Of a DNA stretch of 64,000 bases, positions 1 to 64,000 are shown in pieces. The stretch covers positions 20,182 to 84,181 of the forward strand of contig JAIFLV010000088.1 of assembly GCA_020048895.1 (NCBI GenBank), read 5' to 3'. The notes beneath the pieces are model-generated. The model saw only the letters and a list, made by a program, of their open reading frames with translations, had not been told where the DNA came from and ran no database searches. Numbering within the stretch: position 1 is the stretch's first letter; each line of letters starts with the position of its first letter. The position numbers and the translations under genes were made by a program. Source of the DNA: Rhodoferax sp. Lineage in GTDB: Bacteria > Pseudomonadota > Gammaproteobacteria > Burkholderiales > Burkholderiaceae_C.

Positions 1-3000
1 CAGTCACAGCGCTTGGAGTTCAATCGGGTATCAGGCAGTGTGTGGCACGGTGGAAAAATTGCACAGCTGCGCTGGAGCGATGCGAAGCTGCAAGTAGAAG
101 CGCACGACCTGGACGTGCAATGGGATTTGACTGGCGTGCTGCAGCAAAAACTGCTTGTGCCTCGGCTTTCGATGGCGTTGTTGCGCATCGACGATCAGCG
201 TCCGGCCTCGCCGGTGGTGGTGCCAACGGATGCGCAATTGCCGTTGCAGCTGGATGTGCACTGGGATGTTGGTGCGCTGGTGTGGGGGCCATCACCCACC
301 GTGCGCGCCGAGCGTTTGCGCGGGCACTATGCCTTTGACGGTGCGCGCCACCGCGTGGAGGTGCGCGAGGTGAGCGTGGCGGCCGGATCCTACCAGTTGA
401 AAGCTGATCTGCAGGCGCAAAGTCCAATGGCACTACACGCCGAAGTCAGTGGTATGGTTTTGACCAAGCCCACACCCACTGGCAAACCCTTGCGTGTAGA
501 TGCCACCGCCATCGTCAGTGGTGCGCTGGGTTCGGTCGATGCCTCACTGGATTTGCAGATACGGCTGCATCCGGAAACGTCAGCAAACTCCAGCGACGCG
601 ATGCAGGGTGAACTTCAGGCGCAGGTTGCCCCCTGGCGTGCACCTTGGGTTACTACCGCGAAGGCGCAGTGGCGTTCGCTCGACTTGGCAGCACTTTGGC
701 CGCAGGCTCCGGTGACGCTGATGGATGGAGCAGCAGAAGTTGCACCGCAGGGTGCTGGATGGCACGGTTCTGTGACCGGTGTCAACCGGCGCAGTGGACC
801 TTGGACAGATCAACGACTGCCGATCCAGCATGTGAATGCGCGCGTTTCGTTGCTTGAGGGTGAATGGAGCATCGAGTCGTTGCGTGCCAGTGTGGGGGCG
901 GGTCAGATCGAAGCACAGGCGCGCTATCGCAGCGGGGCTGATTGGCGGGGCAATGCGACGCTGACGGGCGTAAATCCGGCTGCCATCGACCCGCGCTGGG
1001 AGGCGGTTCCTGTGGATGGTGAACTTGTCGCACGGCAGACATCCGCGGGCATTCACTTTGATGCGCAACTGCACTCCCGTGCCCAAGGCCAGCCAACCCG
1101 TGTTGCCAAGTTTGCCAAGGGTTTGCAGTTTCAGCAGCTGCAAGCTCAGGGCTTCTGGGCACAACCTGCGTTGCGAATCGACAGCTTGCGACTCACATTG
1201 AGTGACGCGCAGCTCAATGCCAAGGTACTGATCGACACCGACCAATGGTCAGGTTCGGGAACAGTCGATGGCACGTTGCCTGGGGCACAGTGGCATGCGA
1301 CGGGTGATCTGTCACCAACGGCGGGCCTGGGCGAGGCGCAGCTTGCGGTTGCCGATGTGGAGAAGGCTTCGGCATGGGTCCAGCGCTTTGGTGTGGGCGC
1401 AAGCGGGTGGGGAAGTCGGTCCATGCAAGGCACGGTCAAGGCGGCTGTGCGCTGGGCCGGGGGGTGGAAGGAATTCGGCGAGGGCATGGATCTGCACGCC
1501 CATGTCGATGTGCCAAGCCTGCAGTTGGGCAGCGATCCAACCGGCCGTGCGCCATGGCGGGTCAAGGACTTGCACGCTTCAGTGGGTGGACGTCCTTCGG
1601 CACTGTCGGTGACGGTGTCCGGTCTTGCCGAGCAAAACGCCATGGACTATGGCCTCAAGTCCAGCGGCGTGGCCCGCCGTACAGCGCCAGGGCAGTGGGA
1701 CGGTCAACTGCAACTGTTGGAGCTCAGCGCATGGGATCAGGCCGCAAAAGAGCGGTGGCTGCTGCAATTGGAAAGCCCGACCGATGTGCGCTGGAGACGT
1801 GACCTCGTGGTGCAAACTTTGACCTTGGCACAAGGTACCGCCAGGGTGACCGGGCCCGCTGCTGGTGCAGTGCGACTGGCGTGGATGCCGGCCAGTTGGT
1901 CACAACGTGCGCAGGTGGTCAACGGCACCGTGGGCCCATCGACTCAATGGGACACACAGGGGCAGATCAGTGAGTTGCCGCTCGAGTGGTTAACGCACGC
2001 TGCCGGTCACGGTGGGCTCAAGCAGGGTTTGGTGGGTGATCTTGTTTTTGGTGGGTCGTGGTCGGCTTCGGGCCTGGACAAGTCACTGACTATCCAAGCG
2101 CTTCTTCGCAGGACGCGTGGAGATCTGCAAGTCAATGCCGATGATGCCAATCCAAACCTTGCCGCAGGTGTACGGCAAGCGCAGATCAGTCTGCGCGTTG
2201 TCGATGCACGGACTGATGTTGAAATGCTTTGGAGCAGCGACAATGCCGGCACACTCCAGGCCAGCGGCAGTACCCGCTTGAACTTCTCGGATGGAGGCTG
2301 GGGGTGGCGGTCTGATGCGCCGCTTCAGGGCCAGCTGCGCGCGAGCTTGCCGCGGTTGGGTGGCTGGTCGATGCTGGCACCACCCGGGTGGCGTTTGCGC
2401 GGCACCCTGGACGCCCGCGCGGAACTGTCCGGCACGCGGCAGACCCCGGTCTGGAACGGAACGCTCACGGCCAAGGAACTCTCGGTGCGCTCGGTCGTGG
2501 ACGGTATCGATTTCAACAAAGGCTCGATGCGCCTTGAACTCACCGGTGATGGTCTGGAGATCGCTGATTTCAATCTGCAGGGAGTCAGCGGTGGTGGCAC
2601 CAATGGGGGTACTTTGTCTCTGACGGGTGCCGTTCGTTGGCCTGCAAGTGCCAATGCTGCCCAGCACGCTGCCCACTGGAGCATGGACGTACTAGCCACA
2701 GCGAAGTCCCTGCGCGTGAGCGCCCGTGCAGATCGCCGGCTCATCGTGTCGGGGTCCATAGGGGCGCGCTTGGATTCCAGTCGCCTGGTTATCGATGGCG
2801 CGCTCGCTGCAGACCAGGGTGCCTTCACACTGGCGCAGGATACGGTGCCGGTGCTGGACAGCGATGTGCGTATCGGCAAAGGTGTCGCTGTGCAGGGTTC
2901 AGCACAAACCGAATCCAGTCGGGGCGGGTTTGTGCTGGCAAAGTCCATCGACCCTCGTGTGCACGTCACGCTGGATCTCGGGCCGCAATTTCAGGTAGAG

Positions 3001-3672
3001 GGTTATGGGCTGCGGTCCCGTCTGGAGGGCAAGCTCGTCCTCAGCACGGTCACGCAGAATCTTCAGCCGAGGCTGCACGGCGAAATCCAAACCGTCGACG
3101 GTAGCTACAAGGCTTATGGTCAACAACTGGACATCGAGGCAGGCGTAGTGCGCTTCGCCGGGCCGTTTGACAACCCGACATTGGATATTCTGGCCATCCG
3201 TCCCAACCTGACCCAGCGCGTGGGTGTGCAAATCATCGGCACTGCCCTCGTGCCCTCGGTGCGGCTGTACGCCGAGCCCGAGTTACCAGACGCGGAGAAG
3301 CTTTCGTGGCTGGTGGTGGGACACGCCAATGCCGACGGCAGTGCACAAATGGCGTTGGTGCAGCAGGCAGCAATGGCGGCCATGTCGACCAGCGGGCAGC
3401 CCTGGTCGACCAATCTGGCCAATAGCCTGGGACTGGATGAAATCTCAGTGAGCGGATTGGGCACCAACAACGAAAGCGCTGCCAGCGCAGGTGCAACGCT
3501 GCGTATCGGCAAGCGCATTGCCGGCAACTTCTACGTGGCCTATGAACGCAGTGTGGCCGGGGCCTACGGCACGTTCTCCATTTTTTATGACTTGTCCAAA
3601 CATCTCACGTTGCGGGGCCAGACCGGTGAACAAAGCGCGGCCGACCTGATTTACACCACGCGCTACGATTAG
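1..3672 (+). CDS. tamB: Translocation/assembly module TamB (DUF490), 5'-truncated by window edge
   Basis: Frame open from base 1, >1200 aa of beta-rich repeats; C-terminal DUF490-like region (PRLHGEIQTVDGSYKAYGQQL, YAEPELPDAEKLSWLVVG, ending DLIYTTRYD). Confidence 0.9.
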   Translation, partial: QSQRLEFNRVSGSVWHGGKIAQLRWSDAKLQVEAHDLDVQWDLTGVLQQKLLVPRLSMALLRIDDQRPASPVVVPTDAQLPLQLDVHWDVGALVWGPSPTVRAERLRGHYAFDGARHRVEVREVSVAAGSYQLKADLQAQSPMALHAEVSGMVLTKPTPTGKPLRVDATAIVSGALGSVDASLDLQIRLHPETSANSSDAMQGELQAQVAPWRAPWVTTAKAQWRSLDLAALWPQAPVTLMDGAAEVAPQGAGWHGSVTGVNRRSGPWTDQRLPIQHVNARVSLLEGEWSIESLRASVGAGQIEAQARYRSGADWRGNATLTGVNPAAIDPRWEAVPVDGELVARQTSAGIHFDAQLHSRAQGQPTRVAKFAKGLQFQQLQAQGFWAQPALRIDSLRLTLSDAQLNAKVLIDTDQWSGSGTVDGTLPGAQWHATGDLSPTAGLGEAQLAVADVEKASAWVQRFGVGASGWGSRSMQGTVKAAVRWAGGWKEFGEGMDLHAHVDVPSLQLGSDPTGRAPWRVKDLHASVGGRPSALSVTVSGLAEQNAMDYGLKSSGVARRTAPGQWDGQLQLLELSAWDQAAKERWLLQLESPTDVRWRRDLVVQTLTLAQGTARVTGPAAGAVRLAWMPASWSQRAQVVNGTVGPSTQWDTQGQISELPLEWLTHAAGHGGLKQGLVGDLVFGGSWSASGLDKSLTIQALLRRTRGDLQVNADDANPNLAAGVRQAQISLRVVDARTDVEMLWSSDNAGTLQASGSTRLNFSDGGWGWRSDAPLQGQLRASLPRLGGWSMLAPPGWRLRGTLDARAELSGTRQTPVWNGTLTAKELSVRSVVDGIDFNKGSMRLELTGDGLEIADFNLQGVSGGGTNGGTLSLTGAVRWPASANAAQHAAHWSMDVLATAKSLRVSARADRRLIVSGSIGARLDSSRLVIDGALAADQGAFTLAQDTVPVLDSDVRIGKGVAVQGSAQTESSRGGFVLAKSIDPRVHVTLDLGPQFQVEGYGLRSRLEGKLVLSTVTQNLQPRLHGEIQTVDGSYKAYGQQLDIEAGVVRFAGPFDNPTLDILAIRPNLTQRVGVQIIGTALVPSVRLYAEPELPDAEKLSWLVVGHANADGSAQMALVQQAAMAAMSTSGQPWSTNLANSLGLDEISVSGLGTNNESAASAGATLRIGKRIAGNFYVAYERSVAGAYGTFSIFYDLSKHLTLRGQTGEQSAADLIYTTRYD

Positions 3673-3788
3673 TGTGTCGGGTTTTGGCCAGCCAACCCCA
3701 GTCCCAGGGATAAACGCACCACGTCGGTGCAAATGGGGTCATTGCGGCGATTTTTTGGAAGAAATTGCAGATAATTTAGAAATAGGCC

Positions 3789-3815
3789 TAAATAAGCCGC
3801 TAAATCTGCCGTTAA
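3789..3815 (+). promoter_or_regulatory. Sigma28 (FliA)-like promoter
   Basis: TAAA(3789-3792)-N15-GCCGTTAA(3808-3815) versus consensus TAAA-N15-GCCGATAA; 53 nt upstream of ATG 3869. Confidence 0.7.
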
Positions 3816-3868
3816 GAAACGTACGTCAAGGAAGAAAAGCCACTGGAGGGGCCAAAAGCCCACGAAAA

Positions 3869-4366
3869 ATGCAATTGCCTTCAATAGATCGATCACCAAA
3901 TATGCGCCCCGTCGGCGCAGATTTGGCTTCGTCTGGGGCAAACAGGGTGATTCCGGTGGCTCCGGTCAATTCTTCAGCACACGCTGTGGCGCCCGCTACG
4001 CTGACGCCTAGTGTGATCAACATGGTCAATCCGGCGCTCAAGACCAACGAGGGAGAGCCCGTCTATACCAGCGTTTCGGACCCGGGAAAACGCGGCTCTG
4101 AAGCAGCGACTGCCAAGAAAGACTGGACAATCCATCGGCCGGCACCTGAGAAGGTCGAAGACCCACTGCCGAAACCGTTGTCGCAAGTGCTGATGGAGCA
4201 CATCAAGACACTGTGGACGGCCAGTGCCAGCGCCATACAGTTGGAGCAGGTGAAAGACCAGTTGAAGCCGCCGCAAGCCCCTGTCGCGTCCGAGATGCCA
4301 GGCCTGTTGGCCAAAGAGGCCCTGACCTACGCGCCCAACAAGATCAGGAAGACTGAGAACATCTGA
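3869..4366 (+). CDS. Hypothetical protein (165 aa, Pro-rich)
   Basis: ATG at 3869 within ORF 3674-4366, downstream of the promoter motif; no family recognised. Confidence 0.75.
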   Translation: MQLPSIDRSPNMRPVGADLASSGANRVIPVAPVNSSAHAVAPATLTPSVINMVNPALKTNEGEPVYTSVSDPGKRGSEAATAKKDWTIHRPAPEKVEDPLPKPLSQVLMEHIKTLWTASASAIQLEQVKDQLKPPQAPVASEMPGLLAKEALTYAPNKIRKTENI

Positions 4367-4494
4367 TCGGCCCAATTGCCCGGGTCTGTCTGCGCTTCTT
4401 TGCCGTTCCACGGCGCTGGTGCTCCTCTACACTCCCATGTATTTCTTGCCGCACCTCGGTTAGACGGTGCGCGCCAACTTGAGACTGGGATGCC

Positions 4495-6000
4495 ATGAAA
4501 GCCACTTGCGTCAGATTCGCTGCTGTTTGCGCTATTGCGTTGCTCACTGCCTGTGGCGGTGGTAGCAGTGGCGGTACGACCTCCGCCACTACGACCACAC
4601 CGGCTGAGCCGATTCTCCAGTCTATTGCGCTGTCGCCAGTGAATCCGACAATTCCGGTCGGAACTTCGCTGCAGCTGGTGGCAACCGGAACCTATACCGA
4701 TGGGTCCACGAAAGCGCTCACCACCGGACTGATCTGGTCGACCGCTGGGGGCCACTCCTCCATGTTCACCGGGGGTCTGGTGAAGGGCGTCTCGATGGGC
4801 AGTGACCTGGTAACTGCAACATTAGGTGTTGTGTCTGGTTCGACGGCCTTGACCGTCAAGGGTCCGTACATCATTCCCGCGGCGGGGGGCAACATCGTCG
4901 CGGCGGGTGGCAGCCACACGGTGGTGCGCAAGGCGGATGGAACCCTGGCAGGCTTTGGCTCCAACCACTCCGGACAATTGGGGGATGGCACTGCGGTGGA
5001 TCGTGTCATTCCCACCGCTACCGTGGATGCATCCAACCTCTGGACCAGTTTGTCAGCTGGCGATTTTTATACGCTGGCGCTACGTTCTGACGGCTCGATT
5101 TGGGGCTGGGGGCTGAACCAGAATGGACAAATCGGCGACAAGTCAGTAGTCGACAAACTGGCACCAACGCAGATCGGAACCGACAAGAAGTGGACGGTGA
5201 TTTCAGCGGGCAAGGCCCATTCGGTTGGCGTGAAAAGCGATGGCACCCTGTGGTCTTGGGGGCGCAACTTTGATGGCCAACTCGGCGATGCGACTGCGGT
5301 CGACAAAACCGCCCCGATCCAGGTGCTGATGACCCCGGCCACCGCGGGCTCCACCACGACGGCAACGGCCACCGCCGCCGACAAAATCTGGGCGTTGGCG
5401 GGCGCCGGTTCCAACTACACCGTTGGAGTCAAGACCGATAACACCGTCTACACCTGGGGTGGTAATGAGCGAGGGCAACTGGGCATGGGTGCCACGGTTT
5501 CGCAGCCGATCAACTGGCCGGTCAAGCTCACGGTTCTGAACGCGGATTTCAAAGCACTCAGCATTTCGGTGGGAAACCTGCACGTGCTGGTAATTCGCCC
5601 GGATGGAGTCCTGTACGCCTGGGGTGCCAATGAGAAGGGGCAGTTGGGCATCGGCAAGGTGGGTGATGAAAAGCTGCCGGTGCAGGTAAATAACCATACC
5701 GACTGGAAGATGGTCTCTGCGGGAGGGTTCCATAGTCTGGCGGTCAAGGTTGGCGGCACGCTCTGGTCCTGGGGTGCCAACAGCAACGGGCAATTGGGTG
5801 TCGGCACGACGAACGATTCCCTCCTGCCCGTGCAGGTCGGGCTGTCGCGCGACTGGGTGGCGGTGTACGCAGGCAAAGAACATTCCTTTGCCCTCAAGTC
5901 TGACGGTACCTTGTGGGGCTGGGGCCGCAACTACGAAGGGCAACAGGGCAATGGCACCATGACCGAGAAACCGGTGCTGGTACCCACCCAGCTACCCTGA
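4495..6000 (+). CDS. Lipoprotein with Ig-like (Big_2) domain and RCC1/BLIP-II beta-propeller repeats
   Basis: Lipobox LLTAC; SIALSPVNPTIPVG Ig-like domain; about 7 repeats of the type AGxxHS/TxxxxxDGTLWxWGxNxxGQLG. Confidence 0.9.
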   Translation: MKATCVRFAAVCAIALLTACGGGSSGGTTSATTTTPAEPILQSIALSPVNPTIPVGTSLQLVATGTYTDGSTKALTTGLIWSTAGGHSSMFTGGLVKGVSMGSDLVTATLGVVSGSTALTVKGPYIIPAAGGNIVAAGGSHTVVRKADGTLAGFGSNHSGQLGDGTAVDRVIPTATVDASNLWTSLSAGDFYTLALRSDGSIWGWGLNQNGQIGDKSVVDKLAPTQIGTDKKWTVISAGKAHSVGVKSDGTLWSWGRNFDGQLGDATAVDKTAPIQVLMTPATAGSTTTATATAADKIWALAGAGSNYTVGVKTDNTVYTWGGNERGQLGMGATVSQPINWPVKLTVLNADFKALSISVGNLHVLVIRPDGVLYAWGANEKGQLGIGKVGDEKLPVQVNNHTDWKMVSAGGFHSLAVKVGGTLWSWGANSNGQLGVGTTNDSLLPVQVGLSRDWVAVYAGKEHSFALKSDGTLWGWGRNYEGQQGNGTMTEKPVLVPTQLP

Positions 6001-6001
6001 A

Positions 6002-7018
6002 TCAGGCACCTGTACTGGGTGTGCCATTGCGTACCCCACTGGCCACATGGCCGGCAGGTACATGGCGGGCGGCGGATTCAATGTGGCCGGTCTGGTCGTC
6101 AAAAAAGAAGTCGGGCTCGAACTCTCTCAGAAACTCGCCCTTGTCCAGGCCACCGAGGAACATGGCCTCGTCGATTTCAATGTTCCAGTTCATCAGGGTT
6201 CGAATGGCGCGCTCGTGTGCCGGGGCACTGCGCGCGGTCACCAGCGCGGTGCGGATGCGCATGGCCGGACTCGCCGCCTTTTGCAGTTGGTGCAGCGCCA
6301 CCAGCAGGGGCTTGAAGGGCCCGTCCGGCAAGGGTAGATCAGCCTTATCGATCTCGTGCTGCTGGAAGGCGCTCAAACCTTGTGCCTGATAAATACGCTC
6401 AGCCTCGTCACTGAAAAGTACGGCGTCCCCGTCAAAGGCGATGCGCACTTCATGCGGATGGGCATCACTGGCGTGTGCTGACTGCGGGTAGACCTGCGCT
6501 GCTGGCACGCCGACTGCCAGTGCAGCGCGCACATCGCTGAGGTGGGTGCTGAGAAACAGGTTGGCACGTAAGGGCTTGAGGTAACGCCACGGCGCCTGCC
6601 CCCGGGTGAATGAGCAGCGGATGATGGGCAGTGCGTAATGCGCTGCCGACTTCATGACCCGCAGGCCACTGACCGGGTCATTACGCGACAGGATCACCAC
6701 TTCCACTCGCTGCTCGGAGGATGTTTCGCCGCTGGGCCGCCCCGAGGCGTGGACTTGGGGTTTTGCCAAATGCGCCCCCTCGGGGGGCAGAGAGCCACAT
6801 GCAATGGGCGAACGTGGGGGCACCGCGTTGAAGGCCAATAGCTTTTTGACCAATGAAAAGGCGACCCCCGGTTTCGCAGGCATCTCCAGCCGCTCCTGCT
6901 GCAAGCGCATATAGGCCGTGTCATCGGCCTGCTCAAAGACCTGGTTTTCTTCCTCAAAGTCAAACAGCGCCCTCGACGAAATCGCCACCACCAGTTTGCC
7001 GTCCAGAGAAACTCCCAT
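6002..7018 (-). CDS. 5'-nucleotidase (cN-I-like, PF06189 type) with a 36-aa in-frame insert
   Basis: VAISSRALFD, VEVVILSRND, RIAFDGDAVLFSDE, FFFDDQ motifs; starts 1 bp after the gspF stop. Confidence 0.9.
   Translation of the reverse strand: MGVSLDGKLVVAISSRALFDFEEENQVFEQADDTAYMRLQQERLEMPAKPGVAFSLVKKLLAFNAVPPRSPIACGSLPPEGAHLAKPQVHASGRPSGETSSEQRVEVVILSRNDPVSGLRVMKSAAHYALPIIRCSFTRGQAPWRYLKPLRANLFLSTHLSDVRAALAVGVPAAQVYPQSAHASDAHPHEVRIAFDGDAVLFSDEAERIYQAQGLSAFQQHEIDKADLPLPDGPFKPLLVALHQLQKAASPAMRIRTALVTARSAPAHERAIRTLMNWNIEIDEAMFLGGLDKGEFLREFEPDFFFDDQTGHIESAARHVPAGHVASGVRNGTPSTGA
6719..6826 (-). repeat. GC-rich palindromic element inserted in frame in the 5'-nucleotidase
   Basis: 108 nt encoding AVPPRSPIACGSLPPEGAHLAKPQVHASGRPSGETS between LLAFN and EQRVEV; contains GCCCCC-CGA-GGGGGC hairpin. 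Repeat status is from recall, only one full copy in the window. Confidence 0.65.
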
Positions 7019-7019
7019 C

Positions 7020-8258
7020 TCACTTGACCAATTGGTTGAGCTGAATTATGGGCATGAGAACGGCCAAAACGATGAGCATCACGACCAAGCCCATGGTGAC
7101 GATCAATAGCGGCTCGAGCAGCGTCGCGAGTTGCAGGGCACGGCGCTGCACTTCGTCTCCGAGCTGTTTTGCGGCGCGGTCCAGCATCGCAGGCAGTTGG
7201 CCGGTCTGCTCGCCCAGGCGTGCGAACATTCCCAGCAGACCCGGAAAGCGCTTCTTCTGCGACAGCGCCACGGCCAGCGGTGCACCTTCACGCACCTGCA
7301 CCAGGGCGTCCAGCGCATCAGTGCGCATGGCGCGGTTGGACAGGGTGTCTGCCGCGGCTTGCAGCGCCTTGAGGATAGGCACGCCAGCACCCGCGAGCAT
7401 CGCCAGCGTGCTGGCAAAGCGGGCACCGTTGTAGCCGCGCGCCAATTTTCCCAGCACCGGCAAGGTCAGCCACACAGCATCAAAATTTTCACGAAAAGCG
7501 GCCCTGGACCACGCCAGACGTGCGCCAATAGCTCCCAAAATGAGAGCAATTACCATGAGCCACCCCTGGTTGCGCACAAAGTTGCCCAGTGCCAGCATGA
7601 TGACGGTGAGCACCGGCAGCGCCCGCTTGCTGCCGGCAAACACCTGTGCCACCTGCGGCACCACGTAGGCCAGCAAAAAGGTGACAATCACCACCGCCAC
7701 CAGCGTCACGATGGCCGGATACAGTGCCGCACCAATCAGTTGCGACTTGAGTTGCTGGCTTTGCTCCAGGTCGTCCGCAAGCCGCTCCAGCACACGTCCC
7801 AAATTGCCACTGTGTTCGCCTGCGCCCACCACAGCGCAGTAGGTGACGGAGAACTCGCGTGGGTGTTGGGCTAGTGCGGCCGCAAAGGCCGTGCCGCCAT
7901 TGACTTCAGCACGCAACCCCGACACCAGCTGGCGCTGGCGTTCGTCGTCGGCTTCGTCGGCCAATGCCGTCAGGGCACGCTCCAGCGGCAAGCCCGAGGC
8001 CACCAAACCGGCAATCTGCCGTGTCCAGATGGCGAGTGCGGTAGAGTTGAAAACCCGCCCAACAAAGAACTGGCGTGACAGCACCGAGCCACCCGGCTTG
8101 TCACCTCCTGCAGATCCCGCTCCCACGGTTTCAACCGACAAAGGCGCCAGCGACTGCCCCCGCAGTAGTGCACGAGCGGCCTTGGCCGACTCGGCATCAA
8201 TGATGCCTTTGCGGGTCTCCCCATCGGCGGTCAGGGCTTCAAAAGAATAGGCAGGCAT
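7020..8258 (-). CDS. gspF: Type II secretion inner-membrane platform protein GspF
   Basis: MPAYSFEAL, SGLPLERAL, GEHSGNL, GEQTGQL, LLEPLLIV; T2SS context. Confidence 0.97.
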   Translation of the reverse strand: MPAYSFEALTADGETRKGIIDAESAKAARALLRGQSLAPLSVETVGAGSAGGDKPGGSVLSRQFFVGRVFNSTALAIWTRQIAGLVASGLPLERALTALADEADDERQRQLVSGLRAEVNGGTAFAAALAQHPREFSVTYCAVVGAGEHSGNLGRVLERLADDLEQSQQLKSQLIGAALYPAIVTLVAVVIVTFLLAYVVPQVAQVFAGSKRALPVLTVIMLALGNFVRNQGWLMVIALILGAIGARLAWSRAAFRENFDAVWLTLPVLGKLARGYNGARFASTLAMLAGAGVPILKALQAAADTLSNRAMRTDALDALVQVREGAPLAVALSQKKRFPGLLGMFARLGEQTGQLPAMLDRAAKQLGDEVQRRALQLATLLEPLLIVTMGLVVMLIVLAVLMPIIQLNQLVK

Positions 8259-8288
8259 GTTTGTTGGTGAGGGAGCGTGGGGGCCATA

Positions 8289-9689
8289 TCAGTCGCGCGT
8301 GACGCGGACCAGTTCTTCGTGCGAAGTCACGCCGCTTTGCACCAGGCGCTCGCCGTCGTCGCGCATCAGTGTCATGCCGCCCGTGAGCGCGGCCGCGCGG
8401 ATATCGGCTTCGGAGGCACGGTGGTGAATCTGTTCGCGAATGGCATCGGTGGTCACCAGCAACTCGAACACGCCGGTGCGACCCAGGTAGCCCGTCTGGC
8501 CGCATTCCATGCAGCCGCTACCGTGGCACGCTGTGCAGAGTTTGCGCACAAGGCGTTGCGCAAGCACACCGAGCAGGGACGAACTCAGCAGGAACGGCTC
8601 GATACCCATGTCGGTCAGGCGAGTCACGGCACTGGCAGCATCGTTGGTGTGCAGTGTGGCCAGCACCAGGTGGCCGGTCAGCGACGCCTGAATCGCAATC
8701 TGGGCGGTTTCAAAGTCACGAATCTCACCAATCATGATCACGTCCGGGTCCTGCCGCAGGATGGCGCGCAGGGCCTTGGCAAAGGTGAGGTCGATCTTGG
8801 CATTGACCTGGGTCTGGCCGACACCGGCGAGTTCGTACTCGATCGGGTCTTCCACCGTCATGATGTTCTGGCCCCGGGTGTCGAGTCGTTCCAGCGCTGC
8901 GTACAGCGTGGTGGTTTTGCCGGAACCGGTGGGGCCGGTGACCAGAATGATGCCGTGGGGTTGCGCTACCAGATGCTCAAAGCGCGCCAGCACATCGCCC
9001 TGCATCCCCACCGACTCCAGGCTGAGCTTGGCACCACTCTTGTCGAGCAGGCGCAGCACGGCACGTTCACCGTGGGCGCTGGGCAGGGTGCTCACGCGCA
9101 CATCTACCGCACGGGTGCCGATGCGCAGGCTGATGCGGCCATCCTGCGGCAAGCGCTTCTCCGCAATATCGAGCTCGGCCATGATTTTCAGGCGCGAGAT
9201 CAACGCGGCGTGCAGCGCGCGGTTGGGTTGCACCACGTCGCGCAGGGAGCCATCTACCCGGAAACGCACCGCCGAGTGTCGCTCATACGGTTCGATATGG
9301 ATGTCGCTGGCACCATCGCGAGCGGCTTGTGTCAGCAAGGCGTTGAGCATACGGATGATGGGTGCGTCGTCCGAATTTTCCAGCAGGTCTTCAATGGCGG
9401 GCAGCGCTTGCATCATGCGCGAGAGGTCGATGTCGCTCTCAACCTCGCTCACCACCGTTGCGGCACTTGATTCACTTTGGGCGTAGGCGGCGCTGATGCG
9501 CTGGCGCAGGACTTCGAGCGCTTCTACCTTGACGTCCTGCACCGGGTATTTGCGCATCACTTCGCTCAACGGGCTGGCCGAGTCCAGGCTATGCAGCCAC
9601 AGCGTCAACGATCCACCCTGGTCTTCTAGCAGCAGGTTCTGGCTGCGCGCAAAGCCGTAGGGCAGGGGATACTGGACCGGTTGTGCCAC
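8289..9689 (-). CDS. gspE: Type II secretion ATPase GspE
   Basis: ASDIHIEP, RLPQDGR, Walker A GPTGSGKT, EDPIEY, LRQDPDVIMIGEIRD, CxxC...CxxC. Confidence 0.97.
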   Translation of the reverse strand: MAQPVQYPLPYGFARSQNLLLEDQGGSLTLWLHSLDSASPLSEVMRKYPVQDVKVEALEVLRQRISAAYAQSESSAATVVSEVESDIDLSRMMQALPAIEDLLENSDDAPIIRMLNALLTQAARDGASDIHIEPYERHSAVRFRVDGSLRDVVQPNRALHAALISRLKIMAELDIAEKRLPQDGRISLRIGTRAVDVRVSTLPSAHGERAVLRLLDKSGAKLSLESVGMQGDVLARFEHLVAQPHGIILVTGPTGSGKTTTLYAALERLDTRGQNIMTVEDPIEYELAGVGQTQVNAKIDLTFAKALRAILRQDPDVIMIGEIRDFETAQIAIQASLTGHLVLATLHTNDAASAVTRLTDMGIEPFLLSSSLLGVLAQRLVRKLCTACHGSGCMECGQTGYLGRTGVFELLVTTDAIREQIHHRASEADIRAAALTGGMTLMRDDGERLVQSGVTSHEELVRVTRD

Positions 9690-9691
9690 GG

Positions 9692-11770
9692 CTATTTCCC
9701 AAGTGCGGGCAAGACAGGTGCCTCATTCACCGGCAACATCACATTGGACGCCGGTTGGGCTTTTTGTTGCACGCCACGCATCATCTCGTAGCGGTCGTTC
9801 GAGTACGACTCCGCCGCAGCGGCGTCGCGCACCACCACCGGGCGCAAAAACACCATCAGGTTGGTTTTCTTGCGCGTGCGTGAATCGGCCTTGAACAGGT
9901 AGCCCAGCAGTGGCAGATCCCCCAAGCCCGGTACCTTCTCCTGGTTGCCGGAGTACTCGTCAGACAGCAGGCCGCCCAGCACCACGACCGAACCGTCATT
10001 GACCAGCACATTCGATTCGATTGAGCGCTTGTTGGTGATCAGCCCCGAAGCCGAGTTAATGGAGGACGCCTGCACGCTGGAGACTTCCTGGAAGATGGTC
10101 AGCTTGACGGTGCCGTTCTCGCTGATCTGGGGCTTCACGCGCAGCGTCAGGCCCACGTCCTTGCGCTCAATCGTCTGGAACGGATTGACGGTGTTGGCCG
10201 TGCCCGTGGCGGCATTGGTGTACTGGCCGGTGACAAAGGGCACGTTCTGGCCGATGACGATCTTCGCCTCTTCGTTGTCGAGCGTCAGCAAATTGGGCGT
10301 GGACAGGATGTTGCCGTCGCCATTGGTTTGCAGAAAGCGCGCCAATGCACCCAGTACATACACCCCGTTGGTCTGGTGCGCCACACCAAAATTGAGTCCG
10401 GTGCCCGGCAGTACCGCGCCGGTGGCGGCGCCCAGCGCCAGACTGAGGATGTTGGCACCCGCCGTGGCCGCCGTGAAGTTGGTGCCGAGCAGACCAATGT
10501 TGGTATCCCCGGAATTGCCCATGGTGCCTTGCCACTGGATGCCAAACTGGGCCGCCTTGTCCGCATTCACTTCGGCAATCAGGCTTTCCACATACACCTG
10601 GGCGCGGCGCGTGTCGAGCTTGTCGATGACGGCGCGCAGCTGCCGGTATTGGGGCTCCGGCGCGCTGATGATGAGCGAATTGGTCGCCTGGTCTGCCTGA
10701 ATCTGACCGCCCGTGGAGGGTTGGGCTGCTGCCGCACCCCCGGCGGCTGCGGCCACGCCACCTGCGGCACCACCCACCGCAGCGGCCGCGGTCGGTGTGC
10801 GCACTTCACCCGACAACGCAGCGCGCAGCGTCACTGCCAGCTTGGTGGCATCGGCATTTTTCAGGTAGACCACGTAGATATTGCCGGTGGCGCTCTCGGT
10901 CGAAGGCTGGTCCAACTTGGCAATCAGCGATTTCGCCAGCGCGACCCGGGCCGCATTCGAAGCTCGCAGGATCAAAGCGTTGCTGCGCGGCTCGGCAATC
11001 AACGTGGTTTTAAACGACCCGTCGCCTTGACCCGCCGACAGCGCACCGCCCGATTCCAGCAGACGCAGCACCAGCGGTGCGAGGTCTACCGCAATCGCAT
11101 GCTTGACCGGGATGACATCAATGTCGGTGGCATTCGGCACATCCATCGCCGCGATGATCTGGGCAATGCGACGCAGGTTGTCGCCGTAGTCGGTGATGAC
11201 CAGCGCGTTGTTGCCGGGGTTGACGTTGATAGTGTTGTTCGGACTGATCAGCGGACGCAGAATCGGCAACATGTTGTTGGCGTTGTCAAAGTTGAGCCTG
11301 AAAATCTGCGTGGCGATCTGGTTGCCCGCCACCATCTGATCGGAAAACACGGCGCCGCCTTGCAGCTTGGCATCGGCCTCCGGCACGATCTTGTCCAGCC
11401 CCGCCGCGTCGACCACCGTGTAGCCCTGCAGACGCAGCATGGCCAGAAACTGGCTGTAGGCCACGGCGGGGGCCACCGGTTTTTCGGTGGTGAGTGTGAT
11501 GGTGCCCTTGACGCGAGGGTCCACCACCACATTACGCCCGGTGAGTGTGGCCATGGTGCGCGCTACCGCTTCGATATCGGCGTTGGTGAAGTTCAGGGTG
11601 ATGGGTTCGCCCCGTTTGGCCGACGCCTTGACCATCGGTGGTGGCACCACGGGCGCTGCTTCCTGGGCCCAGGAATTTATAGAAAAAAGGCCGTTTGCGC
11701 CCGCCAATAGTGCGTAAGCAGCTATGGAAAAAATAGCAGTTGAGGGTGTCTGGCGAAATGGTATTTGCAT
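9692..11770 (-). CDS. gspD: Type II secretion secretin GspD
   Basis: ITLNFTNADI N0 domain, QVYVESLIAEV, LSTPNLLTLDNEEA, KVPGLGDLPLLGYLF; start MQIPF (11770) chosen inside the longer ORF. Confidence 0.95.
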   Translation of the reverse strand: MQIPFRQTPSTAIFSIAAYALLAGANGLFSINSWAQEAAPVVPPPMVKASAKRGEPITLNFTNADIEAVARTMATLTGRNVVVDPRVKGTITLTTEKPVAPAVAYSQFLAMLRLQGYTVVDAAGLDKIVPEADAKLQGGAVFSDQMVAGNQIATQIFRLNFDNANNMLPILRPLISPNNTINVNPGNNALVITDYGDNLRRIAQIIAAMDVPNATDIDVIPVKHAIAVDLAPLVLRLLESGGALSAGQGDGSFKTTLIAEPRSNALILRASNAARVALAKSLIAKLDQPSTESATGNIYVVYLKNADATKLAVTLRAALSGEVRTPTAAAAVGGAAGGVAAAAGGAAAAQPSTGGQIQADQATNSLIISAPEPQYRQLRAVIDKLDTRRAQVYVESLIAEVNADKAAQFGIQWQGTMGNSGDTNIGLLGTNFTAATAGANILSLALGAATGAVLPGTGLNFGVAHQTNGVYVLGALARFLQTNGDGNILSTPNLLTLDNEEAKIVIGQNVPFVTGQYTNAATGTANTVNPFQTIERKDVGLTLRVKPQISENGTVKLTIFQEVSSVQASSINSASGLITNKRSIESNVLVNDGSVVVLGGLLSDEYSGNQEKVPGLGDLPLLGYLFKADSRTRKKTNLMVFLRPVVVRDAAAAESYSNDRYEMMRGVQQKAQPASNVMLPVNEAPVLPALGK
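11679..11740 (-). repeat. Twin-hairpin repeat family A copy, coding within the GspD signal region
   Basis: CTGCTATTTTTTCCATAGCTGCTTACGCACTATTGGCGGGCGCAAACGGCC aligns with the intergenic copies at 17761 and 54651. Confidence 0.7.
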
Positions 11771-11787
11771 GGGGTGTGCCTTTGCTT

Positions 11788-12585
11788 TTAGCCCACTTTG
11801 ATGATGGACCGCGCGCCATCGCGCCGCCCAATGATGTTGAGAAGATTGGTCAGCGCGTCGATGCGGTCGGCCGCTGCGCGGGCCTCGCCCTCGAAACGCA
11901 GGCTTTGGCCGAGCCACTGCCCTTGTCCTGAGAGTTGCAGGCTGCCTTCCAGGGTTGCCAGCTGCAGGGTGGTTGTGGTGCCGCCCTGCAGCGTCACGCG
12001 ATAACTGCCCATCGGCTGCAGAGTCGACAGGCGCGAGGAGATGCCGATTGCGTCGAGTTGCACACTGCCGACCAGCGTGGCGCGTCCCTGCGCCCATTCC
12101 AGCACCAAGCTCTTGCTGGACAACTGCAATTGGCCCATCGGTTGCACCGTGTTCCAGGGCGTGCCCAGGCCCGTCAGCAAGCTTGCGGGCCAGTTGGACT
12201 GACCGTCTTGCACGTGCAGGCGGGTGATGCCCCAACCGGCAGGTGCTACCGTCATATCGAGGGGCTGCGGCGTGCAGCAATCGGCCGCTATCTGAATTCC
12301 GAGACTTTGCCAGTGGGGGGCAATCGTCCAGTGCACCAAGCCTGGTAGCTCCACGGCATCCTGGCTGCCAGCGCCGCCTGAAAAAACCAGTTGCGCCGAG
12401 CCCTGCCACAGGGTTCCACGGGCATTGACCAGCGTCACCTGCTGGTTGCTGGCCTGCTGCACGGTGGCCGCCACCCAGCGCGCCGGTGCAAACGCCACTA
12501 AGCCGGTCAGCAGGCCCAGCGCCATGCCGGACCCGGCCCAGCCCCACAGGCCGCTTTCTTGGGTTCGATTACCGCGCATGGCCAT
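11788..12585 (-). CDS. gspN: Type II secretion protein GspN
   Basis: N-terminal TM then FAPARWVA, GTLWQGSAQL, GLGTPWNTVQP; T2SS position. Confidence 0.9.
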   Translation of the reverse strand: MAMRGNRTQESGLWGWAGSGMALGLLTGLVAFAPARWVAATVQQASNQQVTLVNARGTLWQGSAQLVFSGGAGSQDAVELPGLVHWTIAPHWQSLGIQIAADCCTPQPLDMTVAPAGWGITRLHVQDGQSNWPASLLTGLGTPWNTVQPMGQLQLSSKSLVLEWAQGRATLVGSVQLDAIGISSRLSTLQPMGSYRVTLQGGTTTTLQLATLEGSLQLSGQGQWLGQSLRFEGEARAAADRIDALTNLLNIIGRRDGARSIIKVG

Positions 12586-13085
12586 CAGCGCGCGGGCAAG
12601 CCCATGACCAGCACACCGCTCCAGGTGGTTCCGGCAGGGGCCACGGTGCTGGTCAACCGGGCGTCGACGGGCAGCGAGCGTGCGTTGAGGCGGGCTTGCG
12701 ACAGCCAGCGCGCCAGGCTGTCGGCACTCGCGCCCTTCAAGGTGACCTTGGCGCGGTCGGCAGTAACGGAAATCTCTGCGGCGCTGCCCAGAGTCTGCTG
12801 GGTGGCCAGGGTCAGGGCGCGCAGGGCATCGTCAAATCCCAATGCGGGTTGCCCCTGCATTGCCTTGGCCTGCTTTTGCAGTGCCAGCATGTGCTGGAGC
12901 TGGGCGTCCAGGGCGCGGGCCTGGGCATCGGCGGTGCGCAGGGTGACCAGGGCGGGTGCCACAAGAAACTGCCAGAGCATTGCGGTAGTGACCAGCAAGA
13001 CTGCCAGCAGCAGGCCCCGCCGTTCACGGGCCCCCAGCGCGGCCCAGCGCGCCTGCACTGAAAGAGCGGGTAACTTGTCGCTCAT
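12585..13085 (-). CDS. gspM: Type II secretion protein GspM
   Basis: RWAALGARERRGL plus one TM plus coiled coil; stop overlaps the gspN start. Confidence 0.9.
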   Translation of the reverse strand: MSDKLPALSVQARWAALGARERRGLLLAVLLVTTAMLWQFLVAPALVTLRTADAQARALDAQLQHMLALQKQAKAMQGQPALGFDDALRALTLATQQTLGSAAEISVTADRAKVTLKGASADSLARWLSQARLNARSLPVDARLTSTVAPAGTTWSGVLVMGLPAR

Positions 13086-14335
13086 GGACGACGCTCCTGC
13101 TGTTGCACCACCAGGGTGTCGCCCTCCAGGCGGGCCTGGTAGCCCATGCCCGCAAGCTTTGACGCCACCCGGGCAGCACCTTTGGCATTGGGGTCAATAC
13201 CTTTGATCCTGAGCTCACCTGCTGCAAATTCGATAGCTGCTGGCGCAGGCAGGGCGGGCGCCATCGTGTAAAACTGCAACAACATGGTTTCCAGGTCGGC
13301 ACCGGTGGCGGTGCCAGTCTGGCGCTGCAGGTCCGACACGGCGCGGGCCATTTGCAGCGGCGCGTCAACCACGACTTTCACGTCGGGGAAAGTGCCGGTC
13401 AGCACCGCCCGGATGGCCGCACGTTTGTCTGCAAGGGTCGACTGCTCCTTCCAGTTCCAGCCGGCAATACCCAGCAGATTGACCGCCACCAGAGCCGCCG
13501 TGGCCCAGCGCGCTGCACGCCAGCGCGGCGCTTGCATCAGCGTTGCCGCAGCGGTGGAGAAACGCTTGCGTTGGCGCGCACCACGGCTGGCAGCGCAATC
13601 AAATTGCGCCAGATCCCATTCGGACTGGGCGCTGGCCAGATAGCGCTGCGGCGCCGTCTGCAGGCTGACGCGTCCTTCAAAATGCTGTTCAGCCAGTTCC
13701 GCCACCGCGGGTTCGGCCCAGATCTGGCTCGGTGCGCCCTCGGAGCCGGTGGCTGCAACCAATGCCAGCGACTCAGGCCCGTAGGGCAAGACGCAGACTC
13801 CGTGGGCGCCGCTGACCATGATCTGTGCCTGGGCAGTGGTGCCAAGGAAATGCAGTGTCGGGCCCGCGCCAGCGCCGGGGCCAACCGGCGGTGCAACTTC
13901 AGGAGCAATGCGCTGTGCCGGCCGCCCGGCTTGCTCCAGTGTGCCAAGCCAGGCCTGCAGCCAAGCCCGGTCGCAGGCCGCCACCCACACCGGCTCACCT
14001 GAGCGGGCACCGGGGGCCAGGGCAAAGTGCAGTTGCGCCGGTTCGTCCAGCACGCGGTCTTCCAGCAAACCTTCCAGCACGGTGCGCAACCGCGCGCTAT
14101 TGCCCTCCTGGAACATTTTCTTGTCCAGGGTGCCACGCGGCAGTTCCAGCGCATGCCACGACAATTTGCTCCACGGCACCACCGCCACCACCTCGGCTTC
14201 CCCTGTATCGGGCAGCAGGGGCAGTGGGACTTCAATGTGCCGGTTTACCGAAACGCCATCAGACGACAGCACCGCCACCACGGGCGTGGCCGGTGTGGGA
14301 AGAGACGGCGAGAGGGTTACAGTCAGTGTGCGCAT
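13082..14335 (-). CDS. gspL: Type II secretion protein GspL
   Basis: LEDRVLDEPAQLHFAL, VAACDRAWLQAWL, DLAQFD, TM; 4-nt overlap with gspM. Confidence 0.9.
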   Translation of the reverse strand: MRTLTVTLSPSLPTPATPVVAVLSSDGVSVNRHIEVPLPLLPDTGEAEVVAVVPWSKLSWHALELPRGTLDKKMFQEGNSARLRTVLEGLLEDRVLDEPAQLHFALAPGARSGEPVWVAACDRAWLQAWLGTLEQAGRPAQRIAPEVAPPVGPGAGAGPTLHFLGTTAQAQIMVSGAHGVCVLPYGPESLALVAATGSEGAPSQIWAEPAVAELAEQHFEGRVSLQTAPQRYLASAQSEWDLAQFDCAASRGARQRKRFSTAAATLMQAPRWRAARWATAALVAVNLLGIAGWNWKEQSTLADKRAAIRAVLTGTFPDVKVVVDAPLQMARAVSDLQRQTGTATGADLETMLLQFYTMAPALPAPAAIEFAAGELRIKGIDPNAKGAARVASKLAGMGYQARLEGDTLVVQQQERRP

Positions 14336-14356
14336 GCGGGACTTTGTGGCGTCATT

Positions 14357-15313
14357 CTAGGGCTTGCTCGGCGACCATTGCGGGCCTGCATCGCGCCAGA
14401 GGGTCTTGACGTCCATGGCGTCGCGCTGCAACACCGAGTGCTGCTCGATGATGACCTGGTCCTGGCGTAGCCGACCGTGCACTTCAAAGAAGCGTGAGCT
14501 GACGCTGTGCTGCGTATCCACCAGCTGGTTGCCGGGCTCGCCGACCAATTTCGCGGCATCGGCGAGTGTGCGGAAATGGCTCATCTTGCGCGCACTCGCC
14601 AGGCGCTGGGCCAGCGCCATGTCGGCCAGCGGGATGCAGGCATACAGCACCATGGCATCGGCGGTATTAAGGTTCACCGGTGTGGGGGCCGGCAACAGGG
14701 TGATGTAGGGCATAAGTGTCAGCAGGGTTTTATTGGACAAACCCAACCAGCCCAATTGGCTTATCCGCTGGGGTATCAAGGGCGCCAGCGGTGCCGAGCG
14801 GTTGTCGGGGCTGACGTCCTGGGCAAAGCGCAGGTTTTCCGCAAGTGCACTGAGCTCAGCGGCAGGCAGTTGCAGCTTTTCAAACAGTTTTGCAAAGGCC
14901 CGCAGCGCCACGGTGGATACCTGGCCGTTGTCCACCAGGTTGCGCACGTTGAGGCGGCTTTGCAGATCGGTGACCTGGCCCGAAAGAAACGTCTGGGTCA
15001 TGGTGTCGGAGTCGATCGGGCTATTCTTGTCGGTAGCCAGAAACGTCGACAGCCGCGCCTCCTGCAAGGGCACGGCCCAGGGCTCGGCCAGGTGGTCGGC
15101 ACCGCCGGTGCGGCCGTCCTCGCGCAAGATCAGGCGCGCCCAGTCCAGCGCGCCGGTCAGCACCCACTGCGACTGCACCTGCGCGCGCTCGGCCGACTCG
15201 ACCTCCACACTGCGCCATTGTTGCCACAATGAACCGGCGGCCAGACTGGCCACCAGGGCGACGGTCAGCATGGCCATCAGCAGCGCTGCTCCCCGTTGCA
15301 CGGTGCGGGTCAT
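14357..15313 (-). CDS. gspK: Minor pseudopilin GspK
   Basis: QRG|AALLMAML prepilin-like site; DHLAEPWA, DLQSRLNV, PVNLNTA. Confidence 0.92.
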   Translation of the reverse strand: MTRTVQRGAALLMAMLTVALVASLAAGSLWQQWRSVEVESAERAQVQSQWVLTGALDWARLILREDGRTGGADHLAEPWAVPLQEARLSTFLATDKNSPIDSDTMTQTFLSGQVTDLQSRLNVRNLVDNGQVSTVALRAFAKLFEKLQLPAAELSALAENLRFAQDVSPDNRSAPLAPLIPQRISQLGWLGLSNKTLLTLMPYITLLPAPTPVNLNTADAMVLYACIPLADMALAQRLASARKMSHFRTLADAAKLVGEPGNQLVDTQHSVSSRFFEVHGRLRQDQVIIEQHSVLQRDAMDVKTLWRDAGPQWSPSKP

Positions 15314-16011
15314 CACGATTTGCCCCCTGCCAGGGTGGCTCGCATCCAGTCGCGGGTAATGACACCCTGCAAGGGGCTCTCTGCGGGCAGTGTCAACACC
15401 AACCGGATGCCGTCGGGCAAGGTCAACGCTGGTTGCGCCACCGGTCCACCTCTGGGAATCGCGATGCCGCCATCGCTTGACAGCGGGTTGCTCCAGGCAT
15501 CGCCGCGAAAATAGAACACCGACCATTGCTCCAGGGCCGCCACGCGCACTTCGAGCTTGCGCTCTTCATCGCCCGGGTTTTGCGCCCACTGGGCGGCGCG
15601 CAGCCATGCACTTTGCAGTTCGCCGCGTGTCAGCAGGGGGGGGGACTGCCAGCGCAGCCATTGCCCGGCGCCGTCGATGTTGCGGCGCGTCCAGGCCACC
15701 ACCAATACGCCGGTTTCGGGCGCCACCACATTGCGCCGGGTGATGCGCAAGGCGCGACCATCCCAGTCCAGCGCTGGCACCCCCGGCAGTTCGATCAGCG
15801 CATTGAGATCGGCACCCCATTGGGACAACCCGGCTTGCAACGCCATGCCAGCATCGGCGCGGGTGGCCACCTGCTCCTGGGTGCGCAACATGCCATCAAG
15901 CCCGCGCCAGCTCAAGCCCGCCATCACCGCCATGATCCCCAGCGCGACCAGCAGCTCGATCAGCGTGAATCCAAGAGATCTCCTTTGAGCGATGTTTCGC
16001 CGCTGGGCCAT
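15313..16011 (-). CDS. gspJ: Minor pseudopilin GspJ
   Basis: G|FTLIELLVAL N-methylation motif; YFRGDAWSNP. Confidence 0.88.
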   Translation of the reverse strand: MAQRRNIAQRRSLGFTLIELLVALGIMAVMAGLSWRGLDGMLRTQEQVATRADAGMALQAGLSQWGADLNALIELPGVPALDWDGRALRITRRNVVAPETGVLVVAWTRRNIDGAGQWLRWQSPPLLTRGELQSAWLRAAQWAQNPGDEERKLEVRVAALEQWSVFYFRGDAWSNPLSSDGGIAIPRGGPVAQPALTLPDGIRLVLTLPAESPLQGVITRDWMRATLAGGKS

Positions 16012-16012
16012 A

Positions 16013-16375
16013 TCAGTATCTGCCCACCACGGTTGCAAGGGTCAAGAGCGACGCATCACCATCCGTTACCTGGGCTTCGACGCGCAGGAAATTGGGGTTG
16101 GGCGTGGGGGATACGCCCAATCGAAGCTGAAAACTGCGCCCTGCCTGCTCGCAGGGCCTGGTGTTCTCGCCGACCGCGGGCATCTGCTTGGCCAGACGTA
16201 CCGCAATCAATGCATTCTCGGCGCACAGGTGGGCCAGCATCTGGTCGGTCTGGCGATCGGCGTTGCGAGTAAGCGCCGCCGTGGCCCGCACCCCTGCTGC
16301 CAATGACAGGGCCACAATGCCCAGTGCCACCAGCACCTCGATGAGCGTGAAACCGCGCGCACCCAACAACTTCAC
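16013..16375 (-). CDS. gspI: Minor pseudopilin GspI
   Basis: RG|FTLIEVLVAL; TPNPNFLRVE. Confidence 0.9.
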   Translation of the reverse strand: MKLLGARGFTLIEVLVALGIVALSLAAGVRATAALTRNADRQTDQMLAHLCAENALIAVRLAKQMPAVGENTRPCEQAGRSFQLRLGVSPTPNPNFLRVEAQVTDGDASLLTLATVVGRY

Positions 16376-16833
16376 GGTGCCCCTTGCACGGAATTGGCGT
16401 CGGCCCGCACGGTGAAGGGGTGCACACCGTCGGTGGCCAGCACCAGGCTGCGGGTCGGATCGGACACCGAAACGAGGGCAATTTGCTGCGGTCCAATAAT
16501 GGGCTCAGGCCCCAGCACCACATCAGCGGTTCGTTCGGCCCGTACATCGGCGCTCAACCAAGCACTGGGCAATGTGGAACCCGGCAGGCCCTCGAACAGG
16601 AACCCGGTTTCCGTCGCATGCCAACGCACCGGGCTGCCACTCATGCGCGACTGCGCCCGGGCTGACTCCAGCAGCGCACCCAGCCGCTGCGCATCACGTT
16701 CCAGCGCCGTGGCAGCACCATCGCGCAGCGCAAAAACAACCCCCGCAGTCGCCACCGCCATGATCGCCAGCACCACCAGCAGCTCGATCAGCGTGAAGCC
16801 TTTTAAATCATTCCCAACTGCCAACATCCGCAT
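16372..16833 (-). CDS. gspH: Minor pseudopilin GspH
   Basis: KG|FTLIELLVVL, DAQRLGALLESARAQS; 5' end overlaps the gspG 3' end. Confidence 0.88.
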   Translation of the reverse strand: MRMLAVGNDLKGFTLIELLVVLAIMAVATAGVVFALRDGAATALERDAQRLGALLESARAQSRMSGSPVRWHATETGFLFEGLPGSTLPSAWLSADVRAERTADVVLGPEPIIGPQQIALVSVSDPTRSLVLATDGVHPFTVRADANSVQGAP

Positions 16834-17269
16834 TTTTGCCCTCACCGCCGGGTTGGCCGTCTGCACCGAATGACAGCACATCCACTTCAGCCTTCACGCC
16901 CGGGTTCATGTACTGGTAGGGGCGTCCCCAGGGGTCGTTGGGGAGTTTGTCCAGGTACGACTTCCAGTTGCCGGGGATCGGCCCGGTGGTGGGCCTGGCG
17001 CGCAGCGCCTGCAGGCCCTGCTCGCTGGTGGGGTAGCGCTGGTTGTCGAGTTTGTAGAGCTTGAGCGCCTGCATCAGGTTATTCACGTCGGTGCGCGCAG
17101 CGGTCACCCGGGCATCGTCCGCGCGGTCCAGCACGTTGGGCACGATCAGCGCTGCCAGCACACCGATGATGACCAGCACCACCATCAGCTCGATCAGGGT
17201 AAAGCCCGCGGATACAGTCCGTTTAAGGCGCAGAAGTGAAGACTTGGGTGGGCAGCGTAAAGTTTTCAT
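16808..17269 (-). CDS. gspG: Major pseudopilin GspG
   Basis: AG|FTLIELMVVLVIIGVLAALIVP, YKLDNQRYP, LPNDPWGRPYQY. Confidence 0.97.
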   Translation of the reverse strand: MKTLRCPPKSSLLRLKRTVSAGFTLIELMVVLVIIGVLAALIVPNVLDRADDARVTAARTDVNNLMQALKLYKLDNQRYPTSEQGLQALRARPTTGPIPGNWKSYLDKLPNDPWGRPYQYMNPGVKAEVDVLSFGADGQPGGEGKNADVGSWE

Positions 17270-17293
17270 GGTGGAGTCAATCATAATCTGGCC

Positions 17294-17746
17294 ATGCAAA
17301 GCAATGTGAACAGCCTGTGGTGGCCAAGGGGCCTGACCTTCGTGGTGTCAGCGTTGACGGCCCTGAGCGCCACTTTCTGGGTGCTCAAGGGTACCGGTTC
17401 AGCGGCACCTTCAAATGCTGCTCCTGCCGCTCTGGCCGGCGCGCCGGTGCCGTCGATCGATCCGCAATTGGTGGCGTTGGCATTGGGCGGTGGAAAGCAG
17501 CCGACCGTAGCCGATGCGCCACCGGCTTCCAGCCGTTTTGTGTTGACCGGGGTGGTGGCGGATCCGTCCAAGGGTGGAGCGGCACTGATCGCCGTCGACG
17601 GTCAACCCCCCAAAGCCGTGCGGGTCGGCGCTACGGTGGACGGGTCGCTGGTGTTGAAGTCGGTGAGCGGACGCCGCGCGGAGCTGGCGCCCGACATGCA
17701 GTCGGCACCCACCGTCTCATTGGAGCTGCCACCGCTGGCCAAGTGA
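17294..17746 (+). CDS. gspC: GspC-like type II secretion protein (short, no PDZ)
   Basis: N-terminal TM, Pro/Ala linker, RFVLTGVVA...GAALIAVDGQPPKAVRVG; divergent from gspG. Confidence 0.75.
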   Translation: MQSNVNSLWWPRGLTFVVSALTALSATFWVLKGTGSAAPSNAAPAALAGAPVPSIDPQLVALALGGGKQPTVADAPPASSRFVLTGVVADPSKGGAALIAVDGQPPKAVRVGATVDGSLVLKSVSGRRAELAPDMQSAPTVSLELPPLAK

Positions 17747-17760
17747 GCATCAGCGTTTCA

Positions 17761-17823
17761 AATGCTATTGAATCAGGAGCTGCTTGCGCTTATCCAGTAA
17801 GCGCTGCAGCCCGATTTGGCATT
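17761..17823 (+). repeat. Twin-hairpin repeat family A copy between convergent gspC and ilvA
   Basis: AAATGCTATTGAATCAGGAGC (17760-17780) is identical to 54650-54670; hairpin GCGCTTA..TAAGCGC. Confidence 0.85.
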
Positions 17824-19391
17824 TACTTTTGCAGGAACATCCGGTACACCGGATTGTCGGTTTCGTCGACACAGGGGTAGTCCAGCGTTTGCAGGAACCT
17901 GGCAAACGCCTTGTCGTCGGCCTTGGGTACCTGCAAACCCACCAGAATGCGCCCGTAGTCGGCACCCTGGTTGCGGTAATGGAACAGGCTGATATTCCAG
18001 CCCGGGCGCATCAAGCTTAGAAACTTCAACAAGGCACCCGGTCGCTCCGGGAAGACGAAGCGCAGCAGGCGTTCGTCCTGCGCCAGTGTCGAGTGCCCGC
18101 CCACCATGTGGCGGATGTGCTCCTTGGCCAGTTCGTCATGGGTGAGGTCCAGCGTCTTGAAGCCGTGTTTGGCAAAGTTGGTGGCTATCTTGGGCGATTC
18201 GCCTTTGCCGTGGGTGGTGAGGCCCACAAAAACATGGGCCTGGGTTGAATCGCTGATGCGGTAATTGAACTCGGTCACATTGCGCGGCCCGCCCGGCAGG
18301 GTGCCGATCAATTCGCAAAAGCGTTTGAAGCTGCCGCGTTCCTCGGGGATGGTCACCGCAAACAGGGCTTCCCGTTCCTCACCCACCTCGGCCCGCTCGG
18401 CGACAAAGCGCAGGCGGTCGAAGTTCATGTTGGCACCGCACAGGATGGCCGCGTAGGTTTCACCCTTGGTTTTGTGCAGCGCCGCGTACTGTTTGATCGC
18501 CGCCACGGCCAGCGCGCCGGCAGGCTCCACGATGGAGCGGGTGTCGACGAAGATGTCCTTGATGGCGGCGCACACCGCGTCGGTGTCTACGGTCATGAAC
18601 TCGTCGACCAGGCCGCGTGCCACCCGAAAGGTTTCTTCGCCCACCAGCTTTACGGCCGTGCCATCGGAAAACAGGCCTACATCGGGCAGGGTGACGCGCT
18701 TTTTGGCGCTCACCGACTGCATCATGGCGTTGGAGTCGTTCATCTGCACGCCGATGACCTTGATGCGCGGGTCCACTGCCTTTATGTAGTTGGCAACACC
18801 CGCAATGAGTCCACCACCGCCAATGGCGACAAATACCGCGTCCAGCGGTGCCCCCCCCAGCGTCTGCATCTGGCGCAGGATCTCCACGGCAATGGTGCCC
18901 TGGCCCGCAATCACGTTGGGGTCGTCAAAGGGGTGAACGAAGGTCAGGCCCTGCTTTTTCTGCAATACCAGCGCGTGGGTATAGGCGTCGGAGTAGCTGT
19001 CGCCAAACAGCACCACCTCGCCGCCAAACCCGCGCACGGCGTCAATCTTGACCTGCGGTGTGGTGGTGGGCATCACGATGACCGCCCGGGTGCCGAGCTT
19101 GCGTGCGCTCAGGGCCACGCCCTGCGCATGGTTGCCCGCGGAGGCACAGATGACTCCCTTTTTCAACTGCTCAGGCGTCAGATGCGCCATCATGTTGTAG
19201 GCGCCGCGCAGCTTGAAGCTGCGCACCGGTTGCTGGTCCTCGCGCTTGAGCAATACCGTGTTGTGCAGCCGCTTGCTCAGATTGCGTGCCGTTTCCAGCG
19301 GCGACTCGCTGGCCACGTCGTAGACGCGGGCGGTCAGGATTTTTTTCAGGTAGTCGGCAGGGGACAGCGGTTTAGTTTTTTTGGTGGTCAT
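17823..19391 (-). CDS. ilvA: Threonine ammonia-lyase, biosynthetic
   Basis: LKREDQQPVRSFKLRGAY, SAGNHAQGVA, two ACT-like regulatory domains (SLFHYRNQGAD). Confidence 0.97.
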   Translation of the reverse strand: MTTKKTKPLSPADYLKKILTARVYDVASESPLETARNLSKRLHNTVLLKREDQQPVRSFKLRGAYNMMAHLTPEQLKKGVICASAGNHAQGVALSARKLGTRAVIVMPTTTPQVKIDAVRGFGGEVVLFGDSYSDAYTHALVLQKKQGLTFVHPFDDPNVIAGQGTIAVEILRQMQTLGGAPLDAVFVAIGGGGLIAGVANYIKAVDPRIKVIGVQMNDSNAMMQSVSAKKRVTLPDVGLFSDGTAVKLVGEETFRVARGLVDEFMTVDTDAVCAAIKDIFVDTRSIVEPAGALAVAAIKQYAALHKTKGETYAAILCGANMNFDRLRFVAERAEVGEEREALFAVTIPEERGSFKRFCELIGTLPGGPRNVTEFNYRISDSTQAHVFVGLTTHGKGESPKIATNFAKHGFKTLDLTHDELAKEHIRHMVGGHSTLAQDERLLRFVFPERPGALLKFLSLMRPGWNISLFHYRNQGADYGRILVGLQVPKADDKAFARFLQTLDYPCVDETDNPVYRMFLQK

Positions 19392-19399
19392 GGAGGAGG

Positions 19400-19633
19400 C
19401 TATCGGTCAAACGTTGGCGCATCGACATCGGGCACGTGTGCCAATGCCGCGCGAAATTTATCGGCTGAACCGCGTGCTGCGCGTTCGTTGAGGTACTGTT
19501 CGGTTGCCAGGGCAGACACTTTTTCAGCGACTGCAGAGGCGATGAACTGGTTCATCGACACCTGGTCCTGGCGCGCAATGTCGCGGGCCATGCGATGCAG
19601 GGAATCGGGCAATCGGATGCTAATGGCGCTCAT
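19400..19633 (-). CDS. Ribbon-helix-helix (HicB-like) antitoxin
   Basis: MSAISIRLPDSLH...VSMNQFIASAVAEKVSAL; start overlaps the PIN gene stop. Confidence 0.85.
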   Translation of the reverse strand: MSAISIRLPDSLHRMARDIARQDQVSMNQFIASAVAEKVSALATEQYLNERAARGSADKFRAALAHVPDVDAPTFDR

Positions 19634-20049
19634 GTTGGTGGGTCCTCCAGAAAATTCAAAAATTCGCGTGGCGTTTGCACCACCACACCCAGTGGGCGGG
19701 CGCGCTTGAAGTCGGCAACGTTCCAGGTAACGATCCGGGCGTTGGCCTTGACCGCCAATTCGAGCACGAAATCGTCCCCTGGGTCCTTGAGTACCGGTCG
19801 CCACAGGTAGTAAATCTTGTGGTGCGTGGCGCGCGCGCACATGAAATCGACTACATCATCGATGTGGTCCGCCGTCAGCGCCAGCAGGCCCCGTTTCAAC
19901 ACGGCTTCGTACTCCGCGACCAGAGTGGCGCTGATGTGCAACTGGAAGCGGTCTTCGGTCAGCATCGATAACAAACGGTACGACGTGCCCTTGGAAGAGC
20001 GCAGCGCGGTGAGCAATACGTTGGTGTCCAGGACAATATCGGACTTCAT
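19630..20049 (-). CDS. Putative toxin, PIN family
   Basis: IVLDTNVL, LVAEYEAVL, DPGDDFVLELA, IVTWNVADF acidic PIN motifs. Confidence 0.9.
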   Translation of the reverse strand: MKSDIVLDTNVLLTALRSSKGTSYRLLSMLTEDRFQLHISATLVAEYEAVLKRGLLALTADHIDDVVDFMCARATHHKIYYLWRPVLKDPGDDFVLELAVKANARIVTWNVADFKRARPLGVVVQTPREFLNFLEDPPT

Positions 20050-20095
20050 TTTGGTATTATAGGGAATACCGAAATTACGGATTGTGAGGCTTGCG

Positions 20096-20545
20096 ATGGA
20101 ATGCACAGTGAGTTGGACGGGTGGACTGGCGACCCGCTCGGGGATGGGTTTTGTGGCCGAAACCGGAAGCGGCCACACGCTTGCGATGGATGGTGCGCCG
20201 GATGCCGATAAGCCGGAAAACGGCGGGCACAACCTGGCGCCGCGCCCGCTGGAGCTGTTGCTGGCGGGTGCCGGTGGCTGCACGGCCTACGATGTGGTGC
20301 TGATACTCAAACGCGGTCGCCACGCGGTCAGCGGTTGTACCGTCAAGCTCACCGCCGAGCGCGCGCCGGTTGACCCCAAGGTGTTTACCGCCATCAACAT
20401 GCATTTCACGGTCACCGGCAAAGCAGTTCCCGCCGCTGCGGTGGAACGCGCCATTGCCATGAGCCACGACAAATACTGCTCCGCCAGCATCATGCTGGGC
20501 AAAACCGCCAGCATCACCACCAGCTTTGAAGTGCAGGAAGTCTGA
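20096..20545 (+). CDS. OsmC/YhfA family protein
   Basis: FVAETGSGH, PLELLLAGAGGC, SHDKYCSAS. Confidence 0.92.
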   Translation: MECTVSWTGGLATRSGMGFVAETGSGHTLAMDGAPDADKPENGGHNLAPRPLELLLAGAGGCTAYDVVLILKRGRHAVSGCTVKLTAERAPVDPKVFTAINMHFTVTGKAVPAAAVERAIAMSHDKYCSASIMLGKTASITTSFEVQEV

Positions 20546-20548
20546 GGT

Positions 20549-21166
20549 TTACACGTGGTGCGCCACAGTGGTCATGACCTTGGCCGTGGCGCGCATCAGT
20601 TCCTTGACCGGTGAGGGCAGGTCTACTGCGCCAGCCTTTTTGGCATCGTCTGCATGGCGTAGTTCGTCGTCGTGCATCTGGGCGACGATGGCGCGGGATG
20701 CGTGGTCGCCCTCGGGCAGGCGTTGCAGGTGGCTTTGCAAGTGGGCGCCAACCTGCACTTCGGTTTCCACGACAAAACCCAGGCTGATGGGGTCGCCTAG
20801 CCGCCCCGCCAGCAAGCCGAGGCCAAAAGCACCGGCATACCATAGCGGGTTAAGCAACGATGTGCGGGAATCCAGCTCCCGCAAGCGCTGCTCGGTCCAC
20901 GCCAGGTGGTCGGTCTCTTCGATGCATGCTCGGGTGAAATGGGCGCGCAGTTCGGGATTCTTGGTGGCGAGCGCTTGTGCGGTGTAAAGTGCCTGCGCGC
21001 AGACTTCGCCCACATGGTTCACCCGCATCAGGCTGGCGGCCAGCCGTTTTTCGCTGGGGGTGAGCTCGGTTGAACGCTCTGGCAGTGTCGGGCAGGGCTG
21101 GGCCGCGTGGTGGGTGGTGAACAAAGTGCGCAGCGCCGTGTCCAGGGCAGTTAGCAGGGCATCCAT
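20549..21166 (-). CDS. coq7: Demethoxyubiquinone hydroxylase Coq7
   Basis: MRVNHVGEVCAQALY, EETDHLAW, ETEVQVGAHL, DELRHAD di-iron motifs. Confidence 0.95.
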   Translation of the reverse strand: MDALLTALDTALRTLFTTHHAAQPCPTLPERSTELTPSEKRLAASLMRVNHVGEVCAQALYTAQALATKNPELRAHFTRACIEETDHLAWTEQRLRELDSRTSLLNPLWYAGAFGLGLLAGRLGDPISLGFVVETEVQVGAHLQSHLQRLPEGDHASRAIVAQMHDDELRHADDAKKAGAVDLPSPVKELMRATAKVMTTVAHHV

Positions 21167-21418
21167 AAAATTCATCTGGTGAAAAGCCGAACCGTCGAGT
21201 CTACCCCCGGTTGCGGTACGGCTGGCGGAAACAAATTGTTGCACACCTGCAACGAAAGATCGGGTAATCCCGCTTTGAGTAAGTCTTTTTAAGGCTTTGC
21301 TTTGCCAAATGGCCCGTGGTCTGGTGCAATATGGGTAACTTCCTTAATAGGAGGTTGGCCCGGGGTTCCGAACCCTCATCGGACCGGAGCCCTTCGTTTA
21401 ACCTTGGAGTATTTCTAA

Positions 21419-22468
21419 ATGAAAAAAACCCTCGTTGCCTTGGCTGTACTAGCCGCTTCTGGCGCCTCAATGGCACAAGTTACCATGAATGGTACTTTCG
21501 CTTTCGGCTTTGTTGAAACCAGCACTGGCAAAGCTAGCGCAACTGGCACTACGGTGAAGAGTTCTGGTCTGGGTGTGCAGACTTCGGATGTTACTTTGAA
21601 CGTCAAGGAAGACCTCGGTGGCGGTATGGGTCTGTCCCTGTCGTATGGTTTCGGTGGTCTGGACCGCTCTGGCGAGTCTACATCCCAGCCTTACGCCACG
21701 GGTTCCAACGGCCCAGTAACTGGACGTAACGGTTCAGCCACTTTGACCACACCCGTTGGCGCTTTCACTTACGGCTCCAACAAGATTGCTGATTACCTGA
21801 ATGCAATGGCCGGTCTCGGGATGAACATTGACGATATGTCCGACACCCGCGGCCTCAACCTGCTTGCCCCACGTGCACGCCGCGATTTCGTGCAGTATGA
21901 CGCTCCCATTGGCGCCTTCCGCGTGAGCTTGGCCCACCTTGAGTCAGCTAATGACCTCGGTATTAATGATGGTTCCCAGGGCCTCAATGGAGGCAGTGCA
22001 CAGCGTATCAATGTGGTGGGTTTGACCTACGGCGCGAAAGGATTGAATTTGAACGGCCAGTATTTGTCCTATGACAATAACTGGACTCCACGCGGCGGTG
22101 CGTTGATTGATGGCAACATCGACAACGTGGTTCGCTTTGGCGGTAACTACAACTTTGGCATGGCCAAGGTCGGTGCCGCAATGCAAATTGCAGATTACAT
22201 GGGCAGCCGCAAAGACACGCAAACCATGCTGACCGTGGCTGTACCGCTGGGTGCGATCGATCTGGCTGCCAGCTACGCGATGCGCAAGGTTGAAGATTCA
22301 TTGGCCGCCAATACGAATGGCGACCGCGACGGCTACCTGCTCTACGCAGCTTACAACATGAGCAAGCGCACTGCACTGAAGTTCCAGTACTCCGATGTGA
22401 AGTCGGCCGTTGCCGCTGGTCAGGAAAACTCCACCACAATGTACGGGATCATTTCGCACAAGTTCTAA
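21419..22468 (+). CDS. Gram-negative trimeric porin (Omp32-like)
   Basis: MKKTLVALAVLAASGASMAQV signal, EDLGGG, YNMSKRT, C-terminal HKF. Confidence 0.93.
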   Translation: MKKTLVALAVLAASGASMAQVTMNGTFAFGFVETSTGKASATGTTVKSSGLGVQTSDVTLNVKEDLGGGMGLSLSYGFGGLDRSGESTSQPYATGSNGPVTGRNGSATLTTPVGAFTYGSNKIADYLNAMAGLGMNIDDMSDTRGLNLLAPRARRDFVQYDAPIGAFRVSLAHLESANDLGINDGSQGLNGGSAQRINVVGLTYGAKGLNLNGQYLSYDNNWTPRGGALIDGNIDNVVRFGGNYNFGMAKVGAAMQIADYMGSRKDTQTMLTVAVPLGAIDLAASYAMRKVEDSLAANTNGDRDGYLLYAAYNMSKRTALKFQYSDVKSAVAAGQENSTTMYGIISHKF

Positions 22469-22505
22469 TCCAAACGCTGGCTTGATGCCAGTTTGGAAAG
22501 GAAAC

Positions 22506-22542
22506 AAGAAACCTGTTTGCAGCGATGCAAGCAGGTTTTTTT
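22506..22542 (+). terminator. Intrinsic terminator after porin 1
   Basis: AAACCTGTTTGCA-GCGA-TGCAAGCAGGTTT followed by a T run. Confidence 0.85.
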
Positions 22543-22560
22543 ACGTCTGGTGGAAGGGCG

Positions 22561-22614
22561 CACTGGACAGCTTTCCGACGAAGTTCCCTTTACAAAATTG
22601 AACCCTTGAAGTGA
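22561..22614 (+). pseudogene. C-terminal remnant of a DUF4160-like gene
   Basis: Reads ...HWTAFRRSSLYKIEPLK* with no start, ending 5 nt before DUF2442; W...KIEPLK* resembles DUF4160 C-termini (recall). Confidence 0.5.
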
Positions 22615-22619
22615 TCGCC

Positions 22620-22886
22620 ATGAGTACATTCACCACATTGCCGCGTCCGACTGCTGTGAAGGCCCTTGGAGACTACACGTTAGACCTTACTTTCAACAAC
22701 GGCGAAAGACGCGTGTTTGATGTTGCATCGTATTTGGAATACCCTGCCTTTCAAGCATTAAAGTCGATCAGTTTGTTTATGCAAGCACGGGTAGAGCACA
22801 ACACCGTGGTTTGGAACGACGAAATTGATATGGCACCTGAAAACCTGTACTTGGAGAGCGTCTGTTCCATGTGCGCGCCAAGATGA
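22620..22886 (+). CDS. DUF2442 family protein
   Basis: VKALGDYTLDLTFNNGERRVFDV, TVVWNDEIDMAPENLY. Confidence 0.88.
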   Translation: MSTFTTLPRPTAVKALGDYTLDLTFNNGERRVFDVASYLEYPAFQALKSISLFMQARVEHNTVVWNDEIDMAPENLYLESVCSMCAPR

Positions 22887-23083
22887 AGGCGCTGCTGATG
22901 ATCAGTTGACATTGCTCGTTGCCTGCGCGGTTGCGGCAGCGCAACACTCGGCTTGTGCACAAGTGATGTCCACCAAGAATGCGACCCAAAGCGGTGCCAA
23001 GCACGGCAATATTTGTTTAAATCGTCAGTGGACGACAAGGGTGCATTGTTGTACCCGATTACATAATTATTGGAGACAATCAA

Positions 23084-24373
23084 ATGAAAAAGACACTGGT
23101 TGCGGTGGCCTCGCTGGCCGTTGCGGGATGCGCTATGGCGCAGGTGAGCGTGAACGGCACCTTTAGTTTTGGCTACAAGGCCACCACCAAGGGCAATGCC
23201 GCAGGAACCCAATCCAGTGGCCTGGGGGTAGACCAATCTGAAATACGGTTGAGTGCCAAGGAAGACCTGGGCAGCGGCCAAAGGCTTGAGGCAAAGTTGA
23301 GCTTCGCCGGCGCCGATCGCAGCGGGGAGTCCAGCGCGCAGCCTTTCGCCACCGGCTCCAATGGCCCGGTGACCGGGCGTGATGCCAGCCTCACCTATAC
23401 CAATATGTCTATCGGGCAGTTCAAGTTGAGCTCGGCGCAGGGTGGTGATTACTTCACCTCCGTGGCCGGACTGGGTGTCTCTGGTCAGGGCGAACCCTTG
23501 ATCGAAATGGATGGCAAACTGCACGAGCTCAAAGGTCCGGTGGATGCCATCAGCTACACGGTGCCGGTGGGTCCGGTGTATCTCAACGTCGAGCACTCTG
23601 AGAGCGGCTCGTTCCTGGGCATAGGTAAAGGCAGCACCGGTGGCACAGCACAGCGCAAGAATACCTATTCCGTGTATTACAACGGCGGTCCGCTCACGCT
23701 GTTGGGCGCATATCGCACCTATGACCGCGGTTTGGATGGCCTGTGCCCAGATGCGGCGGGGGACTGCCTTAAGCTACGGGCAACAAAGGACAATCTGTAT
23801 AACTTGCAAGCTGCATATGATTTTGGCGTGGCCAAAGTCGGTCTGGCATACCAGTTTGTAAACGCCACTGCGGGCATGCACCAGATTGACACCATGGTCA
23901 GTGTGGCAGCACCCCTGGGCCCGGTCATCGTAGCAGCGTCCTATTCCACGAGTGAAATGACGGACCCACCAGACACCTCCAAGTTTGCAAATATTGGCGC
24001 TGGCGGTGCCTGGGAAGCGACCCAGTATGCAGGCAAGACCGATGGTTATGCCTTTGGCGCAAAGTACGCCCTGAGCAAGCGCACCAGCATTCTGGCGCGC
24101 TACGCTTCCTGGACGCACAGTGGCTATTCGCGCTACGAAGCGGATGCACCCTTCAAGGCTGTGGCACTGCAAGCGTTTGGCGGCGCAGCCTACAACTATG
24201 GCGTGGCCAAGGCCACCTTCGACGCAGCACCGAGCGCTGCCGCCGGAGCTGCGTTGCAGCAAGCCGGTGGCGCCATGCAACAAGCCTGGGCAGCTGCCAA
24301 AGCCGCCTCAGCGGGCTTGACCGCCAGCAACTCTGCCAACGAGGCTGGCATCTATCTGATACACACGTTCTGA
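23084..24373 (+). CDS. Gram-negative porin, paralog of the upstream porin, with a long Ala-rich insert
   Basis: Same signal style, EDLGSG, shared DRSGESxxQPxATGSNGPVTGR, YALSKRT, ends IHTF. Confidence 0.9.
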   Translation: MKKTLVAVASLAVAGCAMAQVSVNGTFSFGYKATTKGNAAGTQSSGLGVDQSEIRLSAKEDLGSGQRLEAKLSFAGADRSGESSAQPFATGSNGPVTGRDASLTYTNMSIGQFKLSSAQGGDYFTSVAGLGVSGQGEPLIEMDGKLHELKGPVDAISYTVPVGPVYLNVEHSESGSFLGIGKGSTGGTAQRKNTYSVYYNGGPLTLLGAYRTYDRGLDGLCPDAAGDCLKLRATKDNLYNLQAAYDFGVAKVGLAYQFVNATAGMHQIDTMVSVAAPLGPVIVAASYSTSEMTDPPDTSKFANIGAGGAWEATQYAGKTDGYAFGAKYALSKRTSILARYASWTHSGYSRYEADAPFKAVALQAFGGAAYNYGVAKATFDAAPSAAAGAALQQAGGAMQQAWAAAKAASAGLTASNSANEAGIYLIHTF

Positions 24374-24409
24374 GGCATCTGAAGCCAGAGCGAATTTCAT
24401 GAAGCGATG

Positions 24410-24439
24410 GCCCCGGTGGGTGACTGCTGGGGCTTTTTT
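24410..24439 (+). terminator. Intrinsic terminator after porin 2
   Basis: GCCCCGG...CTGGGGC followed by TTTTTT. Confidence 0.7.
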
Positions 24440-24468
24440 GTGCCCAAAACTTGCTTAGCTTAAGCACC

Positions 24469-25725
24469 ATGCCAGAACCCACACTCGCTCTTCAATCCCG
24501 CGCCTTTGCCCACATTGCCGCCTTTCACCCCGAGCTCACTGCCCTGCGCCGGGACCTGCATGCGCACCCCGAATTGGGTTTTGAAGAGGTGTACACGGCC
24601 AAGCGGGTGGTGGAGGCGCTCAAGGTTTGCGGCGTCGACGAAATTCACGAAGGCATAGGCAAAACTGGGGTGGTCGCGCTCATTCGCGGGCGTGGCGCCG
24701 CAGGGGCGGGCGCTATGGTGGGCTTGCGCGCCGACATGGATGCCCTGCCGATAACTGAGCACAACGAGTTTGCCTGGCGCTCCGCCGCCCATGGCTGCAT
24801 GCATGGTTGCGGGCACGATGGCCACACCGCCATGCTGGTGGGTGCCGCACGCTACCTGAGTGAGACCCGCAATTTCGCTGGCACCGCAGTGCTCATATTC
24901 CAGCCCGGCGAAGAGGGTTATGCCGGTGCCAAAGCCATGATGCAAGATGGTCTGTTTGAGCGTTTCCCGGTGCGCTCGGTGTTTGCCATGCACAACTGGC
25001 CGGCCATGCGTCCGGGCACGATCGGCATCAACGCGGGGCCGATGATGGCCGCGGCGGACCGCGTCAGCATCGAGATCACCGGGCGCGGCGGCCACGGCGC
25101 TCACGCCTACCAGACCGTGGACCCGGTGCTGGTGGCGGCGCATATCATCACGGCGGTGCAGAGCATCGTGTCGCGCAACGTCAAGGCGGTGGACAGCGCG
25201 GTCATCAGCCTGTGCGCCATGCAGGCCGGTGATCTTGGTGCAATGAGTGTGGTGCCCGGTTCGGCCACGCTGGTGGGCACCGTGCGCACCTTCAGCCCTG
25301 TGGTGCAGGACCTGCTGGAACGGCGTCTTCACGAGTTGTGCACTTCAGTCGCCCAGGCATTTGGTGCCACGGCCGTGGTCACTTTCGAGCGCATGTATCC
25401 GGCCACCATCAACACCGCGGTGGAGGCGCAATTTGCCGGCAATGTAGCCAGCAGTCTGGTCGGTGAAGACAATGTGGTGCGCCATCTGGAGCCGAGCATG
25501 GGTGCCGAGGACTTTTCCTTCATGCTGCAGGCCAAGCCCGGTGCCTACCTGCGCCTGGGGCAGGGCGACGCCAGCGGTAAAGGCACCTGCGGCCTGCACA
25601 ACAGCCGCTACGACTTTAACGACGATGTATTGCCCTTGGGGGCAGCGTTGCACGCCAGGCTGGTCGAGCACGCGTTGCCTTTGCCTGTGGCCCAAGGGCA
25701 AACGGGATTGGACCACCCGAGATAA
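24469..25725 (+). CDS. M20 family amidohydrolase (hippurate hydrolase-like)
   Basis: HAHPELGFEE, LRADMDALP, MHGCGHDGH, FQPGEEG, GAEDF, LHNSRYDFND. Confidence 0.95.
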   Translation: MPEPTLALQSRAFAHIAAFHPELTALRRDLHAHPELGFEEVYTAKRVVEALKVCGVDEIHEGIGKTGVVALIRGRGAAGAGAMVGLRADMDALPITEHNEFAWRSAAHGCMHGCGHDGHTAMLVGAARYLSETRNFAGTAVLIFQPGEEGYAGAKAMMQDGLFERFPVRSVFAMHNWPAMRPGTIGINAGPMMAAADRVSIEITGRGGHGAHAYQTVDPVLVAAHIITAVQSIVSRNVKAVDSAVISLCAMQAGDLGAMSVVPGSATLVGTVRTFSPVVQDLLERRLHELCTSVAQAFGATAVVTFERMYPATINTAVEAQFAGNVASSLVGEDNVVRHLEPSMGAEDFSFMLQAKPGAYLRLGQGDASGKGTCGLHNSRYDFNDDVLPLGAALHARLVEHALPLPVAQGQTGLDHPR

Positions 25726-25754
25726 CAACGCCACGAATGATGACGCAATGAGCG

Positions 25755-26822
25755 TCAGCAGATGCGTGGAAGTTGCTCTCCGCTGAGCCAGTCCACCACC
25801 CGACGTCCGCCCAAACGTGTTTGCATCTGGACGAAATGGTGTGGGTCATCGTGGACAGTGCCAATCTGACAGGCAGCTTGGCCCAAGGGGTGGGCGCGCA
25901 TGCAGGCCAAGGCCGACTCTGCGGCTTGTGCGTCACAGACCATGATCAGCTTGCCCTCATTGGCAATGTAGAGCGGATCCAGCCCCAGCAACTCACAGGC
26001 GGCCTCCACCTGTGGCAACAGTGGAATGCTGGCTTCCATCAGCATCATGCCCACACCGGACTGCCGGGCGATTTCATTCAGGGTGGTGGCCAGACCGCCG
26101 CGCGTCGGGTCACGCAACACACGCACACTGCCGGGTGGCAAGGCCGCCAGCACATCGGCCACCAAGGTGTGCAAAGCAGCCGTGTCCGAAAGAATCGCGG
26201 TCTCAAAGTCAAGCGACTCGCGCTTGGACAGCACCGCCACGCCGTGTTCACCCAGTGTGCCAGACACCAGCACCACATCGCCCGCCCGCGCCTGGTCACC
26301 ACCAATGTGGACTCCCGCAGCCACCACGCCCAGGCCGGTGGTGCTGATAAAGACACCGTCACCCTTGCCTTTTTCCACCACCTTGGTGTCGCCAGTGACG
26401 ATGGGCACGCCTGCCTCACGCGCCGCGTCCCCCATCGATTCGGCAATACGCTGCAGCTCGGCTAGCGGGTAACCTTCCTCCAGAATGAAACTTGCCGACA
26501 AGTACAGGGGGCGGGCGCCCAGCATGGCAACATCGTTGATCGTGCCGTGTACCGCCAGGCAACCCAGATCGCCGCCGGGGAAAAAAATGGGCGAAACCAC
26601 ATGCGCGTCCGTTGCCATCACCAGGCGACCGCCTTGCAGCAGCTCTGGCGGGGTGGGCAAGGTAGCCCCGTCATTGCCCTGGCGCAGGAACTCATTGTCA
26701 AACGCCTTGAGAAAGATTTCTTCAATCAACTGCGCGCTGGCGCGACCACCGGCTCCATGGTTCATGTCCACCCGCCCGTTGCGAATGTCCATCGGGCGCA
26801 CATAGGGAGGCTTGGAACTCAT
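25755..26822 (-). CDS. hypE: Hydrogenase maturation protein HypE
   Basis: HGAGG, TDAHVVSPIFFPGGDLG, GDTKVV, RDPTRGG, NEGK, C-terminal LPRIC. Confidence 0.97.
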   Translation of the reverse strand: MSSKPPYVRPMDIRNGRVDMNHGAGGRASAQLIEEIFLKAFDNEFLRQGNDGATLPTPPELLQGGRLVMATDAHVVSPIFFPGGDLGCLAVHGTINDVAMLGARPLYLSASFILEEGYPLAELQRIAESMGDAAREAGVPIVTGDTKVVEKGKGDGVFISTTGLGVVAAGVHIGGDQARAGDVVLVSGTLGEHGVAVLSKRESLDFETAILSDTAALHTLVADVLAALPPGSVRVLRDPTRGGLATTLNEIARQSGVGMMLMEASIPLLPQVEAACELLGLDPLYIANEGKLIMVCDAQAAESALACMRAHPLGQAACQIGTVHDDPHHFVQMQTRLGGRRVVDWLSGEQLPRIC

Positions 26823-27958
26823 GCCGATACCACCGCAATGTCGCGAAAACGACCATACGAATAGTGTGCTGCACAGGCGCCCTCGGAAGACACCATGCAG
26901 GAGCCCATCGGGGTCTCAGGCGTGCAGACGTTGCCGAAGAGTTTGCAGTCGGTCGGGCGCTTGACGCCGCGCAGAATAGCCCCGCAGTCACATTGCTTGT
27001 GGTCGGGCACCCGGGTGTATTGCAGATCAAAGCGCGCCTCGGCATCCCAATCAGCATAGGTCGATCGGATTTTGAGGGCGCTCAAGGGTACGTCGCCCAA
27101 ACCACGCCACTCAAAGCTGTCGCGCACCTCAAACACATCGGCCACGGCGGTTTGCGCGGCTGCATTGCCATCGCGGGTGACGGCGCGGGTGAATTCGTTT
27201 TCCACTTCAGCACGCCCCTCATTGATCTGGCGCACCAGCATCAAAATCGCCTGTATCACATCCAGCGGCTCAAAGCCAGCGATCACCACCGGTTTTTGAT
27301 AGCGCTCGGCGAAACCCTCATAAGGCCTGGAGCCAATCAGGATGCTCACATGGGCCGGGCCGACAAAACCATCGAGCGGAACCGTGTGCCAGTCTTTCAC
27401 CTCGGGCGATTCCAGAATATGGGTGATCGCCGCCGGCGTCAACACATGGCAGGACAAGACGCTGAAGTTCTTGAGCTGTTCCCGCCTGGCCGCTTGCAGT
27501 GCCAAGGCGGTGGGTGGTGTGGTGGTCTCAAACCCGATGGCGAAAAACACCACTTCGCGCTGCGGGTTGTCGCGGGCGATCTTCAGGGCATCGGTGACCG
27601 AGTACACCATGCGAATATCCGCACCGCGCGCTTTGGCCTTCATCATCGACAAGTCGCCCGAGGCTGGCACCCGCATCGTGTCGGCGTAGGTGGTTACGAT
27701 CGCGCCTTGCTGCATGGCCAGTCCAATGGCCTGGTCGATACGGCCAATCGGCAGCACACACACCGGGCATCCCGGGCCATGAATCATGCGTACATTGGCG
27801 GGTAAGAGGTCGGCTACGCCGTAACGCGAAATAGCATGAGTATGGCCACCACAAAATTCCATGAAGTTGTAGTTGCGACTGGGGTCGGCCTCGGCCAGGA
27901 TGCGCTGGGCAATTTTCTGACCCAAAGCTCCATCGCGGTATTCGTCGATGTACTTCAT
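26819..27958 (-). CDS. hypD: Hydrogenase maturation protein HypD
   Basis: MEFCGGHTH, GPGCPVC, GFETT, PMGSCMVSSEGAC. Confidence 0.97.
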   Translation of the reverse strand: MKYIDEYRDGALGQKIAQRILAEADPSRNYNFMEFCGGHTHAISRYGVADLLPANVRMIHGPGCPVCVLPIGRIDQAIGLAMQQGAIVTTYADTMRVPASGDLSMMKAKARGADIRMVYSVTDALKIARDNPQREVVFFAIGFETTTPPTALALQAARREQLKNFSVLSCHVLTPAAITHILESPEVKDWHTVPLDGFVGPAHVSILIGSRPYEGFAERYQKPVVIAGFEPLDVIQAILMLVRQINEGRAEVENEFTRAVTRDGNAAAQTAVADVFEVRDSFEWRGLGDVPLSALKIRSTYADWDAEARFDLQYTRVPDHKQCDCGAILRGVKRPTDCKLFGNVCTPETPMGSCMVSSEGACAAHYSYGRFRDIAVVSA

Positions 27959-28203
27959 GCGCCCACCTTCGGCATCGATTCATTGCGCTGGCTGATTTCC
28001 AGTTCGGCAAACAGCGCCAGGGTGTGCGCGGCTTCGTCTGGATCCATCAGCCCAATGGCATGACCGACATGCACAATGACGTAATCATCGACCCGGGCCT
28101 CCGGCACCAATTCGATCGAGATGGCCTTGCGCACCCCTCCCAAATCGACCGTGGCTTCGAGTCCATGGACCGCAACAACGCGCGCGGGAAGAGCTAGGCA
28201 CAT
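27955..28203 (-). CDS. hypC: Hydrogenase maturation chaperone HypC
   Basis: MCLALPARV N-terminus, YVIVHVGHAI; AAGGAG SD. Confidence 0.96.
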   Translation of the reverse strand: MCLALPARVVAVHGLEATVDLGGVRKAISIELVPEARVDDYVIVHVGHAIGLMDPDEAAHTLALFAELEISQRNESMPKVGA

Positions 28204-28378
28204 ACACGACTCCTTGACAAACTAAGCTTAAACGCTGGACGGCAACCTCTGCATGCAGTGCAGGTCTTTTTGAGCGTTTCAATGGTAGCGCACAGCAAGG
28301 TAGTTGTGCCCGAGGCAGGGTTTGACACCAAGTTGCCAGCACTTATGCCGTGGGGCCAATACAAATCTCCAGAAACGC

Positions 28379-28403
28379 AAAAGCCCCACGAAGATCGTAG
28401 GGC
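28379..28403 (-). terminator. Intrinsic terminator (minus strand)
   Basis: GCCCUACG-AUCUU-CGUGGGGC-UUUU. Confidence 0.8.
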
Positions 28404-28570
28404 CTGCACGTTTGCCGCATCGCTGCAGCCAATGTCGTTACTAGCCAGTAACGTAGACCGGCCAAGGTAGCGCCGGTTGTGGGGTGAGGAGGACTTGGAT
28501 CGGATCTATATGTACCACCTTTCACAGGAGCTCTTGCTGGTGTCGCCGACATCAGTCAAGGATTCCTTGT
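28379..28570 (-). ncRNA. Candidate ~190-nt small RNA
   Basis: Bounded by a sigma70-like promoter and an intrinsic terminator; internal hairpins; CCUCCUCA anti-SD tract. No Rfam search was possible. Confidence 0.55.
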
Positions 28571-28576
28571 AAATCC

Positions 28577-28604
28577 ACTATAGGCAATGGGCGGCAAATT
28601 GCAA
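28577..28604 (-). promoter_or_regulatory. Sigma70-like promoter for the candidate sRNA
   Basis: TTGCAA (28604-28599) -N16- TATAGT (28582-28577). Confidence 0.6.
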
Positions 28605-28643
28605 GGGGAATTTTCCACAATACCGATCTGTCAAACAGTCTAA

Positions 28644-29492
28644 CTACGCATAGCGTTTGCTACGCAAGTTGTTCTTCATTTCGCGCAGCAGGGGTTGCAA
28701 GGTGGTGCCGCCAATGCGTAAGGCCACACCGGTTGCCAGGATGTCGATGATCATGAGGTGCAACAGGCGCGATACCATCGGGCTGTACTTGTCAAAGCCT
28801 TCCGGGTGATCCGCGCTCAGGTGGATGTTGCCTGCGCTCGCCAAGGGCGAACCGCTGGCGGTAATCACGATCGTGGTAGCGCCATTCTTGCGAGCAATAT
28901 CACAGGCATCCATCAAGTCTCGCGTGCGGCCGGAGTTGCTGATGACCACCAGGCAATCGCCAGGCCCCAGAAGTGACGCGCTCATCACCTGCATGTGGCC
29001 ATCGCTGTAGGCATTGGTGTTGATGCCCAGGCGGAAAAATTTGTGCTGGGCATCCTGTGCCACGATGCCCGAGTTGCCAGCCCCCATGAACTGGATCTGG
29101 TGCTTATTCGTGTAGGCGTTCATGAGTGCCGTAACCGCCCGGTCCATGGTGACTGCGGAGGCCTCATTGCGGTACTTGAGGAATGAGGCCACGGTGTTGT
29201 CAATCACCTTCACCATCACATCGCCGACCTTGTCGTCCGCATCGACACTGCGATGAATGAAGGGCACGCCTTCATTTACGGTACCGGCGAGTTTGCGCTT
29301 GAAGTCTGACAAACCGTCGTAGCCCACACTGCGACAGAACCGCACCACAGTGGGTTTGCTCACGTGCGACCGGTCGGCCAACTCACTCACCGGCAGGCTG
29401 GCAAATGCCCGCGGGTCCGCCAGACACAATTTGCCCACCCGCTGTTCAGCAGGTGCAAGCGAAGGCAAAGAAGCTTTGATTCTCTCTAACAT
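28644..29492 (-). CDS. hexR: RpiR-family regulator HexR
   Basis: MLERIKASLPSL, SKPTVVRFCRSVGYDG HTH, SIS domain (ISNSGRT); directly downstream of zwf. Confidence 0.93.
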   Translation of the reverse strand: MLERIKASLPSLAPAEQRVGKLCLADPRAFASLPVSELADRSHVSKPTVVRFCRSVGYDGLSDFKRKLAGTVNEGVPFIHRSVDADDKVGDVMVKVIDNTVASFLKYRNEASAVTMDRAVTALMNAYTNKHQIQFMGAGNSGIVAQDAQHKFFRLGINTNAYSDGHMQVMSASLLGPGDCLVVISNSGRTRDLMDACDIARKNGATTIVITASGSPLASAGNIHLSADHPEGFDKYSPMVSRLLHLMIIDILATGVALRIGGTTLQPLLREMKNNLRSKRYA

Positions 29493-29494
29493 TT

Positions 29495-30961
29495 TTAACT
29501 TTCCTCGCTCCAACAATACCCATCGCGGGCGATCATGGCGCTGGACGCGCTCGGGCCCCAGGTGCCAGCGGCGTAAAGACGCGGACCCTGGGCGTCTGCG
29601 GCCCAGTTGTCCAGTATGGGCTCCACCCAGCGCCAGGCTTCTTCCTGTTCGTCGCTGCGCACAAACAGGTTCAGGCGTCCGTCAATCACATCCAGCAACA
29701 GGCGTTCGTAAGCGCCCACACGTTCGGCGCCAAAACGCTTGTCAAAGTCCAGATCCAGCTGTACCGGAGCCAGCACCTGTGTCGCCGCGTTGCGGTTCTG
29801 GCGATTGCTCGGACCCTGTGCCAACAGGTGCAGTTCCAGGCCATCCTTGGGCTGCAGGTTGATCACCAGGCTGTTGGCAACGCCCATGGTGGCATTGAAG
29901 ATGGCGTGTGGCGTCGGGCGGAAGTTCACCACGATGCGGGCATCGCGCCCGGCCAGGCGCTTGCCGGTACGGATGTAAAACGGCACACCGGCCCAGCGCC
30001 AGTTGGAAATTTCGGTGCGCAGGGCGACAAAGGTCTCGGTGTTGCTCTGCGGGTTGACGCCAGCTTCTTCGCGATAACCTGGCACCTTGTCACCGTCGAT
30101 GGCTCCGGCAGCGTACTGGCCACGCACGACGTCCTGGGTCAGTGATTCCTGCGTCCATGGTTTGAGTGAACGCAGCACCTTGAGCTTTTCGTCGCGAATC
30201 GCATCGGCGTGCGAGTTGATGGGCGGCTCCATGCCGATGGCACACAGCAACTGCAACGCGTGGTTTTGTACCATGTCGCGCAGCGCGCCCGTGGTCTCGT
30301 AGAACGCACCGCGGCTCTCCACACCGAGTTCTTCAGCGATGGTGATCTGGATATTGGCGATGTGCTCGCGCCGCCATAGCGGCTCAAACAGCGCGTTGCC
30401 AAAACGTAGCGCAAACAGATTTTGTACGGCGGGCTTGCCCAGGTAGTGGTCGATGCGAAAGACCTGCTTTTCTTCAAAGAACTTGCGCACCGTACGGTTG
30501 ATCTCGCGGTTGGAGGCGAGGTCATGTCCCAGCGGTTTTTCCAGCACCACGCGGGTCTTGGGCGTGTTCAGCCCTGCCGCAGCGAGCTGTTCGCAGACGG
30601 TGGTGAACAACGCCGGAGCGGTTGCAACATACATCACCACCGTATCGGCATTGCGCGCCTGCAGGGTGGCAGCCAGCTGCGCATAGTCGTCGGGCTTGGA
30701 GAGGTCCATCCGCACGAACTCGATCAGCGCGGCAAATTGCGCAAACTCCTCGGCGCTCGGGCGTTTTGCCAAGTCGACATTTTCAAACCGTGCCTGCATG
30801 CGCGCGCGGTATTGCGTGCTGCCCAGGTCCTCGCGCCCCACGCCGATGATGCGACCTCCTTCGGGGAGTGTGCCATGGCGAAACGCCTGGAACAAGGCAG
30901 GCATGAGTTTGCGCCAGGCGAGATCGCCAGTACCGCCAAACAGGACAAGATCAAAACTCAT
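29495..30961 (-). CDS. zwf: Glucose-6-phosphate 1-dehydrogenase
   Basis: FGGTGDLAWRKLMPALF, RIDHYLGK, GALRDMVQNH, RWAGVPFYIRTGKRL. Confidence 0.97.
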   Translation of the reverse strand: MSFDLVLFGGTGDLAWRKLMPALFQAFRHGTLPEGGRIIGVGREDLGSTQYRARMQARFENVDLAKRPSAEEFAQFAALIEFVRMDLSKPDDYAQLAATLQARNADTVVMYVATAPALFTTVCEQLAAAGLNTPKTRVVLEKPLGHDLASNREINRTVRKFFEEKQVFRIDHYLGKPAVQNLFALRFGNALFEPLWRREHIANIQITIAEELGVESRGAFYETTGALRDMVQNHALQLLCAIGMEPPINSHADAIRDEKLKVLRSLKPWTQESLTQDVVRGQYAAGAIDGDKVPGYREEAGVNPQSNTETFVALRTEISNWRWAGVPFYIRTGKRLAGRDARIVVNFRPTPHAIFNATMGVANSLVINLQPKDGLELHLLAQGPSNRQNRNAATQVLAPVQLDLDFDKRFGAERVGAYERLLLDVIDGRLNLFVRSDEQEEAWRWVEPILDNWAADAQGPRLYAAGTWGPSASSAMIARDGYCWSEES

Positions 30962-30986
30962 TGTTACCTCGATTACAAGGAAAATA

Positions 30987-31001
30987 TGTAATAAAGTTAC
31001 T
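30987..31001. promoter_or_regulatory. Candidate HexR operator
   Basis: TGTAAT-AAA-GTTACT resembles tGTAATwwwATTACa; 25 nt upstream of zwf. Confidence 0.6.
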
Positions 31002-31144
31002 ATTCTAGAGCACTTCACAGCCTGCGTGCTGCGCTCGCCAGTGAAGGTAATGGATAATCCCGGGCCACTGAAGGATGAAGCGGCTCGATCATGCTCCACC
31101 TGACTGAAGGGACTCCGGTTTACCCAATTGCCCGATAAAACGCC

Positions 31145-32221
31145 ATGAATAGCCCGTCTGTTGCCCGCTTTGAGTGTCTGATTGAGCACTTTGTGCGCCT
31201 TAGTGCCATTCGCGGTCGCGACGATTTGTTGGGTGGTGTGACGCTGGCGCTGGCGCAAACGTTGCCGGTGCTGAGCGTGGACATTTTCAGCATGGTGCTT
31301 GATGGAAACCAGCGCTACTGGTTGCCGCTCACGCAGGCTCTGAAGGGTACGCCGGTGCGTTTCATTTCCGACCCGCTGCGCATGGATCTGGAGACTCTGG
31401 CCCCGATCGCCAGCGACCCCGAGCGCTTGCAGTGTCTGGACCGGGTCGAGAGGGTGTTTAGCCTGCCGGACGCTGCGCGCCAGACCTACCTTGCGCGTTT
31501 GCCGATCATGTTGACGGCCGGTGCTACGCCGTGGGGGGTTGCCGAACTGCAGTCGGAGCAGGCTTTGACGCCAGCCGATGCGCGGATGGCATCGCAAGTA
31601 TTGGCGGTCTACGCCAACCTGCTTGGCTTGCTGGATTACAGTGAGTGCGATGCGCTCACCGGCCTGTGGAACCGCAAACCGTTCGATGATCTGTTCTACA
31701 AGGTGATCCAACCAGTGGAGCCCGCCACTTTGGAGCCGGGAGAAGTCGAGCATCGTCGAGAAATCGATGCATCGAGCTTCTTTTTGGCCATGGTCGACAT
31801 TGACCACTTCAAACAGGTCAACGATACCTATGGGCACTTGATTGGCGACGAAGTTCTGCTGTTGGTGGCACGCATTCTCAAATCGTCGTTTCGCGCCTCT
31901 GACAGGGTTTACCGCTTTGGCGGGGAAGAGTTTGTGATCGTATTGCGCTGCGCGAACGACGATGCAGCAATGGTTGCTGCCGAGCGCTTTCGTACCAATA
32001 TGGCAAGTTTCCACTTTCCCCAGGCCGGCTGCATTACGGCCAGTGTCGGCCTGACCCAAATTCTGCCCGGGGACCTGCCCAGTTCCGCCTGCGAGCGGGC
32101 GGATCAGGCGGTCTACTACGCCAAGCACCATGGGCGTAACCAGGTGTGCAGCGAAGCTGATCTGGTACGCCGGGGGCTGCTCGCGACGGACCAGAAAACG
32201 GGTGACGTGGAACTATTTTGA
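31145..32221 (+). CDS. Diguanylate cyclase (GGDEF) with N-terminal sensor-like region
   Basis: DALTGLWNR, MVDIDHFKQVND, RASD I-site, RFGGEEF. Confidence 0.93.
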   Translation: MNSPSVARFECLIEHFVRLSAIRGRDDLLGGVTLALAQTLPVLSVDIFSMVLDGNQRYWLPLTQALKGTPVRFISDPLRMDLETLAPIASDPERLQCLDRVERVFSLPDAARQTYLARLPIMLTAGATPWGVAELQSEQALTPADARMASQVLAVYANLLGLLDYSECDALTGLWNRKPFDDLFYKVIQPVEPATLEPGEVEHRREIDASSFFLAMVDIDHFKQVNDTYGHLIGDEVLLLVARILKSSFRASDRVYRFGGEEFVIVLRCANDDAAMVAAERFRTNMASFHFPQAGCITASVGLTQILPGDLPSSACERADQAVYYAKHHGRNQVCSEADLVRRGLLATDQKTGDVELF

Positions 32222-32284
32222 AGCTTGCGCGCGGGTAGCGGAGTACATCAGGAACCAGGTTCTTTGGCGCGTGATAATGCAGCC

Positions 32285-33232
32285 ATGAACCAACTCGACG
32301 CACTCAAACAATTCACCACGGTGGTGGCCGACACCGGCGACTTCAGGCAACTCGGGGCCTATCTGCCCCAGGACGCCACGACCAATCCTTCGCTGATTCT
32401 CAAGGCGGTACAAAAACCCGAATACGCGCCCCTGTTGCGCGATACCGTGGCCGCCTTTCGAGGCAGGCCACTCGATGAAATCATCGACCGCCTGCTGGTG
32501 CGTTTTGGCTGCGAGATTCTGTCCATCATTCCGGGGCGCGTGTCCACTGAGGTGGACGCTCGCTTGAGCTTCGATACCAGCGCTACTGTCACCCGTGCCG
32601 AGCGCATCATCGAGTTGTACCAGGCACAGGGCATTCACATCGATCGCGTGCTGATCAAGGTGGCTGCGACGTGGGAAGGCATCGAGGCCGCCAGGCAACT
32701 GGAGCGCAAGGGCATCCATACCAACCTGACGCTGCTCTTTTCTTTCTGCCAGGCGGTCGCGTGCGGGCAGGCCAAGGTGCAACTGATCTCGCCATTCGTG
32801 GGACGCATTTACGACTGGTACAAGAAGTCCGCTGGCGCGGGTTGGGTGGAAGCGGACCGCTCTGGCGCGAACGATCCCGGCGTGCAGTCGGTCACCCAGA
32901 TCTACCACTACTACAAGAAGTTTGGTATAGCCACCGAGGTGATGGGTGCGAGCTTTCGCAACGTGGGGCAAATTACGGCGCTGGCGGGCTGCGACCTGTT
33001 GACGATCAGCCCGGATCTGCTGGCAGCGCTGTCGGCAAGTGATGTGCCTCTGACCCGTGCACTCGACGCAGAGGCTGCGAAAGACATGGATCTCCAGCAC
33101 ATCGAGCTGGATGAGGCTGCGTTCCGGTTTGCACTCAACGAGGATGCGATGGCGACCGAGAAATTGGCCGAAGGCATCCGGGCGTTTTGTGTGGATGCTG
33201 TCAAATTGGAACAGCTATTGCTTGCAGCCTGA
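32285..33232 (+). CDS. tal: Transaldolase
   Basis: [48 protein letters not shown]. Confidence 0.97.
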
Positions 33233-33254
33233 AACATTTGATCGGGGGAACACC

Positions 33255-34823
33255 ATGACACGCACACGTTGCGACCGCACTGCTGCCTGGGGACAACTGA
33301 CGACGCATTACGAATCGGCGGGCCGGAACCTCGATTTACGCGACGCCTTCGCACAGGATCCCCAGCGGTTCGAGCGCTTTAGCCAAGCCGCGCCGTTTGT
33401 CTTTGCGGATCTGTCCAAGAACCGCATCGACGCTGCTTGTGAGTCGCTGTTGCTGGACCTGGCGCGCCAGAGCGGGCTGCAAGAGCACCGCGACGCCATG
33501 TTTGCAGGCGACAAGATCAACAGTACCGAGCAGCGCGCGGTCTGGCATGTCTTGTTGCGAAATCCGCCTGCAGCGCCCGCTGGTATTGCGCAGACAGCTA
33601 CTGGATTGATAGCGGTTGAGCAGGCCAAGGTGCATGCCACGTTGGCCGATATGCTGGACTATGCTGAACAAGTGCGGTCTGACGCGGCCATTACCGACGT
33701 GGTGAACATCGGTATTGGTGGCTCGGACCTGGGGCCACAAATGGCGACCATCGCACTGGACGCCTTTGCTACCACGGGCAAACGACTGCACTTTGTGAGC
33801 AATGTGGACGGGCATGAGTTGGCCGCCACGTTGAGCCACCTGAAAGTCGAGAGCACGCTTTTTCTGATTGCCAGCAAGACCTTCACCACCATCGAGACCA
33901 TGACCAATGCGCGCTCGGCCAAGGCCTGGTTTGAAGCGCAGGGCGGTACCGACACCGCACGACATTTTGCGGCGCTAACCACCAATGTGGCAGCGGCCAA
34001 TGCATTTGGCATTACCACCACCTTTGGGTTCTGGGACTGGGTGGGTGGGCGCTATTCGATGTGGTCGGCCATTGGCCTGCCGTTGGCGATAGCCATCGGG
34101 GCAGAGGGTTTTCGCGGCTTTCTTGCAGGTGCCCATGCGATGGATGAACACTTCCGCACCGCGCCTCTCGAGTCCAACCTGCCGGTGCGCCTGGCACTCA
34201 TCGACGTGTGGTACCGCAACTTTCATGGCTTCACCAGCCGTTCAATCGCCCCGTACCACAGCGCCTTGCGCCGTCTGCCTGCGTATCTGCAGCAGTTGGA
34301 GATGGAGAGCAATGGCAAGCGGGTGGATGCCAGTGGTGAGGCGTTGCCGTTTGGAACCTCGCCGGTTTTGTGGGGCGAGCCGGGAACCAACGGGCAGCAT
34401 GCCTATTTTCAGATGCTGCACCAGGGCACGGACATTGTGCCGGTGGAGTTTGTGGCGGTGAAGAAGGCGCGTCACTCTTTGCCATCACACCATGCGTTGC
34501 TGTTGTCGAATGTGCTGGCGCAGGCGCAGGCACTGATGCTCGGCAAATCCGATGTGGGGGGGCATAAGCATTTCCCAGGAAACCGGCCAAGTACCTTTTT
34601 GTTGCTCGACGATTTGACGCCGGAGAGTCTGGGTGCGTTGATTGCTTTGCAGGAGCACCGGGTGTTTGTGACAGGCTCGCTGTGGGGCATCAACAGTTTT
34701 GACCAGTGGGGGGTGGAGTTGGGCAAGGTGCTGGCCAAGGACATCGAGCCGCGGCTGGCTTCTGGCGATGTTGCGGGGCTGGATGGGTCTACGGCGGGGC
34801 TGTTGCGGCTGTTGCGTTCCTAG
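33255..34823 (+). CDS. pgi: Glucose-6-phosphate isomerase
   Basis: IGIGGSDLGP, ASKTFTT, FWDWVGGRYS, QQLEMESNGK, SFDQWGVELGK. Confidence 0.97.
   Translation: MTRTRCDRTAAWGQLTTHYESAGRNLDLRDAFAQDPQRFERFSQAAPFVFADLSKNRIDAACESLLLDLARQSGLQEHRDAMFAGDKINSTEQRAVWHVLLRNPPAAPAGIAQTATGLIAVEQAKVHATLADMLDYAEQVRSDAAITDVVNIGIGGSDLGPQMATIALDAFATTGKRLHFVSNVDGHELAATLSHLKVESTLFLIASKTFTTIETMTNARSAKAWFEAQGGTDTARHFAALTTNVAAANAFGITTTFGFWDWVGGRYSMWSAIGLPLAIAIGAEGFRGFLAGAHAMDEHFRTAPLESNLPVRLALIDVWYRNFHGFTSRSIAPYHSALRRLPAYLQQLEMESNGKRVDASGEALPFGTSPVLWGEPGTNGQHAYFQMLHQGTDIVPVEFVAVKKARHSLPSHHALLLSNVLAQAQALMLGKSDVGGHKHFPGNRPSTFLLLDDLTPESLGALIALQEHRVFVTGSLWGINSFDQWGVELGKVLAKDIEPRLASGDVAGLDGSTAGLLRLLRS
33557..33616 (-). 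repeat. Repeat family A copy inside the pgi coding sequence (antisense)
   Basis: Reverse complement CCGCTATCAATCCAGTAGCTGTCTGCGCAATACCAGCGGGCGCTGCAGGCGGATTT. Confidence 0.7.
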
Positions 34824-34842
34824 TTTTTGTCGTTATTTGGGG

Positions 34843-34910
34843 GCGGAGCGAAGGGATATTGCGGCGGGCTCATGGTGTCAAAGGCCCACAAATCTATCCC
34901 TTCGCTCCGC
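34843..34910. repeat. 16-bp perfect inverted repeat between pgi and the ycaQ-like gene
   Basis: GCGGAGCGAAGGGATA (34843-34858) ... TATCCCTTCGCTCCGC (34895-34910). Confidence 0.8.
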
Positions 34911-34941
34911 TTCGCGCTTGCTGGAATACCAAACCCACAAC

Positions 34942-36198
34942 ATGACTTCTCCTAACCTTTCATTGCAGCAGGCGCGTAACCTGCATCTGGCCGCGCAGGG
35001 GCTGCTGACTGCGCCTTCGAAAAAGGCTACACGTGCGGCATTGCGCGATTGCATTTCGCGCATGGCATTGCTGCAGATTGACACGATTCATGTGGTTTCG
35101 CGCAGTCCGTATCTTGTTCTGTTTTCTCGCTTGGGGTCCTATCCTCGTGTCTGGCTCGAAGAAGCGCTGGCCAAGGGGGAGATCTTTGAGACCTGGGCGC
35201 ATGAGGCCTGCTTTGCGCCTGTGGACGACTTGCTGCGGCACCGTGCATACAACATGGCTGCGCGTCGGCATTGGGGGCTATACCACGCCGAACGCACCAG
35301 CGCATCACACCGCGCACAGCTCGATGGCTTGTTGCAGCACATTGCTAGCAAAGGTCCGGTGAAGTCCTCGGACTTTGCGCGCTCCGACGGGGAGGGTGGT
35401 GGCTGGTGGGCGTGGAAGGACGAGAAGCGCTGGCTGGAGACACTGTTTGCCACGGGTGAACTGATGGTCGCGCGGCGCGAGAATTTTCACAGGGTGTATG
35501 ACCTGGCCGGGCGTGTGGCTCCCAATGCTTTGGAGCAGGAGTCAGCCGGTGTGCCGCTGGATCCCGCTGCGGTGCGGCAGCATTTCATTGAGAAATCGGT
35601 GGCGGCGCTGGGTATTGCGCAGGCACGCTGGGTGAACGACTACTTTCGGCTCAAGACGCGGCTGAAGGACCGTGACCTGGACGCGCTGGTGGAGCAGGGT
35701 ACGCTGCTGCGTGTGGCGGTCGAGGACTGGAGCAGCCCCGGCTATGTGCATCGCAGCCAAGCAGCGGCCCTCAAGAAAGCGGCGGCGGAAAAGCTGGTGC
35801 CAGAGCATGCTGCGCTACTGTCGCCGTTTGACCCGGTGGTGTGGGACCGGGAGCGGGCTTCCACATTCTTTGACTTCGATTACCGTATCGAGTGTTACAC
35901 CCCTGAGCCCAAACGCGTGTACGGATACTTCGTGTTGCCGATTCTGTGCCGGGGTGCGCTGATTGGCAGGCTCGATGCCAAGGCGCACCGTGCACAGGGT
36001 GTTTTTGAAGTTAAGGCGGTTTATGCGCAGCCTGGCATGCGGTGGAGCGAGTCGCAGGTTCAGGCGGTGGCCCTGGCGATTCAACAGTGTGCGACGTGGC
36101 ACGATACGCCGCTGGTGCGAATCAGCGCGAGCCAGCCGCGAGGTCTGCGGGCGGCGTTGGTGCGCGCTATCAACAATTACAGCGAAGGCAGTGCATGA
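34942..36198 (+). CDS. YcaQ/AlkZ-like winged-helix DNA glycosylase family protein
   Basis: LQIDTIHVVSRSPYLVLFSRLG, ETWAHEAC, LLSPFDPVVWDR, YRIECYTPEPKRVYGY. Confidence 0.92.
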   Translation: MTSPNLSLQQARNLHLAAQGLLTAPSKKATRAALRDCISRMALLQIDTIHVVSRSPYLVLFSRLGSYPRVWLEEALAKGEIFETWAHEACFAPVDDLLRHRAYNMAARRHWGLYHAERTSASHRAQLDGLLQHIASKGPVKSSDFARSDGEGGGWWAWKDEKRWLETLFATGELMVARRENFHRVYDLAGRVAPNALEQESAGVPLDPAAVRQHFIEKSVAALGIAQARWVNDYFRLKTRLKDRDLDALVEQGTLLRVAVEDWSSPGYVHRSQAAALKKAAAEKLVPEHAALLSPFDPVVWDRERASTFFDFDYRIECYTPEPKRVYGYFVLPILCRGALIGRLDAKAHRAQGVFEVKAVYAQPGMRWSESQVQAVALAIQQCATWHDTPLVRISASQPRGLRAALVRAINNYSEGSA

Positions 36199-36830
36199 AC
36201 CTGGTATTTGATTTTGGCGCGGTCCTGTTCAAGTGGAAACCAGCCGAACTTCTGGCACAGACATTTGCGCAGGAAGCCAGTACACCGCAAGCGGCAGCGG
36301 CCATGGCGCATGCCCTGTTTGGGCACGCGGATTGGCACAGCTTTGACCGGGGCACAGTCGCCATGGATGATGTCGTGCAGCGCTCGGCCGCGCGGCTGGG
36401 GCTGGACGTGGCGCGGGTGGAGGCGCTGATGCAGCACATCGGTGGTCATCTGGCGCCGATCTCCGGCACCGTGAACCTGTTGCGACAGTTGCATGCCCAG
36501 CGGCTTGCTGGTGCCGATCTGAAACTTTATTACCTCTCCAATATGCCCGCGCCTTATGCGCGCCGCCTGCAGGAATTGCACGACTTCCTGCAGTGTTTTG
36601 ATGGCGGTGTGTTTTCGGGTGATGTGCACTGGATCAAACCCGAGCCGCAGATTTACCAGCTCCTGCAAAGTCGGTACGGATTGGAGCCTGCGCGCACGGT
36701 GTTTATCGATGACCTCAAACACAACGTGCACGCAGCCGAGCAGCAGGGTTGGAGCGGCATCCACTTTCAGTCGCCGGAACAACTGGAGCTGGAACTGGTC
36801 GCCAGAAATTTATATGAAAAGCGCCTGTGA
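36195..36830 (+). CDS. HAD family phosphatase
   Basis: LVFDFGAVL, YLSN, KPEPQIY, FIDD; 4-nt overlap with the upstream gene. Confidence 0.9.
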   Translation: MNLVFDFGAVLFKWKPAELLAQTFAQEASTPQAAAAMAHALFGHADWHSFDRGTVAMDDVVQRSAARLGLDVARVEALMQHIGGHLAPISGTVNLLRQLHAQRLAGADLKLYYLSNMPAPYARRLQELHDFLQCFDGGVFSGDVHWIKPEPQIYQLLQSRYGLEPARTVFIDDLKHNVHAAEQQGWSGIHFQSPEQLELELVARNLYEKRL

Positions 36831-36872
36831 CGCTTATCAGTAAAGCGTAGCCAGCTACTACTTTGATAGCGT
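36812..36872 (-). repeat. Repeat family A copy spanning the stops of two convergent genes
   Basis: Reverse complement ACGCTATCAAAGTAGTAGCTGGCTACGCTTTACTGATAAGCGTCACAGGCGC. Confidence 0.8.
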
Positions 36873-38555
36873 CGCTGTCGACAACCGGGGTAATGGCAAT
36901 GGCTTTCCCTCGGACTGTGCCGGTGCCGGCAACCGCAAGATCTGCGACAACGTAGGGGCAATGTCAGCCACTTCCACGCGGCTCTCGACATGGCCTGCGC
37001 CCAGCCAGTGCGGGCCGTAGAACAGGATCGGGACGTGGGTGTCGTAGGCGTGGGGTGAGCCATGGGTGGTCCCCATCAGGGCGGAGCCCAGCATCCAGCC
37101 CGGCTTCAGAACTACATGGATGGAAGCGGACAGGTCCGGGTGCCATGTCCGGCGCATGGCGGCCAGAAGGGGATTGTCGGTCGCTGCTGAGGAGGCCAAT
37201 TGCTCGCGGGTAAACACCTCACTCACGCCGTGGACTTGTAGCAGGATGGCCCTGGCTTCGTCGTCAACCGCGGCGGGTGCGACACCCTTGGCTGCGATGA
37301 CCGCCGGATCGAACAGGATGCCAGCGGTGGAGTAACCCCGCGTCCATCGGGCTTCGCCAAACCTGGCGCTCAGGCCGGCGTTCACGTGGCCCAACACCTG
37401 GGAGGGGTTCAGCCGGCCTGCGTCCTGGCCCTGGGTTTTCGCCCATTCGGGGGTGGGGGAAAACCCGTGGTCGGCAGTCAGTACGGCCAGGTATTTGTCT
37501 TTGCCGATGCGCTGATCCAGATCGGAAAAAAACGCCTGCAAGTAGCGGTCCAGATGCAGCATGTGGTCGTGCGAGATGCGCGACTCTGCTCCAAAGGCAT
37601 GGTTTACATAGTCGTGCGAGGACAGACTGATCGACAGGATGTCGGTGCGGGTGGCACTCTGGCCCAGGGATTCACCCTGCAGCGCAGCGCGGGCAAAGTT
37701 CAGCGTGATCTCGTCCATAAAGGGCGAAGCGATCAGCGTGCTGTAGAAGCGTTGCCCTGGCGCGTCGCTGCCATTGCCCATGACGGCGGGCAGTCGGTCG
37801 GCATTGCCATCCTTGCGGTACCAGGGTTGGCTGTCGGGTACCGAACGCTGGTAAGCCGCCTCCGGCAGGAGTGGTGACCAGACGCGTTTGAAGTAGGCGT
37901 CGGCCGGCCGCGTGGTGTTGAAATCTTCCACCCACTGCGGGTGCGAGGGCATGTAGTAGGTGGAGGACGCAAAGGTCCCTTTTTCGGCCATGTACATGTA
38001 GGCCGTGCCCGCATGGCCTGCCGGCAGGATGGCACCGCGGTCCTTGGCGGAAATGGCAATGACCTTGGATGATGGAGACACACGTCGCAGCACATCCCCC
38101 ACGGACTCGGCCCGCAGATTCTTGGGGCTGGTGCCCGACATGGCAACCGTCTTGTGCCCGATATAGGTGTGGGCAGCGTCTTCGGTGCAGTAAATGGATT
38201 TGCCGCTGGAGGGGTCGCGCCACTCATTGCCGATGATGCCGGTACGCGAAGGGTAGGCGCCCGTCAACATCACGGCGTGGCCTGCCGCGGTCACCGTATA
38301 GCCATGCCCGTAGTGCGCGTTGTCGAACGCTGCCCCCCGCAGCAGAAACCGGTTAAAGCCATCGGGCAAAAACTGGTCCTGGTAGCCCGTGATCTGGCGC
38401 TGCGGTAGCCCGTCGACGACCAGAAAGACAACGAGCTGCGGGGGAGGTGTTTCTGACTGTGCTGGTGCTTCAGCAGCCTGCGCGGCAGTGCCGAGGAAAA
38501 AGGCCGCGAGCCATACGAGCCGGTGGCAGAGAAATCGTGTTTTAGGAAAAGTCAT
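36858..38555 (-). CDS. Alkaline phosphatase family protein (PafA-like), secreted
   Basis: Signal peptide; VVDGL, TVTAAGHA (Thr nucleophile), SAKDR, SSHDYVNHAFG, TADHG, THGSPHAYDTHVP. Confidence 0.92.
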   Translation of the reverse strand: MTFPKTRFLCHRLVWLAAFFLGTAAQAAEAPAQSETPPPQLVVFLVVDGLPQRQITGYQDQFLPDGFNRFLLRGAAFDNAHYGHGYTVTAAGHAVMLTGAYPSRTGIIGNEWRDPSSGKSIYCTEDAAHTYIGHKTVAMSGTSPKNLRAESVGDVLRRVSPSSKVIAISAKDRGAILPAGHAGTAYMYMAEKGTFASSTYYMPSHPQWVEDFNTTRPADAYFKRVWSPLLPEAAYQRSVPDSQPWYRKDGNADRLPAVMGNGSDAPGQRFYSTLIASPFMDEITLNFARAALQGESLGQSATRTDILSISLSSHDYVNHAFGAESRISHDHMLHLDRYLQAFFSDLDQRIGKDKYLAVLTADHGFSPTPEWAKTQGQDAGRLNPSQVLGHVNAGLSARFGEARWTRGYSTAGILFDPAVIAAKGVAPAAVDDEARAILLQVHGVSEVFTREQLASSAATDNPLLAAMRRTWHPDLSASIHVVLKPGWMLGSALMGTTHGSPHAYDTHVPILFYGPHWLGAGHVESRVEVADIAPTLSQILRLPAPAQSEGKPLPLPRLSTATLSK

Positions 38556-38573
38556 GTCTCATGATGTTGCCAT

Positions 38574-38612
38574 AAAAGAAAACCCCGCGAGGCTTGCGCC
38601 AGCGGGGTTTTT
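38574..38612. terminator. Terminator downstream of groEL
   Basis: AAAACCCCGC...GCGGGGTTTT with A/T runs on both sides. Confidence 0.8.
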
Positions 38613-38641
38613 GAGTGAGTGAACGCAACTGGGCGTAGCGA

Positions 38642-38736
38642 GCAGATGTCAGGCAAGGCGCGCGGCGCGCAGCAACCGGAACGTACTTCCTGTACGTGAG
38701 GATTGCGAGCACCGCGCAACGCCGCATGGCATCTGC
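38642..38736. repeat. Nested palindromic intergenic element after groEL
   Basis: GCAGATGTCA...TGGCATCTGC outer stem, GCGCGG/CCGCGC, ACGTAC-TTCCT-GTACGT inner hairpin. Confidence 0.65.
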
Positions 38737-38749
38737 GCAGTAGCCAAAA

Positions 38750-40432
<1,683 letters not shown>

Positions 40433-40440
40433 TCAAAAAT

Positions 40441-40731
40441 TTATTTCTCAACGACTGCAAAGAGGTCGTCTTCTTTCATTACCAGCAACTCGTCGCCGTC
40501 AACTTTGACGGTCTGGCCGCTGTACTTGCCAAACAGGACGCGGTCGCCGACCTTGACGGTCAAGGCAGTCAATTCGCCCTTGTCGTTGCGCTTGCCGGGG
40601 CCAATGGCCAGGACTTCGCCTTGATCAGGCTTTTCAGCAGCGCTGTCAGGAATCACGATGCCGGAGGCGGTTTTGGTTTCGTTTTCAACGCGCTTCACAA
40701 TCACGCGGTCTGCCAATGGGCGCAGTTTCAT
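40441..40731 (-). CDS. groS: Co-chaperonin GroES
   Basis: [28 protein letters not shown]. Confidence 0.99.
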
Positions 40732-40816
40732 GAGGAATCTCCTAGGTTTAGAAACAGGGGGTAAACAAAGGCCAACTCAAAAAGTTGGCGCTTATTAACT
40801 TGTGGCGCTGGTGTTG

Positions 40817-40843
40817 TTAGCACTCAACTCCAACGAGTGCTAA
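40817..40843. promoter_or_regulatory. CIRCE operator (HrcA site)
   Basis: Exact TTAGCACTC-N9-GAGTGCTAA upstream of groES. Confidence 0.95.
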
Positions 40844-40845
40844 TG

Positions 40846-40871
40846 ATAAGGCCATTTTCCCGGGTTTCAAG
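40846..40871 (-). promoter_or_regulatory. Sigma32-like promoter of groESL
   Basis: CTTGAAA-N13-CCTTAT (consensus CTTGAAA-N13-15-CCCCAT). Confidence 0.6.
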
Positions 40872-40903
40872 AGGAGCCTCTGCATTTGCCGCAAGGTCTG
40901 GGG

Positions 40904-41209
40904 TTATTCACCGCTCGAAGTGACCACTAACACGCGGTGGGCTATCAAATCCAGAGCGGGTTTGGTATTGCCTTGCTTGTCGGTCCACACTTTGGGGATC
41001 AAACTCCCGGTGATCGCTACCGGGTCGCCCTCACGCAACTCCGACAGCGTCGCCCGTGGTGCGTCATCGAAGGCAATGACATTGACAAAGAGGGTCTCCC
41101 CCTCGTGCGTGGAGGCGCGCACTTTTGCCAGCACGAAGGGGCTGTCACCCTTGCCCCGGCGTTGCTCGGGTTCCCCGTAAATTCTTCCAGCAATCAAACC
41201 ATCGATCAT
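40904..41209 (-). CDS. Short single-stranded DNA-binding (OB-fold) protein
   Basis: MIDGLIAGRIYG, FVNVIAF, GDPVAITG, KVWTDKQG; no acidic tail. Confidence 0.75.
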   Translation of the reverse strand: MIDGLIAGRIYGEPEQRRGKGDSPFVLAKVRASTHEGETLFVNVIAFDDAPRATLSELREGDPVAITGSLIPKVWTDKQGNTKPALDLIAHRVLVVTSSGE

Positions 41210-41310
41210 TGCACCCTCCGTGGGTGCGACTATACGTGCTGGGCGACATGGTAAAAACTGCCAGACTGTGCTTCAATGGTGCACGTTGATTTTGTTGGAG
41301 ACTCCTCATC

Positions 41311-41610
41311 ATGGCAAGCACCGCTTCCATTGCAACTTCCGGGATGAAAGCCGCTCAGGTGGCGCTCAATACTTCTGCGCACAACATTGCCAACCAGTCC
41401 ACGCCCGGCTTTCGCCGGCAGCAGGTAGTTCAAACCCCGCAGTCAGACGGTGGCGTGGTGGCCAGTACCACGACTGCTCCAGCCGAGGGCGTAAGTCTGG
41501 AGCGCGATGTGGTGGCCCAGTTGCAGGCCAAGAATGCGTTTCTGGCGAATCTGGCGGTTTTCAAGGCCAGTGATCAGATGGCGGGTAGTCTGCTCAAGAT
41601 CAAGGCGTAA
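41311..41610 (+). CDS. Small flagellar basal-body rod/FlgC-like protein
   Basis: SGMKAAQVALNTSAHNIAN (rod N-terminal) and AFLANLAVFKASDQMAGSLL (rod C-terminal). Confidence 0.8.
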   Translation: MASTASIATSGMKAAQVALNTSAHNIANQSTPGFRRQQVVQTPQSDGGVVASTTTAPAEGVSLERDVVAQLQAKNAFLANLAVFKASDQMAGSLLKIKA

Positions 41611-41623
41611 CGCCGAAGCGCAC

Positions 41624-41717
41624 GGAGACTGGGTCGCAGAGCGTTTTGCGCAGGTAAAGGAGGAGCCCGCGCAGCGGGCGGGGGACACGGAGCAGAACGT
41701 TCTGTGACCCAGTCTCC
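41624..41717 (+). repeat. 94-bp hairpin element, family C copy 1
   Basis: 24-bp terminal stem; core matches 46220-46313 in opposite orientation. Confidence 0.9.
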
Positions 41718-41990
41718 TCAACAGGGTTTCCAGCGGTTCGCGGCGCTCTTTGCCATAGCGCATTGGGCGGGCGTGAGGCTGTTCTGCAGGTCATCGCGCG
41801 CCCGTGCAGCCAGTGACGGCAGTTGGGTAGCCGCCAGCAGCAGCCAGAAATAGGCGCGCATCCGGTCCCGGGGCATGCCCTGGCCGTCAGCACAGCACAG
41901 GGCAAATTTGAATTGTGCTTCAGGTTGTCCTTGCTCGGCGGCCTTGCGCAGCCAGGCAACGCTCCAGTTTCCTTGCATAACCACCTCCAC
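41718..41990 (-). CDS. Sel1-repeat protein (short, possibly N-terminally truncated)
   Basis: WLRKAAEQGQPEAQFKFALCCADGQGMPRDRMRAYFWLLLAA. Confidence 0.65.
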   Translation of the reverse strand: MEVVMQGNWSVAWLRKAAEQGQPEAQFKFALCCADGQGMPRDRMRAYFWLLLAATQLPSLAARARDDLQNSLTPAQCAMAKSAANRWKPC

Positions 41991-42087
41991 ATCGTGTATT
42001 TGTTACTTCGTTTATCGACCACAACGCGAAACTATTGAATTGCAGTATTGCTGGCGGTGGATCTGCCTCTGCGGTAGAGTTCTGCCC

Positions 42088-42681
42088 ATGCGCACCTCTT
42101 TCGTCACCGCTCTGGCCGCTGGATTTCTTTTACTGGTTGCGGCTCTGCCCGCAGGGGCACAGTTGCCCAAGCGTGACTTGGCGGTGGAAGTTCGCCAGGT
42201 GGAGAGTCGCGACGCCAGCGGCAGTGTGGTGGGAACGCAATCTCCTACCCCCGCACTGCTGGCGCAAAAGGTATTCGTGCGCAATGGCGAAAAAGCCACA
42301 CTGCGCATGAACGTGGCGATGCCGGTGCAATGGGTGCAGCGCATCGATGCGCCATCAAACGGAGGCCAGACGGGAGCGGGGTTGACCAACGCCATCACCT
42401 GGATGGATGCCGGGCAAAGCCTGGTCGTGACGCCCCGCTGGAGCAACGCCAAGCAGCCGGTACAGGTGGACATCGAAATTTTGACCGCCGCTGTGGGAGA
42501 TCGCTCGGGGACCGAATTGCCCAACCAACTGCGCAGCCAAATAGCCACTACGGTGAGCGCGCCACTGGGCGAATGGGTGACGATTGCCACCGCGGATCAA
42601 GCTGGTAAAGCAGGGGTTTACAGCAGTGCGCCCAGTGCCGCTGGGGTGCGTACGATTCAACTGCGGGTCACATCAAATTGA
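42088..42681 (+). CDS. Secreted hypothetical protein, secretin-like segment
   Basis: Signal peptide; QKVFVRNGEKATL and TTVSAPLGEWVTI resemble secretin strands; only 197 aa. Confidence 0.7.
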   Translation: MRTSFVTALAAGFLLLVAALPAGAQLPKRDLAVEVRQVESRDASGSVVGTQSPTPALLAQKVFVRNGEKATLRMNVAMPVQWVQRIDAPSNGGQTGAGLTNAITWMDAGQSLVVTPRWSNAKQPVQVDIEILTAAVGDRSGTELPNQLRSQIATTVSAPLGEWVTIATADQAGKAGVYSSAPSAAGVRTIQLRVTSN

Positions 42682-42693
42682 CACCACACAAAG

Positions 42694-43092
42694 TTGTGCG
42701 CAACTGAAAAGCTTGATATCGGGCATGGATCGAAATGTTTTCCGGCTCGCAACGACGGTGCAGGCCTAGAATGGTCTGCTCGGATTCTGCTAACGAAAGT
42801 ACCTGCTTTGACTGCGATAACAACGGCCACTCTTGAGCGGCGCACGCTGATTGAAGTCCGCCAGATTTTCCCGCGCGCTTGTGAAACGCTGCGGCCGTTT
42901 TTTGACCCGGCCAACAGCTGGGGGCATCCTGCGAACCACCACCACGAGCATTTGGCGCTCAGAGCGTTGAAAGAAGAGTTTCCACAGCTCAGTGCCCAGG
43001 AGTCCTACATTGTCATTGCCACCGTCAAGCGCCTGCATGCAGTCGGAATAGTCATCAACGTCCCTCAACCTATGGAGCCCAACGATGTTTGA
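42694..43092 (+). CDS. Hypothetical protein (start uncertain)
   Basis: Open frame whose 3' end overlaps the pap start by 8 nt; no in-frame ATG near the 5' end. Confidence 0.45.
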   Translation: MCATEKLDIGHGSKCFPARNDGAGLEWSARILLTKVPALTAITTATLERRTLIEVRQIFPRACETLRPFFDPANSWGHPANHHHEHLALRALKEEFPQLSAQESYIVIATVKRLHAVGIVINVPQPMEPNDV

Positions 43093-44629
43093 ATCTGCGG
43101 AAATTGGTCACAAGATAGACAAGGCAGCCTACCGCGCTGCGGTTCCGGTGCTGCGTGCGGCGCTGCTGGAAGCGCAGGTGGACCTGTATGAGAACAAGAA
43201 GATTCCGGTGGTGGTGCTGATCAGCGGCCAGGATGGGGCTGGCAAAGGGGAAACCATCAACGTGTTGTACGAGTGGATGGACCCGCGCTTTCTGTCCACC
43301 CTGGCATTTGCCGAGCCCACTGACGAGGAAACAGAACGTCCATCGATGTGGCGCTATTGGCGCTCGCTGCCGCCCAAGGGTCGTGTCGGTATTTTTGCGG
43401 GCTCCTGGTATTCAGACCCGATTCGTGAGCGCATTCAAGGGGAAATATCACTCAAGGAAATGGATGCCCGGGCCGAGCAGATCAATCGCTTTGAGGCGAT
43501 GCTGGTCAACGAGGGTGCGCTGGTGCTCAAGTTCTGGTTTCACCTGACCAAGGAAGGACAGGAGAAGCGCCTCAAGGCGCTCGAGCGCGACCCGCTCACC
43601 GCCTGGCGCGTGACCCAATGGAACTGGGACCGCCTCAAGACCTACGACCAATTGCAGGATGTAGCAGGCCATTTGCTCCGCATTACCAATACCGCCTGCG
43701 CCCCGTGGGTGTTGGTGGAGGGCACCTGCGATCGCTACCGGTCGCTTACCGTCGGCAAGATTCTGCTGTCAGCCATGAAAGACAGGTTGGCCAATCCGCA
43801 GCGCCAGCAAACACCGGTAGCGCCGATCGTACGGGTGGATACCGATGGTCGCAATGTGCTCTCGGAGCTGGACCTGAAGCTGGCGCTGGAGGACAAGCCC
43901 TACAAGGAAGAGTTGGCCAAGTGGCAAGGCCGCTTGTCGGAACTGGTGCGCGATCCGCGCTTCAAGGGGCGCTCGCTGGTATGTGCCTTTGAAGGTGCCG
44001 ACGCGGCTGGCAAAGGCGGTGCCATTCGCCGCATCGGGGCGGCGCTCGATGCGCGCCAGTACCAGGTGATCCCGGTGGCGGCACCCACCGAAGAGGAACG
44101 CGCCCAGCCGCACTTGTGGCGTTTCTGGCGGCACTTGCCGCGCAAGGGCCACATTGCCATTTTTGACCGCACCTGGTACGGCCGGGTGCTGGTGGAGCGC
44201 GTGGAAGGTTTCTGCACGGAGTCCGACTGGCTGCGCGGCTATACCGAGATCAATGACTTTGAGCATGAGATGGCCGACTCGGGCGTGATTGTGGTCAAGT
44301 TCTGGTTACAGATAAGTCAGGCCGAGCAATTGCGGCGTTTCAAGGAGCGTGAAAAGATCGAATTCAAGCGTTTCAAGATTACCCAGGAAGATTGGCGCAA
44401 CCGCGAGAAGTGGACCGCCTACCAGCAGGCCATTTGCGATATGGTGGAACGCACCAGCACCGGCAATGCGCCCTGGACCATGGTCGAGGCCAACGACAAG
44501 AACTATGCACGGGTCAAAATCTTGCGCACCCTGTGCGAGCGGGTCGAGGCAGAGCTTAAGGGTGACTCCGCCGATGCAAAGCCGGCCAAGTCCAAGAAGA
44601 CCAAAAAGGAAACCAAGTCGAAGAAATGA
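43085..44629 (+). CDS. pap: Polyphosphate:AMP phosphotransferase (two-domain PPK2)
   Basis: MFESAEIGHKIDK; two PPK2 domains (GQDGAGKG, EGADAAGKGG, FDRTWYGRV). Confidence 0.95.
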   Translation: MFESAEIGHKIDKAAYRAAVPVLRAALLEAQVDLYENKKIPVVVLISGQDGAGKGETINVLYEWMDPRFLSTLAFAEPTDEETERPSMWRYWRSLPPKGRVGIFAGSWYSDPIRERIQGEISLKEMDARAEQINRFEAMLVNEGALVLKFWFHLTKEGQEKRLKALERDPLTAWRVTQWNWDRLKTYDQLQDVAGHLLRITNTACAPWVLVEGTCDRYRSLTVGKILLSAMKDRLANPQRQQTPVAPIVRVDTDGRNVLSELDLKLALEDKPYKEELAKWQGRLSELVRDPRFKGRSLVCAFEGADAAGKGGAIRRIGAALDARQYQVIPVAAPTEEERAQPHLWRFWRHLPRKGHIAIFDRTWYGRVLVERVEGFCTESDWLRGYTEINDFEHEMADSGVIVVKFWLQISQAEQLRRFKEREKIEFKRFKITQEDWRNREKWTAYQQAICDMVERTSTGNAPWTMVEANDKNYARVKILRTLCERVEAELKGDSADAKPAKSKKTKKETKSKK

Positions 44630-45726
44630 GTGCCATGCAAAGCCCCCAAACAGCCTCCTCGCAACAACCAGCCACAGAACCACGTCTGACCTCGCTCTCC
44701 CACGGTGGTGGTTGTGGCTGCAAGATTGCACCGGGCGTGTTGTCCGAGATCCTGAAGACCACCACGGCCATGCCGTTGCCGCCAGAGTTGCTGGTGGGCA
44801 TCGAGACCTCCGACGATGCAGCGGTATACCAGCTCAACGAAGCGCAGGCGATCATTGCCACCACCGATTTCTTCATGCCGATCGTGGACGACCCGTTTGA
44901 CTTCGGACGCATCGCCGCCACCAATGCGATCTCGGATGTCTACGCCATGGGCGGCACACCGATCATGGCGCTGGCCCTGGTGGGCATGCCCATCAGCGTG
45001 TTGTCCACCGAGACCATTGGCAAGATCCTTGCCGGTGGTGCTTCGGTCTGCAGGGCCGCAGGTATTCCGATTGCGGGCGGCCACACCATTGATTCAGTGG
45101 AGCCCATCTATGGTCTGGTGGCACTGGGGTTGGTGCATCCCAAGCGCGTCAAGCGCAATGCGGCAGCCCTTCCTGGCGATGTCCTCATTCTGGGAAAACC
45201 GCTGGGAGTGGGCATCCTATCGGCGGCTTTGAAGAAGGAAAAACTTGATGCCACCGGCTACGCGCGCATGCTGGCCGTGACGACTCAACTCAACACCCCC
45301 GGGCCTGATCTGGCTGCGCTGGATGGTGTGCACGCCATGACCGATGTGACCGGCTTTGGTCTGGCCGGGCACGCACTGGAAATTGCGCGTGGTGCGCAGT
45401 GCAACCTGGAGTTGGAGTGGGCCAAAGTCCCCCTGATCGACGGTGTGCATGCCTTGGCCAGTGCGGGAATGGTGACCGGGGCGTCGGGCCGCAACTGGGC
45501 CGCATATGGTCACCAGATCAGCTTGACCGGCTCCATGACATCCGCTGACCAGGCGCTGTTGTCGGACCCCCAGACCAGCGGCGGTTTGCTGGTGAGCTGC
45601 GCGCCTGAAGCGGTGGGTGCGGTGATGGACGTGTTCCGCCGCCATGGCTTTGACCAGGTCGCCGAGATCGGTCACGTCGGGCACGCCAGTGGCCCCGATG
45701 CGGGTGTGTATTTGAACGTGACGTGA
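44626..45726 (+). CDS. selD: Selenide, water dikinase (Cys form)
   Basis: RLTSLSHGGGCGCK, SDDAAVY, TTDFF, DVTGFGL, DPQTSGGLL. Confidence 0.97.
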   Translation: MSAMQSPQTASSQQPATEPRLTSLSHGGGCGCKIAPGVLSEILKTTTAMPLPPELLVGIETSDDAAVYQLNEAQAIIATTDFFMPIVDDPFDFGRIAATNAISDVYAMGGTPIMALALVGMPISVLSTETIGKILAGGASVCRAAGIPIAGGHTIDSVEPIYGLVALGLVHPKRVKRNAAALPGDVLILGKPLGVGILSAALKKEKLDATGYARMLAVTTQLNTPGPDLAALDGVHAMTDVTGFGLAGHALEIARGAQCNLELEWAKVPLIDGVHALASAGMVTGASGRNWAAYGHQISLTGSMTSADQALLSDPQTSGGLLVSCAPEAVGAVMDVFRRHGFDQVAEIGHVGHASGPDAGVYLNVT

Positions 45727-45741
45727 TCTTGGGCGCTGGTG

Positions 45742-46119
45742 TCAGGTCGTCAGGGCAATTTCGGCCAGCATCCCGATCAGGCGCGGGTCCTCACTGACGG
45801 CTGGGGCCAGCGTGATTTGCATTTCAGTGTATTGCTGACGCAGACCCGCCACCAGCAGTGGCAAGTCCTCACGGGCGTGTTTACCGACTCCCAGAAACAG
45901 CGGCACCACGGTTACGCAGCGCATCCTGGCGTCATGCATGGCGGCAATAGCCGTTGCCAGGTCCGGTTTGCTGAGTTCGAGGTAGGCGCACAGCACCTTG
46001 CTATCTGGAGCGCGCTCACTGATCTGCCGCGCCACCGCTTCCATCGGCTTGTGCCAAAGCGGATCACGCGAGCCGTGCGCGAAAAGAATGATGCCATTGG
46101 GCTTGTCGGGGTGCGTCAT
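45742..46119 (-). CDS. Sirohydrochlorin chelatase, CbiX/SirB N-terminal family
   Basis: FAHGSRDP, AYLELSKP, VPLFLGVGKHAREDLP. Confidence 0.9.
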   Translation of the reverse strand: MTHPDKPNGIILFAHGSRDPLWHKPMEAVARQISERAPDSKVLCAYLELSKPDLATAIAAMHDARMRCVTVVPLFLGVGKHAREDLPLLVAGLRQQYTEMQITLAPAVSEDPRLIGMLAEIALTT

Positions 46120-46134
46120 GCATCCGAGTCTAAT

Positions 46135-46195
46135 GTGCTACAAGAACGATAGCTGCTCACGCTTGTCTGGTGAGCAGTGGAGACATTTTTCGTGT
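46135..46195 (+). repeat. Repeat family A degenerate copy
   Basis: GTGCTACAAGAACGATAGCTGCTCACGCTTGTCTGGTGAGC: GCTA-N9-TAGC followed by a second hairpin. Confidence 0.6.
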
Positions 46196-46219
46196 CATGT
46201 TTTGCAGCTTCGGAAACCC

Positions 46220-46313
46220 GGACGCCGGGCGGCACAGCGTTTTGCTCCGTGTCCCCCGCCCGCTGCGCGGGCTCCTCCTTGACCTGCACAAAACGCCGTG
46301 CCGCCCAGCCTCC
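46220..46313 (-). repeat. 94-bp hairpin element, family C copy 2
   Basis: Same length and core as 41624-41717; arms differ by compensatory changes; begins 2 nt after the cysK stop. Confidence 0.9.
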
Positions 46314-46315
46314 TG

Positions 46316-47305
46316 CTATGCGGCAGTGGCAAGGGCAGAGCCGGAAGCGTCAAAGACTCCCTCAAACAGGACCGAACTCAGGTAGCGCTCGCCGGAGTCT
46401 GGCAGGATCACGACGATGGTTTTGCCCGCGTTCTCCGGTTTCCTGGCCCAGCGCACCGCCGCCGCGGTGGCCGCGCCGCAGGAAATGCCGGCCAGAATGC
46501 CTTCTTCGCGCGCCAGGCGGCGGGCAAAGTCGAGCGCGTCTTCGTTGCTCACCTGTTCAATGGCATCAATCAGGGAGAGGTCCAGCACGTCGGGTACGAA
46601 GCCCGCGCCAATGCCCTGGATCTTGTGCGGCCCGGGTTTGATCTCCTCACCGGCACGCGTCTGTGTCAGCACCGGGCTGGCGCTGGGTTCTACGGCCACG
46701 GTGGTGATTGCCTTGCCTTTGGTCTTCTTGATGAATCGCGAAACGCCGGTGATGGTGCCGCCGGTGCCAACGCCCGAGACAAAGATGTCGATCGCGCCGT
46801 CGGTGTCTTCCCAGATCTCCGGGCCGGTGGTGGTTTCGTGGATGGCCGGGTTGGCCGGGTTCTTGAATTGCTGCAGCAGCACGTATTTGGCGGGGTCGCT
46901 GGCGGCGATTTCTTCGGCTTTGGCAATGGCACCTTTCATGCCCTTGGCCCCTTCGGTGAGCACCAGCTTGGCACCATACGCCAGCAACAACTTGCGTCGC
47001 TCAATGCTCATGGTCTCTGGCATGGTCAACGTGATGGGAATGCCGCGTGCTGCCGCCACAAACGCCAGCGCAATGCCCGTGTTGCCGCTGGTGGGCTCCA
47101 CCAGTTCCTTGCCCGCGCCGAGCACACCGCGTTTTTCCGCGTCCCAGATCAATGCCGCGCCGATGCGGCATTTGACGGAGTAGGCCGGGTTGCGGCCTTC
47201 AATTTTGGCCAGCACCGTGGCGCCAGCGCCGTCGGTGATGCGGTTCAAGCGCACCAGAGGCGTGCGGCCGATGGAAAGTGAATTGTCGTTAAATATGTGT
47301 GACAT
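46316..47305 (-). CDS. cysK: Cysteine synthase A
   Basis: [49 protein letters not shown]. Confidence 0.97.
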
Positions 47306-47544
47306 AGAGATTCCTTAAGGGCAGTCAAGACAAGCGGGCCGCGCGCCCGAAGCCGCCACTTTATCGAAGCTGCGGGCAAAATCAAAACAATTGTTTCTTG
47401 TTTCTAAACAACCAAACTGTCTAACGGGCATCCGGTTGCAGCGGCGGACTCGGGTTTGTGCCAGCTGCGCTCATGAGCCTTGCTGCGGTGTGTGCTGCGG
47501 TGCTGTCCTATACTGAACCACACCGATTCTGTGACGGATAACAA

Positions 47545-48027
47545 ATGGAACGCATCACCATTTCAATAGACAAAGAACTCGCCGCTGAATTTGACCGCCT
47601 GATCGCCACGCGCGGTTACAAGAACCGCTCGGAGGCCGTGCGTGATCTGGTTCGCTCTCATCTGGAAGCAGATCGGCAGGATGCGGGACCGGCGGGACAC
47701 TGCGTCGCCAATCTGTCCTATGTCTACAACCATCATGAGCGTGATTTGGCCGAGCGTCTCACCGCTTTGCAACATGACCAGCACGACCTTACGGTTGCAA
47801 CCTTGCACGCCCACCTGGACCACGAAAACTGCATGGAAAGCGTGATTTTGCGGGGCCCCACCGCTTCTGTACGCAACTTTTCAGATGCCCTGATTTCGGA
47901 ACGTGGTGTGCGCCATGGGCAACTGAATCTGGTGTCCGCGGAGATCGCGGGGAGCGGCCACCATCACCACAGCCACGGCGCGCATGGCAAGAACCACACC
48001 CACATTCACCTCAAACCCAAGACCTGA
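47545..48027 (+). CDS. nikR: Nickel-responsive regulator NikR with His-rich tail
   Basis: MERITISID RHH, NRSEAVRDL, YVYNHH, HAHLDHENCME, GVRHG. Confidence 0.93.
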   Translation: MERITISIDKELAAEFDRLIATRGYKNRSEAVRDLVRSHLEADRQDAGPAGHCVANLSYVYNHHERDLAERLTALQHDQHDLTVATLHAHLDHENCMESVILRGPTASVRNFSDALISERGVRHGQLNLVSAEIAGSGHHHHSHGAHGKNHTHIHLKPKT

Positions 48028-48045
48028 TGGGCAGGGACCGGTAGC

Positions 48046-48780
48046 TCAAAGTCGTTGTCGACCCAGCGGTAGCTCCAAATGGCAGCGCTCCAAAAGGTCT
48101 TTGTCCGCAAAGATCGCGTCCGGCGAACCGTCCGCCTCAAGACGCCCGTGGTGCATGACAAGCACCCTTGAACAAACGTCCTCTACCAAGTCCAGATCAT
48201 GGGTTGCAATGATCTTGGTCAAATCCAATCCCATAAGCAAGTTGATCAGACGTCGACGAGCTGCCGGATCCAGGCAGTCACTGGGCTCGTCCATGACAAG
48301 TATGGAGGGGGACATTGCCAGGACGCCAGCGATGGCCACGGCACGCTTCTCTCCGCCAGATAGTCTGTAGGGCGGTCGCCCTGCCAAATGACTCGATCCC
48401 ACCGTCGCAAGAGCAGCCTCTACACGCGAGCGGACGTCCGCCAATGGCAGGCCCATGTTGGTCGGACCGAAAGCCACGTCGTCAAAGACCGTCGGCATGA
48501 ACAACTGGTCATCGGGGTCCTGGAAGACCAACCCCACGGTGCGCCGTACCTCAGCCAAGGTGCCAGCAGAAATCGCAGCATCATTCACCCGCACCTCGCC
48601 AGCGGTGGCTCTCAGCACACCGTTGAGATGCAGCAGGAGCGTCGATTTGCCAGCGCCGTTGCTGCCTATGATGCCGACCGATTCCCCTCGGCAAATGCCA
48701 AAGCTCACACCTTGCAAAGCCCTGCGTCCATCCGGGTAGGTGAAAGACAACTCTCGCGCTTGCAGTTGAAAGTGACTCAA
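48046..48780 (-). CDS. cbiO: ECF transporter ATPase (CbiO/NikO)
   Basis: GSNGAGKST, FQDPDDQLF, LSGGEK, DEP, ATHD. Confidence 0.92.
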   Translation of the reverse strand: MSHFQLQARELSFTYPDGRRALQGVSFGICRGESVGIIGSNGAGKSTLLLHLNGVLRATAGEVRVNDAAISAGTLAEVRRTVGLVFQDPDDQLFMPTVFDDVAFGPTNMGLPLADVRSRVEAALATVGSSHLAGRPPYRLSGGEKRAVAIAGVLAMSPSILVMDEPSDCLDPAARRRLINLLMGLDLTKIIATHDLDLVEDVCSRVLVMHHGRLEADGSPDAIFADKDLLERCHLELPLGRQRL

Positions 48781-49586
48781 GTGACCCGCCCCATCAAGGC
48801 TGCACCCAGCAGATGTGACAGATTAAAGTGGCGCGCGCCAATGCAGCCAGCCCAGCACGCAGCCAGAAACATCGAATCGGTTGTACGCCACAGCAACACC
48901 CGGTTAGAGCGCATTTCACCGCTGAATCCTCTGGATATCATGGCCTGATAGATGCGCTGGGAGCGGTCCATTGCCCGTAACAGCAGGTGGCCGAGCAAGG
49001 GCCCATAGACCGCCAGTGGCAATGACTTTGCGCCACCACGAAGCTCACGCGCCAGATTCATGCGGCCTACTTCACCTGCGAGCACCAAGGCATAGCGGTG
49101 CATGAACAATAGTTGGTTGGTAAGCACCTGCGGTACTCCCAGGCGGGCCAAGCCGACGCAGATCTGGTGAAACCCGGTTGTTGCCACCAGCACCAAGGCC
49201 GCACCCACTGTGAGCGCAAAGCGGACAAGGATGGAGGCAAACGATATCCAGCCCCCGGATACCGAGATCCCAAAGAGTTCAAGGACTATCTTGTGATCCA
49301 TCAAAGGGTTGAAGATGCCCACCATGATGGCAAACGGCGCCGCCGCCAAAATCTTTATCCAAATGGCCTTCAGTGGAACTTCGCCCAGAACTGCGATCAC
49401 CACTGGGAACAAGGCAAAAGGTAGCAAGGCAGCGACTGCATACCTGTCAAAGGACACCACGGTGATGATGAATCCCAGTGTGGCAAGAATCTTGGCCCGC
49501 GGGTCCAGTCCAGACAGGGCAGTTTGTCGCGTTGAAAAGGCGTCCAGTGACGCAAATTCATCGAGCGCAGATTGGATGCTGCTCAC
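48777..49586 (-). CDS. cbiQ: ECF transporter T component (CbiQ/NikQ)
   Basis: LDPRAKI, multiple TMs, RAMDRSQRIYQAMISRGF. Confidence 0.92.
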   Translation of the reverse strand: MSSIQSALDEFASLDAFSTRQTALSGLDPRAKILATLGFIITVVSFDRYAVAALLPFALFPVVIAVLGEVPLKAIWIKILAAAPFAIMVGIFNPLMDHKIVLELFGISVSGGWISFASILVRFALTVGAALVLVATTGFHQICVGLARLGVPQVLTNQLLFMHRYALVLAGEVGRMNLARELRGGAKSLPLAVYGPLLGHLLLRAMDRSQRIYQAMISRGFSGEMRSNRVLLWRTTDSMFLAACWAGCIGARHFNLSHLLGAALMGRVT

Positions 49587-49609
49587 AACGGCTTGTTATG
49601 AACCACGAA

Positions 49610-50689
49610 TCATCCAGGAGTACCTGCATCGACGTCGACCTTCCTGCGTCGACGCAATAGGTAGGCCACCAATGTGACGAGACTCAATGTTGCAAGCCCG
49701 CCAATAACACCTGCAAGCGAAGTCCCAGCATCGACCGCAGGCCATGCTTCACTTGTGGCTGATTTTTCTGGTTCTGGTGCTGTCTCCTTTACATCGGAGG
49801 AGAACTTGTAATCGGGAAATATTGTCAGACTCTTTTGAAACTCTTCCAGTCGCGTATGAACGGATTCTTTCGCCGCCAACTCAGCGCTTCCGGTGACACG
49901 TGCGATGCTCCACTCCAAACCATCGGGCTGCGATGAAGCGAACCAGGAGAATACCCCTGCCGTGAACAGTGCCAACACTCCCAGGCCAGCAATCAACTTT
50001 GCAGGGAACGTGGAAGACAAAGACGGCCCGCCCGCCGCTCTTTCATCAACAAACAGGTCAGGCCGGGCTTCTCGCACGAAGTGGATAAGTGCTGCCGTTG
50101 CGAGGCCCTCTACCAGCCCGATGGCAAGGTGTATCGGTTGCATGAGGAGCAAAAAGGTGCTCAGCGGCAAGCTACTGATTCCCGAGAATTGGGTCTGTGT
50201 CACCACACCCAGGGAACCCAGTTGCAGGCTGACGACCGTTGCAAGGACGGTGATGGCCGCCATGCGACGCTTCGACGCCAGCACCCCGGCGCGCTTGAGC
50301 AAGGGGCGATAGATCAGCGGCAGCCCGATGAAGCAGGGGAGCACACCCAGATTGAAGATATTGGCACCCAGAGCAAGCAGTCCACCATCGGCAAAGAACA
50401 ATGCCTGCACCGTCAGCACCGATGCAATGACAACAAAGGCCGCGTAGGGCCCCAACAATATGGATAACAGCAACCCGCCACCAATATGCCCGCTCGATCC
50501 CGTACCGGGAATCGTGAAGTTAATCATCATTGCGGCAAAGACGAATGCACCCAGCACGCCCATCAGTGGGACAAGGTAGTCCCGCGGGTCGCTGCGGACC
50601 TTTCTGGAAGAGATCGCCAATGCGGTACCGGTAGCTGTCCAAAAGGCGATTCCAACGGCAGGAGAGAGCAGGGCATCGGCCATGTGCAT
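49610..50689 (-). CDS. cbiM: ECF Ni/Co S component fused to a PDGLE (NikN-like) domain
   Basis: MHMADAL metal-binding N-terminus, GSSGHIGG, QALFFADGG, SQPDGLEWS. Confidence 0.9.
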   Translation of the reverse strand: MHMADALLSPAVGIAFWTATGTALAISSRKVRSDPRDYLVPLMGVLGAFVFAAMMINFTIPGTGSSGHIGGGLLLSILLGPYAAFVVIASVLTVQALFFADGGLLALGANIFNLGVLPCFIGLPLIYRPLLKRAGVLASKRRMAAITVLATVVSLQLGSLGVVTQTQFSGISSLPLSTFLLLMQPIHLAIGLVEGLATAALIHFVREARPDLFVDERAAGGPSLSSTFPAKLIAGLGVLALFTAGVFSWFASSQPDGLEWSIARVTGSAELAAKESVHTRLEEFQKSLTIFPDYKFSSDVKETAPEPEKSATSEAWPAVDAGTSLAGVIGGLATLSLVTLVAYLLRRRRKVDVDAGTPG

Positions 50690-50711
50690 TTTGGATTCCT
50701 TCCGGCAAATC

Positions 50712-50738
50712 GTATGAAGATTAAAAATATTGTATTAC
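50712..50738. promoter_or_regulatory. Candidate NikR operator
   Basis: GTATGA-N15(AT-rich)-TATTAC; the E. coli site is GTATGA-N16-TCATAC, so spacing is one base short. Confidence 0.45.
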
Positions 50739-50804
50739 TATTTGGTGGCCGAAAATTCCAGTCCTTGTCTGCAGGCCTCCTGCGAGGCTGACATAATGCG
50801 CACG

Positions 50805-51164
50805 ATGCAAACCCTGCGACGATTCACCATGCTCACGCGCCTCGTGCTGGCGTGGTTTGTGCTGTCGCTAGGCGTTGCTGTGGCCGCACCTGTCATCGCA
50901 CCACAACATATTCTTTTTGTTTGTACTGGCACGGGAGCCATGAAGGTGCTGACCCAGGTTGAGGATGGCAGCACTACGGAACAAGTTCATTCCAGGATGG
51001 ACTGCCCGCTGTGCGCGACAGTGTCGGCGCCACCACCGCAACCAGGCGTAGCGGTGCCACACCTTTGTGCTCTGTCATATGCCCTCCATGGCGTTCCTGT
51101 AGCTTTCATTGCAGCGCGTACTGCTTCGCCCATGCCGGCGCGCGGTCCACCCGCATTGTCCTGA
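50805..51164 (+). CDS. DUF2946 family (CruR-like) protein 1
   Basis: TM LVLAWFVLSLGVAVAAP, VCT, CPLC, C-terminal ARGPP. Confidence 0.88.
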   Translation: MQTLRRFTMLTRLVLAWFVLSLGVAVAAPVIAPQHILFVCTGTGAMKVLTQVEDGSTTEQVHSRMDCPLCATVSAPPPQPGVAVPHLCALSYALHGVPVAFIAARTASPMPARGPPALS

Positions 51165-51293
51165 ATCCGCTACGTATTTCGTAGCGTTCTGCGCCCATTC
51201 CATAGAGGAGTGGGCAGCATTTCGTTGATCGATCCGGCAGGTAGGTGTTCAACGCGAGTGCATTTCTCTGTCCACTTCTACGAACTTTCATCC

Positions 51294-51776
51294 ATGAAAT
51301 ACATTGCAAAACTCACATCCGTTATTGTTGTAGCCACCTTCTCCACGGTGGCCCTGGCCCAATCCGTAGACGTCAAAGACGCCTGGGCGCGCTCCACCGT
51401 GCAGGGGCAAAAGGCCACCGGTGCTTTCATGAAGCTCACCGCCAAGGAGGGCGCCAAGCTGGTGGGCGGCTCATCGCCCGCGGCAGGCGTGGTCGAAGTT
51501 CATGAAATGAAAATGGAAGGCGACGTCATGAAGATGCGTGCCGTCCCCGGCGGGCTCGATCTACCTGCAGGCAAGGCGGTGGAACTCAAGCCCGGCGGCT
51601 ACCACGTGATGCTGATGGACCTGAAAGCGCCGCTCATGAAAGACTCCACCGTTCCTCTAACCCTGGTGTTCAAGGACGCCAAAGGTGTGGAGAGCAAGGT
51701 CGAATTGAAGGTGCCTGTATCCACCGTGGCGCCAGGCCCAGCGATGCAGATGGACCACAGCCAGCACAAGATGTAA
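51294..51776 (+). CDS. Copper chaperone PCu(A)C
   Basis: Signal peptide, DAWAR, EVHEMKMEGDVMKM, LKPGGYHVML; Met/His C-terminal tail. Confidence 0.95.
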   Translation: MKYIAKLTSVIVVATFSTVALAQSVDVKDAWARSTVQGQKATGAFMKLTAKEGAKLVGGSSPAAGVVEVHEMKMEGDVMKMRAVPGGLDLPAGKAVELKPGGYHVMLMDLKAPLMKDSTVPLTLVFKDAKGVESKVELKVPVSTVAPGPAMQMDHSQHKM

Positions 51777-51905
51777 TTCCATTTCTAAATCATCCGTGTC
51801 GTTGTTGCTTGGCCTTGTCCACCCAAAGCATCTGAAGATGCTTTGGGACACGCCTCAGCACTGCGTGCGGCTTCGCGCCTAGACACAAATGATTTGGAAA
51901 CGGAA
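51777..51905. mobile_element. MITE-like 129-bp element
   Basis: 24-bp imperfect terminal inverted repeats (20/24), TAA on both flanks, internal perfect 11-bp hairpin CCCAAAGCATC-TGAA-GATGCTTTGGG. Confidence 0.6.
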
Positions 51906-51944
51906 TAAGTTGACCCCGCCCCTCAATCTCGGCCAGTCGCCCTC

Positions 51945-52355
51945 ATGCGCGGTTCCGTGATGCTGTCGTTGCCGTACCGACGTTGGTCGGTGTGGCTGGC
52001 TTTGTGCGTCGCTGTGTTCACGGCAATGGCGCCCACGCTCGCGCGAGCGTTTGCTGCCGCACAGAGCGGCTCGGGCCAGGGCTTTGAGATCTGTACGGCG
52101 CAGGGCTCGCGCTGGGTGGCCGTCAGTAGTGCGAACGCTTTGGTCGATTCCTCATCCGGGCAGGACTCCACGCCTTCACTTTCGCATTGCCCGTTTTGCC
52201 TGCTTAGCGCAGACCGCTGCGCCCCGCCTCCTTCAGCGGTTACCTACCGCTTCGTGTCCCAAGACGCACAACCGAATGCCAGCACAGGGCAGACTTTTGT
52301 CTACCTTGCGCAACCGTACACGCGCGCATCGCCCCGTGGACCTCCGATTTCCTGA
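51945..52355 (+). CDS. DUF2946 family (CruR-like) protein 2
   Basis: TM VWLALCVAVFTAMAP, EICTAQG, HCPFC, C-terminal PRGPP. Confidence 0.88.
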   Translation: MRGSVMLSLPYRRWSVWLALCVAVFTAMAPTLARAFAAAQSGSGQGFEICTAQGSRWVAVSSANALVDSSSGQDSTPSLSHCPFCLLSADRCAPPPSAVTYRFVSQDAQPNASTGQTFVYLAQPYTRASPRGPPIS

Positions 52356-52481
52356 ACTCCTAAGTTTGTAGCACTCTGCGCTTCCTACCCGGAGGCTGGA
52401 GGCCTTTTTGACCGCAAGGAAGTTGCCGTGTGCAGCAGCCCTTGCATCGCATTTTCAAATCTTCAAGTTCAGGATCATCCA

Positions 52482-53426
52482 ATGAAACAAGCATCCCTAC
52501 CTATCATCGCCTCCTTCAGCCTCGTTGCGGCAGCCGTTCTCACCGCATGCGGTGGCGGCGGCAGCGACGGCCCCCTGCCCGACAAGGTGGTGGCCATCAA
52601 CTTTGCAGCCGTCAATGGCAGCACACCCGTCAAGTGCGGAACCCAGCTCACCGGCATGGGCAGCACGGGAGTCGCAGCCGATGTAAAAGACCTGCGCTTC
52701 TACATCACCAACCTTGCCCTGGTGAATGACAAGGGCGTGGCCGTGCCGGTCAAGCTCGACGCCAGCAAGTGGCAACTGACGCAAGGCACCGAGACCGTCT
52801 CCCTGATTGATCTGGAAGACGCCACGGGTGCGTGCGCAACGGCTGCCAATACGGCTGAGACGAACGCCGTCATCACCGGCACTGTTCCGGGGGGCACTTA
52901 CGTCGGCCTGAAGGCCACCGTGGGCGTGCCCGAGGCCATGAACCACAGTGTTGCGGCCGGTGGTGTGCCACCGCTGGACAGCACCGCTTTGCTGTGGTCC
53001 TGGCAGACGGGGCGCAAGTTCACCAAGATCGAGATCAATCCGGTAGGCGGTTTGGTCAAACCCGATGGCACCAGCATTGCGACCTACAACCTGCACATCG
53101 GCTCCACCGGCTGCACACCCAAGCTGGACGCTGCCGGCGTTGCCATCCCCAATACGGGCACTTGCACCAATCTCAACATGGCCGATTTCAGCCTGGCTGC
53201 CTTCGATATGGCGACGCAGAAAGTGGCACTTGATCTGGGACAGTTGTTCAAGACCAGCAACCTGACCAAGGAAAATGGCGGGTCCCCGGGCTGCATGTCC
53301 GGCGCTACCGACCCGGAGTGCGCGGTCATCTTTACTGAACTGCAGGTCAGTTATGGCAGCGGTTCGGACGGTAAGCCGATCAACGGTGGCGCGGCGCAGA
53401 AGATCTTCAAGGCTGTTGCAAAGTGA
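52482..53426 (+). CDS. mbnP: MbnP family copper-binding lipoprotein
   Basis: Lipobox VLTAC, DLRFYITN, MNH, WSW motif (LLWSWQTG), H-IGSTGC, GCMS, six mature Cys; directly upstream of an MbnH-type gene. Confidence 0.88.
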   Translation: MKQASLPIIASFSLVAAAVLTACGGGGSDGPLPDKVVAINFAAVNGSTPVKCGTQLTGMGSTGVAADVKDLRFYITNLALVNDKGVAVPVKLDASKWQLTQGTETVSLIDLEDATGACATAANTAETNAVITGTVPGGTYVGLKATVGVPEAMNHSVAAGGVPPLDSTALLWSWQTGRKFTKIEINPVGGLVKPDGTSIATYNLHIGSTGCTPKLDAAGVAIPNTGTCTNLNMADFSLAAFDMATQKVALDLGQLFKTSNLTKENGGSPGCMSGATDPECAVIFTELQVSYGSGSDGKPINGGAAQKIFKAVAK

Positions 53427-54622
53427 TGCGAGCGCACCGTCAGCTGCCAACCAGACTGTCGGTGTCCGGCGCCCCGTCGTGGGCGCTGGTGACGGCCTTG
53501 GTCGGCGCTGTCGGATTGGCGGGGTGTGGCGGCGGGGCAGACAGCGCCGCCGCAACGGCAAGCGCTTGGGCATGGGCGCTACCACCGGGTTTTTCTGTGC
53601 CCGCCGTGCCAGCTGACAACCCTATGTCCACGGCCAAGGTGGACCTCGGGCGGTTCCTGTTCTATGACAAGCGCCTTTCGGGCAACGGCACCCTGGCCTG
53701 CTCCGGCTGTCACCTGCAGGAAAAGGCGTTCACCGATGGCTTGGCCGTGGCCAAAGGCTCCACAGGCGAGTTCACGCCCCGCAATTCGCAGTCTTTGGGT
53801 AACGTTGCTTACAGTCCGACCCTCACCTGGGCCAACCCGGGCCTGGTGTTGCTGGAGCGCCAGATGGAGGTGCCGCTGTTTGGCGAAAACGTGGTCGAGA
53901 TGGGAATCAACGACGGCAACAAGGCGGCCGTGTTGCAGCGCCTGGCAGATACCAGTCTCTACCCACCCAGGTTCGCGCAGGCATTTCCTGGTGAAGTCAA
54001 TCCCGTTTCGTGGGGCAATGCCATCAGGGCCATCGCCGCATTCCAGCGCTCGCTCATCAGTGGCAACAGCACGTACGACCAGGCTGTGGCCGGCAAAGCG
54101 GTTTTGAGCAGCGCAGAACAGCGCGGCCGGGATCTCTTCTTCGGCTCCAAGGCCGGTTGCTCGCAGTGCCACCACGGATTCAATTTCAACGACCAGGTGG
54201 TGGACGCTAATTCCCAGGCGGTTACGCGAGTGTTTCACAACATCGGCCTGTACAACGTCGGTGGTACCGGTGCCTATCCGGAGCCTAACCGTGGCGTGAT
54301 GGAGCTCAGTGGCCTGTTCAAGGACATGGGCGCTTTTCGGGCACCGAGCTTGCGCAACGTGGAAGTCACGGCTCCGTACATGCACGATGGCAGCATCGCT
54401 ACGCTGGAAGAAGTGATGGATGTGATTGCAGAAAGCGGGCGCAACATTACCAGTGGCGTCTATGCGGGCGATGGTCGCCGCAATCCGTACAAGAGTCCGC
54501 TGGTAACACCGCTCGCACTCACGGACCAGGACAAGTCGGATCTGATTGCGTTCCTGAAGACGCTGACAGACCTCGAGTTCCTGTCCAACCCCCAGCAGTC
54601 TGACCCGTTCAAGGTTTTGTGA
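53426..54622 (+). CDS. mbnH: MbnH family di-heme cytochrome c peroxidase/MauG-like enzyme
   Basis: LGRFLFYDKRLS, CSGCH and CSQCH heme motifs, FRAPSLRNV, APYMHDGS; TGATG overlap with mbnP. Confidence 0.92.
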   Translation: MRAHRQLPTRLSVSGAPSWALVTALVGAVGLAGCGGGADSAAATASAWAWALPPGFSVPAVPADNPMSTAKVDLGRFLFYDKRLSGNGTLACSGCHLQEKAFTDGLAVAKGSTGEFTPRNSQSLGNVAYSPTLTWANPGLVLLERQMEVPLFGENVVEMGINDGNKAAVLQRLADTSLYPPRFAQAFPGEVNPVSWGNAIRAIAAFQRSLISGNSTYDQAVAGKAVLSSAEQRGRDLFFGSKAGCSQCHHGFNFNDQVVDANSQAVTRVFHNIGLYNVGGTGAYPEPNRGVMELSGLFKDMGAFRAPSLRNVEVTAPYMHDGSIATLEEVMDVIAESGRNITSGVYAGDGRRNPYKSPLVTPLALTDQDKSDLIAFLKTLTDLEFLSNPQQSDPFKVL

Positions 54623-54650
54623 CGCTATGTGGGCTGCCAACAAAACGGGA

Positions 54651-54714
54651 AATGCTATTGAATCAGGAGCGCCTTACGCTTACTGGACGGGCGTTATAGG
54701 CATTATTTGTATTT
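54651..54714 (+). repeat. Repeat family A copy between mbnH and the Crp/Fnr gene
   Basis: 21-nt identity with the 17760 copy; ACGCTT..GGGCGT second hairpin. Confidence 0.85.
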
Positions 54715-54725
54715 AAGGAATTGCC

Positions 54726-55373
54726 ATGCAGAACCCAGTGAAAGAACCCATCCCCAATAGTGCGACACGTGTGCTTGCATCGCGCGAAAGCTTGCGGCCG
54801 GGGGAGCTAAAGCAACTTTGGCGACTGGAGGTGGGCGCGGTCCGTATCGACAGCGCGCCGCCGGGTGCGCCGACTCGCTTTGTCCGATTGGCCTTGCCCG
54901 GTGATGTGATTGGCGTGGAGCAGTGGGCGGGTACCGACGAAAGTCTGACCGTGCGCGCCCTCGTACCGACTTGCCTCACACCTTTGGACTCAAAAGGGTA
55001 CCAGGTGATGCAGATTCTGATGGAGTCGGTGGTGACCACCCACCAGCGTTGTGGTGAAGTGGTGAGCCTGCGTACTGGCACGGTGCCGCAACGGGTTAAA
55101 CGCCTTCTGTTGATGCTTGCCCCTGCGGGCCCGGATGTGGCGGGGCAGACCACAGAATGTCCCTTGCCGAACTTGAACGACATGTCCGATGTGCTGGACG
55201 CTGCGATAGAGACGGTGTCGCGTGTGCTGGCCAGCATGCGGCGCAACGACTACCTGCAGGAGCGCAAGCCACAGCGGGCACGCTTTAGCAGTCAGGTGCT
55301 GCGCGAGATTGAAATGGTGGTCGGGATGTCGAATTCGGCCACATCCCAACGTGTGGTCCGTTCGCTGGGATAG
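54726..55373 (+). CDS. Crp/Fnr-family regulator-like protein
   Basis: LWRLEVGAVRI, LALPGDVIG beta-roll; QRVKRLLL; IETVSRVL HTH. Confidence 0.8.
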   Translation: MQNPVKEPIPNSATRVLASRESLRPGELKQLWRLEVGAVRIDSAPPGAPTRFVRLALPGDVIGVEQWAGTDESLTVRALVPTCLTPLDSKGYQVMQILMESVVTTHQRCGEVVSLRTGTVPQRVKRLLLMLAPAGPDVAGQTTECPLPNLNDMSDVLDAAIETVSRVLASMRRNDYLQERKPQRARFSSQVLREIEMVVGMSNSATSQRVVRSLG

Positions 55374-55389
55374 CTTGCGATTGGCGAGG

Positions 55390-56805
55390 TTACGGTCTGG
55401 AAATTATCTGCGATACCGGGTAGCCGCCCATCGTGCCGCGTCCCCGGTACCCGGTCATGCAGGTATCCCCCATCATGCCACCGGCAGCGCAGTCACCATA
55501 GGCCAGCAGGTTGATTTGCGCTGCGCTTAGCGGTGCTATAGGGTCCGAAAGTCTGACGTAAATGGTCATGAAACTGTTGCCAATGCCACCAGGCGCACCG
55601 GGGTGCTTGGCATTCGGCCAGCCGTAGTACAGCCCCTCCGAATTAGCTGCAAAGCCGCCTTCGGCAAAGGTGTTGATGGTGTTGAGGGCGAAGGTCGTTA
55701 CGAGCAGGCCACCTTGGCCGTCGCTGATCGCGGAGAGCTGGTGTGTCAGTGGCACCGTGGTCATGGGCGGCCCCGTCATCGATTCGGTGAGCGTTCCCTT
55801 CAAGTCAGAAACGCTGCCGGCGGTGGAGTTGACCACGAAGCTGCCGTTGAAAATAGTGTCATTGGGTTGGGTGTCGGGTTCAAAGAAAGTGGCTGCCACG
55901 TTGTACTGGGTGATCACCTCCGCCGGTGTGGACGGGTCGCCCTGGTCAACGCTGTTCGACGCCCGCACCGCAAACGCGTATCCGGTGCACGTTACAGGGC
56001 AAGGTACGGCAATTGGTGAGCTGCTGCCACTGGCTGTGATGCCAACCGGGTTGGACACCACGGTGTAGCCGGTGATGGGAGCGCCACCGCTGTTGGCGGG
56101 CCCGACAAAGCTGACCAACACGCTGTTTGCCAAATCCCCGGCAGTCGCCGCCACCCCGGTCGGTGCATCAGGCGCCGCGAGCGCAACCACCGGCACCGTG
56201 ACTGTGATGCTCTGCATCACTTGTGTTGCAGCCAGGTAGCTGGCATCACCGGGTTGGTTGGCGGTGATGGTACAGAGGCCTGCTGCAATGGCCGTGACAG
56301 CCCCCGTGTTTCCGACCACCGAACATACCTGCGGTGTGCTGGTGCCAAAGTGCACCGGCAAGCCGGAACTCGCAGTGGCTTTGACACTGGCGGTGCCATA
56401 CAGAGTCAATTCTGGGGGAGCAGCAAACAGAATCGTCTGCTTTGGGTCGACCAGTACAACCAGACTTTGAGTGGCTTGTGCCGCCGGAGCAAAGTCATCG
56501 TTGCCTTCCTGGTCGGCCGCCAGCATGCAGGTTCCTGCGATGAGTGCTGTCACTTTGCCGGTGTCACGCTGGACGCTGCAAACCGTGCCGGTCAGACTGG
56601 AGTAGGTCACGGCGAGGCCGGCGCTGGAGGTGGCGGCAACCGTGGCGGTCCCGTTCAGGGGCAGAACCGGTGTCGCGCCGAACTGTAGCGTCTGTGCCTG
56701 GGCTTTGATGGCGGGTCCGTCACCGCCACCACAGCCCGTTATCAGTACGGACAGCAAACTACCAGCCACAAAGGCAGATCGAACTCGAACAAGATGGGTC
56801 ATCAT
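55390..56805 (-). CDS. Lipoprotein: two Ig-like repeats, FN3, Met/Cys-rich C-terminal domain
   Basis: Lipobox LITGC; two repeats QTxxF...SGL.V.....VCSV...G.C...A.Q.G; APDAPTGVAA/GGAPITGYTV FN3; tip DCAAGGMMGDTCMTG...GTMGGYP. Confidence 0.85.
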   Translation of the reverse strand: MMTHLVRVRSAFVAGSLLSVLITGCGGGDGPAIKAQAQTLQFGATPVLPLNGTATVAATSSAGLAVTYSSLTGTVCSVQRDTGKVTALIAGTCMLAADQEGNDDFAPAAQATQSLVVLVDPKQTILFAAPPELTLYGTASVKATASSGLPVHFGTSTPQVCSVVGNTGAVTAIAAGLCTITANQPGDASYLAATQVMQSITVTVPVVALAAPDAPTGVAATAGDLANSVLVSFVGPANSGGAPITGYTVVSNPVGITASGSSSPIAVPCPVTCTGYAFAVRASNSVDQGDPSTPAEVITQYNVAATFFEPDTQPNDTIFNGSFVVNSTAGSVSDLKGTLTESMTGPPMTTVPLTHQLSAISDGQGGLLVTTFALNTINTFAEGGFAANSEGLYYGWPNAKHPGAPGGIGNSFMTIYVRLSDPIAPLSAAQINLLAYGDCAAGGMMGDTCMTGYRGRGTMGGYPVSQIISRP

Positions 56806-56814
56806 GCGAACGTC

Positions 56815-59049
56815 CTAAAAGCGCATGCTTAAAGCGAGGTGGATCGAGCGCCCCATGCCCGGCACGGTCGTGCCCCAGGGAATGCCGGTGCTGGTCATCG
56901 AGGCGCCTTGGCCAAGGTAGGCGCCACCCAGCGGCGGTGTGTAGTTGCGGTTGAGCAGGTTCTCGACACCTATATCCAGCCGTGTTTGTTGCCACTGGAC
57001 GCTGCTGCGCCAGTGGACGAGGCCATAACCTGCCGTGGGTATCTCGTTGCGAACGCGTGAGACGTCGGTCTTGGCTGCTACGAGTTGCACTTCGGCGGTG
57101 TTGGTCCAGTCGCCCCAGGTTTGCATGACTGCCAACTTGGCATTGAGCGGCATGATGTTGTAAAGATGGTCACCTGTGCTGCGATTCTCACCGCGGACAT
57201 AGCTCAGCGTGCCGGTTGCCTTGAAACTGCCAGTATCCGCCGTGGCACCCAGGTGCGCCTGGCCCGACAGATCAAAACCGACCAGGCGTGCCATGTGATT
57301 CACATACTGCAGATTGACGAAACCGCTGCTGGCCGTGAGGTTGGCGGTGCCGCCGCATTGCCCGAAATTGCAGCGCTGTGCATCGATGAAATCCTGCACC
57401 TCTGTGATATGGCCTTTCGCCTGCACGCCCCACACGGTCTGGTCGGCATCGTGCCAGTCAGCGCTGACGCTCAGCGTGTGTGCGACTTCCGGTGTCAGGT
57501 CAATGTTGCCGATGTAGCCGTTGCCGTCGCCCACAAAATTGTTCATGAGCGATGCCATGGGCTGTGTGGACCAGGCGTAGCGCTGGTAGAGATTCGGCGA
57601 GTGGGACTTGCGCGCAAAGCCCGCGTCAAAGCTGGCACTGGCTTGTGGCACGTAACGCATCAAGGCAGTGAAGTCCAGATTGTGGTCCGTGCGAACTCGA
57701 TCCAGAGCGTTGAATGCCGCTGCATCACTGGCCCAGATGGCCTGCGCGTTGTAACCCTGGACTGGCCCGGTGTTGGTGCTGACGGTCTCATGCCGGAGTC
57801 CGAGCTGCGTGCGCCATTGGGTGTCCCACAGCGCCTCCCATTCCGCAAACAGTCCGGCCCGGTCGCGCGTGCCGTAGTCCATATTCCAGAATGTTCTAGG
57901 CCCCATGACACCGCCCGCCTGCGGCCACCAGTCGTACAGCGAATAGTTCAGCGCTTCAGCACCAACCCGAATGGTTGTCCGGTCAGACCAGGCAATGTCG
58001 GCCTGGGCCAGTGCCCCTCGGGTCTTGGCCTTGGTGTTCATCGGCATGCCCAGCGTGCCGTAGGAGAACCTGTCTGGCCCCATGTTCATAAAGTGCTCAG
58101 TGTCTTGCCCGTAAGTGCGCGCCTGTAGGCCGCCCCAGGGGAACTTGCCGGTGTAGCGCAGGTTGGCCTGCGTACTGTCATTGCCCGTCATGTCCATGCG
58201 CTGGTTGGGGAAGCCTTCAAACGGAAGGCGTTGGCTGCCCACGTTGAGCTGCAGCAAGTGCCCATCGTTGTGGACCGCCAACGCGATATCCTGGTTCTTT
58301 GCCGTGTAGGCGCTGGAGCCCACCTCGTTACCTGCAAGCCATGCGCCGCCTGATGTACCAGGCCCAGCGGCCTTGAAATCACCACCAGCCAGGTAATTGG
58401 ACGTCTGTGCGCTGGAAGATCGGTAGCCTATATGAATGTTCTGGCTGGCGTAGGTCGCACCCAGGTTGAAACCCCAGGCCCGACCATTGCTGCGGTAAAA
58501 GGTGCCCGCCTCGCCCTGGGTCAGCCTCGCGTCGGCTCTATCTGCGAACTCGGGGGGCGCCGATTGCACCTGGATCGTGCCGCCAATGCTGTCCCCACCT
58601 ACGCTCACGGGCGTGATGCCGGCAAAGACGGAAATGCTACCGACCCGGCTGGGGTCGATGTACGAAAGCGGCGAGTTCATGTGGTTGGGGCAAGCCGCCA
58701 TCAGGTCCATGCCATCGACCTGAATGCGCAGACGGTCATCGGCCAGGCCATGAATCACCGGCAGACTGGAGACGCCTCCGGCACCATACAGGCTCACGCC
58801 GGGCACGTCCTGCAATAGTTGGGCCGTGTCACTGGTAGCGGCGCGCCGGGAGATCAACGCGTCCTTGCCCACCAGAGTGCTTCCGAGGGGTAGGGAGGGC
58901 AATCGGGTGCCTGTGATGACCACTTCGCCCAGGTGCGATGGCGACTGGGCATGCACCCCGCTGGAAGCCACTGCCACAGCCCATGCAAGACTGTTTAGCA
59001 TCGGAGTGGTCAACGTGGCCAAGCGTCGCGAAATGCACGTGGTTTTCAT
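56815..59049 (-). CDS. TonB-dependent receptor, OprC-like copper motif
   Basis: TonB box EVVITG, plug ACPNHM (CxxxM), GVENLLNRNY, C-terminal F; Met-rich loops. Confidence 0.93.
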   Translation of the reverse strand: MKTTCISRRLATLTTPMLNSLAWAVAVASSGVHAQSPSHLGEVVITGTRLPSLPLGSTLVGKDALISRRAATSDTAQLLQDVPGVSLYGAGGVSSLPVIHGLADDRLRIQVDGMDLMAACPNHMNSPLSYIDPSRVGSISVFAGITPVSVGGDSIGGTIQVQSAPPEFADRADARLTQGEAGTFYRSNGRAWGFNLGATYASQNIHIGYRSSSAQTSNYLAGGDFKAAGPGTSGGAWLAGNEVGSSAYTAKNQDIALAVHNDGHLLQLNVGSQRLPFEGFPNQRMDMTGNDSTQANLRYTGKFPWGGLQARTYGQDTEHFMNMGPDRFSYGTLGMPMNTKAKTRGALAQADIAWSDRTTIRVGAEALNYSLYDWWPQAGGVMGPRTFWNMDYGTRDRAGLFAEWEALWDTQWRTQLGLRHETVSTNTGPVQGYNAQAIWASDAAAFNALDRVRTDHNLDFTALMRYVPQASASFDAGFARKSHSPNLYQRYAWSTQPMASLMNNFVGDGNGYIGNIDLTPEVAHTLSVSADWHDADQTVWGVQAKGHITEVQDFIDAQRCNFGQCGGTANLTASSGFVNLQYVNHMARLVGFDLSGQAHLGATADTGSFKATGTLSYVRGENRSTGDHLYNIMPLNAKLAVMQTWGDWTNTAEVQLVAAKTDVSRVRNEIPTAGYGLVHWRSSVQWQQTRLDIGVENLLNRNYTPPLGGAYLGQGASMTSTGIPWGTTVPGMGRSIHLALSMRF

Positions 59050-59073
59050 CGCTGGGATTCTAGGGAAGTGCGC

Positions 59074-59097
59074 GTTTGCGTTTGGTCAAACGCAGAC
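59074..59097. promoter_or_regulatory. Dyad (candidate operator) upstream of the TonB receptor
   Basis: GTTTGCGTTTG-GT-CAAACGCAGAC. Confidence 0.5.
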
Positions 59098-59267
59098 AGC
59101 GCCGAATATTCAGAGTATCCGGCGTCAATGCCGCCAGCGTCAGAAACATGGCAGCGATGGATGTCGCCGGAAACTCACCGCTGCGCTGTGGAAGTAGACC
59201 CGGCTCTTGAGCTTGTCGCTGAACGTCGTCTGCCAGACATTCTGCTTTTTGCCCCGACCTTCATGGT

Positions 59268-61205
59268 TTATCGCTCACACGTGAGGTTTCGATCATGGGC
59301 CATCTTTCGGTACAAAGTCTGGCGGCTGACTCCCAGAATGCGCGCGGCATGGGAGACATTTCCCTTGGCGGACTCCAGCGCCTGTTGCATGGCGGTCTTG
59401 GCAAGGTCTTCAAGATTGGAGGAAGTTCGCAACGTAGGCACTGCCACCGTCGGCGGCGTGTGCGCCACCAGGTCTTCCACAACGTCATCCGCGAGGTGAC
59501 TCCAACCAATGCAATCTTCATGCGGATCGAGCATGGCGCTGGCGGTTCGCAAAACGCTGGCGAGTTGCCGCAAGTTACCCGGCCATCCGTGCTTCTCCAT
59601 TTTTTCCAGTACTTCCGTACCAAGGCGAACATTGCGATCAGGGTTCAGTCCTGCCAGCAATCTGTGAGTGAGCGCCTGAAAATCTGTTCGCTCGCGCAAT
59701 GGGGGGAGTTGAATGGTGAGACCGTTGATTCGGTAGTACAGGTCGTTGCGAAACCGGCCCTTGTCCGCCTCTTCGCGTAGTTTGGAATGGGTAGCACAGA
59801 CAAGAGCGAAGTCCACTTCCATCGAGCGCCCGCCACCGAGTGGAGTCACACAGCGCTCCTGCAGCACCCGCAGCAACCGGGTTTGCATGTTCAGTGGCAT
59901 GTCCCCGATCTCATCCAGAAACAGCGTGCCGCCGTTTGCCTCACGCAGGCGACCCAGGCTTCCTTCCTTTTTTGCCCCGGTAAACGCCCCGGGTGCATAG
60001 CCAAACAGCTCGGACTCGATCAGACTTTCGGGAATGGCTGCGCAGTTGATGGCAACAAACGGACCTGATCGGCGCGCGCTGGTGTCATGCATGGCACGGG
60101 CGAAGTATTCCTTTCCCACACCCGACTCTCCCTGAATGAGTACCGGTATCGGCTTGTTCAGCACGCGGCGCGCCTTGTCGGCCGCGTTGCGCCACCGCAC
60201 ATCGCCTGTATCCAGGCAGGAAAGCGCGTCGACGGGTGAACGATCGTGCTTTGCGGCTTGATGGATTCCATTTGTCGACCGCGCCTCTGGGGTATGTACA
60301 ACGGCAAACAGTGTGTGGGCGTTACGCGTTCGGATTTGCATCGGTAAACCGGGGTTGCGCCTGCAACGCGACAGCAACTCGTCCATCCGAAGGTCCACAG
60401 CGCGCTCGAGCGGCGTAACGCCTAAATTGGAACGATTGAGCTGTAGGCAGGTCATTGCAGCCCGGTTGGCACCGACAATCCAACCATCTTCAGAGACTGA
60501 AACGATGCCTTCGGCCACGGTACCAATGCCTTCAGGCTGTGCGTGCAGATGAATTCGGATTCCACGTGAGCCTTGAGCGACCATCAAGCGGTTCTCAATC
60601 ATCCGTGCAGCCGTGCTGACCAAGCCTAACGTATGGGGATGCCCGTTGTGCTGGTCTCCCGAGATGTCCAGGATGCCCATCAGCCCCCCCTTGGCAGACA
60701 TGATGGGTGAAGCGGCACAGGTAAGAAAGCTGTTGCGTTCCAAGAAGTGCTCCTGGCCATGGACTTCCACCCCCGTGCCTTCGGCGAGCGCGGTGCCGAT
60801 CGCATTGGTCCCGCGTTGCGACTCGTGCCACGATGCTCCTGACGCTAAAGCAACCCGCTGCGCTTTATCAAGAAAGACAGCGTCACCCAGGGTGTGCATC
60901 AAGGTGCCCCGGTTGTCCGCAAGGACCACGACATTCTGGTTATGGCGCACCTGTTCAAACAAGTACTCCATCACCGGCCGGGAGTGGGCCAGCAGTTCGT
61001 GGTTTTGCATCAAGATCTGGCGCAATTCATTTCCGCTGCTGTGATCTGGCATCTGCAAGCGACCATCTGGTAGCAGGCCCGCGGCCATGCTGCGACTCCA
61101 GGAGCGTGCGATGCGCCCATCGAGCCCACTTTCGGGTACAGATCCAAATTCCATGAGATGCTCGCGAGCATGATGGACGGCCAAAGCGTGTTGGGGGGTG
61201 TGCAC
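59268..61205 (-). CDS. acoR: Sigma54-dependent enhancer-binding protein, AcoR-like (GAF-AAA+-Fis HTH)
   Basis: RGTNAIGTAL GAF, GESGVGKE, ESELFGYAPGAFTGA, LFLDEIGD, WPGNLRQL, HTH; GTG start after AGGAG. Confidence 0.9.
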   Translation of the reverse strand: MHTPQHALAVHHAREHLMEFGSVPESGLDGRIARSWSRSMAAGLLPDGRLQMPDHSSGNELRQILMQNHELLAHSRPVMEYLFEQVRHNQNVVVLADNRGTLMHTLGDAVFLDKAQRVALASGASWHESQRGTNAIGTALAEGTGVEVHGQEHFLERNSFLTCAASPIMSAKGGLMGILDISGDQHNGHPHTLGLVSTAARMIENRLMVAQGSRGIRIHLHAQPEGIGTVAEGIVSVSEDGWIVGANRAAMTCLQLNRSNLGVTPLERAVDLRMDELLSRCRRNPGLPMQIRTRNAHTLFAVVHTPEARSTNGIHQAAKHDRSPVDALSCLDTGDVRWRNAADKARRVLNKPIPVLIQGESGVGKEYFARAMHDTSARRSGPFVAINCAAIPESLIESELFGYAPGAFTGAKKEGSLGRLREANGGTLFLDEIGDMPLNMQTRLLRVLQERCVTPLGGGRSMEVDFALVCATHSKLREEADKGRFRNDLYYRINGLTIQLPPLRERTDFQALTHRLLAGLNPDRNVRLGTEVLEKMEKHGWPGNLRQLASVLRTASAMLDPHEDCIGWSHLADDVVEDLVAHTPPTVAVPTLRTSSNLEDLAKTAMQQALESAKGNVSHAARILGVSRQTLYRKMAHDRNLTCER

Positions 61206-61320
61206 TGTGTCTCCTGGACAGACTTTTGTCTGTTCTCTATTGTCAAAACCGGCTTGATCGTACTCAAGGCCATCAACCCTGACGATATGTAATGCCATGC
61301 ATAGAGACCCGGTAGGTGAT

Positions 61321-61339
61321 GTGTCACTTTTTGTGACAC
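61321..61339. promoter_or_regulatory. Candidate AcoR upstream activating sequence
   Basis: Perfect dyad GTGTCAC-TTTTT-GTGACAC followed by another TGTCAC half-site, about 100 bp upstream of the -24 box. Confidence 0.65.
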
Positions 61340-61435
61340 CTGTCACGATTTACACCACCGAACGGTCATTCGGGTTAACCCGAAAGCCGAAAAAAATTGT
61401 GTTTGAAATCAACGGCCTAGAAAAGTTGAACGGAT

Positions 61436-61450
61436 TGGCATGGGAATTGA
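61436..61450 (+). promoter_or_regulatory. Sigma54 -24/-12 promoter candidate
   Basis: TGGCATG-GGAA-TTGA (consensus TGGCACG-N4-TTGC); correct spacing, -12 GA instead of GC. Confidence 0.55.
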
Positions 61451-61509
61451 GAAGTAGAAGTACCCGCAAGGGAAATTCTTGAACCCATTTACAACTTCCG
61501 GAGACTTTC

Positions 61510-63030
<1,521 letters not shown>

Positions 63031-63098
63031 TCGAACCCCCTGAGCCGCGCCCGCGTTCTGGGATGAGGCATTGCGCTCCGGCGCAGCGCCCAATACCG

Positions 63099-63176
63099 AA
63101 CGCGACGGCCGGATAGGGCTGGCACCGATTTGTGGTACCCCACCATGAGGTGCCTGCCCTATCCGGTTGTCGCGTT
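63099..63176 (+). repeat. 28-bp-stem hairpin between aldB and DUF779
   Basis: AACGCGACGGCCGGATAGGGCTGGCACC ... GGTGCCTGCCCTATCCGGTTGTCGCGTT. Confidence 0.8.
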
Positions 63177-63214
63177 GCGAACGCCAACAAAAGTTCTTTG
63201 AACAGGAAACAAGC

Positions 63215-63577
63215 ATGGTTGACAAAGTTGTAGCCACCCCCGCAGCACTGGAACTGGTGGCGTTTCTCAAGACCAAGCATGGACCTGATCTGATGTTTCA
63301 CCAGTCAGGGGGATGTTGCGACAACAGCGCTGCAAACTGCTTTCTGCCAGGAGAAATCACCATGGGGGCGGGTGATGTTTACCTGGGGGATATAGGTGGC
63401 AGCCCGTTCTACATTGGCAAGGCGCAGTATGAATACTGGAAGCACACCCAACTCATCATTGACGTGATTGAGGGCACGGGCGGCACGTTCTCACTCGAAG
63501 GTCCAGAGGGAAAAGCGTTTCATACACGCTCCAGAGTTTTCACTACTGAAGAAATGAACGAGCTATTGGGCAAATGA
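63215..63577 (+). CDS. DUF779 family protein
   Basis: FHQSGGCCD, QYEYWKHTQLIIDV, FSLEGPEG; usual partner of AldB. Confidence 0.92.
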   Translation: MVDKVVATPAALELVAFLKTKHGPDLMFHQSGGCCDNSAANCFLPGEITMGAGDVYLGDIGGSPFYIGKAQYEYWKHTQLIIDVIEGTGGTFSLEGPEGKAFHTRSRVFTTEEMNELLGK

Positions 63578-63715
63578 TTGGCGCTCACGACGTGCGGGAT
63601 ATGCCCATTGGTGTGCCAGCTTGGTATTTGAAAACTACGGGAGCCGTGGAACCAGTGCTTTTGTTGCTGTGCTGAGCTGGTGTGAGTCGTTCGGTTTGGC
63701 CCCAAGTCTGGGTCA

Positions 63716-64000
63716 CTAACCACTGCATCGGCCAAGGGCTGTTTTCAGCCACTGCGTATCCACGGCGCCCACCCTGGATAAACAGATTCTGTGCTGTGCA
63801 TCCAGTACGACCGTATAGGGCAATGCACCTTTGGCGTTGCCAAATCGCCGCAGCAAACCGTCCGACTGTGCCGGCGCGCTTAGCTGCAGATAGGCGATGC
63901 GGTGCCGCTCCACAAAGCGCCGGGCACGCGACGCTTCCTCGGTGGCAATACCGATTACCGGGATTTCGGCATGCGTTTGTGAAAACTCGGACAACACCGG
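63716..64000 (-). CDS. TlpA/thioredoxin-like protein, C-terminal part (5'-truncated)
   Basis: PVLSEF, VIGIA, FGNAKGALPYTVVLD cis-Pro region; CxxC would lie outside the window. Confidence 0.7.
   Translation of the reverse strand, partial: PVLSEFSQTHAEIPVIGIATEEASRARRFVERHRIAYLQLSAPAQSDGLLRRFGNAKGALPYTVVLDAQHRICLSRVGAVDTQWLKTALGRCSG

Follow-up and report, generated by a model that had tools for sequence, protein, structure and literature searches.

A candidate structured-RNA gene of about 200 nt, with predicted promoter and terminator, in the hexR-hypC gap of a Rhodoferax sp. contig

Positions 28604-28369 on the minus strand of the window (the whole stretch of Rhodoferax sp. DNA that was analysed, 64,000 nucleotides) probably form an independent gene whose product, a structured non-coding RNA of ~200 nt, most likely acts in trans by base-pairing, a reading to which we assign a probability of roughly 0.7. 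Descending coordinates follow the minus strand, on which the gene order is zwf, hexR (29516-28644), a 440-bp gap (28643-28204), hypC (28203-27955), hypD and hypE. The original prediction had placed a discrete small RNA of ~190 nt in this gap. The gap was confirmed, with 28643-28204 separating the hexR stop from the hypC start, and a check of the sequence located every motif that had been named, on the minus strand and at its given position. The gap was 100% identical in all contigs and sequencing runs that carry the window's own locus, no repeat of it was found elsewhere in the window, and no tRNA or tmRNA was found.

In scans of the window sequence alone, neither promoter-like sites (1 against 0.6 expected) nor terminator-like sites (2 against 0.9 expected) around the candidate exceeded chance level. 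Over 20 kb the corresponding counts were 5 against 6.3 expected and 20 against 20.0 expected. The terminator hairpin of the candidate was one of the two strongest across the 20 kb; the only other hairpin to match it in strength was a strong intrinsic terminator on the plus strand (24409-24434; 11 pairs, 7 of them G-C, T5 tail) that follows a porin gene ending at 24373. The candidate RNA folded with a z-score of -2.16, which 6 of 200 shuffled sequences reached. The candidate is raised above chance because its promoter hexamers, their spacing, its length, its helices and its terminator recur in four independent contigs.

These homologues were found by way of a 69-aa ORF (28552-28343) that is itself not a gene. 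When the ORF was compared by phmmer with 1.84 billion representative proteins, six credible matches were obtained (E 2.5e-13 to 2e-4). All six (P0241-P0245 and P0247) match only ORF residues 9-63, corresponding to window positions 28528-28364, and their ends are unrelated. A common core with unrelated ends is what one expects when ORFs are called spuriously over a non-coding element that is conserved. The matches were called on unrelated metagenome contigs, and the one nearest to the window copy, P0245, lies on an 18-kb ENA contig. The DNA of three of the six matches, on four contigs (L182/L183, L184 and L185), was aligned with the window to give four distinct sequences, among which frame-preserving copies are favoured because the homologues were reached via an ORF-based search. 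The homologue DNA aligned from about -60 to +202 and contained a 197-202-nt block that terminates with GGGGCUUUUGCGUUUCUGG, which is invariant. Variable columns were distributed over the three codon positions as 24/52, 18/51 and 24/50, with no third-position excess; ORF starts and stops differed between homologues, and the frame runs through the terminator. The 69-aa ORF had no Pfam match and no match in a word-indexed protein search, and no conserved ORF was present on the opposite strand in the homologues. Since codon periodicity and a common start or stop are both missing, the element is non-coding. These results indicated that it is a predicted non-coding RNA gene and that the 69-aa ORF is, on this evidence, not a gene.

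Gene neighbours and their orientations differ between the homologue contigs. The neighbours include a UDP-glucose dehydrogenase, a PD40 repeat protein (below the Pfam cut-off) and a protein without a Pfam match. Directly downstream of the element lies a hypB relic in the window; a PD40 gene lies about 350 nt off in L183, and nothing was called downstream in L184 and L185. The homologue contigs have GC contents of 54-56%, compared to 60% for the window. Such unrelated contexts favour a trans-acting RNA over a leader or riboswitch. The original prediction had proposed a trans-acting small RNA near central-carbon genes; the varied contexts speak for the trans-acting part, whereas the central-carbon link was not sustained. 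A covariance model of the family, R1, gave every copy a score of 182-218 bits, as it must by construction. With this model the window had a single copy, and 184 other loci (metagenome hyp loci and Comamonadaceae hexR loci totalling ~1.3 Mb) were without a match. Six pattern matches in viral contigs were all attributable to chance, and phage and plasmid collections contained no match to the element.

The candidate appears to have its own sigma-70-type promoter. Scan matches to a -35 box, TTGCAA (28604-28599), and a -10 box, TATAGT (28582-28577), are separated by 16 nt. The heptamer CTTGCAA was invariant in 5/5 aligned sequences and TATAGT in all aligned homologues, and the spacer was 16 nt in 5/5 aligned sequences even though its sequence varies. 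The proposed TTGCAA-N16-TATAGT promoter was therefore identical in all homologues. The conserved boxes predict a start at A28570, 7 nt past the -10 box, with a purine at the equivalent position in the homologues, which agrees with the start near 28570 put forward in the original prediction. The upstream promoter region (28633-28608) contains an A-rich UP-like tract, GGAAAATT, at 28615-28608, and a AGATCGGTA-like element. A-rich tracts lie 5' of the -35 box in the window, L182/L183 and L184, and four columns at 28633-28624 are invariant in an alignment of only four distinct sequences. With that number of sequences, conservation of the upstream features (the UP-like tract and the AGATCGGTA-like element) is suggestive only. 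The AGATCGGTA-like element, weakly conserved at about 28630-28622, is also seen in L182-L185 and lies ~55-65 nt before the start predicted for the RNA; a regulator might bind there. The predicted RNA spans 28570-28369, or ~195-202 nt as a homology block with lengths of 197-202 nt in the four contigs. Its 3' end is placed within UUUUGCGUUUCUGG (28382-28369), both RNA ends having been deduced from sequence. The discrete small RNA gene of the original prediction thus re-emerges with a predicted length of ~195-200 nt, and its promoter, helices and terminator are conserved in the homologues.

The predicted RNA would fold into a series of hairpins. P1, a 5' composite hairpin (28567-28526), has 13 pairs, 6 of which are changed on both sides; its sequence diverges strongly among homologues and its pairing is retained. 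P2 (ACCGGC...GCCGGU, 28477-28457) has 5 pairs and is 100% paired, its loop length differs by 0, -3 and -6 nt among homologues, and the next inward pair is C-G in the window versus U-A in L185. P3 (CGUUAC...GUAACG, 28453-28436; 7 pairs, 100% paired) shows one compensatory U-A to G-C change and two A-U/U-A to G-U changes, and P4 (GCUGCA...UGCGGC, 28429-28414; 6 pairs, 100% paired) shows a compensatory G-C to A-U change in two sequences. The ACCGGC/GCCGGT and CGTTAC/GTAACG hairpins noted earlier in the DNA correspond to P2 and P3, and both are conserved in the homologues. The intrinsic terminator (28413-28371) consists of a long stem with its core at 28405-28381, U4 at 28382-28379 and the invariant tail CUUUUGCGUUUCUGG. 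The stem core has 11 pairs and a predicted energy of -16.5 kcal/mol, or -20.2 with an A/U-rich extension; across homologues the terminator has 16 pairs, is 92% paired, includes a compensatory change and keeps an invariant tail. The predicted terminator of a GC stem with U4 is accordingly preserved in the homologues.

RNAalifold, applied to the four sequences, predicted 59 pairs, and compensatory changes were present in 9 of these. When the fold was reduced to the 47 pairs of five helices (P1-P4 and the terminator), 94% of the cells were paired, compared to 32-45% in slid controls, in which helix partners were shifted by 1-3 columns. Double-sided changes were seen in 9 pairs versus 0-2 in the slid controls, and 1 of 500 shuffles reached 9. 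The structure was tested on the same four distinct sequences from which it was derived, and the covariation statistics are thin because there are only four such DNA sequences. Support by covariation for a conserved secondary structure is consequently judged to be moderate. Several conserved G-U pairs tie the structure specifically to the minus strand.

Between P1 and P2 lies the most strongly conserved part of the family. The invariant core GAAAGGUGGUACAUAUAGA (28523-28505), with the consensus GAAAGGnGGnACnUAUAGA, is made up of invariant alignment columns and is also retained as K-G-G-T/L-Y-R in 6/6 translated homologues; no segment other than GAAAGGnGGnACnUAUAGA is unchanged across all seven homologues. 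The core is purine-rich and Shine-Dalgarno-like (GAAAGGnGG...UAUAGA). A segment predicted to be single-stranded, UACAUAUAGAUCCGAUCCAAGU (28513-28492), had a mean unpaired probability of 0.68-0.80 over columns 61-80 in 4/4 sequences, and this exposed segment is flanked by the family-wide GAAAGGnGGnACnUAUAGA. The window sequence also contains the C-rich, anti-Shine-Dalgarno-like tract UCCUCCUCACCCC (TCCTCCTCACCCC) at 28493-28481. This tract was retained as CCUCCUCAC in the window, L182 and L184; L185 has CGAACUCCAUCCC instead, and the tract is also replaced in P0244 and P0247, as judged from translated frames. It is predicted to be weakly paired with GGUGG (28519-28515) in three of the four sequences, and the resulting GGUGG/CCUCC helix shows no covariation and is broken in L185. 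An anti-Shine-Dalgarno tract had been a main element of the original prediction. The tract is present where it was proposed, but it is absent from distant homologues; a central role for it is not supported, and we hold a specific anti-Shine-Dalgarno mechanism with low confidence.

Directly 3' of the RNA gene lies a 116-nt relic of hypB (28354-28239), which the original prediction did not include. The relic covers codons ~71-108 and reads HGISAGNLVSNPASGTTTLLCATIETLKK; its P-loop has changed from GSGKT to ASGTT, with loss of the lysine. It was recovered with E 6e-11 by hmmsearch and E 7e-17 by nhmmer, and it is 75% identical in nucleotide sequence to codons 71-108 of the intact hypB of L173, a locus whose HypD is 93% identical. 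Compared with the HypB nickel-insertion GTPase, ~38 codons including the P-loop align and the N- and C-terminal parts of a protein of ~300 aa are gone. The alignment with L173 picks up again 20 nt ahead of the hypC ATG, which indicates that ~700 bp of hypB were deleted. We conclude that 28354-28239 is, by these alignments, a pseudogene fragment of hypB that is separate from the RNA. Upstream of 28354, no similarity to hypB or hypA was found by HMM, tblastn, nhmmer, blastn or tblastx. Global alignment of the RNA region gave z-scores of 2.8 against L173, 0.6 against L164 and 0.1 against L175, and a collinear resemblance of the peptide SDPSPP-HPTTG to the HypB N-terminus was weak (E 0.21). Descent of the RNA region from hypB (its 5' portion, in decay) or from the hypA 3' end was considered and set aside as unproven, all similarity searches being negative. 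With no hyp trace upstream of 28354, the RNA region is not demonstrably hyp debris. In addition, 80 metagenome hypD loci and L161-L164 and L173-L176 share no RNA element upstream of hypC; what they have in common with the window there is limited to the P-loop fragment of hypB and the 14-20 nt that immediately precede hypC. A weak sigma-54-like TGGCAA-N5-TGTC inside the relic, noticed by eye, matches 2/4 at the -12 element and was dismissed.

The hypC, hypD and hypE genes (28203-25755) are intact and lie within the same inserted segment as the RNA gene. From 14-20 nt before the hypC ATG onward they are 84-86% identical in nucleotide sequence to L161, L162 and L173, and dN/dS values of 0.03-0.15 (versus L161 and L173) indicate strong purifying selection. 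The 64-kb window lacks hydrogenase structural genes as well as hypA, hypB and hypF. A sigma-54 activator 41% identical to HoxA is encoded at 59298-60188. The hyp cluster is eroding differently across the clade (L161, L162, L163, L173 and L175; HypD 87-94% identical). In L161, L162 and L163, hypA, hypB and the hypF-like gene were lost in other ways; a HupK-like gene abuts hypC in L161 and apparently in L162, and abuts hypD in L163, where no hypC was called. L173 is without a hypF-like gene, and the calls for the hupK-like and hypF-like genes and for hoxA are fragmented in L175.

The position of the RNA gene next to hexR appears to be recent. By its HexR the window falls within the Comamonadaceae, near Rhodoferax. 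Among the 80 closest species (HexR 80-89% identical), neither blastn nor nhmmer matched the gap to sequence following hexR, and hypC and hypD were likewise absent from that place. In 14 of these 80 species hexR lies directly before a convergent M20 peptidase gene. The closest relative found, with a HexR 97% identical, has hexR facing M20 across a 132-nt spacer, and the RNA gene is absent there. When these 97%-HexR relatives are aligned with the window, the match breaks off at the stop codon of hexR (28648-28643) and is regained only at 25694, within the 3' part of the M20 gene. Since hexR faces M20 in these relatives, the 2.9-kb segment 28642-25695, comprising the RNA gene, the hypB relic and hypCDE, is by this comparison a lineage-specific insertion between hexR and the M20 peptidase gene. 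No direct or inverted repeats flank the insertion, no mobility genes flank 25695-28642, and no integrase or transposase lies next to any copy of the RNA gene. At the M20 side, the closest relatives also have a different sequence for the final ~30 nt of the gene (25695-25725). The conservation downstream of hexR that the original prediction had named as a check was absent from the 80 closest species and the 97%-HexR relatives alike. Because the hexR-hypC adjacency is a recent insertion with orphan hypCDE, no connection between the RNA and central-carbon genes should be assumed, and the one suggested earlier is an accident of that insertion.

Other sequences occupy the hexR-M20 spacer in relatives. 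One 97%-HexR relative, a sister population, carries a different insert of two small genes (L179:1411-2183), the first of which is a weak match to NTP_transf_2 (nucleotidyltransferase); the presence of a different insert suggests that the spacer is an insertion hot spot. In the closest relatives the ancestral spacer (L180:1029-1162 and L178:2255-2388) includes a long inverted repeat, which reads GAGACATGTCGGCAGAGCG ... CGCTCTACCGACATGTCTC in L180 and may be a bidirectional terminator or a REP-like element.

A working model can be proposed for the RNA gene. The sigma-70-type promoter (CTTGCAA, 16 nt, TATAGT) would start transcription near A28570, and the transcript would fold into P1, a largely single-stranded segment with GAAAGGnGGnACnUAUAGA, P2-P4, and a long terminator with a U-rich tail. 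In the lineage of the window, the single-stranded segment would also carry the C-rich CCUCCUCACCCC tract. The exposed conserved segment may base-pair with mRNAs, perhaps within their ribosome-binding sites and perhaps assisted by Hfq or another chaperone. A rough scan for duplexes with 53 translation-initiation regions of the window did not exceed shuffled controls, with a best value of -31.0 kcal/mol compared to a shuffled best of -34.1 +/- 3.1. Read-through of the terminator from the RNA promoter may also feed hypCDE, as this promoter is the only sigma-70-like site upstream of these genes and might be their only nearby source of transcription.

The main rival to a base-pairing RNA, and in our view an unlikely one, is an RNA that binds a protein or the ribosome, in which the core would titrate a protein or the 16S rRNA 3' end and the C-rich strand would serve as an internal mask. 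Such a role is consistent with the invariance of GAAAGGnGGnACnUAUAGA alone in the seven homologues while the C-rich tract varies, with the predicted pairing of core and tract in three of the four sequences, and with the lack of signal in the target scan within the window. It is disfavoured by the absence of repeated protein-binding motifs, such as multiple GGA loops, and by the mask helix itself, in which covariation was not seen and pairing is lost in L185. A bolder version would have an undescribed family of ~200-nt RNAs in which a Shine-Dalgarno mimic, masked in part by a C-rich strand, acts on the 16S rRNA 3' end of the 30S subunit or on a dedicated protein instead of on single mRNAs, as a portable promoter-RNA-terminator cassette that here drives a captured hyp fragment; we regard this as improbable. 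Little probability is likewise given to a cis-acting promoter with a leader or attenuator that controls hypCDE rather than a free-standing small RNA. The minus strand holds no other sigma-70-like site between 28369 and the hypC start, and the terminator lies ~165 nt upstream of intact hypCDE under selection, both of which would suit cis control. However, hyp genes are not found downstream of the homologues, whose neighbours vary in both identity and orientation, the hyp clusters of relatives (L161, L162, L163, L164, L173, L175 and L176) are without the element, and a dead hypB fragment stands between the element and hypC.

The location of the gene in a lineage-specific insertion, its scattered contexts, the lower GC content of the homologue contigs (54-56% versus 60%) and the apparent hot spot between hexR and M20, which received another insert in L179, would all fit a module of a mobile or selfish element conserved through spreading rather than through host regulation. 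We consider this very improbable, as the copies are not accompanied by flanking repeats or by an adjacent integrase or transposase, the window has a single copy and the 184 other loci none, viral contigs matched at chance level, and phage and plasmid collections were without a match. Hardly any weight is left for chance motifs in decaying hyp or junk DNA, or for a small protein gene corresponding to the 69-aa ORF. The single-sequence statistics at chance level, the z-score of only -2.16, the adjoining hypB relic and the weak SDPSPP-HPTTG resemblance to the HypB N-terminus (E 0.21) would fit such an origin, but promoter, length, compensated helices and terminator are shared by four independent contigs, and blastn, nhmmer, tblastn and HMM searches gave no hypB or hypA similarity upstream of 28354. 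A small protein gene is countered by the lack of codon periodicity, the inconsistent ORF ends and the lack of a Pfam match. A stand-alone gene for a structured RNA that most likely pairs in trans therefore remains the preferred reading.

If so, the gene adds a structured small RNA family that is absent from the curated RNA library, comes with a ready covariance model and gives clear predictions for RNA start, end and helices. It would establish a new family within the well-known class of stand-alone small RNA genes. The occurrence of homologues in differing contexts and base compositions suggests that the RNA probably has a general role, which, if so, would be open to study in any cultivable carrier. 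The work also points to a route to hidden RNA genes, in which the spurious ORFs called across them are traced by exhaustive protein search; this route works where DNA searches of neighbouring loci give nothing. Finally, the locus itself is clarified, as the hexR-hypC adjacency can be read as a recent insertion with orphan hypCDE and a dead hypB.

The Rfam/Infernal scan that the original prediction had called for matched no family, in the window copy or in the homologues. With the 4227 covariance models of Rfam 15, no match reached the gathering threshold in the whole window and none was obtained at E <= 10 in 28100-28750, the betaproteobacterial toxic small RNA included; the homologues gave only noise (16-22 bits versus gathering scores of 38-71). 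From these searches, the predicted RNA represents a small RNA family missing from Rfam 15. The Pseudomonas rnk leader (RF01772) resembles the RNA in having hairpins followed by a terminator, and it gave weak cmscan matches to the 3' halves of L182 and L185. These were dismissed as noise (21-22 bits versus a gathering score of 55, E 2-3.3), since the window copy gave no match and no rnk lies downstream. Betaproteobacterial toxic small RNAs, which have reportedly been noted in Burkholderia cenocepacia and are much shorter than 200 nt, share with the RNA a betaproteobacterial host and, in the window copy, a C-rich tract complementary to Shine-Dalgarno sequences. They differ in that none matched at E <= 10 in Rfam and in that the C-rich tract is not family-wide here. 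The BRE repeat of Bordetella and Comamonadaceae is ~90 bp, 69% GC and tandemly repeated (PMC3110155), and by these described features, rather than by sequence comparison, it was judged unrelated and rejected as an identity for the element. The closest likeness in design is to trans-encoded Hfq-type small RNAs, which are transcribed from a sigma-70 promoter of their own and end at a Rho-independent terminator. The candidate differs from curated families of small RNAs in having no sequence or covariance-model similarity to them, and its purine-rich, Shine-Dalgarno-like core is unlike a typical small RNA seed. Like those RNAs, of which the ~200-nt enterobacterial GcvB is an example, it is a stand-alone intergenic gene of ~200 nt with a conserved promoter, and its genomic neighbours vary. 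Its predicted product, again as in generic Hfq-type small RNAs, has several hairpins, leaves a conserved segment exposed and ends in a stem-loop followed by a U-rich tail.

What the first reader, a model, noticed from the sequence alone, without database searches (positions are those of the whole stretch)
50805..52481. Two serial CruR-like ribosome-arrest leaders, each gating a different copper gene set
Seen: two DUF2946 genes, each with an N-terminal TM, CxxC (CPLC, CPFC) and terminal RGPP, lie 129 nt before PCuAC and 126 nt before mbnP; the first spacer has hairpins and no obvious SD. Known: Bordetella CruR (DUF2946, CxxC plus RAPP) is a copper-responsive upstream ORF controlling a downstream TonB transporter, and RAPP/RGPP are arrest motifs. 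Inference: a two-stage post-transcriptional copper sensor controlling a chaperone and MbnPH rather than a transporter.
Basis: partly seen in the sequence, partly recalled or inferred. Interest (0 to 1): 0.7.

Follow-up and report, generated by a model that had tools for sequence, protein, structure and literature searches.

The report
Two copper-sensing arrest-peptide leaders in series
Two small CruR-like genes that probably stall their own ribosome sit in series ahead of copper genes (PCuAC, then MbnP/MbnH); the kind is already published, but the series layout and an RNA helix hiding the mbnP ribosome-binding site are new detail.

Summary
Two DUF2946-type ORFs lie at 50796-51164 and 51945-52355. 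Each has an N-terminal hydrophobic segment, a CxxC motif (CPLC, CPFC) and RGPP two or three residues before the stop. They lie 129 nt before PCuAC and 126 nt before mbnP. RGPP and the CxxC-RGPP spacing are nearly invariant in homologues.

The class is already known. Roy 2022 (CruR) lists PCuAC and MbnPH-like genes behind DUF2946 leaders. Fujiwara 2025 lists RGPP leaders before PCu(A)C.

New here:
- **Recurrent module.** Leader1-PCuAC-leader2-cargo recurs in Comamonadaceae, with only 18-55 nt between PCuAC and leader 2. The second leader is therefore normally an internal gate within one operon. In this window a 131-nt multi-copy palindromic repeat has been inserted at that junction.
- **Spacer hairpins.** They are copies of a dispersed two-hairpin repeat, fixed 0-6 nt after leader stop codons.
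[quoted passage not shown] This holds for 80/153 leaders against 11/133 control junctions, with compensatory changes. In the window it masks the mbnP SD (probability about 1). It is absent before PCuAC.

Copper response, arrest and Rho dependence are inferred, not shown.

The parts
50796..51164 (+). Leader 1: a DUF2946-like arrest-leader ORF of 122 aa. The alternative start is 50805. CPLC is at 51003-51014 and RGPP at 51141-51152, followed by ALS and TGA.
   Evidence: PF11162, 22 bits, E = 2.9e-4. One search found 613 homologues. Searches show the motif and spacing conserved. One search gives hhalign 95% against the leader-2 family.
50972..51205 (+). C>G (rut-like) stretch in the 3' half of leader 1, with C/G of 1.2-1.5.
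   Evidence: The last 150 nt of all 100 leader-1-type ORFs have C>G, with a mean C/G of 1.53 against 1.00 in the rest of the ORF.
51165..51293 (+). Spacer 1. HP1 is 51169-51174/51180-51185 and HP2 is 51190-51219; together they are a degenerate copy of the dispersed two-hairpin repeat. There is no SD before the PCuAC ATG and no anti-SD:SD helix.
   Evidence: folds. (covariance model, 19.3 bits, E = 0.01). (nhmmer, E = 0.003). (tail:TIR pairing 0).
51294..51776 (+). PCuAC periplasmic copper chaperone gene, the cargo of gate 1.
   Evidence: PF04314, 129 bits.
51776..51906 (.). A 131-nt nested palindromic multi-copy repeat (MITE/REPIN-like) inserted between PCuAC and leader 2. It has 25-nt terminal inverted repeats and an inner perfect 12-bp hairpin at 51822-51847.
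   Evidence: z = -4.2.. (depth 57-650 against about 6-7 in the flanks; contigs break at 51772-51776 and 51906-51909). (relatives have 18-55 nt at this junction).
51945..52355 (+). Leader 2: a DUF2946 arrest-leader ORF of 136 aa. CPFC is at 52188-52199 and RGPP at 52335-52346, followed by IS and TGA. The CxxC-RGPP spacing is 45, as in CruR.
   Evidence: 47.1 bits..
52116..52400 (+). C>G (rut-like) stretch in the 3' half of leader 2, with C/G of 1.4-2.1.
52350..52358 (+). Anti-SD segment (UCC UGA ACU): the last sense codon, the stop and 3 further nt of leader 2. It lies +9 to +17 from the first base of the predicted P-site codon of an RGPP-arrested ribosome.
   Evidence: pairs with 52466-52474 at probability 0.92-1.0. 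The family-wide helix is shown.
52356..52412 (+). A copy of the dispersed two-hairpin repeat inside spacer 2. The full-length leader-junction model matches 52336-52433.
   Evidence: 40.7 bits, E = 3.6e-8, model positions 1-101..
52466..52474 (+). The mbnP Shine-Dalgarno region (AGUUCAGGA), sequestered by the leader-2 stop region.
   Evidence: The ATG 52482 start is supported by the homologues' MK... lipoprotein signal peptides.
52482..53426 (+). mbnP, an MbnP-family copper-binding lipoprotein and cargo of gate 2.
   Evidence: TIGR04052, 244 bits against a cut-off of 140.
53423..54622 (+). mbnH, a MauG-like di-haem enzyme whose start overlaps the end of mbnP.
   Evidence: TIGR04039, 468 bits against a cut-off of 363.

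Best explanation
**What it is.** These are two paralogous, cis-acting, CruR-type copper-sensing arrest leaders in one copper-acquisition gene cluster.

**How each leader is proposed to work.**
1. Each leader is translated as a short exported peptide, and the ribosome arrests with the two Pro codons of RGPP in the P and A sites. This step is inferred from CruR toeprinting.
2. While the ribosome is arrested it covers the C-rich, rut-like 3' half of the leader and its last codons. Rho is kept off and the downstream genes are expressed.
3. By analogy with CruR, copper bound by the nascent CxxC relieves the arrest. The ribosome then terminates and downstream expression falls. The genes would therefore be ON under copper limitation and OFF with copper.

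**The added layer at gate 2.** The last sense codon and stop of leader 2 (52350-52358) are complementary to the mbnP Shine-Dalgarno region (52466-52474). An arrested ribosome would hold this anti-SD inside its mRNA channel and leave the SD free. After release the helix closes over a two-hairpin repeat and masks the SD.

**Gate 1.** The junction before PCuAC has the hairpins but no such helix and no SD. Only the Rho-type layer is plausible there.

**The series layout.** In relatives the order is leader1-(cargo)-PCuAC-leader2-cargo2 with a tight PCuAC-leader2 junction. Cargo 2 therefore has to pass two gates. In this window a mobile repeat has been inserted at that junction.

**Shown versus inferred.** Shown: the sequence features, their conservation, the synteny and the RNA pairing statistics. 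Inferred: the arrest, copper sensing and its polarity, Rho involvement and co-transcription.
For: **Homology and motifs.**
- Pfam assigns both ORFs to DUF2946, leader 1 just under the cut-off.
- RGPP is kept in 119/120 leader-1 homologues and RGPP or RAPP in 20/23 leader-2 homologues. Spacing is fixed at 42-43 and 45-46 residues.
- The C-terminal IAARTAxPxPARGPP is nearly invariant.
- The two subfamilies are homologous.

**Published function of relatives.**
- CruR needs CxxC, RAPP and their spacing. Copper relieves the arrest and causes Rho termination. The family heads operons with PCuAC and MbnPH-like genes (PMC9426467).
- CruR arrest was shown by toeprint, and RGPP is equivalent to RAPP (PMC12992588).

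**Rut-like bias.** C/G is about 1.5 in the last 150 nt of all 164 leaders, against 1.0-1.1 in the rest of the leader and 1.04 in control genes.

**Synteny.** 57 of 63 PCuAC-to-leader-2 gaps are 55 nt or less, while leader-to-cargo spacers are 71-366 nt.

**Anti-SD helix.**
- RNAalifold picks only this helix.
- On the model-fitted alignment 19 of 20 pairs show compensatory change, 74.9% of cells are paired against 36-44% in slid controls, and 0 of 500 shuffles reach the observed values.
- Tail:TIR pairing of 4 bp or more occurs in 80/153 leaders against 11/133 control junctions. The means are 4.61 against 0.98, and 2.11 after shuffling the tail.
- In the window the pairing probability is about 1.0.
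- Full-length model matches occur almost only at leader junctions; the few others are low-scoring.
Against: - There is no expression, Ribo-seq or copper-response data for this organism. The RNA runs found hold only 4-7% of sampled words.
- Leader 1 is below the Pfam cut-off, and its spacing of 42 lies outside the 45 +/- 2 reported for CruR.
- Gate 1 has neither an SD nor an anti-SD helix, so its translational control is unexplained.
- Part of the tail:SD complementarity follows from composition: tail-shuffled controls still give 2.1 bp.
- The covariation alignment was fitted to the model.
- The C>G bias partly follows from Pro/Ala-rich coding.
- The hairpins belong to a dispersed repeat found elsewhere in the genome, so they could be passengers.
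- The 131-nt insert may uncouple leader 2 from leader 1 in this genome.
- No promoter or terminator consensus was found anywhere in the region.
Confidence: 0.55

Rival explanations
1. Pure CruR mechanism. Both leaders act only through Rho-dependent transcription attenuation. The stop-region:SD complementarity and the hairpins would be by-products of codon choice and of a selfish repeat, with no role in translation.
For: - This is the only mechanism shown experimentally for the closest characterised relative (PMC9426467).
- All leaders carry the C>G stretch.
- Gate 1 in the window lacks the helix.
- Tail shuffles retain some pairing.
- The repeat core occurs at non-leader sites.
Against: - The helix has compensatory changes in all 8 of its pairs.
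- It is 6.5-fold enriched over other gene junctions.
- The repeat is fixed at -2 to +6 nt after the stop in 79 of the 89 leaders that carry it within 150 nt downstream.
- Full-length matches are almost all at leader junctions.
Confidence: 0.2
2. CutF-type polarity. Periplasmic copper binding to the exported nascent leader induces the arrest rather than relieving it. The ribosome then melts the SD-masking helix, so the downstream genes would be switched ON by copper.
For: - The SD-shielding helix with an anti-SD is the hallmark of cutF-cutO (PMC9973294; bioRxiv 10.1101/2025.02.05.636593).
- Both leaders have export-type N-termini.
Against: - The motifs are CxxC plus RGPP with CruR spacing, not CutF's CxxxC plus PPP.
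- The cargo is of the copper-acquisition or copper-delivery type: PCuAC, MbnPH and, in relatives, TonB-dependent transporters. It is not a detoxifying oxidase.
- Roy 2022 cites a Bradyrhizobium japonicum cytochrome-oxidase-biogenesis operon headed by a cruR homologue that is induced by copper starvation.
Confidence: 0.12
3. The two DUF2946 proteins are mature periplasmic or membrane copper-binding proteins. They would work in trans with PCuAC and MbnP, for example as chaperones, and would not be regulators.
For: - Leader 1 is conserved over its whole length (74% mean column identity), including a CTGxGAMKVL block.
- DUF2946 is cofit with a copper TonB receptor in Pseudomonas (bioRxiv 10.1101/072470).
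- CutF was first proposed to be a chaperone.
Against: - CruR and CutF act only in cis and are barely detectable as proteins.
- Bacterial proteomes avoid RGPP except in arrest peptides.
- The long structured spacers and the fixed geometry at the stop codon have no explanation under a purely trans-acting role.
Confidence: 0.1
4. The leaders are not in series in this genome. The 131-nt repeat insert terminates or processes the transcript after PCuAC, and leader 2-mbnPH is an independent unit with its own promoter.
For: - The 168-nt gap is an outlier against the 18-55 nt seen in relatives.
- The insert forms a very stable structure (-67.7 kcal/mol for the 191-nt stretch holding it, z = -4.2).
Against: - No U-tract follows the hairpin, and neither a terminator nor a promoter consensus was found.
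- REP-like inserts inside operons are commonly transcribed through.
Confidence: 0.3

Closest known systems
CruR (Bp2923) of Bordetella pertussis, the DUF2946 copper-responsive upstream ORF (Roy et al. 2022, PMC9426467)
   Same: - It is a small exported DUF2946 protein with an invariant CxxC and an R-x-P-P motif 2-3 residues from the end.
- The motif spacing is 45 residues, as in leader 2.
- It has a C>G 3' half and a long structured spacer to a copper gene.
- The family is already reported upstream of PCuAC and MbnPH-like genes.
   Different: - The motif here is RGPP, not RAPP.
- Leader 1 has 42-43 spacing and falls just under the Pfam cut-off.
- Leader 2 is an internal gene, not the first gene of the operon.
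- A stop-codon anti-SD helix masks the next gene's SD, which is not described for cruR-bfrG.
- The cargo here is not a TonB-dependent transporter.
CutF of Rhodobacter capsulatus (Ozturk et al. 2023, PMC9973294; 2025 preprint 10.1101/2025.02.05.636593)
   Same: It is a DUF2946-like exported leader acting in cis, and an mRNA helix with an anti-SD shields the SD of the next gene until a stalled ribosome opens it.
   Different: - CutF has CxxxC and a PPP motif and depends on EF-P.
- Copper induces its stalling.
- Its cargo is the detoxifying oxidase CutO.
- Its anti-SD lies in an intergenic stem-loop. Here the anti-SD is the leader's own last codon plus stop.
RAPP/RGPP arrest peptides: SecM, ApdA, ApdP and the Streptomyces lividans set (Fujiwara et al. 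2024, 2025; PMC10987492, PMC12992588)
   Same: They carry a C-terminal RGPP/RAPP core in a small secretory or membrane protein upstream of the regulated gene. The 2025 survey already lists PCu(A)C, YcnI, TonB receptors and PepSY as downstream classes.
   Different: Those studied in detail monitor Sec/YidC. The copper class was surveyed only by annotation, and no tandem arrangement or RNA element was described in the text I read.
REP/BIME- and MITE-type intergenic repeats
   Same: The two-hairpin, roughly 60-nt element is dispersed, co-oriented with genes and sits in intercistronic spacers. The 131-nt nested palindrome is multi-copy and has terminal inverted repeats.
   Different: At leader junctions the two-hairpin element is fixed 0-6 nt after the stop and is enclosed by a covarying anti-SD:SD helix. 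This suggests it has been retained or co-opted. No Rfam family matches it.

Membership tests
CruR / DUF2946 copper-responsive arrest leaders | Match to Pfam PF11162 (DUF2946) | tested here: met
   Leader 2 scores 47.1 bits against a cut-off of 23.7, covering profile positions 1-117.
CruR / DUF2946 copper-responsive arrest leaders | Match to Pfam PF11162 (DUF2946), leader 1 | tested here: inconclusive
   Leader 1 scores 22.0 bits, E = 2.9e-4, just under the 23.7 cut-off. Many of its homologues carry PF11162. Its family profile aligns to the leader-2 family at 95% probability.
CruR / DUF2946 copper-responsive arrest leaders | Invariant CxxC motif | tested here: met
   CPLC and CPFC are present. 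The two Cys are invariant in alignments A1 and A2.
CruR / DUF2946 copper-responsive arrest leaders | [quoted passage not shown] | tested here: met
   RGPP+3 in leader 1 and RGPP+2 in leader 2. RGPP is kept in 119/120 leader-1 homologues and RGPP or RAPP in 20/23 leader-2 homologues. RGPP is a published equivalent arrest core.
CruR / DUF2946 copper-responsive arrest leaders | CxxC-to-RxPP spacing of 45 residues, within one or two | tested here: met
   Leader 2 has 45, and its subfamily has 45-46.
CruR / DUF2946 copper-responsive arrest leaders | CxxC-to-RxPP spacing of 45 residues, within one or two (leader 1) | tested here: not met
   Leader 1 has 42, and its subfamily has 42-43. The value is a conserved variant, not decay.
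CruR / DUF2946 copper-responsive arrest leaders | N-terminal export signal or Nin-Cout transmembrane segment | tested here: inconclusive
   Read directly from the sequence: a basic N-region followed by about 20 hydrophobic residues in both leaders. No signal-peptide predictor was available.
CruR / DUF2946 copper-responsive arrest leaders | First gene of a copper-related operon, with a long spacer to the next gene | tested here: met
   Leader 1 has a divergent cbiM upstream and a 129-nt spacer to PCuAC. Leader 2 has the long spacer (126 nt) but follows PCuAC, so it is not the first gene.
CruR / DUF2946 copper-responsive arrest leaders | C>G (rut-like) region in the leader | tested here: met
CruR / DUF2946 copper-responsive arrest leaders | Ribosome arrest at the motif, relief by copper, and Rho-dependent termination before the next gene | not testable with these tools
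   This needs toeprinting, reporter fusions and bicyclomycin. No usable RNA data were found.
CutF-type DUF2946 leaders | CxxxC copper motif and a C-terminal PPP stalling motif | tested here: not met
   The leaders have CxxC and RGPP.
CutF-type DUF2946 leaders | mRNA helix with an anti-SD that shields the SD of the next gene | tested here: met
   Leader 2 to mbnP: 9 bp at probability about 1.0. The family-wide helix shows covariation. It is not met at leader 1 to PCuAC.
Sec/YidC-monitoring RAPP arrest peptides (SecM, ApdA, ApdP) | Encoded upstream of a protein-localisation gene | tested here: not met
   The downstream genes are PCuAC and MbnP/MbnH.

The most novel reading that the evidence does not exclude
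DUF2946 arrest leaders of this clade would be translational gates as well as Rho attenuators. The leader's own last codon and stop would form a conserved anti-SD. An RGPP-arrested ribosome would hide this anti-SD, and a co-opted dispersed two-hairpin repeat would hold it next to the cargo's SD. Two paralogous leaders with different CxxC-RGPP spacing (42 and 45), placed in series in one operon, would then give a two-threshold response to copper starvation: the chaperone first, then costly uptake by a TonB-dependent transporter or MbnPH.
Probability: 0.25. Interest if true: 0.65.

Novelty: new variant of a known kind. Interest (0 to 1): 0.45.

Why it matters
Copper is the one transition metal for which no riboswitch is known. 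Nascent-peptide sensors such as CruR and CutF seem to fill that role, and only two have been studied.

This locus and its relatives would matter in three ways:
- **Stacked sensors.** They show that such sensors can be stacked inside one operon.
- **A link between the two published mechanisms.** CruR-type motifs here occur together with a CutF-type SD mask. The mask geometry is simple and testable, because the anti-SD sits inside the footprint of the arrested ribosome.
- **A repeat turned structural.** A dispersed repeat may have been retained as the structural core of the switch.

The locus also gives the copper regulation of MbnP/MbnH outside methanotrophs a concrete candidate mechanism.

Tried and rejected
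- **Rfam.** A search of 50600-52600 at E up to 1 found nothing.
- **Promoter and terminator consensus.** The scan of 50400-55000 found no promoter, and terminator-like sites were at the chance level.
- **RNA-seq.** Only metatranscriptomes holding 4-7% of sampled words were found, so none was usable.
- **A third leader before the TonB receptor at 56815-59049 (- strand).** No other real ORF in the window ends with R[AG]PP.
- **A longer PCuAC ORF starting at GTG 51210.** Rejected. The upstream frame is not open in L005 or L080, the signal peptide starts at ATG 51294, and the GGA abuts the GTG.
- **GTG 52428 as the mbnP start.** Rejected. All homologues start at an ATG giving MK... followed by a lipoprotein signal peptide. 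The GTG and its AAGGAAG may be a second, weaker partner for the anti-SD.
- **Deletion of a PCuAC-like gene between leader 2 and mbnP, as present in L143, L147, L152 and L153.** No residual DNA similarity was found in the spacer, so this cannot be shown.
- **Stop-codon read-through.** Both spacers (129 and 126 nt) are in frame and open, but this is not conserved in relatives, so it is treated as coincidence.
- **The repeat-like match at 33559-33613.** It lies inside the pgi coding sequence and is set aside as probable chance or a relic.
Full report
**1. Observation**

The region holds two small ORFs exactly as described.

- Leader 1 runs 50796-51164 and encodes 122 aa. It carries CPLC at 51003-51014 and RGPP at 51141-51152, and it ends ...ARGPPALS.
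- Leader 2 runs 51945-52355 and encodes 136 aa. It carries CPFC at 52188-52199 and RGPP at 52335-52346, and it ends ...PRGPPIS.
- Both begin with a basic stretch followed by about 20 hydrophobic residues.
- Pfam assigns leader 2 to DUF2946 at 47.1 bits against a cut-off of 23.7. Leader 1 scores 22.0 bits, just under that cut-off.
- PCuAC (51294-51776) follows leader 1 after 129 nt.
- MbnP (52482-53426) follows leader 2 after 126 nt. MbnH (53423-54622) overlaps the end of mbnP.
- MbnP and MbnH pass NCBIfam's equivalog cut-offs.
- No other real ORF in the window ends with an R[AG]PP motif.

**2. The motifs are not chance**

- Leader 1 has 613 database homologues and leader 2 has 23.
- RGPP is present in 119 of the 120 listed leader-1 homologues. 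RGPP or RAPP is present in 20 of the 23 leader-2 homologues. The motif is always 2-6 residues from the end.
- The CxxC-to-RGPP distance is fixed at 42-43 residues in the leader-1 subfamily and 45-46 in the leader-2 subfamily.
- The last 15 residues of the leader-1 subfamily, IAARTAxPxPARGPP, are almost invariant. This is what an arrest peptide lodged in the exit tunnel would predict.
- The two subfamilies are homologous: hhalign gives 95% probability and E = 3.3e-8, with CxxC and RGPP aligned.

**3. What is already known**

- Roy et al. 2022 (PMC9426467) showed that Bordetella pertussis CruR is a DUF2946 upstream ORF with three functional features:
  - CxxC, RAPP (three residues from the end) and their 45-residue spacing are all needed.
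  - Copper relieves the arrest and triggers Rho-dependent termination before the TonB-dependent transporter gene.
  - The rut site maps to a C>G region inside cruR.
- The same paper states that cruR homologues head operons containing PCuAC, ScoC, YcnI, CopC and MbnPH-like genes, with long intergenic distances.
- Fujiwara et al. 2025 (PMC12992588) showed CruR arrest by toeprint, with the two Pro codons in the P and A sites. They showed that RGPP is an arrest core equivalent to RAPP. They listed TonB receptors, YcnI, PCu(A)C and PepSY genes downstream of RAPP/RGPP small proteins.
- Ozturk et al. (PMC9973294 and a 2025 preprint) showed that CutF, a DUF2946-like leader with CxxxC and PPP, stalls when copper is present. 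The stalled ribosome melts a stem-loop whose anti-SD shields the cutO SD.
- The class, and its association with PCuAC and MbnPH, are therefore already published.

**4. The series arrangement is recurrent**

I fetched 79 genome loci around leader-1 relatives, from Acidovorax, Rhodoferax, Hylemonella and other Comamonadaceae. I also fetched 79 metagenome loci around leader-2 relatives.

- Most Acidovorax loci have leader1-TBDT-YcnI-like-PCuAC (TBDT = TonB-dependent transporter).
- A Rhodoferax-like group has leader1-TBDT-x-x-PCuAC-leader2-TBDT2, or leader1-PCuAC-leader2-cargo.
- The cargo is a TBDT, or a PCuAC-like gene followed by MbnP-MbnH-Crp-TBDT, or other genes.
- Leader-to-cargo spacers are long: 94-366 nt after leader 1, and mostly 71-150 nt after leader 2.
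- The PCuAC-to-leader-2 gap is 55 nt or less in 57 of 63 junctions.
- Among 39 distinct leader-2 loci with enough upstream sequence, 29 have PCuAC upstream and 16 show the full leader-PCuAC-leader2 module within 1.5 kb.
- Among 55 leader-1 genomes with enough downstream sequence, 7 have a second leader.
- The leader-2 subfamily is thus typically an internal leader in an operon headed by a leader-1-type gene. This supports 'serial'.

**5. This window is an outlier at that junction**

- The gap here is 168 nt. Positions 51776-51906 form a 131-nt nested palindrome with 25-nt terminal inverted repeats and an inner perfect 12-bp hairpin.
- The 191-nt stretch that holds it folds with z = -4.2.
- In four metagenomes that hold this sequence, this segment has a depth of 57-650 against about 6-7 for its flanks. 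Many contigs match only this segment and then run into unrelated DNA exactly at its ends.
- It is therefore a multi-copy, mobile-type repeat inserted between PCuAC and leader 2.
- No U-tract follows its hairpin, and no promoter or terminator consensus was found.
- Whether it uncouples the two units is open.

**6. The spacer hairpins are a dispersed repeat at a fixed place**

- An element of about 60 nt starts -2 to +6 nt after the stop codon of many leaders. It consists of HP1 (GCUAU...AUAGC), HP2 (GCGCyy...rrGCGC) and then GGCCnAUUU.
- 89 of 187 leaders carry the element within 150 nt downstream. In 79 of those it starts in that 9-nt window.
- It is not private to leaders. The window has further copies at 11684-11737(-), 17764-17819(+), 36816-36870(-), 46140-46192(+) and 54654-54703(+). 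The last lies between mbnH and the crp-like gene.
- The fetched loci hold 82 non-leader copies, of which 67 are co-oriented with the operon.
- Rfam has no match.
- A covariance model covering leader tail, core, SD and start gives full-length matches almost only at leader junctions. The few others are low-scoring, and most other sites match only the core.
- In the window the model scores 40.7 bits on spacer 2 and 19.3 bits on spacer 1.

**7. A conserved anti-SD at the leader's stop codon**

- On 38 aligned junctions RNAalifold predicts a single consensus helix. It joins the leader's last codons and stop (typically UCUCCUGA) to the cargo's SD (UCAGGAG).
- With HP1 and HP2 added, 74% of cells are paired, against about 40% when the partners are slid.
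- On the model-fitted alignment of 106 distinct junctions and repeat copies, four results stand out:
  - 19 of 20 pairs show changes on both sides.
  - All 8 pairs of the anti-SD:SD helix show such changes; for example, one pair reads C-G in 59 sequences and U-A in 16.
  - 74.9% of cells are paired, against 36-44% in slid controls.
  - None of 500 shuffles reaches the observed values.
  - That alignment leans towards the model, so these figures are supportive, not proof.
- An alignment-free test gives the same answer:

| Set | Junctions with 4 bp or more of tail:TIR pairing | Mean expected bp |
|---|---|---|
| Distinct leaders | 80 of 153 | 4.61 |
| Other same-strand junctions in the same loci | 11 of 133 | 0.98 |
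| Leaders with the 14-nt tail shuffled | not comparable | 2.11 |

Here the tail is the leader's last 11 nt plus the next 3 nt, and the TIR is the -18 to -2 region before the next long ORF. Pairing is the expected number of base pairs in the thermodynamic ensemble.

**8. The window's own gates**

*Gate 2.*
- Positions 52350-52358 (UCC UGA ACU) pair with 52466-52474 (AGUUCAGGA, which contains the mbnP SD) at probability 0.92-1.0.
- ATG 52482 is the true mbnP start, judged from the homologues' MK... lipoprotein signal peptides.
- If the ribosome arrests with CCU 52341-52343 in the P site, as in CruR, the anti-SD lies at +9 to +17. That is inside or at the edge of the ribosome's mRNA channel. Arrest would therefore free the SD, and release would let the helix close.
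- A weaker alternative partner, AAGGAAG before GTG 52428, is the one the covariance model aligns.

*Gate 1.*
- HP1 and HP2 are present, and HP1's stem extends into the stop codon.
- There is no SD before the PCuAC ATG and no tail:TIR pairing, either in the window or in its closest relatives.
- Only a Rho-type layer is plausible there.

*Both leaders.*
- Each has a C>G 3' half: 50972-51205 with C/G of 1.2-1.5, and 52116-52400 with C/G of 1.4-2.1.
- Every one of 164 leaders has C>G in its last 150 nt. The mean C/G is about 1.5, against 1.0-1.1 in the rest of the ORF and 1.04 in control genes.
- Pro/Ala-rich coding contributes to this bias.

**9. Most likely mechanism**

- These are cis-acting, CruR-type nascent-peptide copper sensors.
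- Arrest at RGPP keeps Rho off and, at gate 2, holds the anti-SD away from the mbnP SD.
- Copper bound by CxxC relieves the arrest and shuts the downstream genes off.
- The polarity (ON when copper is scarce) is inferred from two things. One is the CruR-type motifs and spacing. The other is the acquisition-type cargo: PCuAC, MbnPH and, in relatives, TBDTs.
- Rivals are set out in the Rival explanations section: Rho-only control, CutF polarity, a trans-acting copper-protein role, and independent transcription units in this genome.

**10. Verdict**

- What is new relative to the texts I could read is threefold:
  - the recurrent internal second leader;
  - the stop-codon anti-SD helix built around a dispersed repeat;
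  - the mobile-repeat insertion in this genome.
- All functional steps remain inferred.

Noticed in passing
51776-51906: A 131-nt nested palindrome with 25-nt terminal inverted repeats is a multi-copy mobile-type repeat. Its metagenome depth is 57-650 against about 6-7 for the flanks, and contigs break exactly at its ends. Relatives have only 18-55 nt at this junction.
   Followed up: yes
11684-11737(-), 17764-17819(+), 36816-36870(-), 46140-46192(+), 54654-54703(+), weaker 7482-7552(-): Further copies of the roughly 60-nt two-hairpin intergenic repeat (GCTAT..ATAGC, GCGCyy..rrGCGC, GGCCnATTT) that also follows the leaders. In the fetched loci the copies are mostly co-oriented with genes, and there is no Rfam family. 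The conserved (A/G)TAGC head recalls the GTAG head of REP elements.
   Followed up: partly
33559-33613 (-): A good match to the same repeat (nhmmer E = 3.7e-8) lies inside the pgi coding sequence (33057-34823, + strand). It may be chance or a relic, and it remains unexplained.
   Followed up: no
51162-51296 and 52353-52484: Both leader stop codons (TGA) are in frame with the downstream start, and neither spacer (129 nt and 126 nt) contains a further stop. This is not conserved in relatives (128-nt spacers in L005 and L080), so it is probably coincidence.
   Followed up: partly
54726-55373: A Crp/FixK-like regulator (weak matches to LdrP and FixK) follows mbnH. It is syntenic with MbnPH in loci L147, L152 and L153, and in L155 a Crp-like gene precedes them. 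It may be a transcriptional partner of the cluster.
   Followed up: no
55390-59049 (-): A convergent pair: a TonB-dependent receptor (best weak match is the copper-receptor family TIGR01778) and a 471-aa protein with Ig-like/fn3 domains. The pair is syntenic in L001 and L081, and it has no DUF2946 leader of its own.
   Followed up: partly
47545-50689: A NikR-like regulator and a cbiMNQO-type Ni/Co transporter operon lie divergent from leader 1. The same cbiM neighbour is present in L001, L005 and L080.
   Followed up: no

Follow-up and report, generated by a model that had tools for sequence, protein, structure and literature searches.

A predicted copper-starvation acquisition cluster of a freshwater betaproteobacterium with an OprC-related TonB receptor and a Cys/Met-rich partner lipoprotein

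The window analysed here (the whole 64,000-nucleotide stretch of Rhodoferax sp. DNA) carries a copper-scavenging cluster built mostly of known parts, whose host is a freshwater betaproteobacterium. We consider it probable that the cluster serves copper acquisition under starvation from three transcription units, and that a head protein encoded in it supplies an OprC-like importer with copper caught at the cell surface. The genes span positions 50796-59049, in agreement with the interval 50805-59097 delimited in an earlier reading of the bare letters (the sequence-only reading), and gene calls, family-model matches and motifs confirmed the identities, order and strands which that reading had assigned to all eight genes of the island (Table 1). 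The mbnP and mbnH genes overlap by 4 nt; on the minus strand the receptor gene lies upstream of the lipoprotein gene, with a gap of 9 nt from the stop of the former to the start of the latter. A Ni/Co uptake operon adjoins the cluster, and the stretch is metal-related. A Pfam scan of the 30 larger window ORFs outside the cluster detected no MbnB (DUF692), no MbnC and no cuproenzyme family, which for those 30 ORFs agrees with the earlier claim that genes for chalkophore synthesis (mbnABC) are missing; within the same scope, the locus does not qualify as a methanobactin operon (mbnA, mbnB, mbnC).

Table 1. Genes, domains and leader spacers of the cluster (positions in the window).
Feature	Position	Strand	Description
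cruR1 (DUF2946 no. 1)	50796..51164	+	122 aa; CPLC at residue 70, RGPP at 116, export signal
cruR1-pcuAC leader spacer	51165..51293	+	129 nt
pcuAC	51294..51776	+	PCu(A)C periplasmic copper chaperone, 160 aa; PF04314
cruR2 (DUF2946 no. 2)	51945..52355	+	136 aa; CPFC at residue 82, RGPP at 131
cruR2-mbnP leader spacer	52356..52481	+	126 nt
mbnP	52482..53426	+	MbnP-family copper-binding protein, 314 aa; W172-S-W174; lipobox LTAC
mbnH	53423..54622	+	MbnH-family di-haem MauG-like enzyme, 399 aa; CSGCH, CSQCH
Crp/Fnr-family regulator	54726..55373	+	215 aa; HTH_Crp_2
Lipoprotein, whole gene	55390-56805	-	471 aa; lipobox LITGC
Lipoprotein N-terminal part	55915..56805	-	Signal peptide, LITGC (Cys25), two Big_2-like Ig and one Fn3 domain (stalk)
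Lipoprotein C-terminal head domain	55390..55914	-	Residues 298-471 and stop codon; beta-rich
TonB-dependent receptor	56815..59049	-	744 aa; plug and barrel domains; OprC-type site

The best solved relative of the receptor in a PDB search was OprC (E 2e-22), with ACPNHMNSPLSYI of the receptor aligned to ACPNRMDAPTSYI of OprC. In alignments with OprC the plug residues C120 and M124, which delimit the CPNHM motif at residues 120-124, and the barrel residues H319 and M321 fall on OprC C143, M147, H323 and M325, respectively, exactly the four residues by which OprC binds copper (PMC8610252). The CxxxM motif singled out in the sequence-only reading is thus a genuine homologue of the OprC motif, and HxM forms the other half of the site. 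The site is almost invariant among the 71 near-full-length receptors that adjoin a head-domain gene, ACPNHMN being present in 66 and HxMxMG in 70 of them; the latter motif includes M323, an invariant Met additional to the OprC-type site, and the receptor of the window has 22 Met in its 744 residues. Since the receptor keeps the complete CxxxM-HxM site of OprC, it most likely imports ionic copper with TonB energy.

The receptor shares with the OprC/NosA family (P. aeruginosa OprC, PDB 6FOK; TIGR01778) the plug-and-barrel TonB architecture and all four aligned copper ligands, but it differs in its low identity (about 26-27% over the first 320 residues), in M323, and in its genetic context, where no PepSY_TM reductase gene follows the receptor and a head-domain protein is the partner instead. 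Membership of OprC/NosA was rejected, as the TIGR01778 score of 117.2 bits lies far below the cut-off of 472.45 (the Pelomonas orthologue scores 87 bits). The earlier label of an OprC-like receptor therefore stands for the copper site and fails for the family. The CrtA (BfrG) family imports chelated, not free, copper, and its receptors lack conserved Cys or Met and are followed by a PepSY_TM gene (PMC12914433). Both kinds are CruR-associated outer-membrane copper importers (by prediction in our case), linked to PCuAC, Sco and respiratory oxidases, whereas only the receptor described here combines a Cys/Met/His site with a head-domain partner.

The partner lipoprotein ends in a Cys/Met-rich head domain of 174 residues. 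Its Met/Cys tip, which had been pointed out in the sequence-only reading, resulted to be the most conserved part of the lipoprotein family: the invariant residues are EPxTQP, M348, Y436-x-D-C439-x3-G-M444-M445-x3-C449-M450-T and M459, and M343 is nearly invariant. The conserved feature is a putative methionine cluster (GMM, CMT, GTM, SMTGxxM) carried by a loop with a cysteine on either side, and there is no conserved His. The two cysteines probably form a disulfide; in one paralogue both are lost together and the Met residues are retained, and the pair may be purely structural. The structure model of the domain is of high confidence (pLDDT 91.5, pTM 0.89). The domain had no Pfam match, even at E 10, and a PDB sequence search with the lipoprotein gave matches on the Fn3 domain only. 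A Foldseek search of the head domain against the PDB returned nothing at E ≤ 0.001 (best E 0.018, TM-score at most 0.35), and the matches to the Slam-dependent PmSLP and to HphA were not significant. The stalk is variable across the family, from no Ig repeat to about ten, and the proteins reach lengths of up to 1396 aa; the head sits on the Ig/Fn3 stalk of a lipoprotein, whereas paralogues bear it on a PEP-CTERM surface anchor. From these features the head protein probably catches copper outside the cell, its surface location, its copper binding and the nature of its ligand, be it Cu(I), Ag(I) or something else, all being predictions.

The gene arrangement resembles that of known receptor-associated surface lipoproteins (TbpA/TbpB, HpuA/HpuB, BtuB/BtuG, SusC/SusD) in that the lipoprotein gene, with its lipobox, adjoins the receptor gene and is apparently co-transcribed with it, and in the presumed role, ligand capture at the surface. 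It differs from them in lacking sequence similarity or significant fold similarity, in the proposed ligand, which is a bare metal ion, and in the hosts, which are free-living freshwater and sediment bacteria.

The pairing of receptor and head domain is conserved. Of 80 related loci, which come from several phyla, 76 have a receptor gene of this clade next to the one for the head domain, in most cases directly upstream and on the same strand, and three of the four exceptions are loci cut by a contig end. Carriers in culture include Curvibacter gracilis and Ideonella benzenivorans. A gene-neighbourhood survey, as proposed in the sequence-only reading, found MbnPH, PCuAC or DUF2946 in 24 of the 36 related loci whose two flanks each measure 7 kb or more (MbnPH in 20, PCuAC in 10, DUF2946 in 11); about a third of these loci have none of the three, which were the only marker families tested. 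In L010, L012 and L014 the genes form the array cruR-pcuAC-cruR-mbnP-mbnH-crp-TBDT-lipoprotein on one strand, L011, L025 and L089 carry near-variants of it, and single-strand arrays of these genes occur in Rhodoferax-like, Curvibacter, Ideonella and other genomes; in Gallionellaceae the association recurs with a different gene order. Other neighbours are Sco1 in Thermodesulfovibrio, two NosL genes in L088, and Sco1 with PCuAC in L089. This synteny supports a functional link of the plus-strand genes with the receptor-lipoprotein pair, and with the recurring marker families and the Sco1 and NosL genes the copper-acquisition theme proposed earlier is upheld. The metatranscriptomes examined contained no reads for homologues, either of the receptors of this clade or of the head.

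The sequence-only reading had listed the two DUF2946 genes as members of the island. CruR is a published copper-sensing upstream ORF, defined by an export signal, a CxxC and, after about 45 residues, a C-terminal RAPP-like arrest motif that leaves about 3 residues to the stop (PMC9426467). In cruR1 a hydrophobic N-terminus is followed by CPLC, 42 residues and RGPPALS*, with 3 residues after RGPP; in cruR2, likewise with a hydrophobic N-terminus, CPFC, 45 residues and RGPPIS* follow, with 2 residues after RGPP. The PF11162 score is 47.1 bits for cruR2 and 21.3 bits for cruR1, the latter slightly below the cut-off of 23.7 but picked up by an iterated family profile. The same hallmarks were found in 42 of 43 DUF2946 ORFs of related loci, with CxxC-RxPP spacings of 42-46 and tails of mostly 2-3 residues; the RGPP variant is present in 24 of the 43. 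Each leader stands first in its unit and is followed by a long spacer (Table 1). By every sequence criterion, both DUF2946 genes are CruR-type copper-responsive upstream ORFs. As they carry these hallmarks and head pcuAC and mbnP-mbnH, respectively, they would be regulators and not relay parts, and the plus strand would comprise two leader-controlled units.

The Bordetella pertussis CruR leader turns its operon on at low copper. According to the published model, the leader senses copper with its CxxC while it is being made and exported; if copper is scarce, translation stalls at the R(A/G)PP motif near the C-terminus and the downstream genes can be transcribed, whereas with sufficient copper the stall is lifted and Rho ends transcription within the spacer, which is about 130 nt long (PMC9426467). 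By analogy, the cruR1-pcuAC spacer is the presumed site of a copper-dependent, Rho-dependent attenuation. Compared with the prototype bp2923-bfrG-bp2921 (PMC9426467), the leaders described here have in common the export signal, the CxxC, the R-x-PP motif with its tail of 2-3 residues, the spacing (42-45 residues), the first place in the unit and the long spacer; they differ in being two in tandem and in having RGPP instead of RAPP. The families downstream of them, PCuAC and MbnPH, appear in the published synteny survey, where TonB receptors (OprC type included), PCuAC, Sco and MbnPH are encoded downstream of DUF2946 (PMC9426467). Unlike the prototype, the receptor operon of the window has no leader of its own; in 21 of 59 loci the receptor-head pair is preceded by a CruR gene on the same strand. 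In the window this operon has neither a CruR leader nor a recognisable promoter, terminator or riboswitch, and its regulation by copper is therefore assumed.

The remaining plus-strand proteins belong to established families. PCuAC scores 128.6 bits with PF04314 (cut-off 29.4) and matches PDB 9YAH (E 5e-31); its motif H70-x10-M81-x22-H104-x-M106 is one residue longer than the canonical H(M)x10Mx21HxM, and its C-terminal tail is His/Met-rich. MbnP (TIGR04052/PF20243) scores 243.8 bits with TIGR04052 (cut-off 140) and matches PDB 7L6G (E 1e-46), to whose WNW its WSW motif (W172-S-W174) aligns. The adjacent MbnH scores 467.7 bits with TIGR04039 (cut-off 362.85), with haem motifs at residues 93 (CSGCH) and 246 (CSQCH). 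By these family models all three assignments hold, and the adjacent, overlapping genes, the WxW and the two haem motifs conform to the MbnP/MbnH 'metallo-mystery pair' (TIGR04052/TIGR04039; 7L6G). The differences are a lipobox in MbnP, a feature shared by at least 26 of 29 related loci, and a neighbouring receptor that is OprC-like and has no STN signalling domain, in place of an MbnT/FecA-like receptor with a sigma/anti-sigma pair. MbnPH pairs near receptors outside methanobactin operons were noted already in 2013. The Crp-family call is weak (HTH_Crp_2, 26.5; Crp-family PDB entries, E 6e-8); a Crp homologue lies within the cluster also in Rhodoferax-like relatives.

In the mechanism that we propose, CruR-type leaders would head unit 1 (cruR1-pcuAC) and unit 2 (cruR2-mbnP-mbnH, possibly with crp), and unit 3 would encode the receptor, a distant OprC relative importing ionic copper, and the lipoprotein. 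The head would stand outside the cell on its Ig/Fn3 stalk, anchored by lipid (or by PEP-CTERM in paralogues), bind Cu(I) via thioether ligands and hand the copper to the receptor. In the periplasm, the copper would pass to PCuAC and to lipid-anchored MbnP, which MbnH matures by converting a WxW Trp to kynurenine, and would serve to assemble cuproenzymes. The sequences themselves show the gene identities, the motifs, the homology of the copper site, and that pairing and neighbourhood are conserved. The leader mechanism, the copper binding of OprC, the MbnH/MbnP chemistry and the role of PCuAC are carried over from published work on homologues; the hand-over steps, a response of the minus-strand operon to copper in this genome, and the relay from surface capture through MbnP and PCuAC to cuproenzymes, are what we infer.

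The lipoprotein could instead be periplasmic, sitting in the inner leaflet of the outer membrane as first acceptor of copper from the receptor, for delivery to MbnP and PCuAC. Lipoproteins of Proteobacteria face the periplasm by default, the residue after the lipid Cys is here a Gly, which signals outer-membrane sorting, MbnP of the same system is likewise a lipoprotein, and no Slam or similar surface-lipoprotein export factor was found in the Pfam-annotated neighbourhoods. We nevertheless regard this placement as rather unlikely, since stand-alone head paralogues directly upstream of the same receptor clade have a signal peptide and a PEP-CTERM anchor, as in exosortase-sorted surface proteins, strings of Ig/Fn3 domains are typical of surface proteins, and about ten Ig repeats, in the protein of 1396 aa, are by our estimate probably longer than the periplasm is wide. 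The ligand could also be other than the bare ion, the pair importing a copper chelate or foreign metallophore, or the head docking a copper protein. TonB receptors with surface lipoproteins, such as TbpAB, HpuAB and BtuBG, usually handle large ligands, and the head domain does not show any of the known metal-binding folds. The CruR-regulated CrtA, for which such a ligand has been proposed, takes up chelated and not free copper (PMC12914433). CrtA-type receptors, however, lack the conserved Cys and Met, whereas here all four naked-copper ligands of OprC are kept almost without variation and the invariant residues of the head are Met thioethers, which are typical ligands of Cu(I)/Ag(I), so that we judge this reading improbable.

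Another soft metal (Ag, Hg or Cd), or sequestration or detoxification at the surface in place of uptake, seems very unlikely to us. Met-rich loops do occur in the copper/silver resistance proteins CusF, PcoC and SilE, and the adjoining Ni/Co operon places the cluster in a metal-related stretch; but the B. pertussis CruR leader activates its operon at copper scarcity, TonB receptors are importers, and the neighbours are chaperones of cuproenzyme assembly (PCuAC, Sco1, NosL), not efflux pumps or oxidases. A chance adjacency of the minus-strand pair to the plus-strand genes, without any joint function, is hardly credible: the two sets are convergent in this window, so co-transcription is impossible, and MbnPH, PCuAC and DUF2946 are all missing from a third of the long-flank loci, but the one-strand arrays of Rhodoferax-like, Curvibacter, Ideonella and other genomes, and the recurrence in another order in Gallionellaceae, argue against chance.

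Surface capture of copper for the OprC-like importer thus stays our preferred reading. The sequence-only reading did not know the combination as a described system; this holds for the receptor clade with its head-domain partner, the sole part that was not found in the literature searched, and does not hold for the links among DUF2946, PCuAC, MbnPH and TonB receptors, which are already published. The plus-strand genes are a known kind of copper-starvation unit, and the minus-strand pair is the new part.

The gene island proposed by the sequence-only reading was recovered with the same content, order, strand and coordinates, its eight genes lying within 50796-59049. A scan of the 30 larger ORFs of the window outside the cluster turned up neither methanobactin biosynthesis genes nor cuproenzyme families, in agreement with the absence of methanobactin synthesis genes that had been claimed; the products of the scanned ORFs comprise TamB, a type II secretion cluster, HypD/HypE, sugar-phosphate enzymes, GroEL and PPK2.

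Genes of the copper cluster, with positions in the window
Feature	Position	Strand	Evidence or remark
DUF2946 no. 1 (cruR1)	50796-51164	+	CPLC, RGPP motifs
PCuAC	51294-51776	+	PF04314 128.6 bits; PDB 9YAH E 5e-31
DUF2946 no. 2 (cruR2)	51945-52355	+	CPFC, RGPP motifs
MbnP	52482-53426	+	TIGR04052 243.8 bits vs 140; PDB 7L6G E 1e-46
MbnH	53423-54622	+	TIGR04039 467.7 bits vs 362.85; CSGCH and CSQCH
Crp-family regulator	54726-55373	+	weak evidence
Lipoprotein, 471 aa	55390-56805	-	starts nine bases downstream of receptor stop
TonB-dependent receptor, 744 aa	56815-59049	-	converges with plus-strand genes

The cluster is flanked by NikR and a CbiMNQO unit on one side, and by a sigma-54 activator, an aldehyde dehydrogenase and DUF779 on the other. 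In the former (47545-50689), NikR on the plus strand diverges from a CbiO-CbiQ-CbiM/N(PDGLE) nickel/cobalt ECF importer on the minus strand, 106 nt from cruR1. NikR and CbiMNQO were rejected as a part of the copper system and form a separate nickel/cobalt unit, which is not conserved beside the copper cluster in other genomes and which, given the HypD and HypE-like hydrogenase maturation genes at about 25.7-28 kb, probably serves a NiFe hydrogenase. The latter (59268-63577), in which the activator contains a GAF domain (AcoR/MimR-like) and is divergent from the aldehyde dehydrogenase and DUF779 genes, is a catabolic unit unrelated to copper. Beyond the window end, the source contig (L001) carries a Fur gene, another TonB receptor and an AhpC/redoxin gene.

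DUF2946 of Bordetella pertussis has been characterised as CruR, a copper-responsive upstream ORF encoding a nascent exported peptide with a CxxC as copper sensor, in which translation arrest at a C-terminal RAPP keeps the operon on; with copper the arrest is relieved and Rho stops transcription within a long spacer (PMC9426467). Both DUF2946 ORFs of the window show these hallmarks: a hydrophobic N-terminus, RGPP at 42 residues after CPLC (cruR1) and 45 after CPFC (cruR2), three and two residues, respectively, between RGPP and the stop, and leader spacers of 129 nt to pcuAC and 126 nt to mbnP. The pattern was found in 42 of 43 DUF2946 ORFs of related loci, with a spacing of 42-46 residues, tails mostly of 2-3 residues and RGPP (24) commoner than RAPP (18) as the arrest motif. 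Judged by their sequences, the two genes are regulators rather than links of a metal relay. TonB receptors (OprC types included), PCuAC, Sco and MbnPH are known downstream of CruR from a survey of CruR synteny, and a 2013 genome-mining paper described MbnPH pairs beside receptors, conserved far beyond methanobactin producers. Taken with the CruR hallmarks, this published synteny lets the plus strand be read as two tandem copper-starvation units of a known kind, cruR1-pcuAC and cruR2-mbnP-mbnH, the latter with the Crp-like gene.

Between pcuAC and cruR2, the 168-nt spacer (51777-51944) has an unusually stable predicted fold (-62.7 kcal/mol, z -6.0, equalled by no shuffle), with long outer arms and, inside, a perfect 11-bp hairpin (51822-51847) that no T-run follows. 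The outer arm occurs a single time in the window, and the structure may represent a terminator or a processing site, or what is left of a repeat element.

In MbnP, WSW aligned to the WNW motif of PDB 7L6G. The protein has a lipobox (LTAC) followed by GGGGSDGP (52482-52560), and a lipobox is present in at least 26 of the 29 MbnP of related loci; as the solved MbnP is generally treated as a soluble periplasmic protein, membrane tethering may matter. MbnH of the window also has a lipobox (LAGC, 53423-53530), a feature of only 6 of 34 MbnH elsewhere. Long MbnP variants with an N-terminal extension ahead of the MbnP domain (called at about 540 aa, in ORFs of 550-630 codons) were seen in Gallionellaceae, Sideroxydans and Zoogloea, in the related loci L005 (12816-14441, counted within the locus), L013, L015-L017, L020, L023, L035, L040 and L042.

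The closest solved relative of the receptor is OprC (E 2e-22), with ACPNHMNSPLSYI of the receptor aligned to ACPNRMDAPTSYI of OprC, so that C120 and M124 fall on OprC C143 and M147. HMMER searches against the PDB, with the single sequence or the family profile, aligned only the OprC plug and C-terminal barrel and missed the HxM region; N-terminal fragments of the OprC family were therefore retrieved and aligned with the receptor family. In this alignment, which is based on fragments of at most 325 aa, H319 and M321 match OprC H323 and M325 (...TYGQDTEHFMNMG vs ...YYNYADHVMDN). In OprC, the four residues matched are those that ligate copper in the CxxxM-HxM site (PMC8610252). Among 71 near-full-length receptors adjoining a head-domain gene, ACPNHMN was found in 66 and HxMxMG in 70, with a Cys-to-His distance of 197-200 residues. 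Identity to OprC is only 26-27%, the score against the OprC/NosA equivalog model is 117 bits for a cut-off of 472, and no PepSY_TM gene lies downstream of the receptor. Judged by its sequence, the receptor is OprC-like in the working of its putative copper site, yet outside the OprC family. An MbnT-like identity was ruled out because the receptor lacks both an STN domain and accompanying sigma/anti-sigma genes. None of the other receptors in the fetched loci is of the OprC type, the 727-aa Pelomonas receptor being siderophore/CrtA-like. Neither a leader ORF nor a riboswitch was found upstream of the receptor, and an Rfam scan and a promoter/terminator consensus scan gave no promoter match or RNA motif for the minus-strand operon.

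The lipoprotein encoded behind the receptor consists of a lipobox (LITGC), two Big_2-like domains, one Fn3 domain and a C-terminal head of 174 residues (298-471). AlphaFold2 gave a chain of beta domains for the entire protein (pLDDT 85.8) and a high-confidence model for the isolated head (pLDDT 91.5, pTM 0.89). The head had no Pfam match even at E 10 and its model no significant fold match among 350,542 PDB chains (best E 0.018, TM-score at most 0.35); searched as a whole, the lipoprotein model matched generic Ig/Fn3 strings only. The head family is small, at 155 clusters (50% identity) in a set of 1.84 billion representatives; the head-domain protein family, present in 174 species genomes, comprises at least 520 sequence clusters and carries uninformative names only. 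The head is found on its own or preceded by one to about ten Ig repeats. Its invariant positions are EPxTQP, M348, Y-x-D-C439-x3-G-M444-M445-x3-C449-M450-T and then M459, M343 being nearly invariant, and head paralogues retain this core. In one PEP-CTERM paralogue (L047, 768-1550), both cysteines are gone (C to F, C to G) and the methionines of GGMM, MTG and GTM are kept. Joint loss of the cysteines with retention of the methionines is what one would expect if a structural disulfide bracketed a methionine loop, suggesting that the conserved cysteines form a disulfide rather than serve as metal ligands.

Relatives were detected in 174 of 185,579 genomes, scanned at one genome per species, and 80 loci were examined with profiles built from the window proteins. 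They belong to Betaproteobacteria (Rhodoferax, Curvibacter, Ideonella, Pelomonas, Aquabacterium, Gallionellaceae, Sideroxydans, Zoogloea, Dechloromonas) and to Desulfuromonadales, Geobacterales, Anaeromyxobacter and other Myxococcota, Thermodesulfovibrio and Binatia. A receptor of this clade adjoins a head-domain gene in 76 of the 80, and three of the four exceptions end at a contig edge; the receptor usually lies immediately upstream on the same strand, the order being reversed in a few Myxococcota. Where at least 7 kb was available on both sides (36 loci), MbnP and MbnH were present in 20, PCuAC in 10, DUF2946 in 11 and at least one of these in 24. A same-strand CruR gene lies upstream in 21 of 59 loci, with only MbnPH, PCuAC, a Crp-like gene or head-domain paralogues in between. 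Several genomes have the full set on one strand, as in L089 (cruR-sco1-pcuAC-cruR-crp-mbnP-mbnH-TBDT-lipoprotein), and by gene order the window arrangement is an inverted variant of such a set. The content of loci without MbnPH, PCuAC and DUF2946 still points to copper or TonB energy: for example, the Thermodesulfovibrio locus reads tonB-exbB-exbD-TBDT-lipoprotein-paralogue-x-Sco1, and L088 has two NosL genes. The sequencing runs containing the locus are DNA metagenomes of microbial mats, freshwater and lakes, and no reads for the region occurred in either of two metatranscriptomes.

Behind the receptor and head-domain pair, Desulfuromonadales and Geobacterales have a conserved ORF of about 180-210 codons without Pfam match and a very large protein of 979-1784 aa with a weak CHB_HEX_C-like match only (L032, 11266-14795; L039, 11338-17282; L030, 11349-15453). 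In a Thiobacillaceae genome (L087, 612-7324), the receptor and head-domain genes are preceded by what may be another metal-related unit, composed of FecR, an STN-type receptor, a DJ-1/PfpI-YHS fusion, a second receptor and one more DJ-1/PfpI protein.

Directly upstream of the receptor, Rhodocyclaceae, Dechloromonas, Aquabacterium, Pelomonas and Thiobacillaceae have one or two head-domain genes of the stand-alone type, encoding a signal peptide and a PEP-CTERM anchor, and in one Thiobacillaceae genome these genes are the receptor's sole partners. These paralogues (L087, 8312-9842; L003, 7039-7779; L026, L047, L059, L065, L083) are often paired, the two members having different inter-cysteine loops, some of which carry an extra GGMM/GGML insertion. 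PEP-CTERM marks exosortase-sorted cell-surface proteins, and such anchors, together with the variable and sometimes very long stalks, indirectly favour an extracellular head. The window has a type II secretion cluster (GspF, E, D, L, K; 7023-16269) and a second short secretin-like ORF (41854-42678); in other bacteria, type II secretion can put lipoproteins onto the cell surface (PMC12802150).

The sequence-only reading had proposed a relay from a surface lipoprotein through the receptor to MbnP and PCuAC and on to cuproenzymes. In the form judged most likely here, copper scarcity would let the CruR leaders permit expression, with attenuation as described for their homologue, and the minus-strand operon may likewise be under copper control. 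The head would capture Cu(I) at the cell surface via thioether ligands and deliver it to the receptor's CxxxM-HxM site, whose copper binding is drawn from OprC; TonB energy would then free the metal into the periplasm, where MbnP and PCuAC would accept it for cuproenzyme assembly. The roles of the last two are likewise taken from homologues, MbnP being matured by MbnH to a kynurenine-bearing protein (2025 review).

It is possible, if short of probable, that the head is a new extracellular copper(I)-binding fold, a 'copper catcher' on an Ig stalk or PEP-CTERM anchor, feeding an unrecognised clade of receptors with an OprC site. The lipoprotein could instead be a periplasmic acceptor of what the receptor imports, which its lipobox would allow; with PEP-CTERM anchors on the paralogues we consider this unlikely. 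Import of a chelate or a copper protein in place of bare ions, as for CrtA, is a distinctly improbable reading of a receptor with the four OprC ligand positions. Another soft metal, or sequestration, would also suit a methionine-rich head, and is very improbable for genes whose neighbours include PCuAC, Sco1 and NosL. That the receptor-lipoprotein pair and the plus-strand genes are adjacent by accident is hardly credible, as several other genomes have the full set on one strand.

The combination had been taken as undescribed. The cluster overall belongs to the published CruR/MbnPH/PCuAC copper-acquisition neighbourhoods, so this does not hold for the whole; it may stand for the receptor clade and its partner, since the literature searched contained neither receptors with an OprC site but very low overall similarity to OprC, nor their obligate head-domain partner, nor a described family or fold for it.

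Few outer-membrane copper routes are known in Gram-negative bacteria, namely OprC, MbnT with methanobactin, and CrtA. If the head protein captures copper, a surface protein handing ionic copper to an OprC-like receptor would be a further one, the head-domain family would gain a function, and MbnP/MbnH pairs outside methanobactin operons would have a concrete upstream supplier. The proposed catcher system, if true, would be the first in free-living bacteria to combine a surface binding protein and a TonB receptor as two components for a bare transition-metal ion, with members in Betaproteobacteria, Desulfuromonadales, Myxococcota and Nitrospirota, and would be a chalkophore-free source of copper for MbnP, PCuAC, Sco1 and NosL. 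Cultured carriers exist (Curvibacter, Ideonella, Pelomonas), which makes the idea directly testable. The carriers live in freshwater and sediments as iron oxidisers, denitrifiers, metal reducers and floc formers, in habitats where copper supply limits N2O reductase and haem-copper oxidases.
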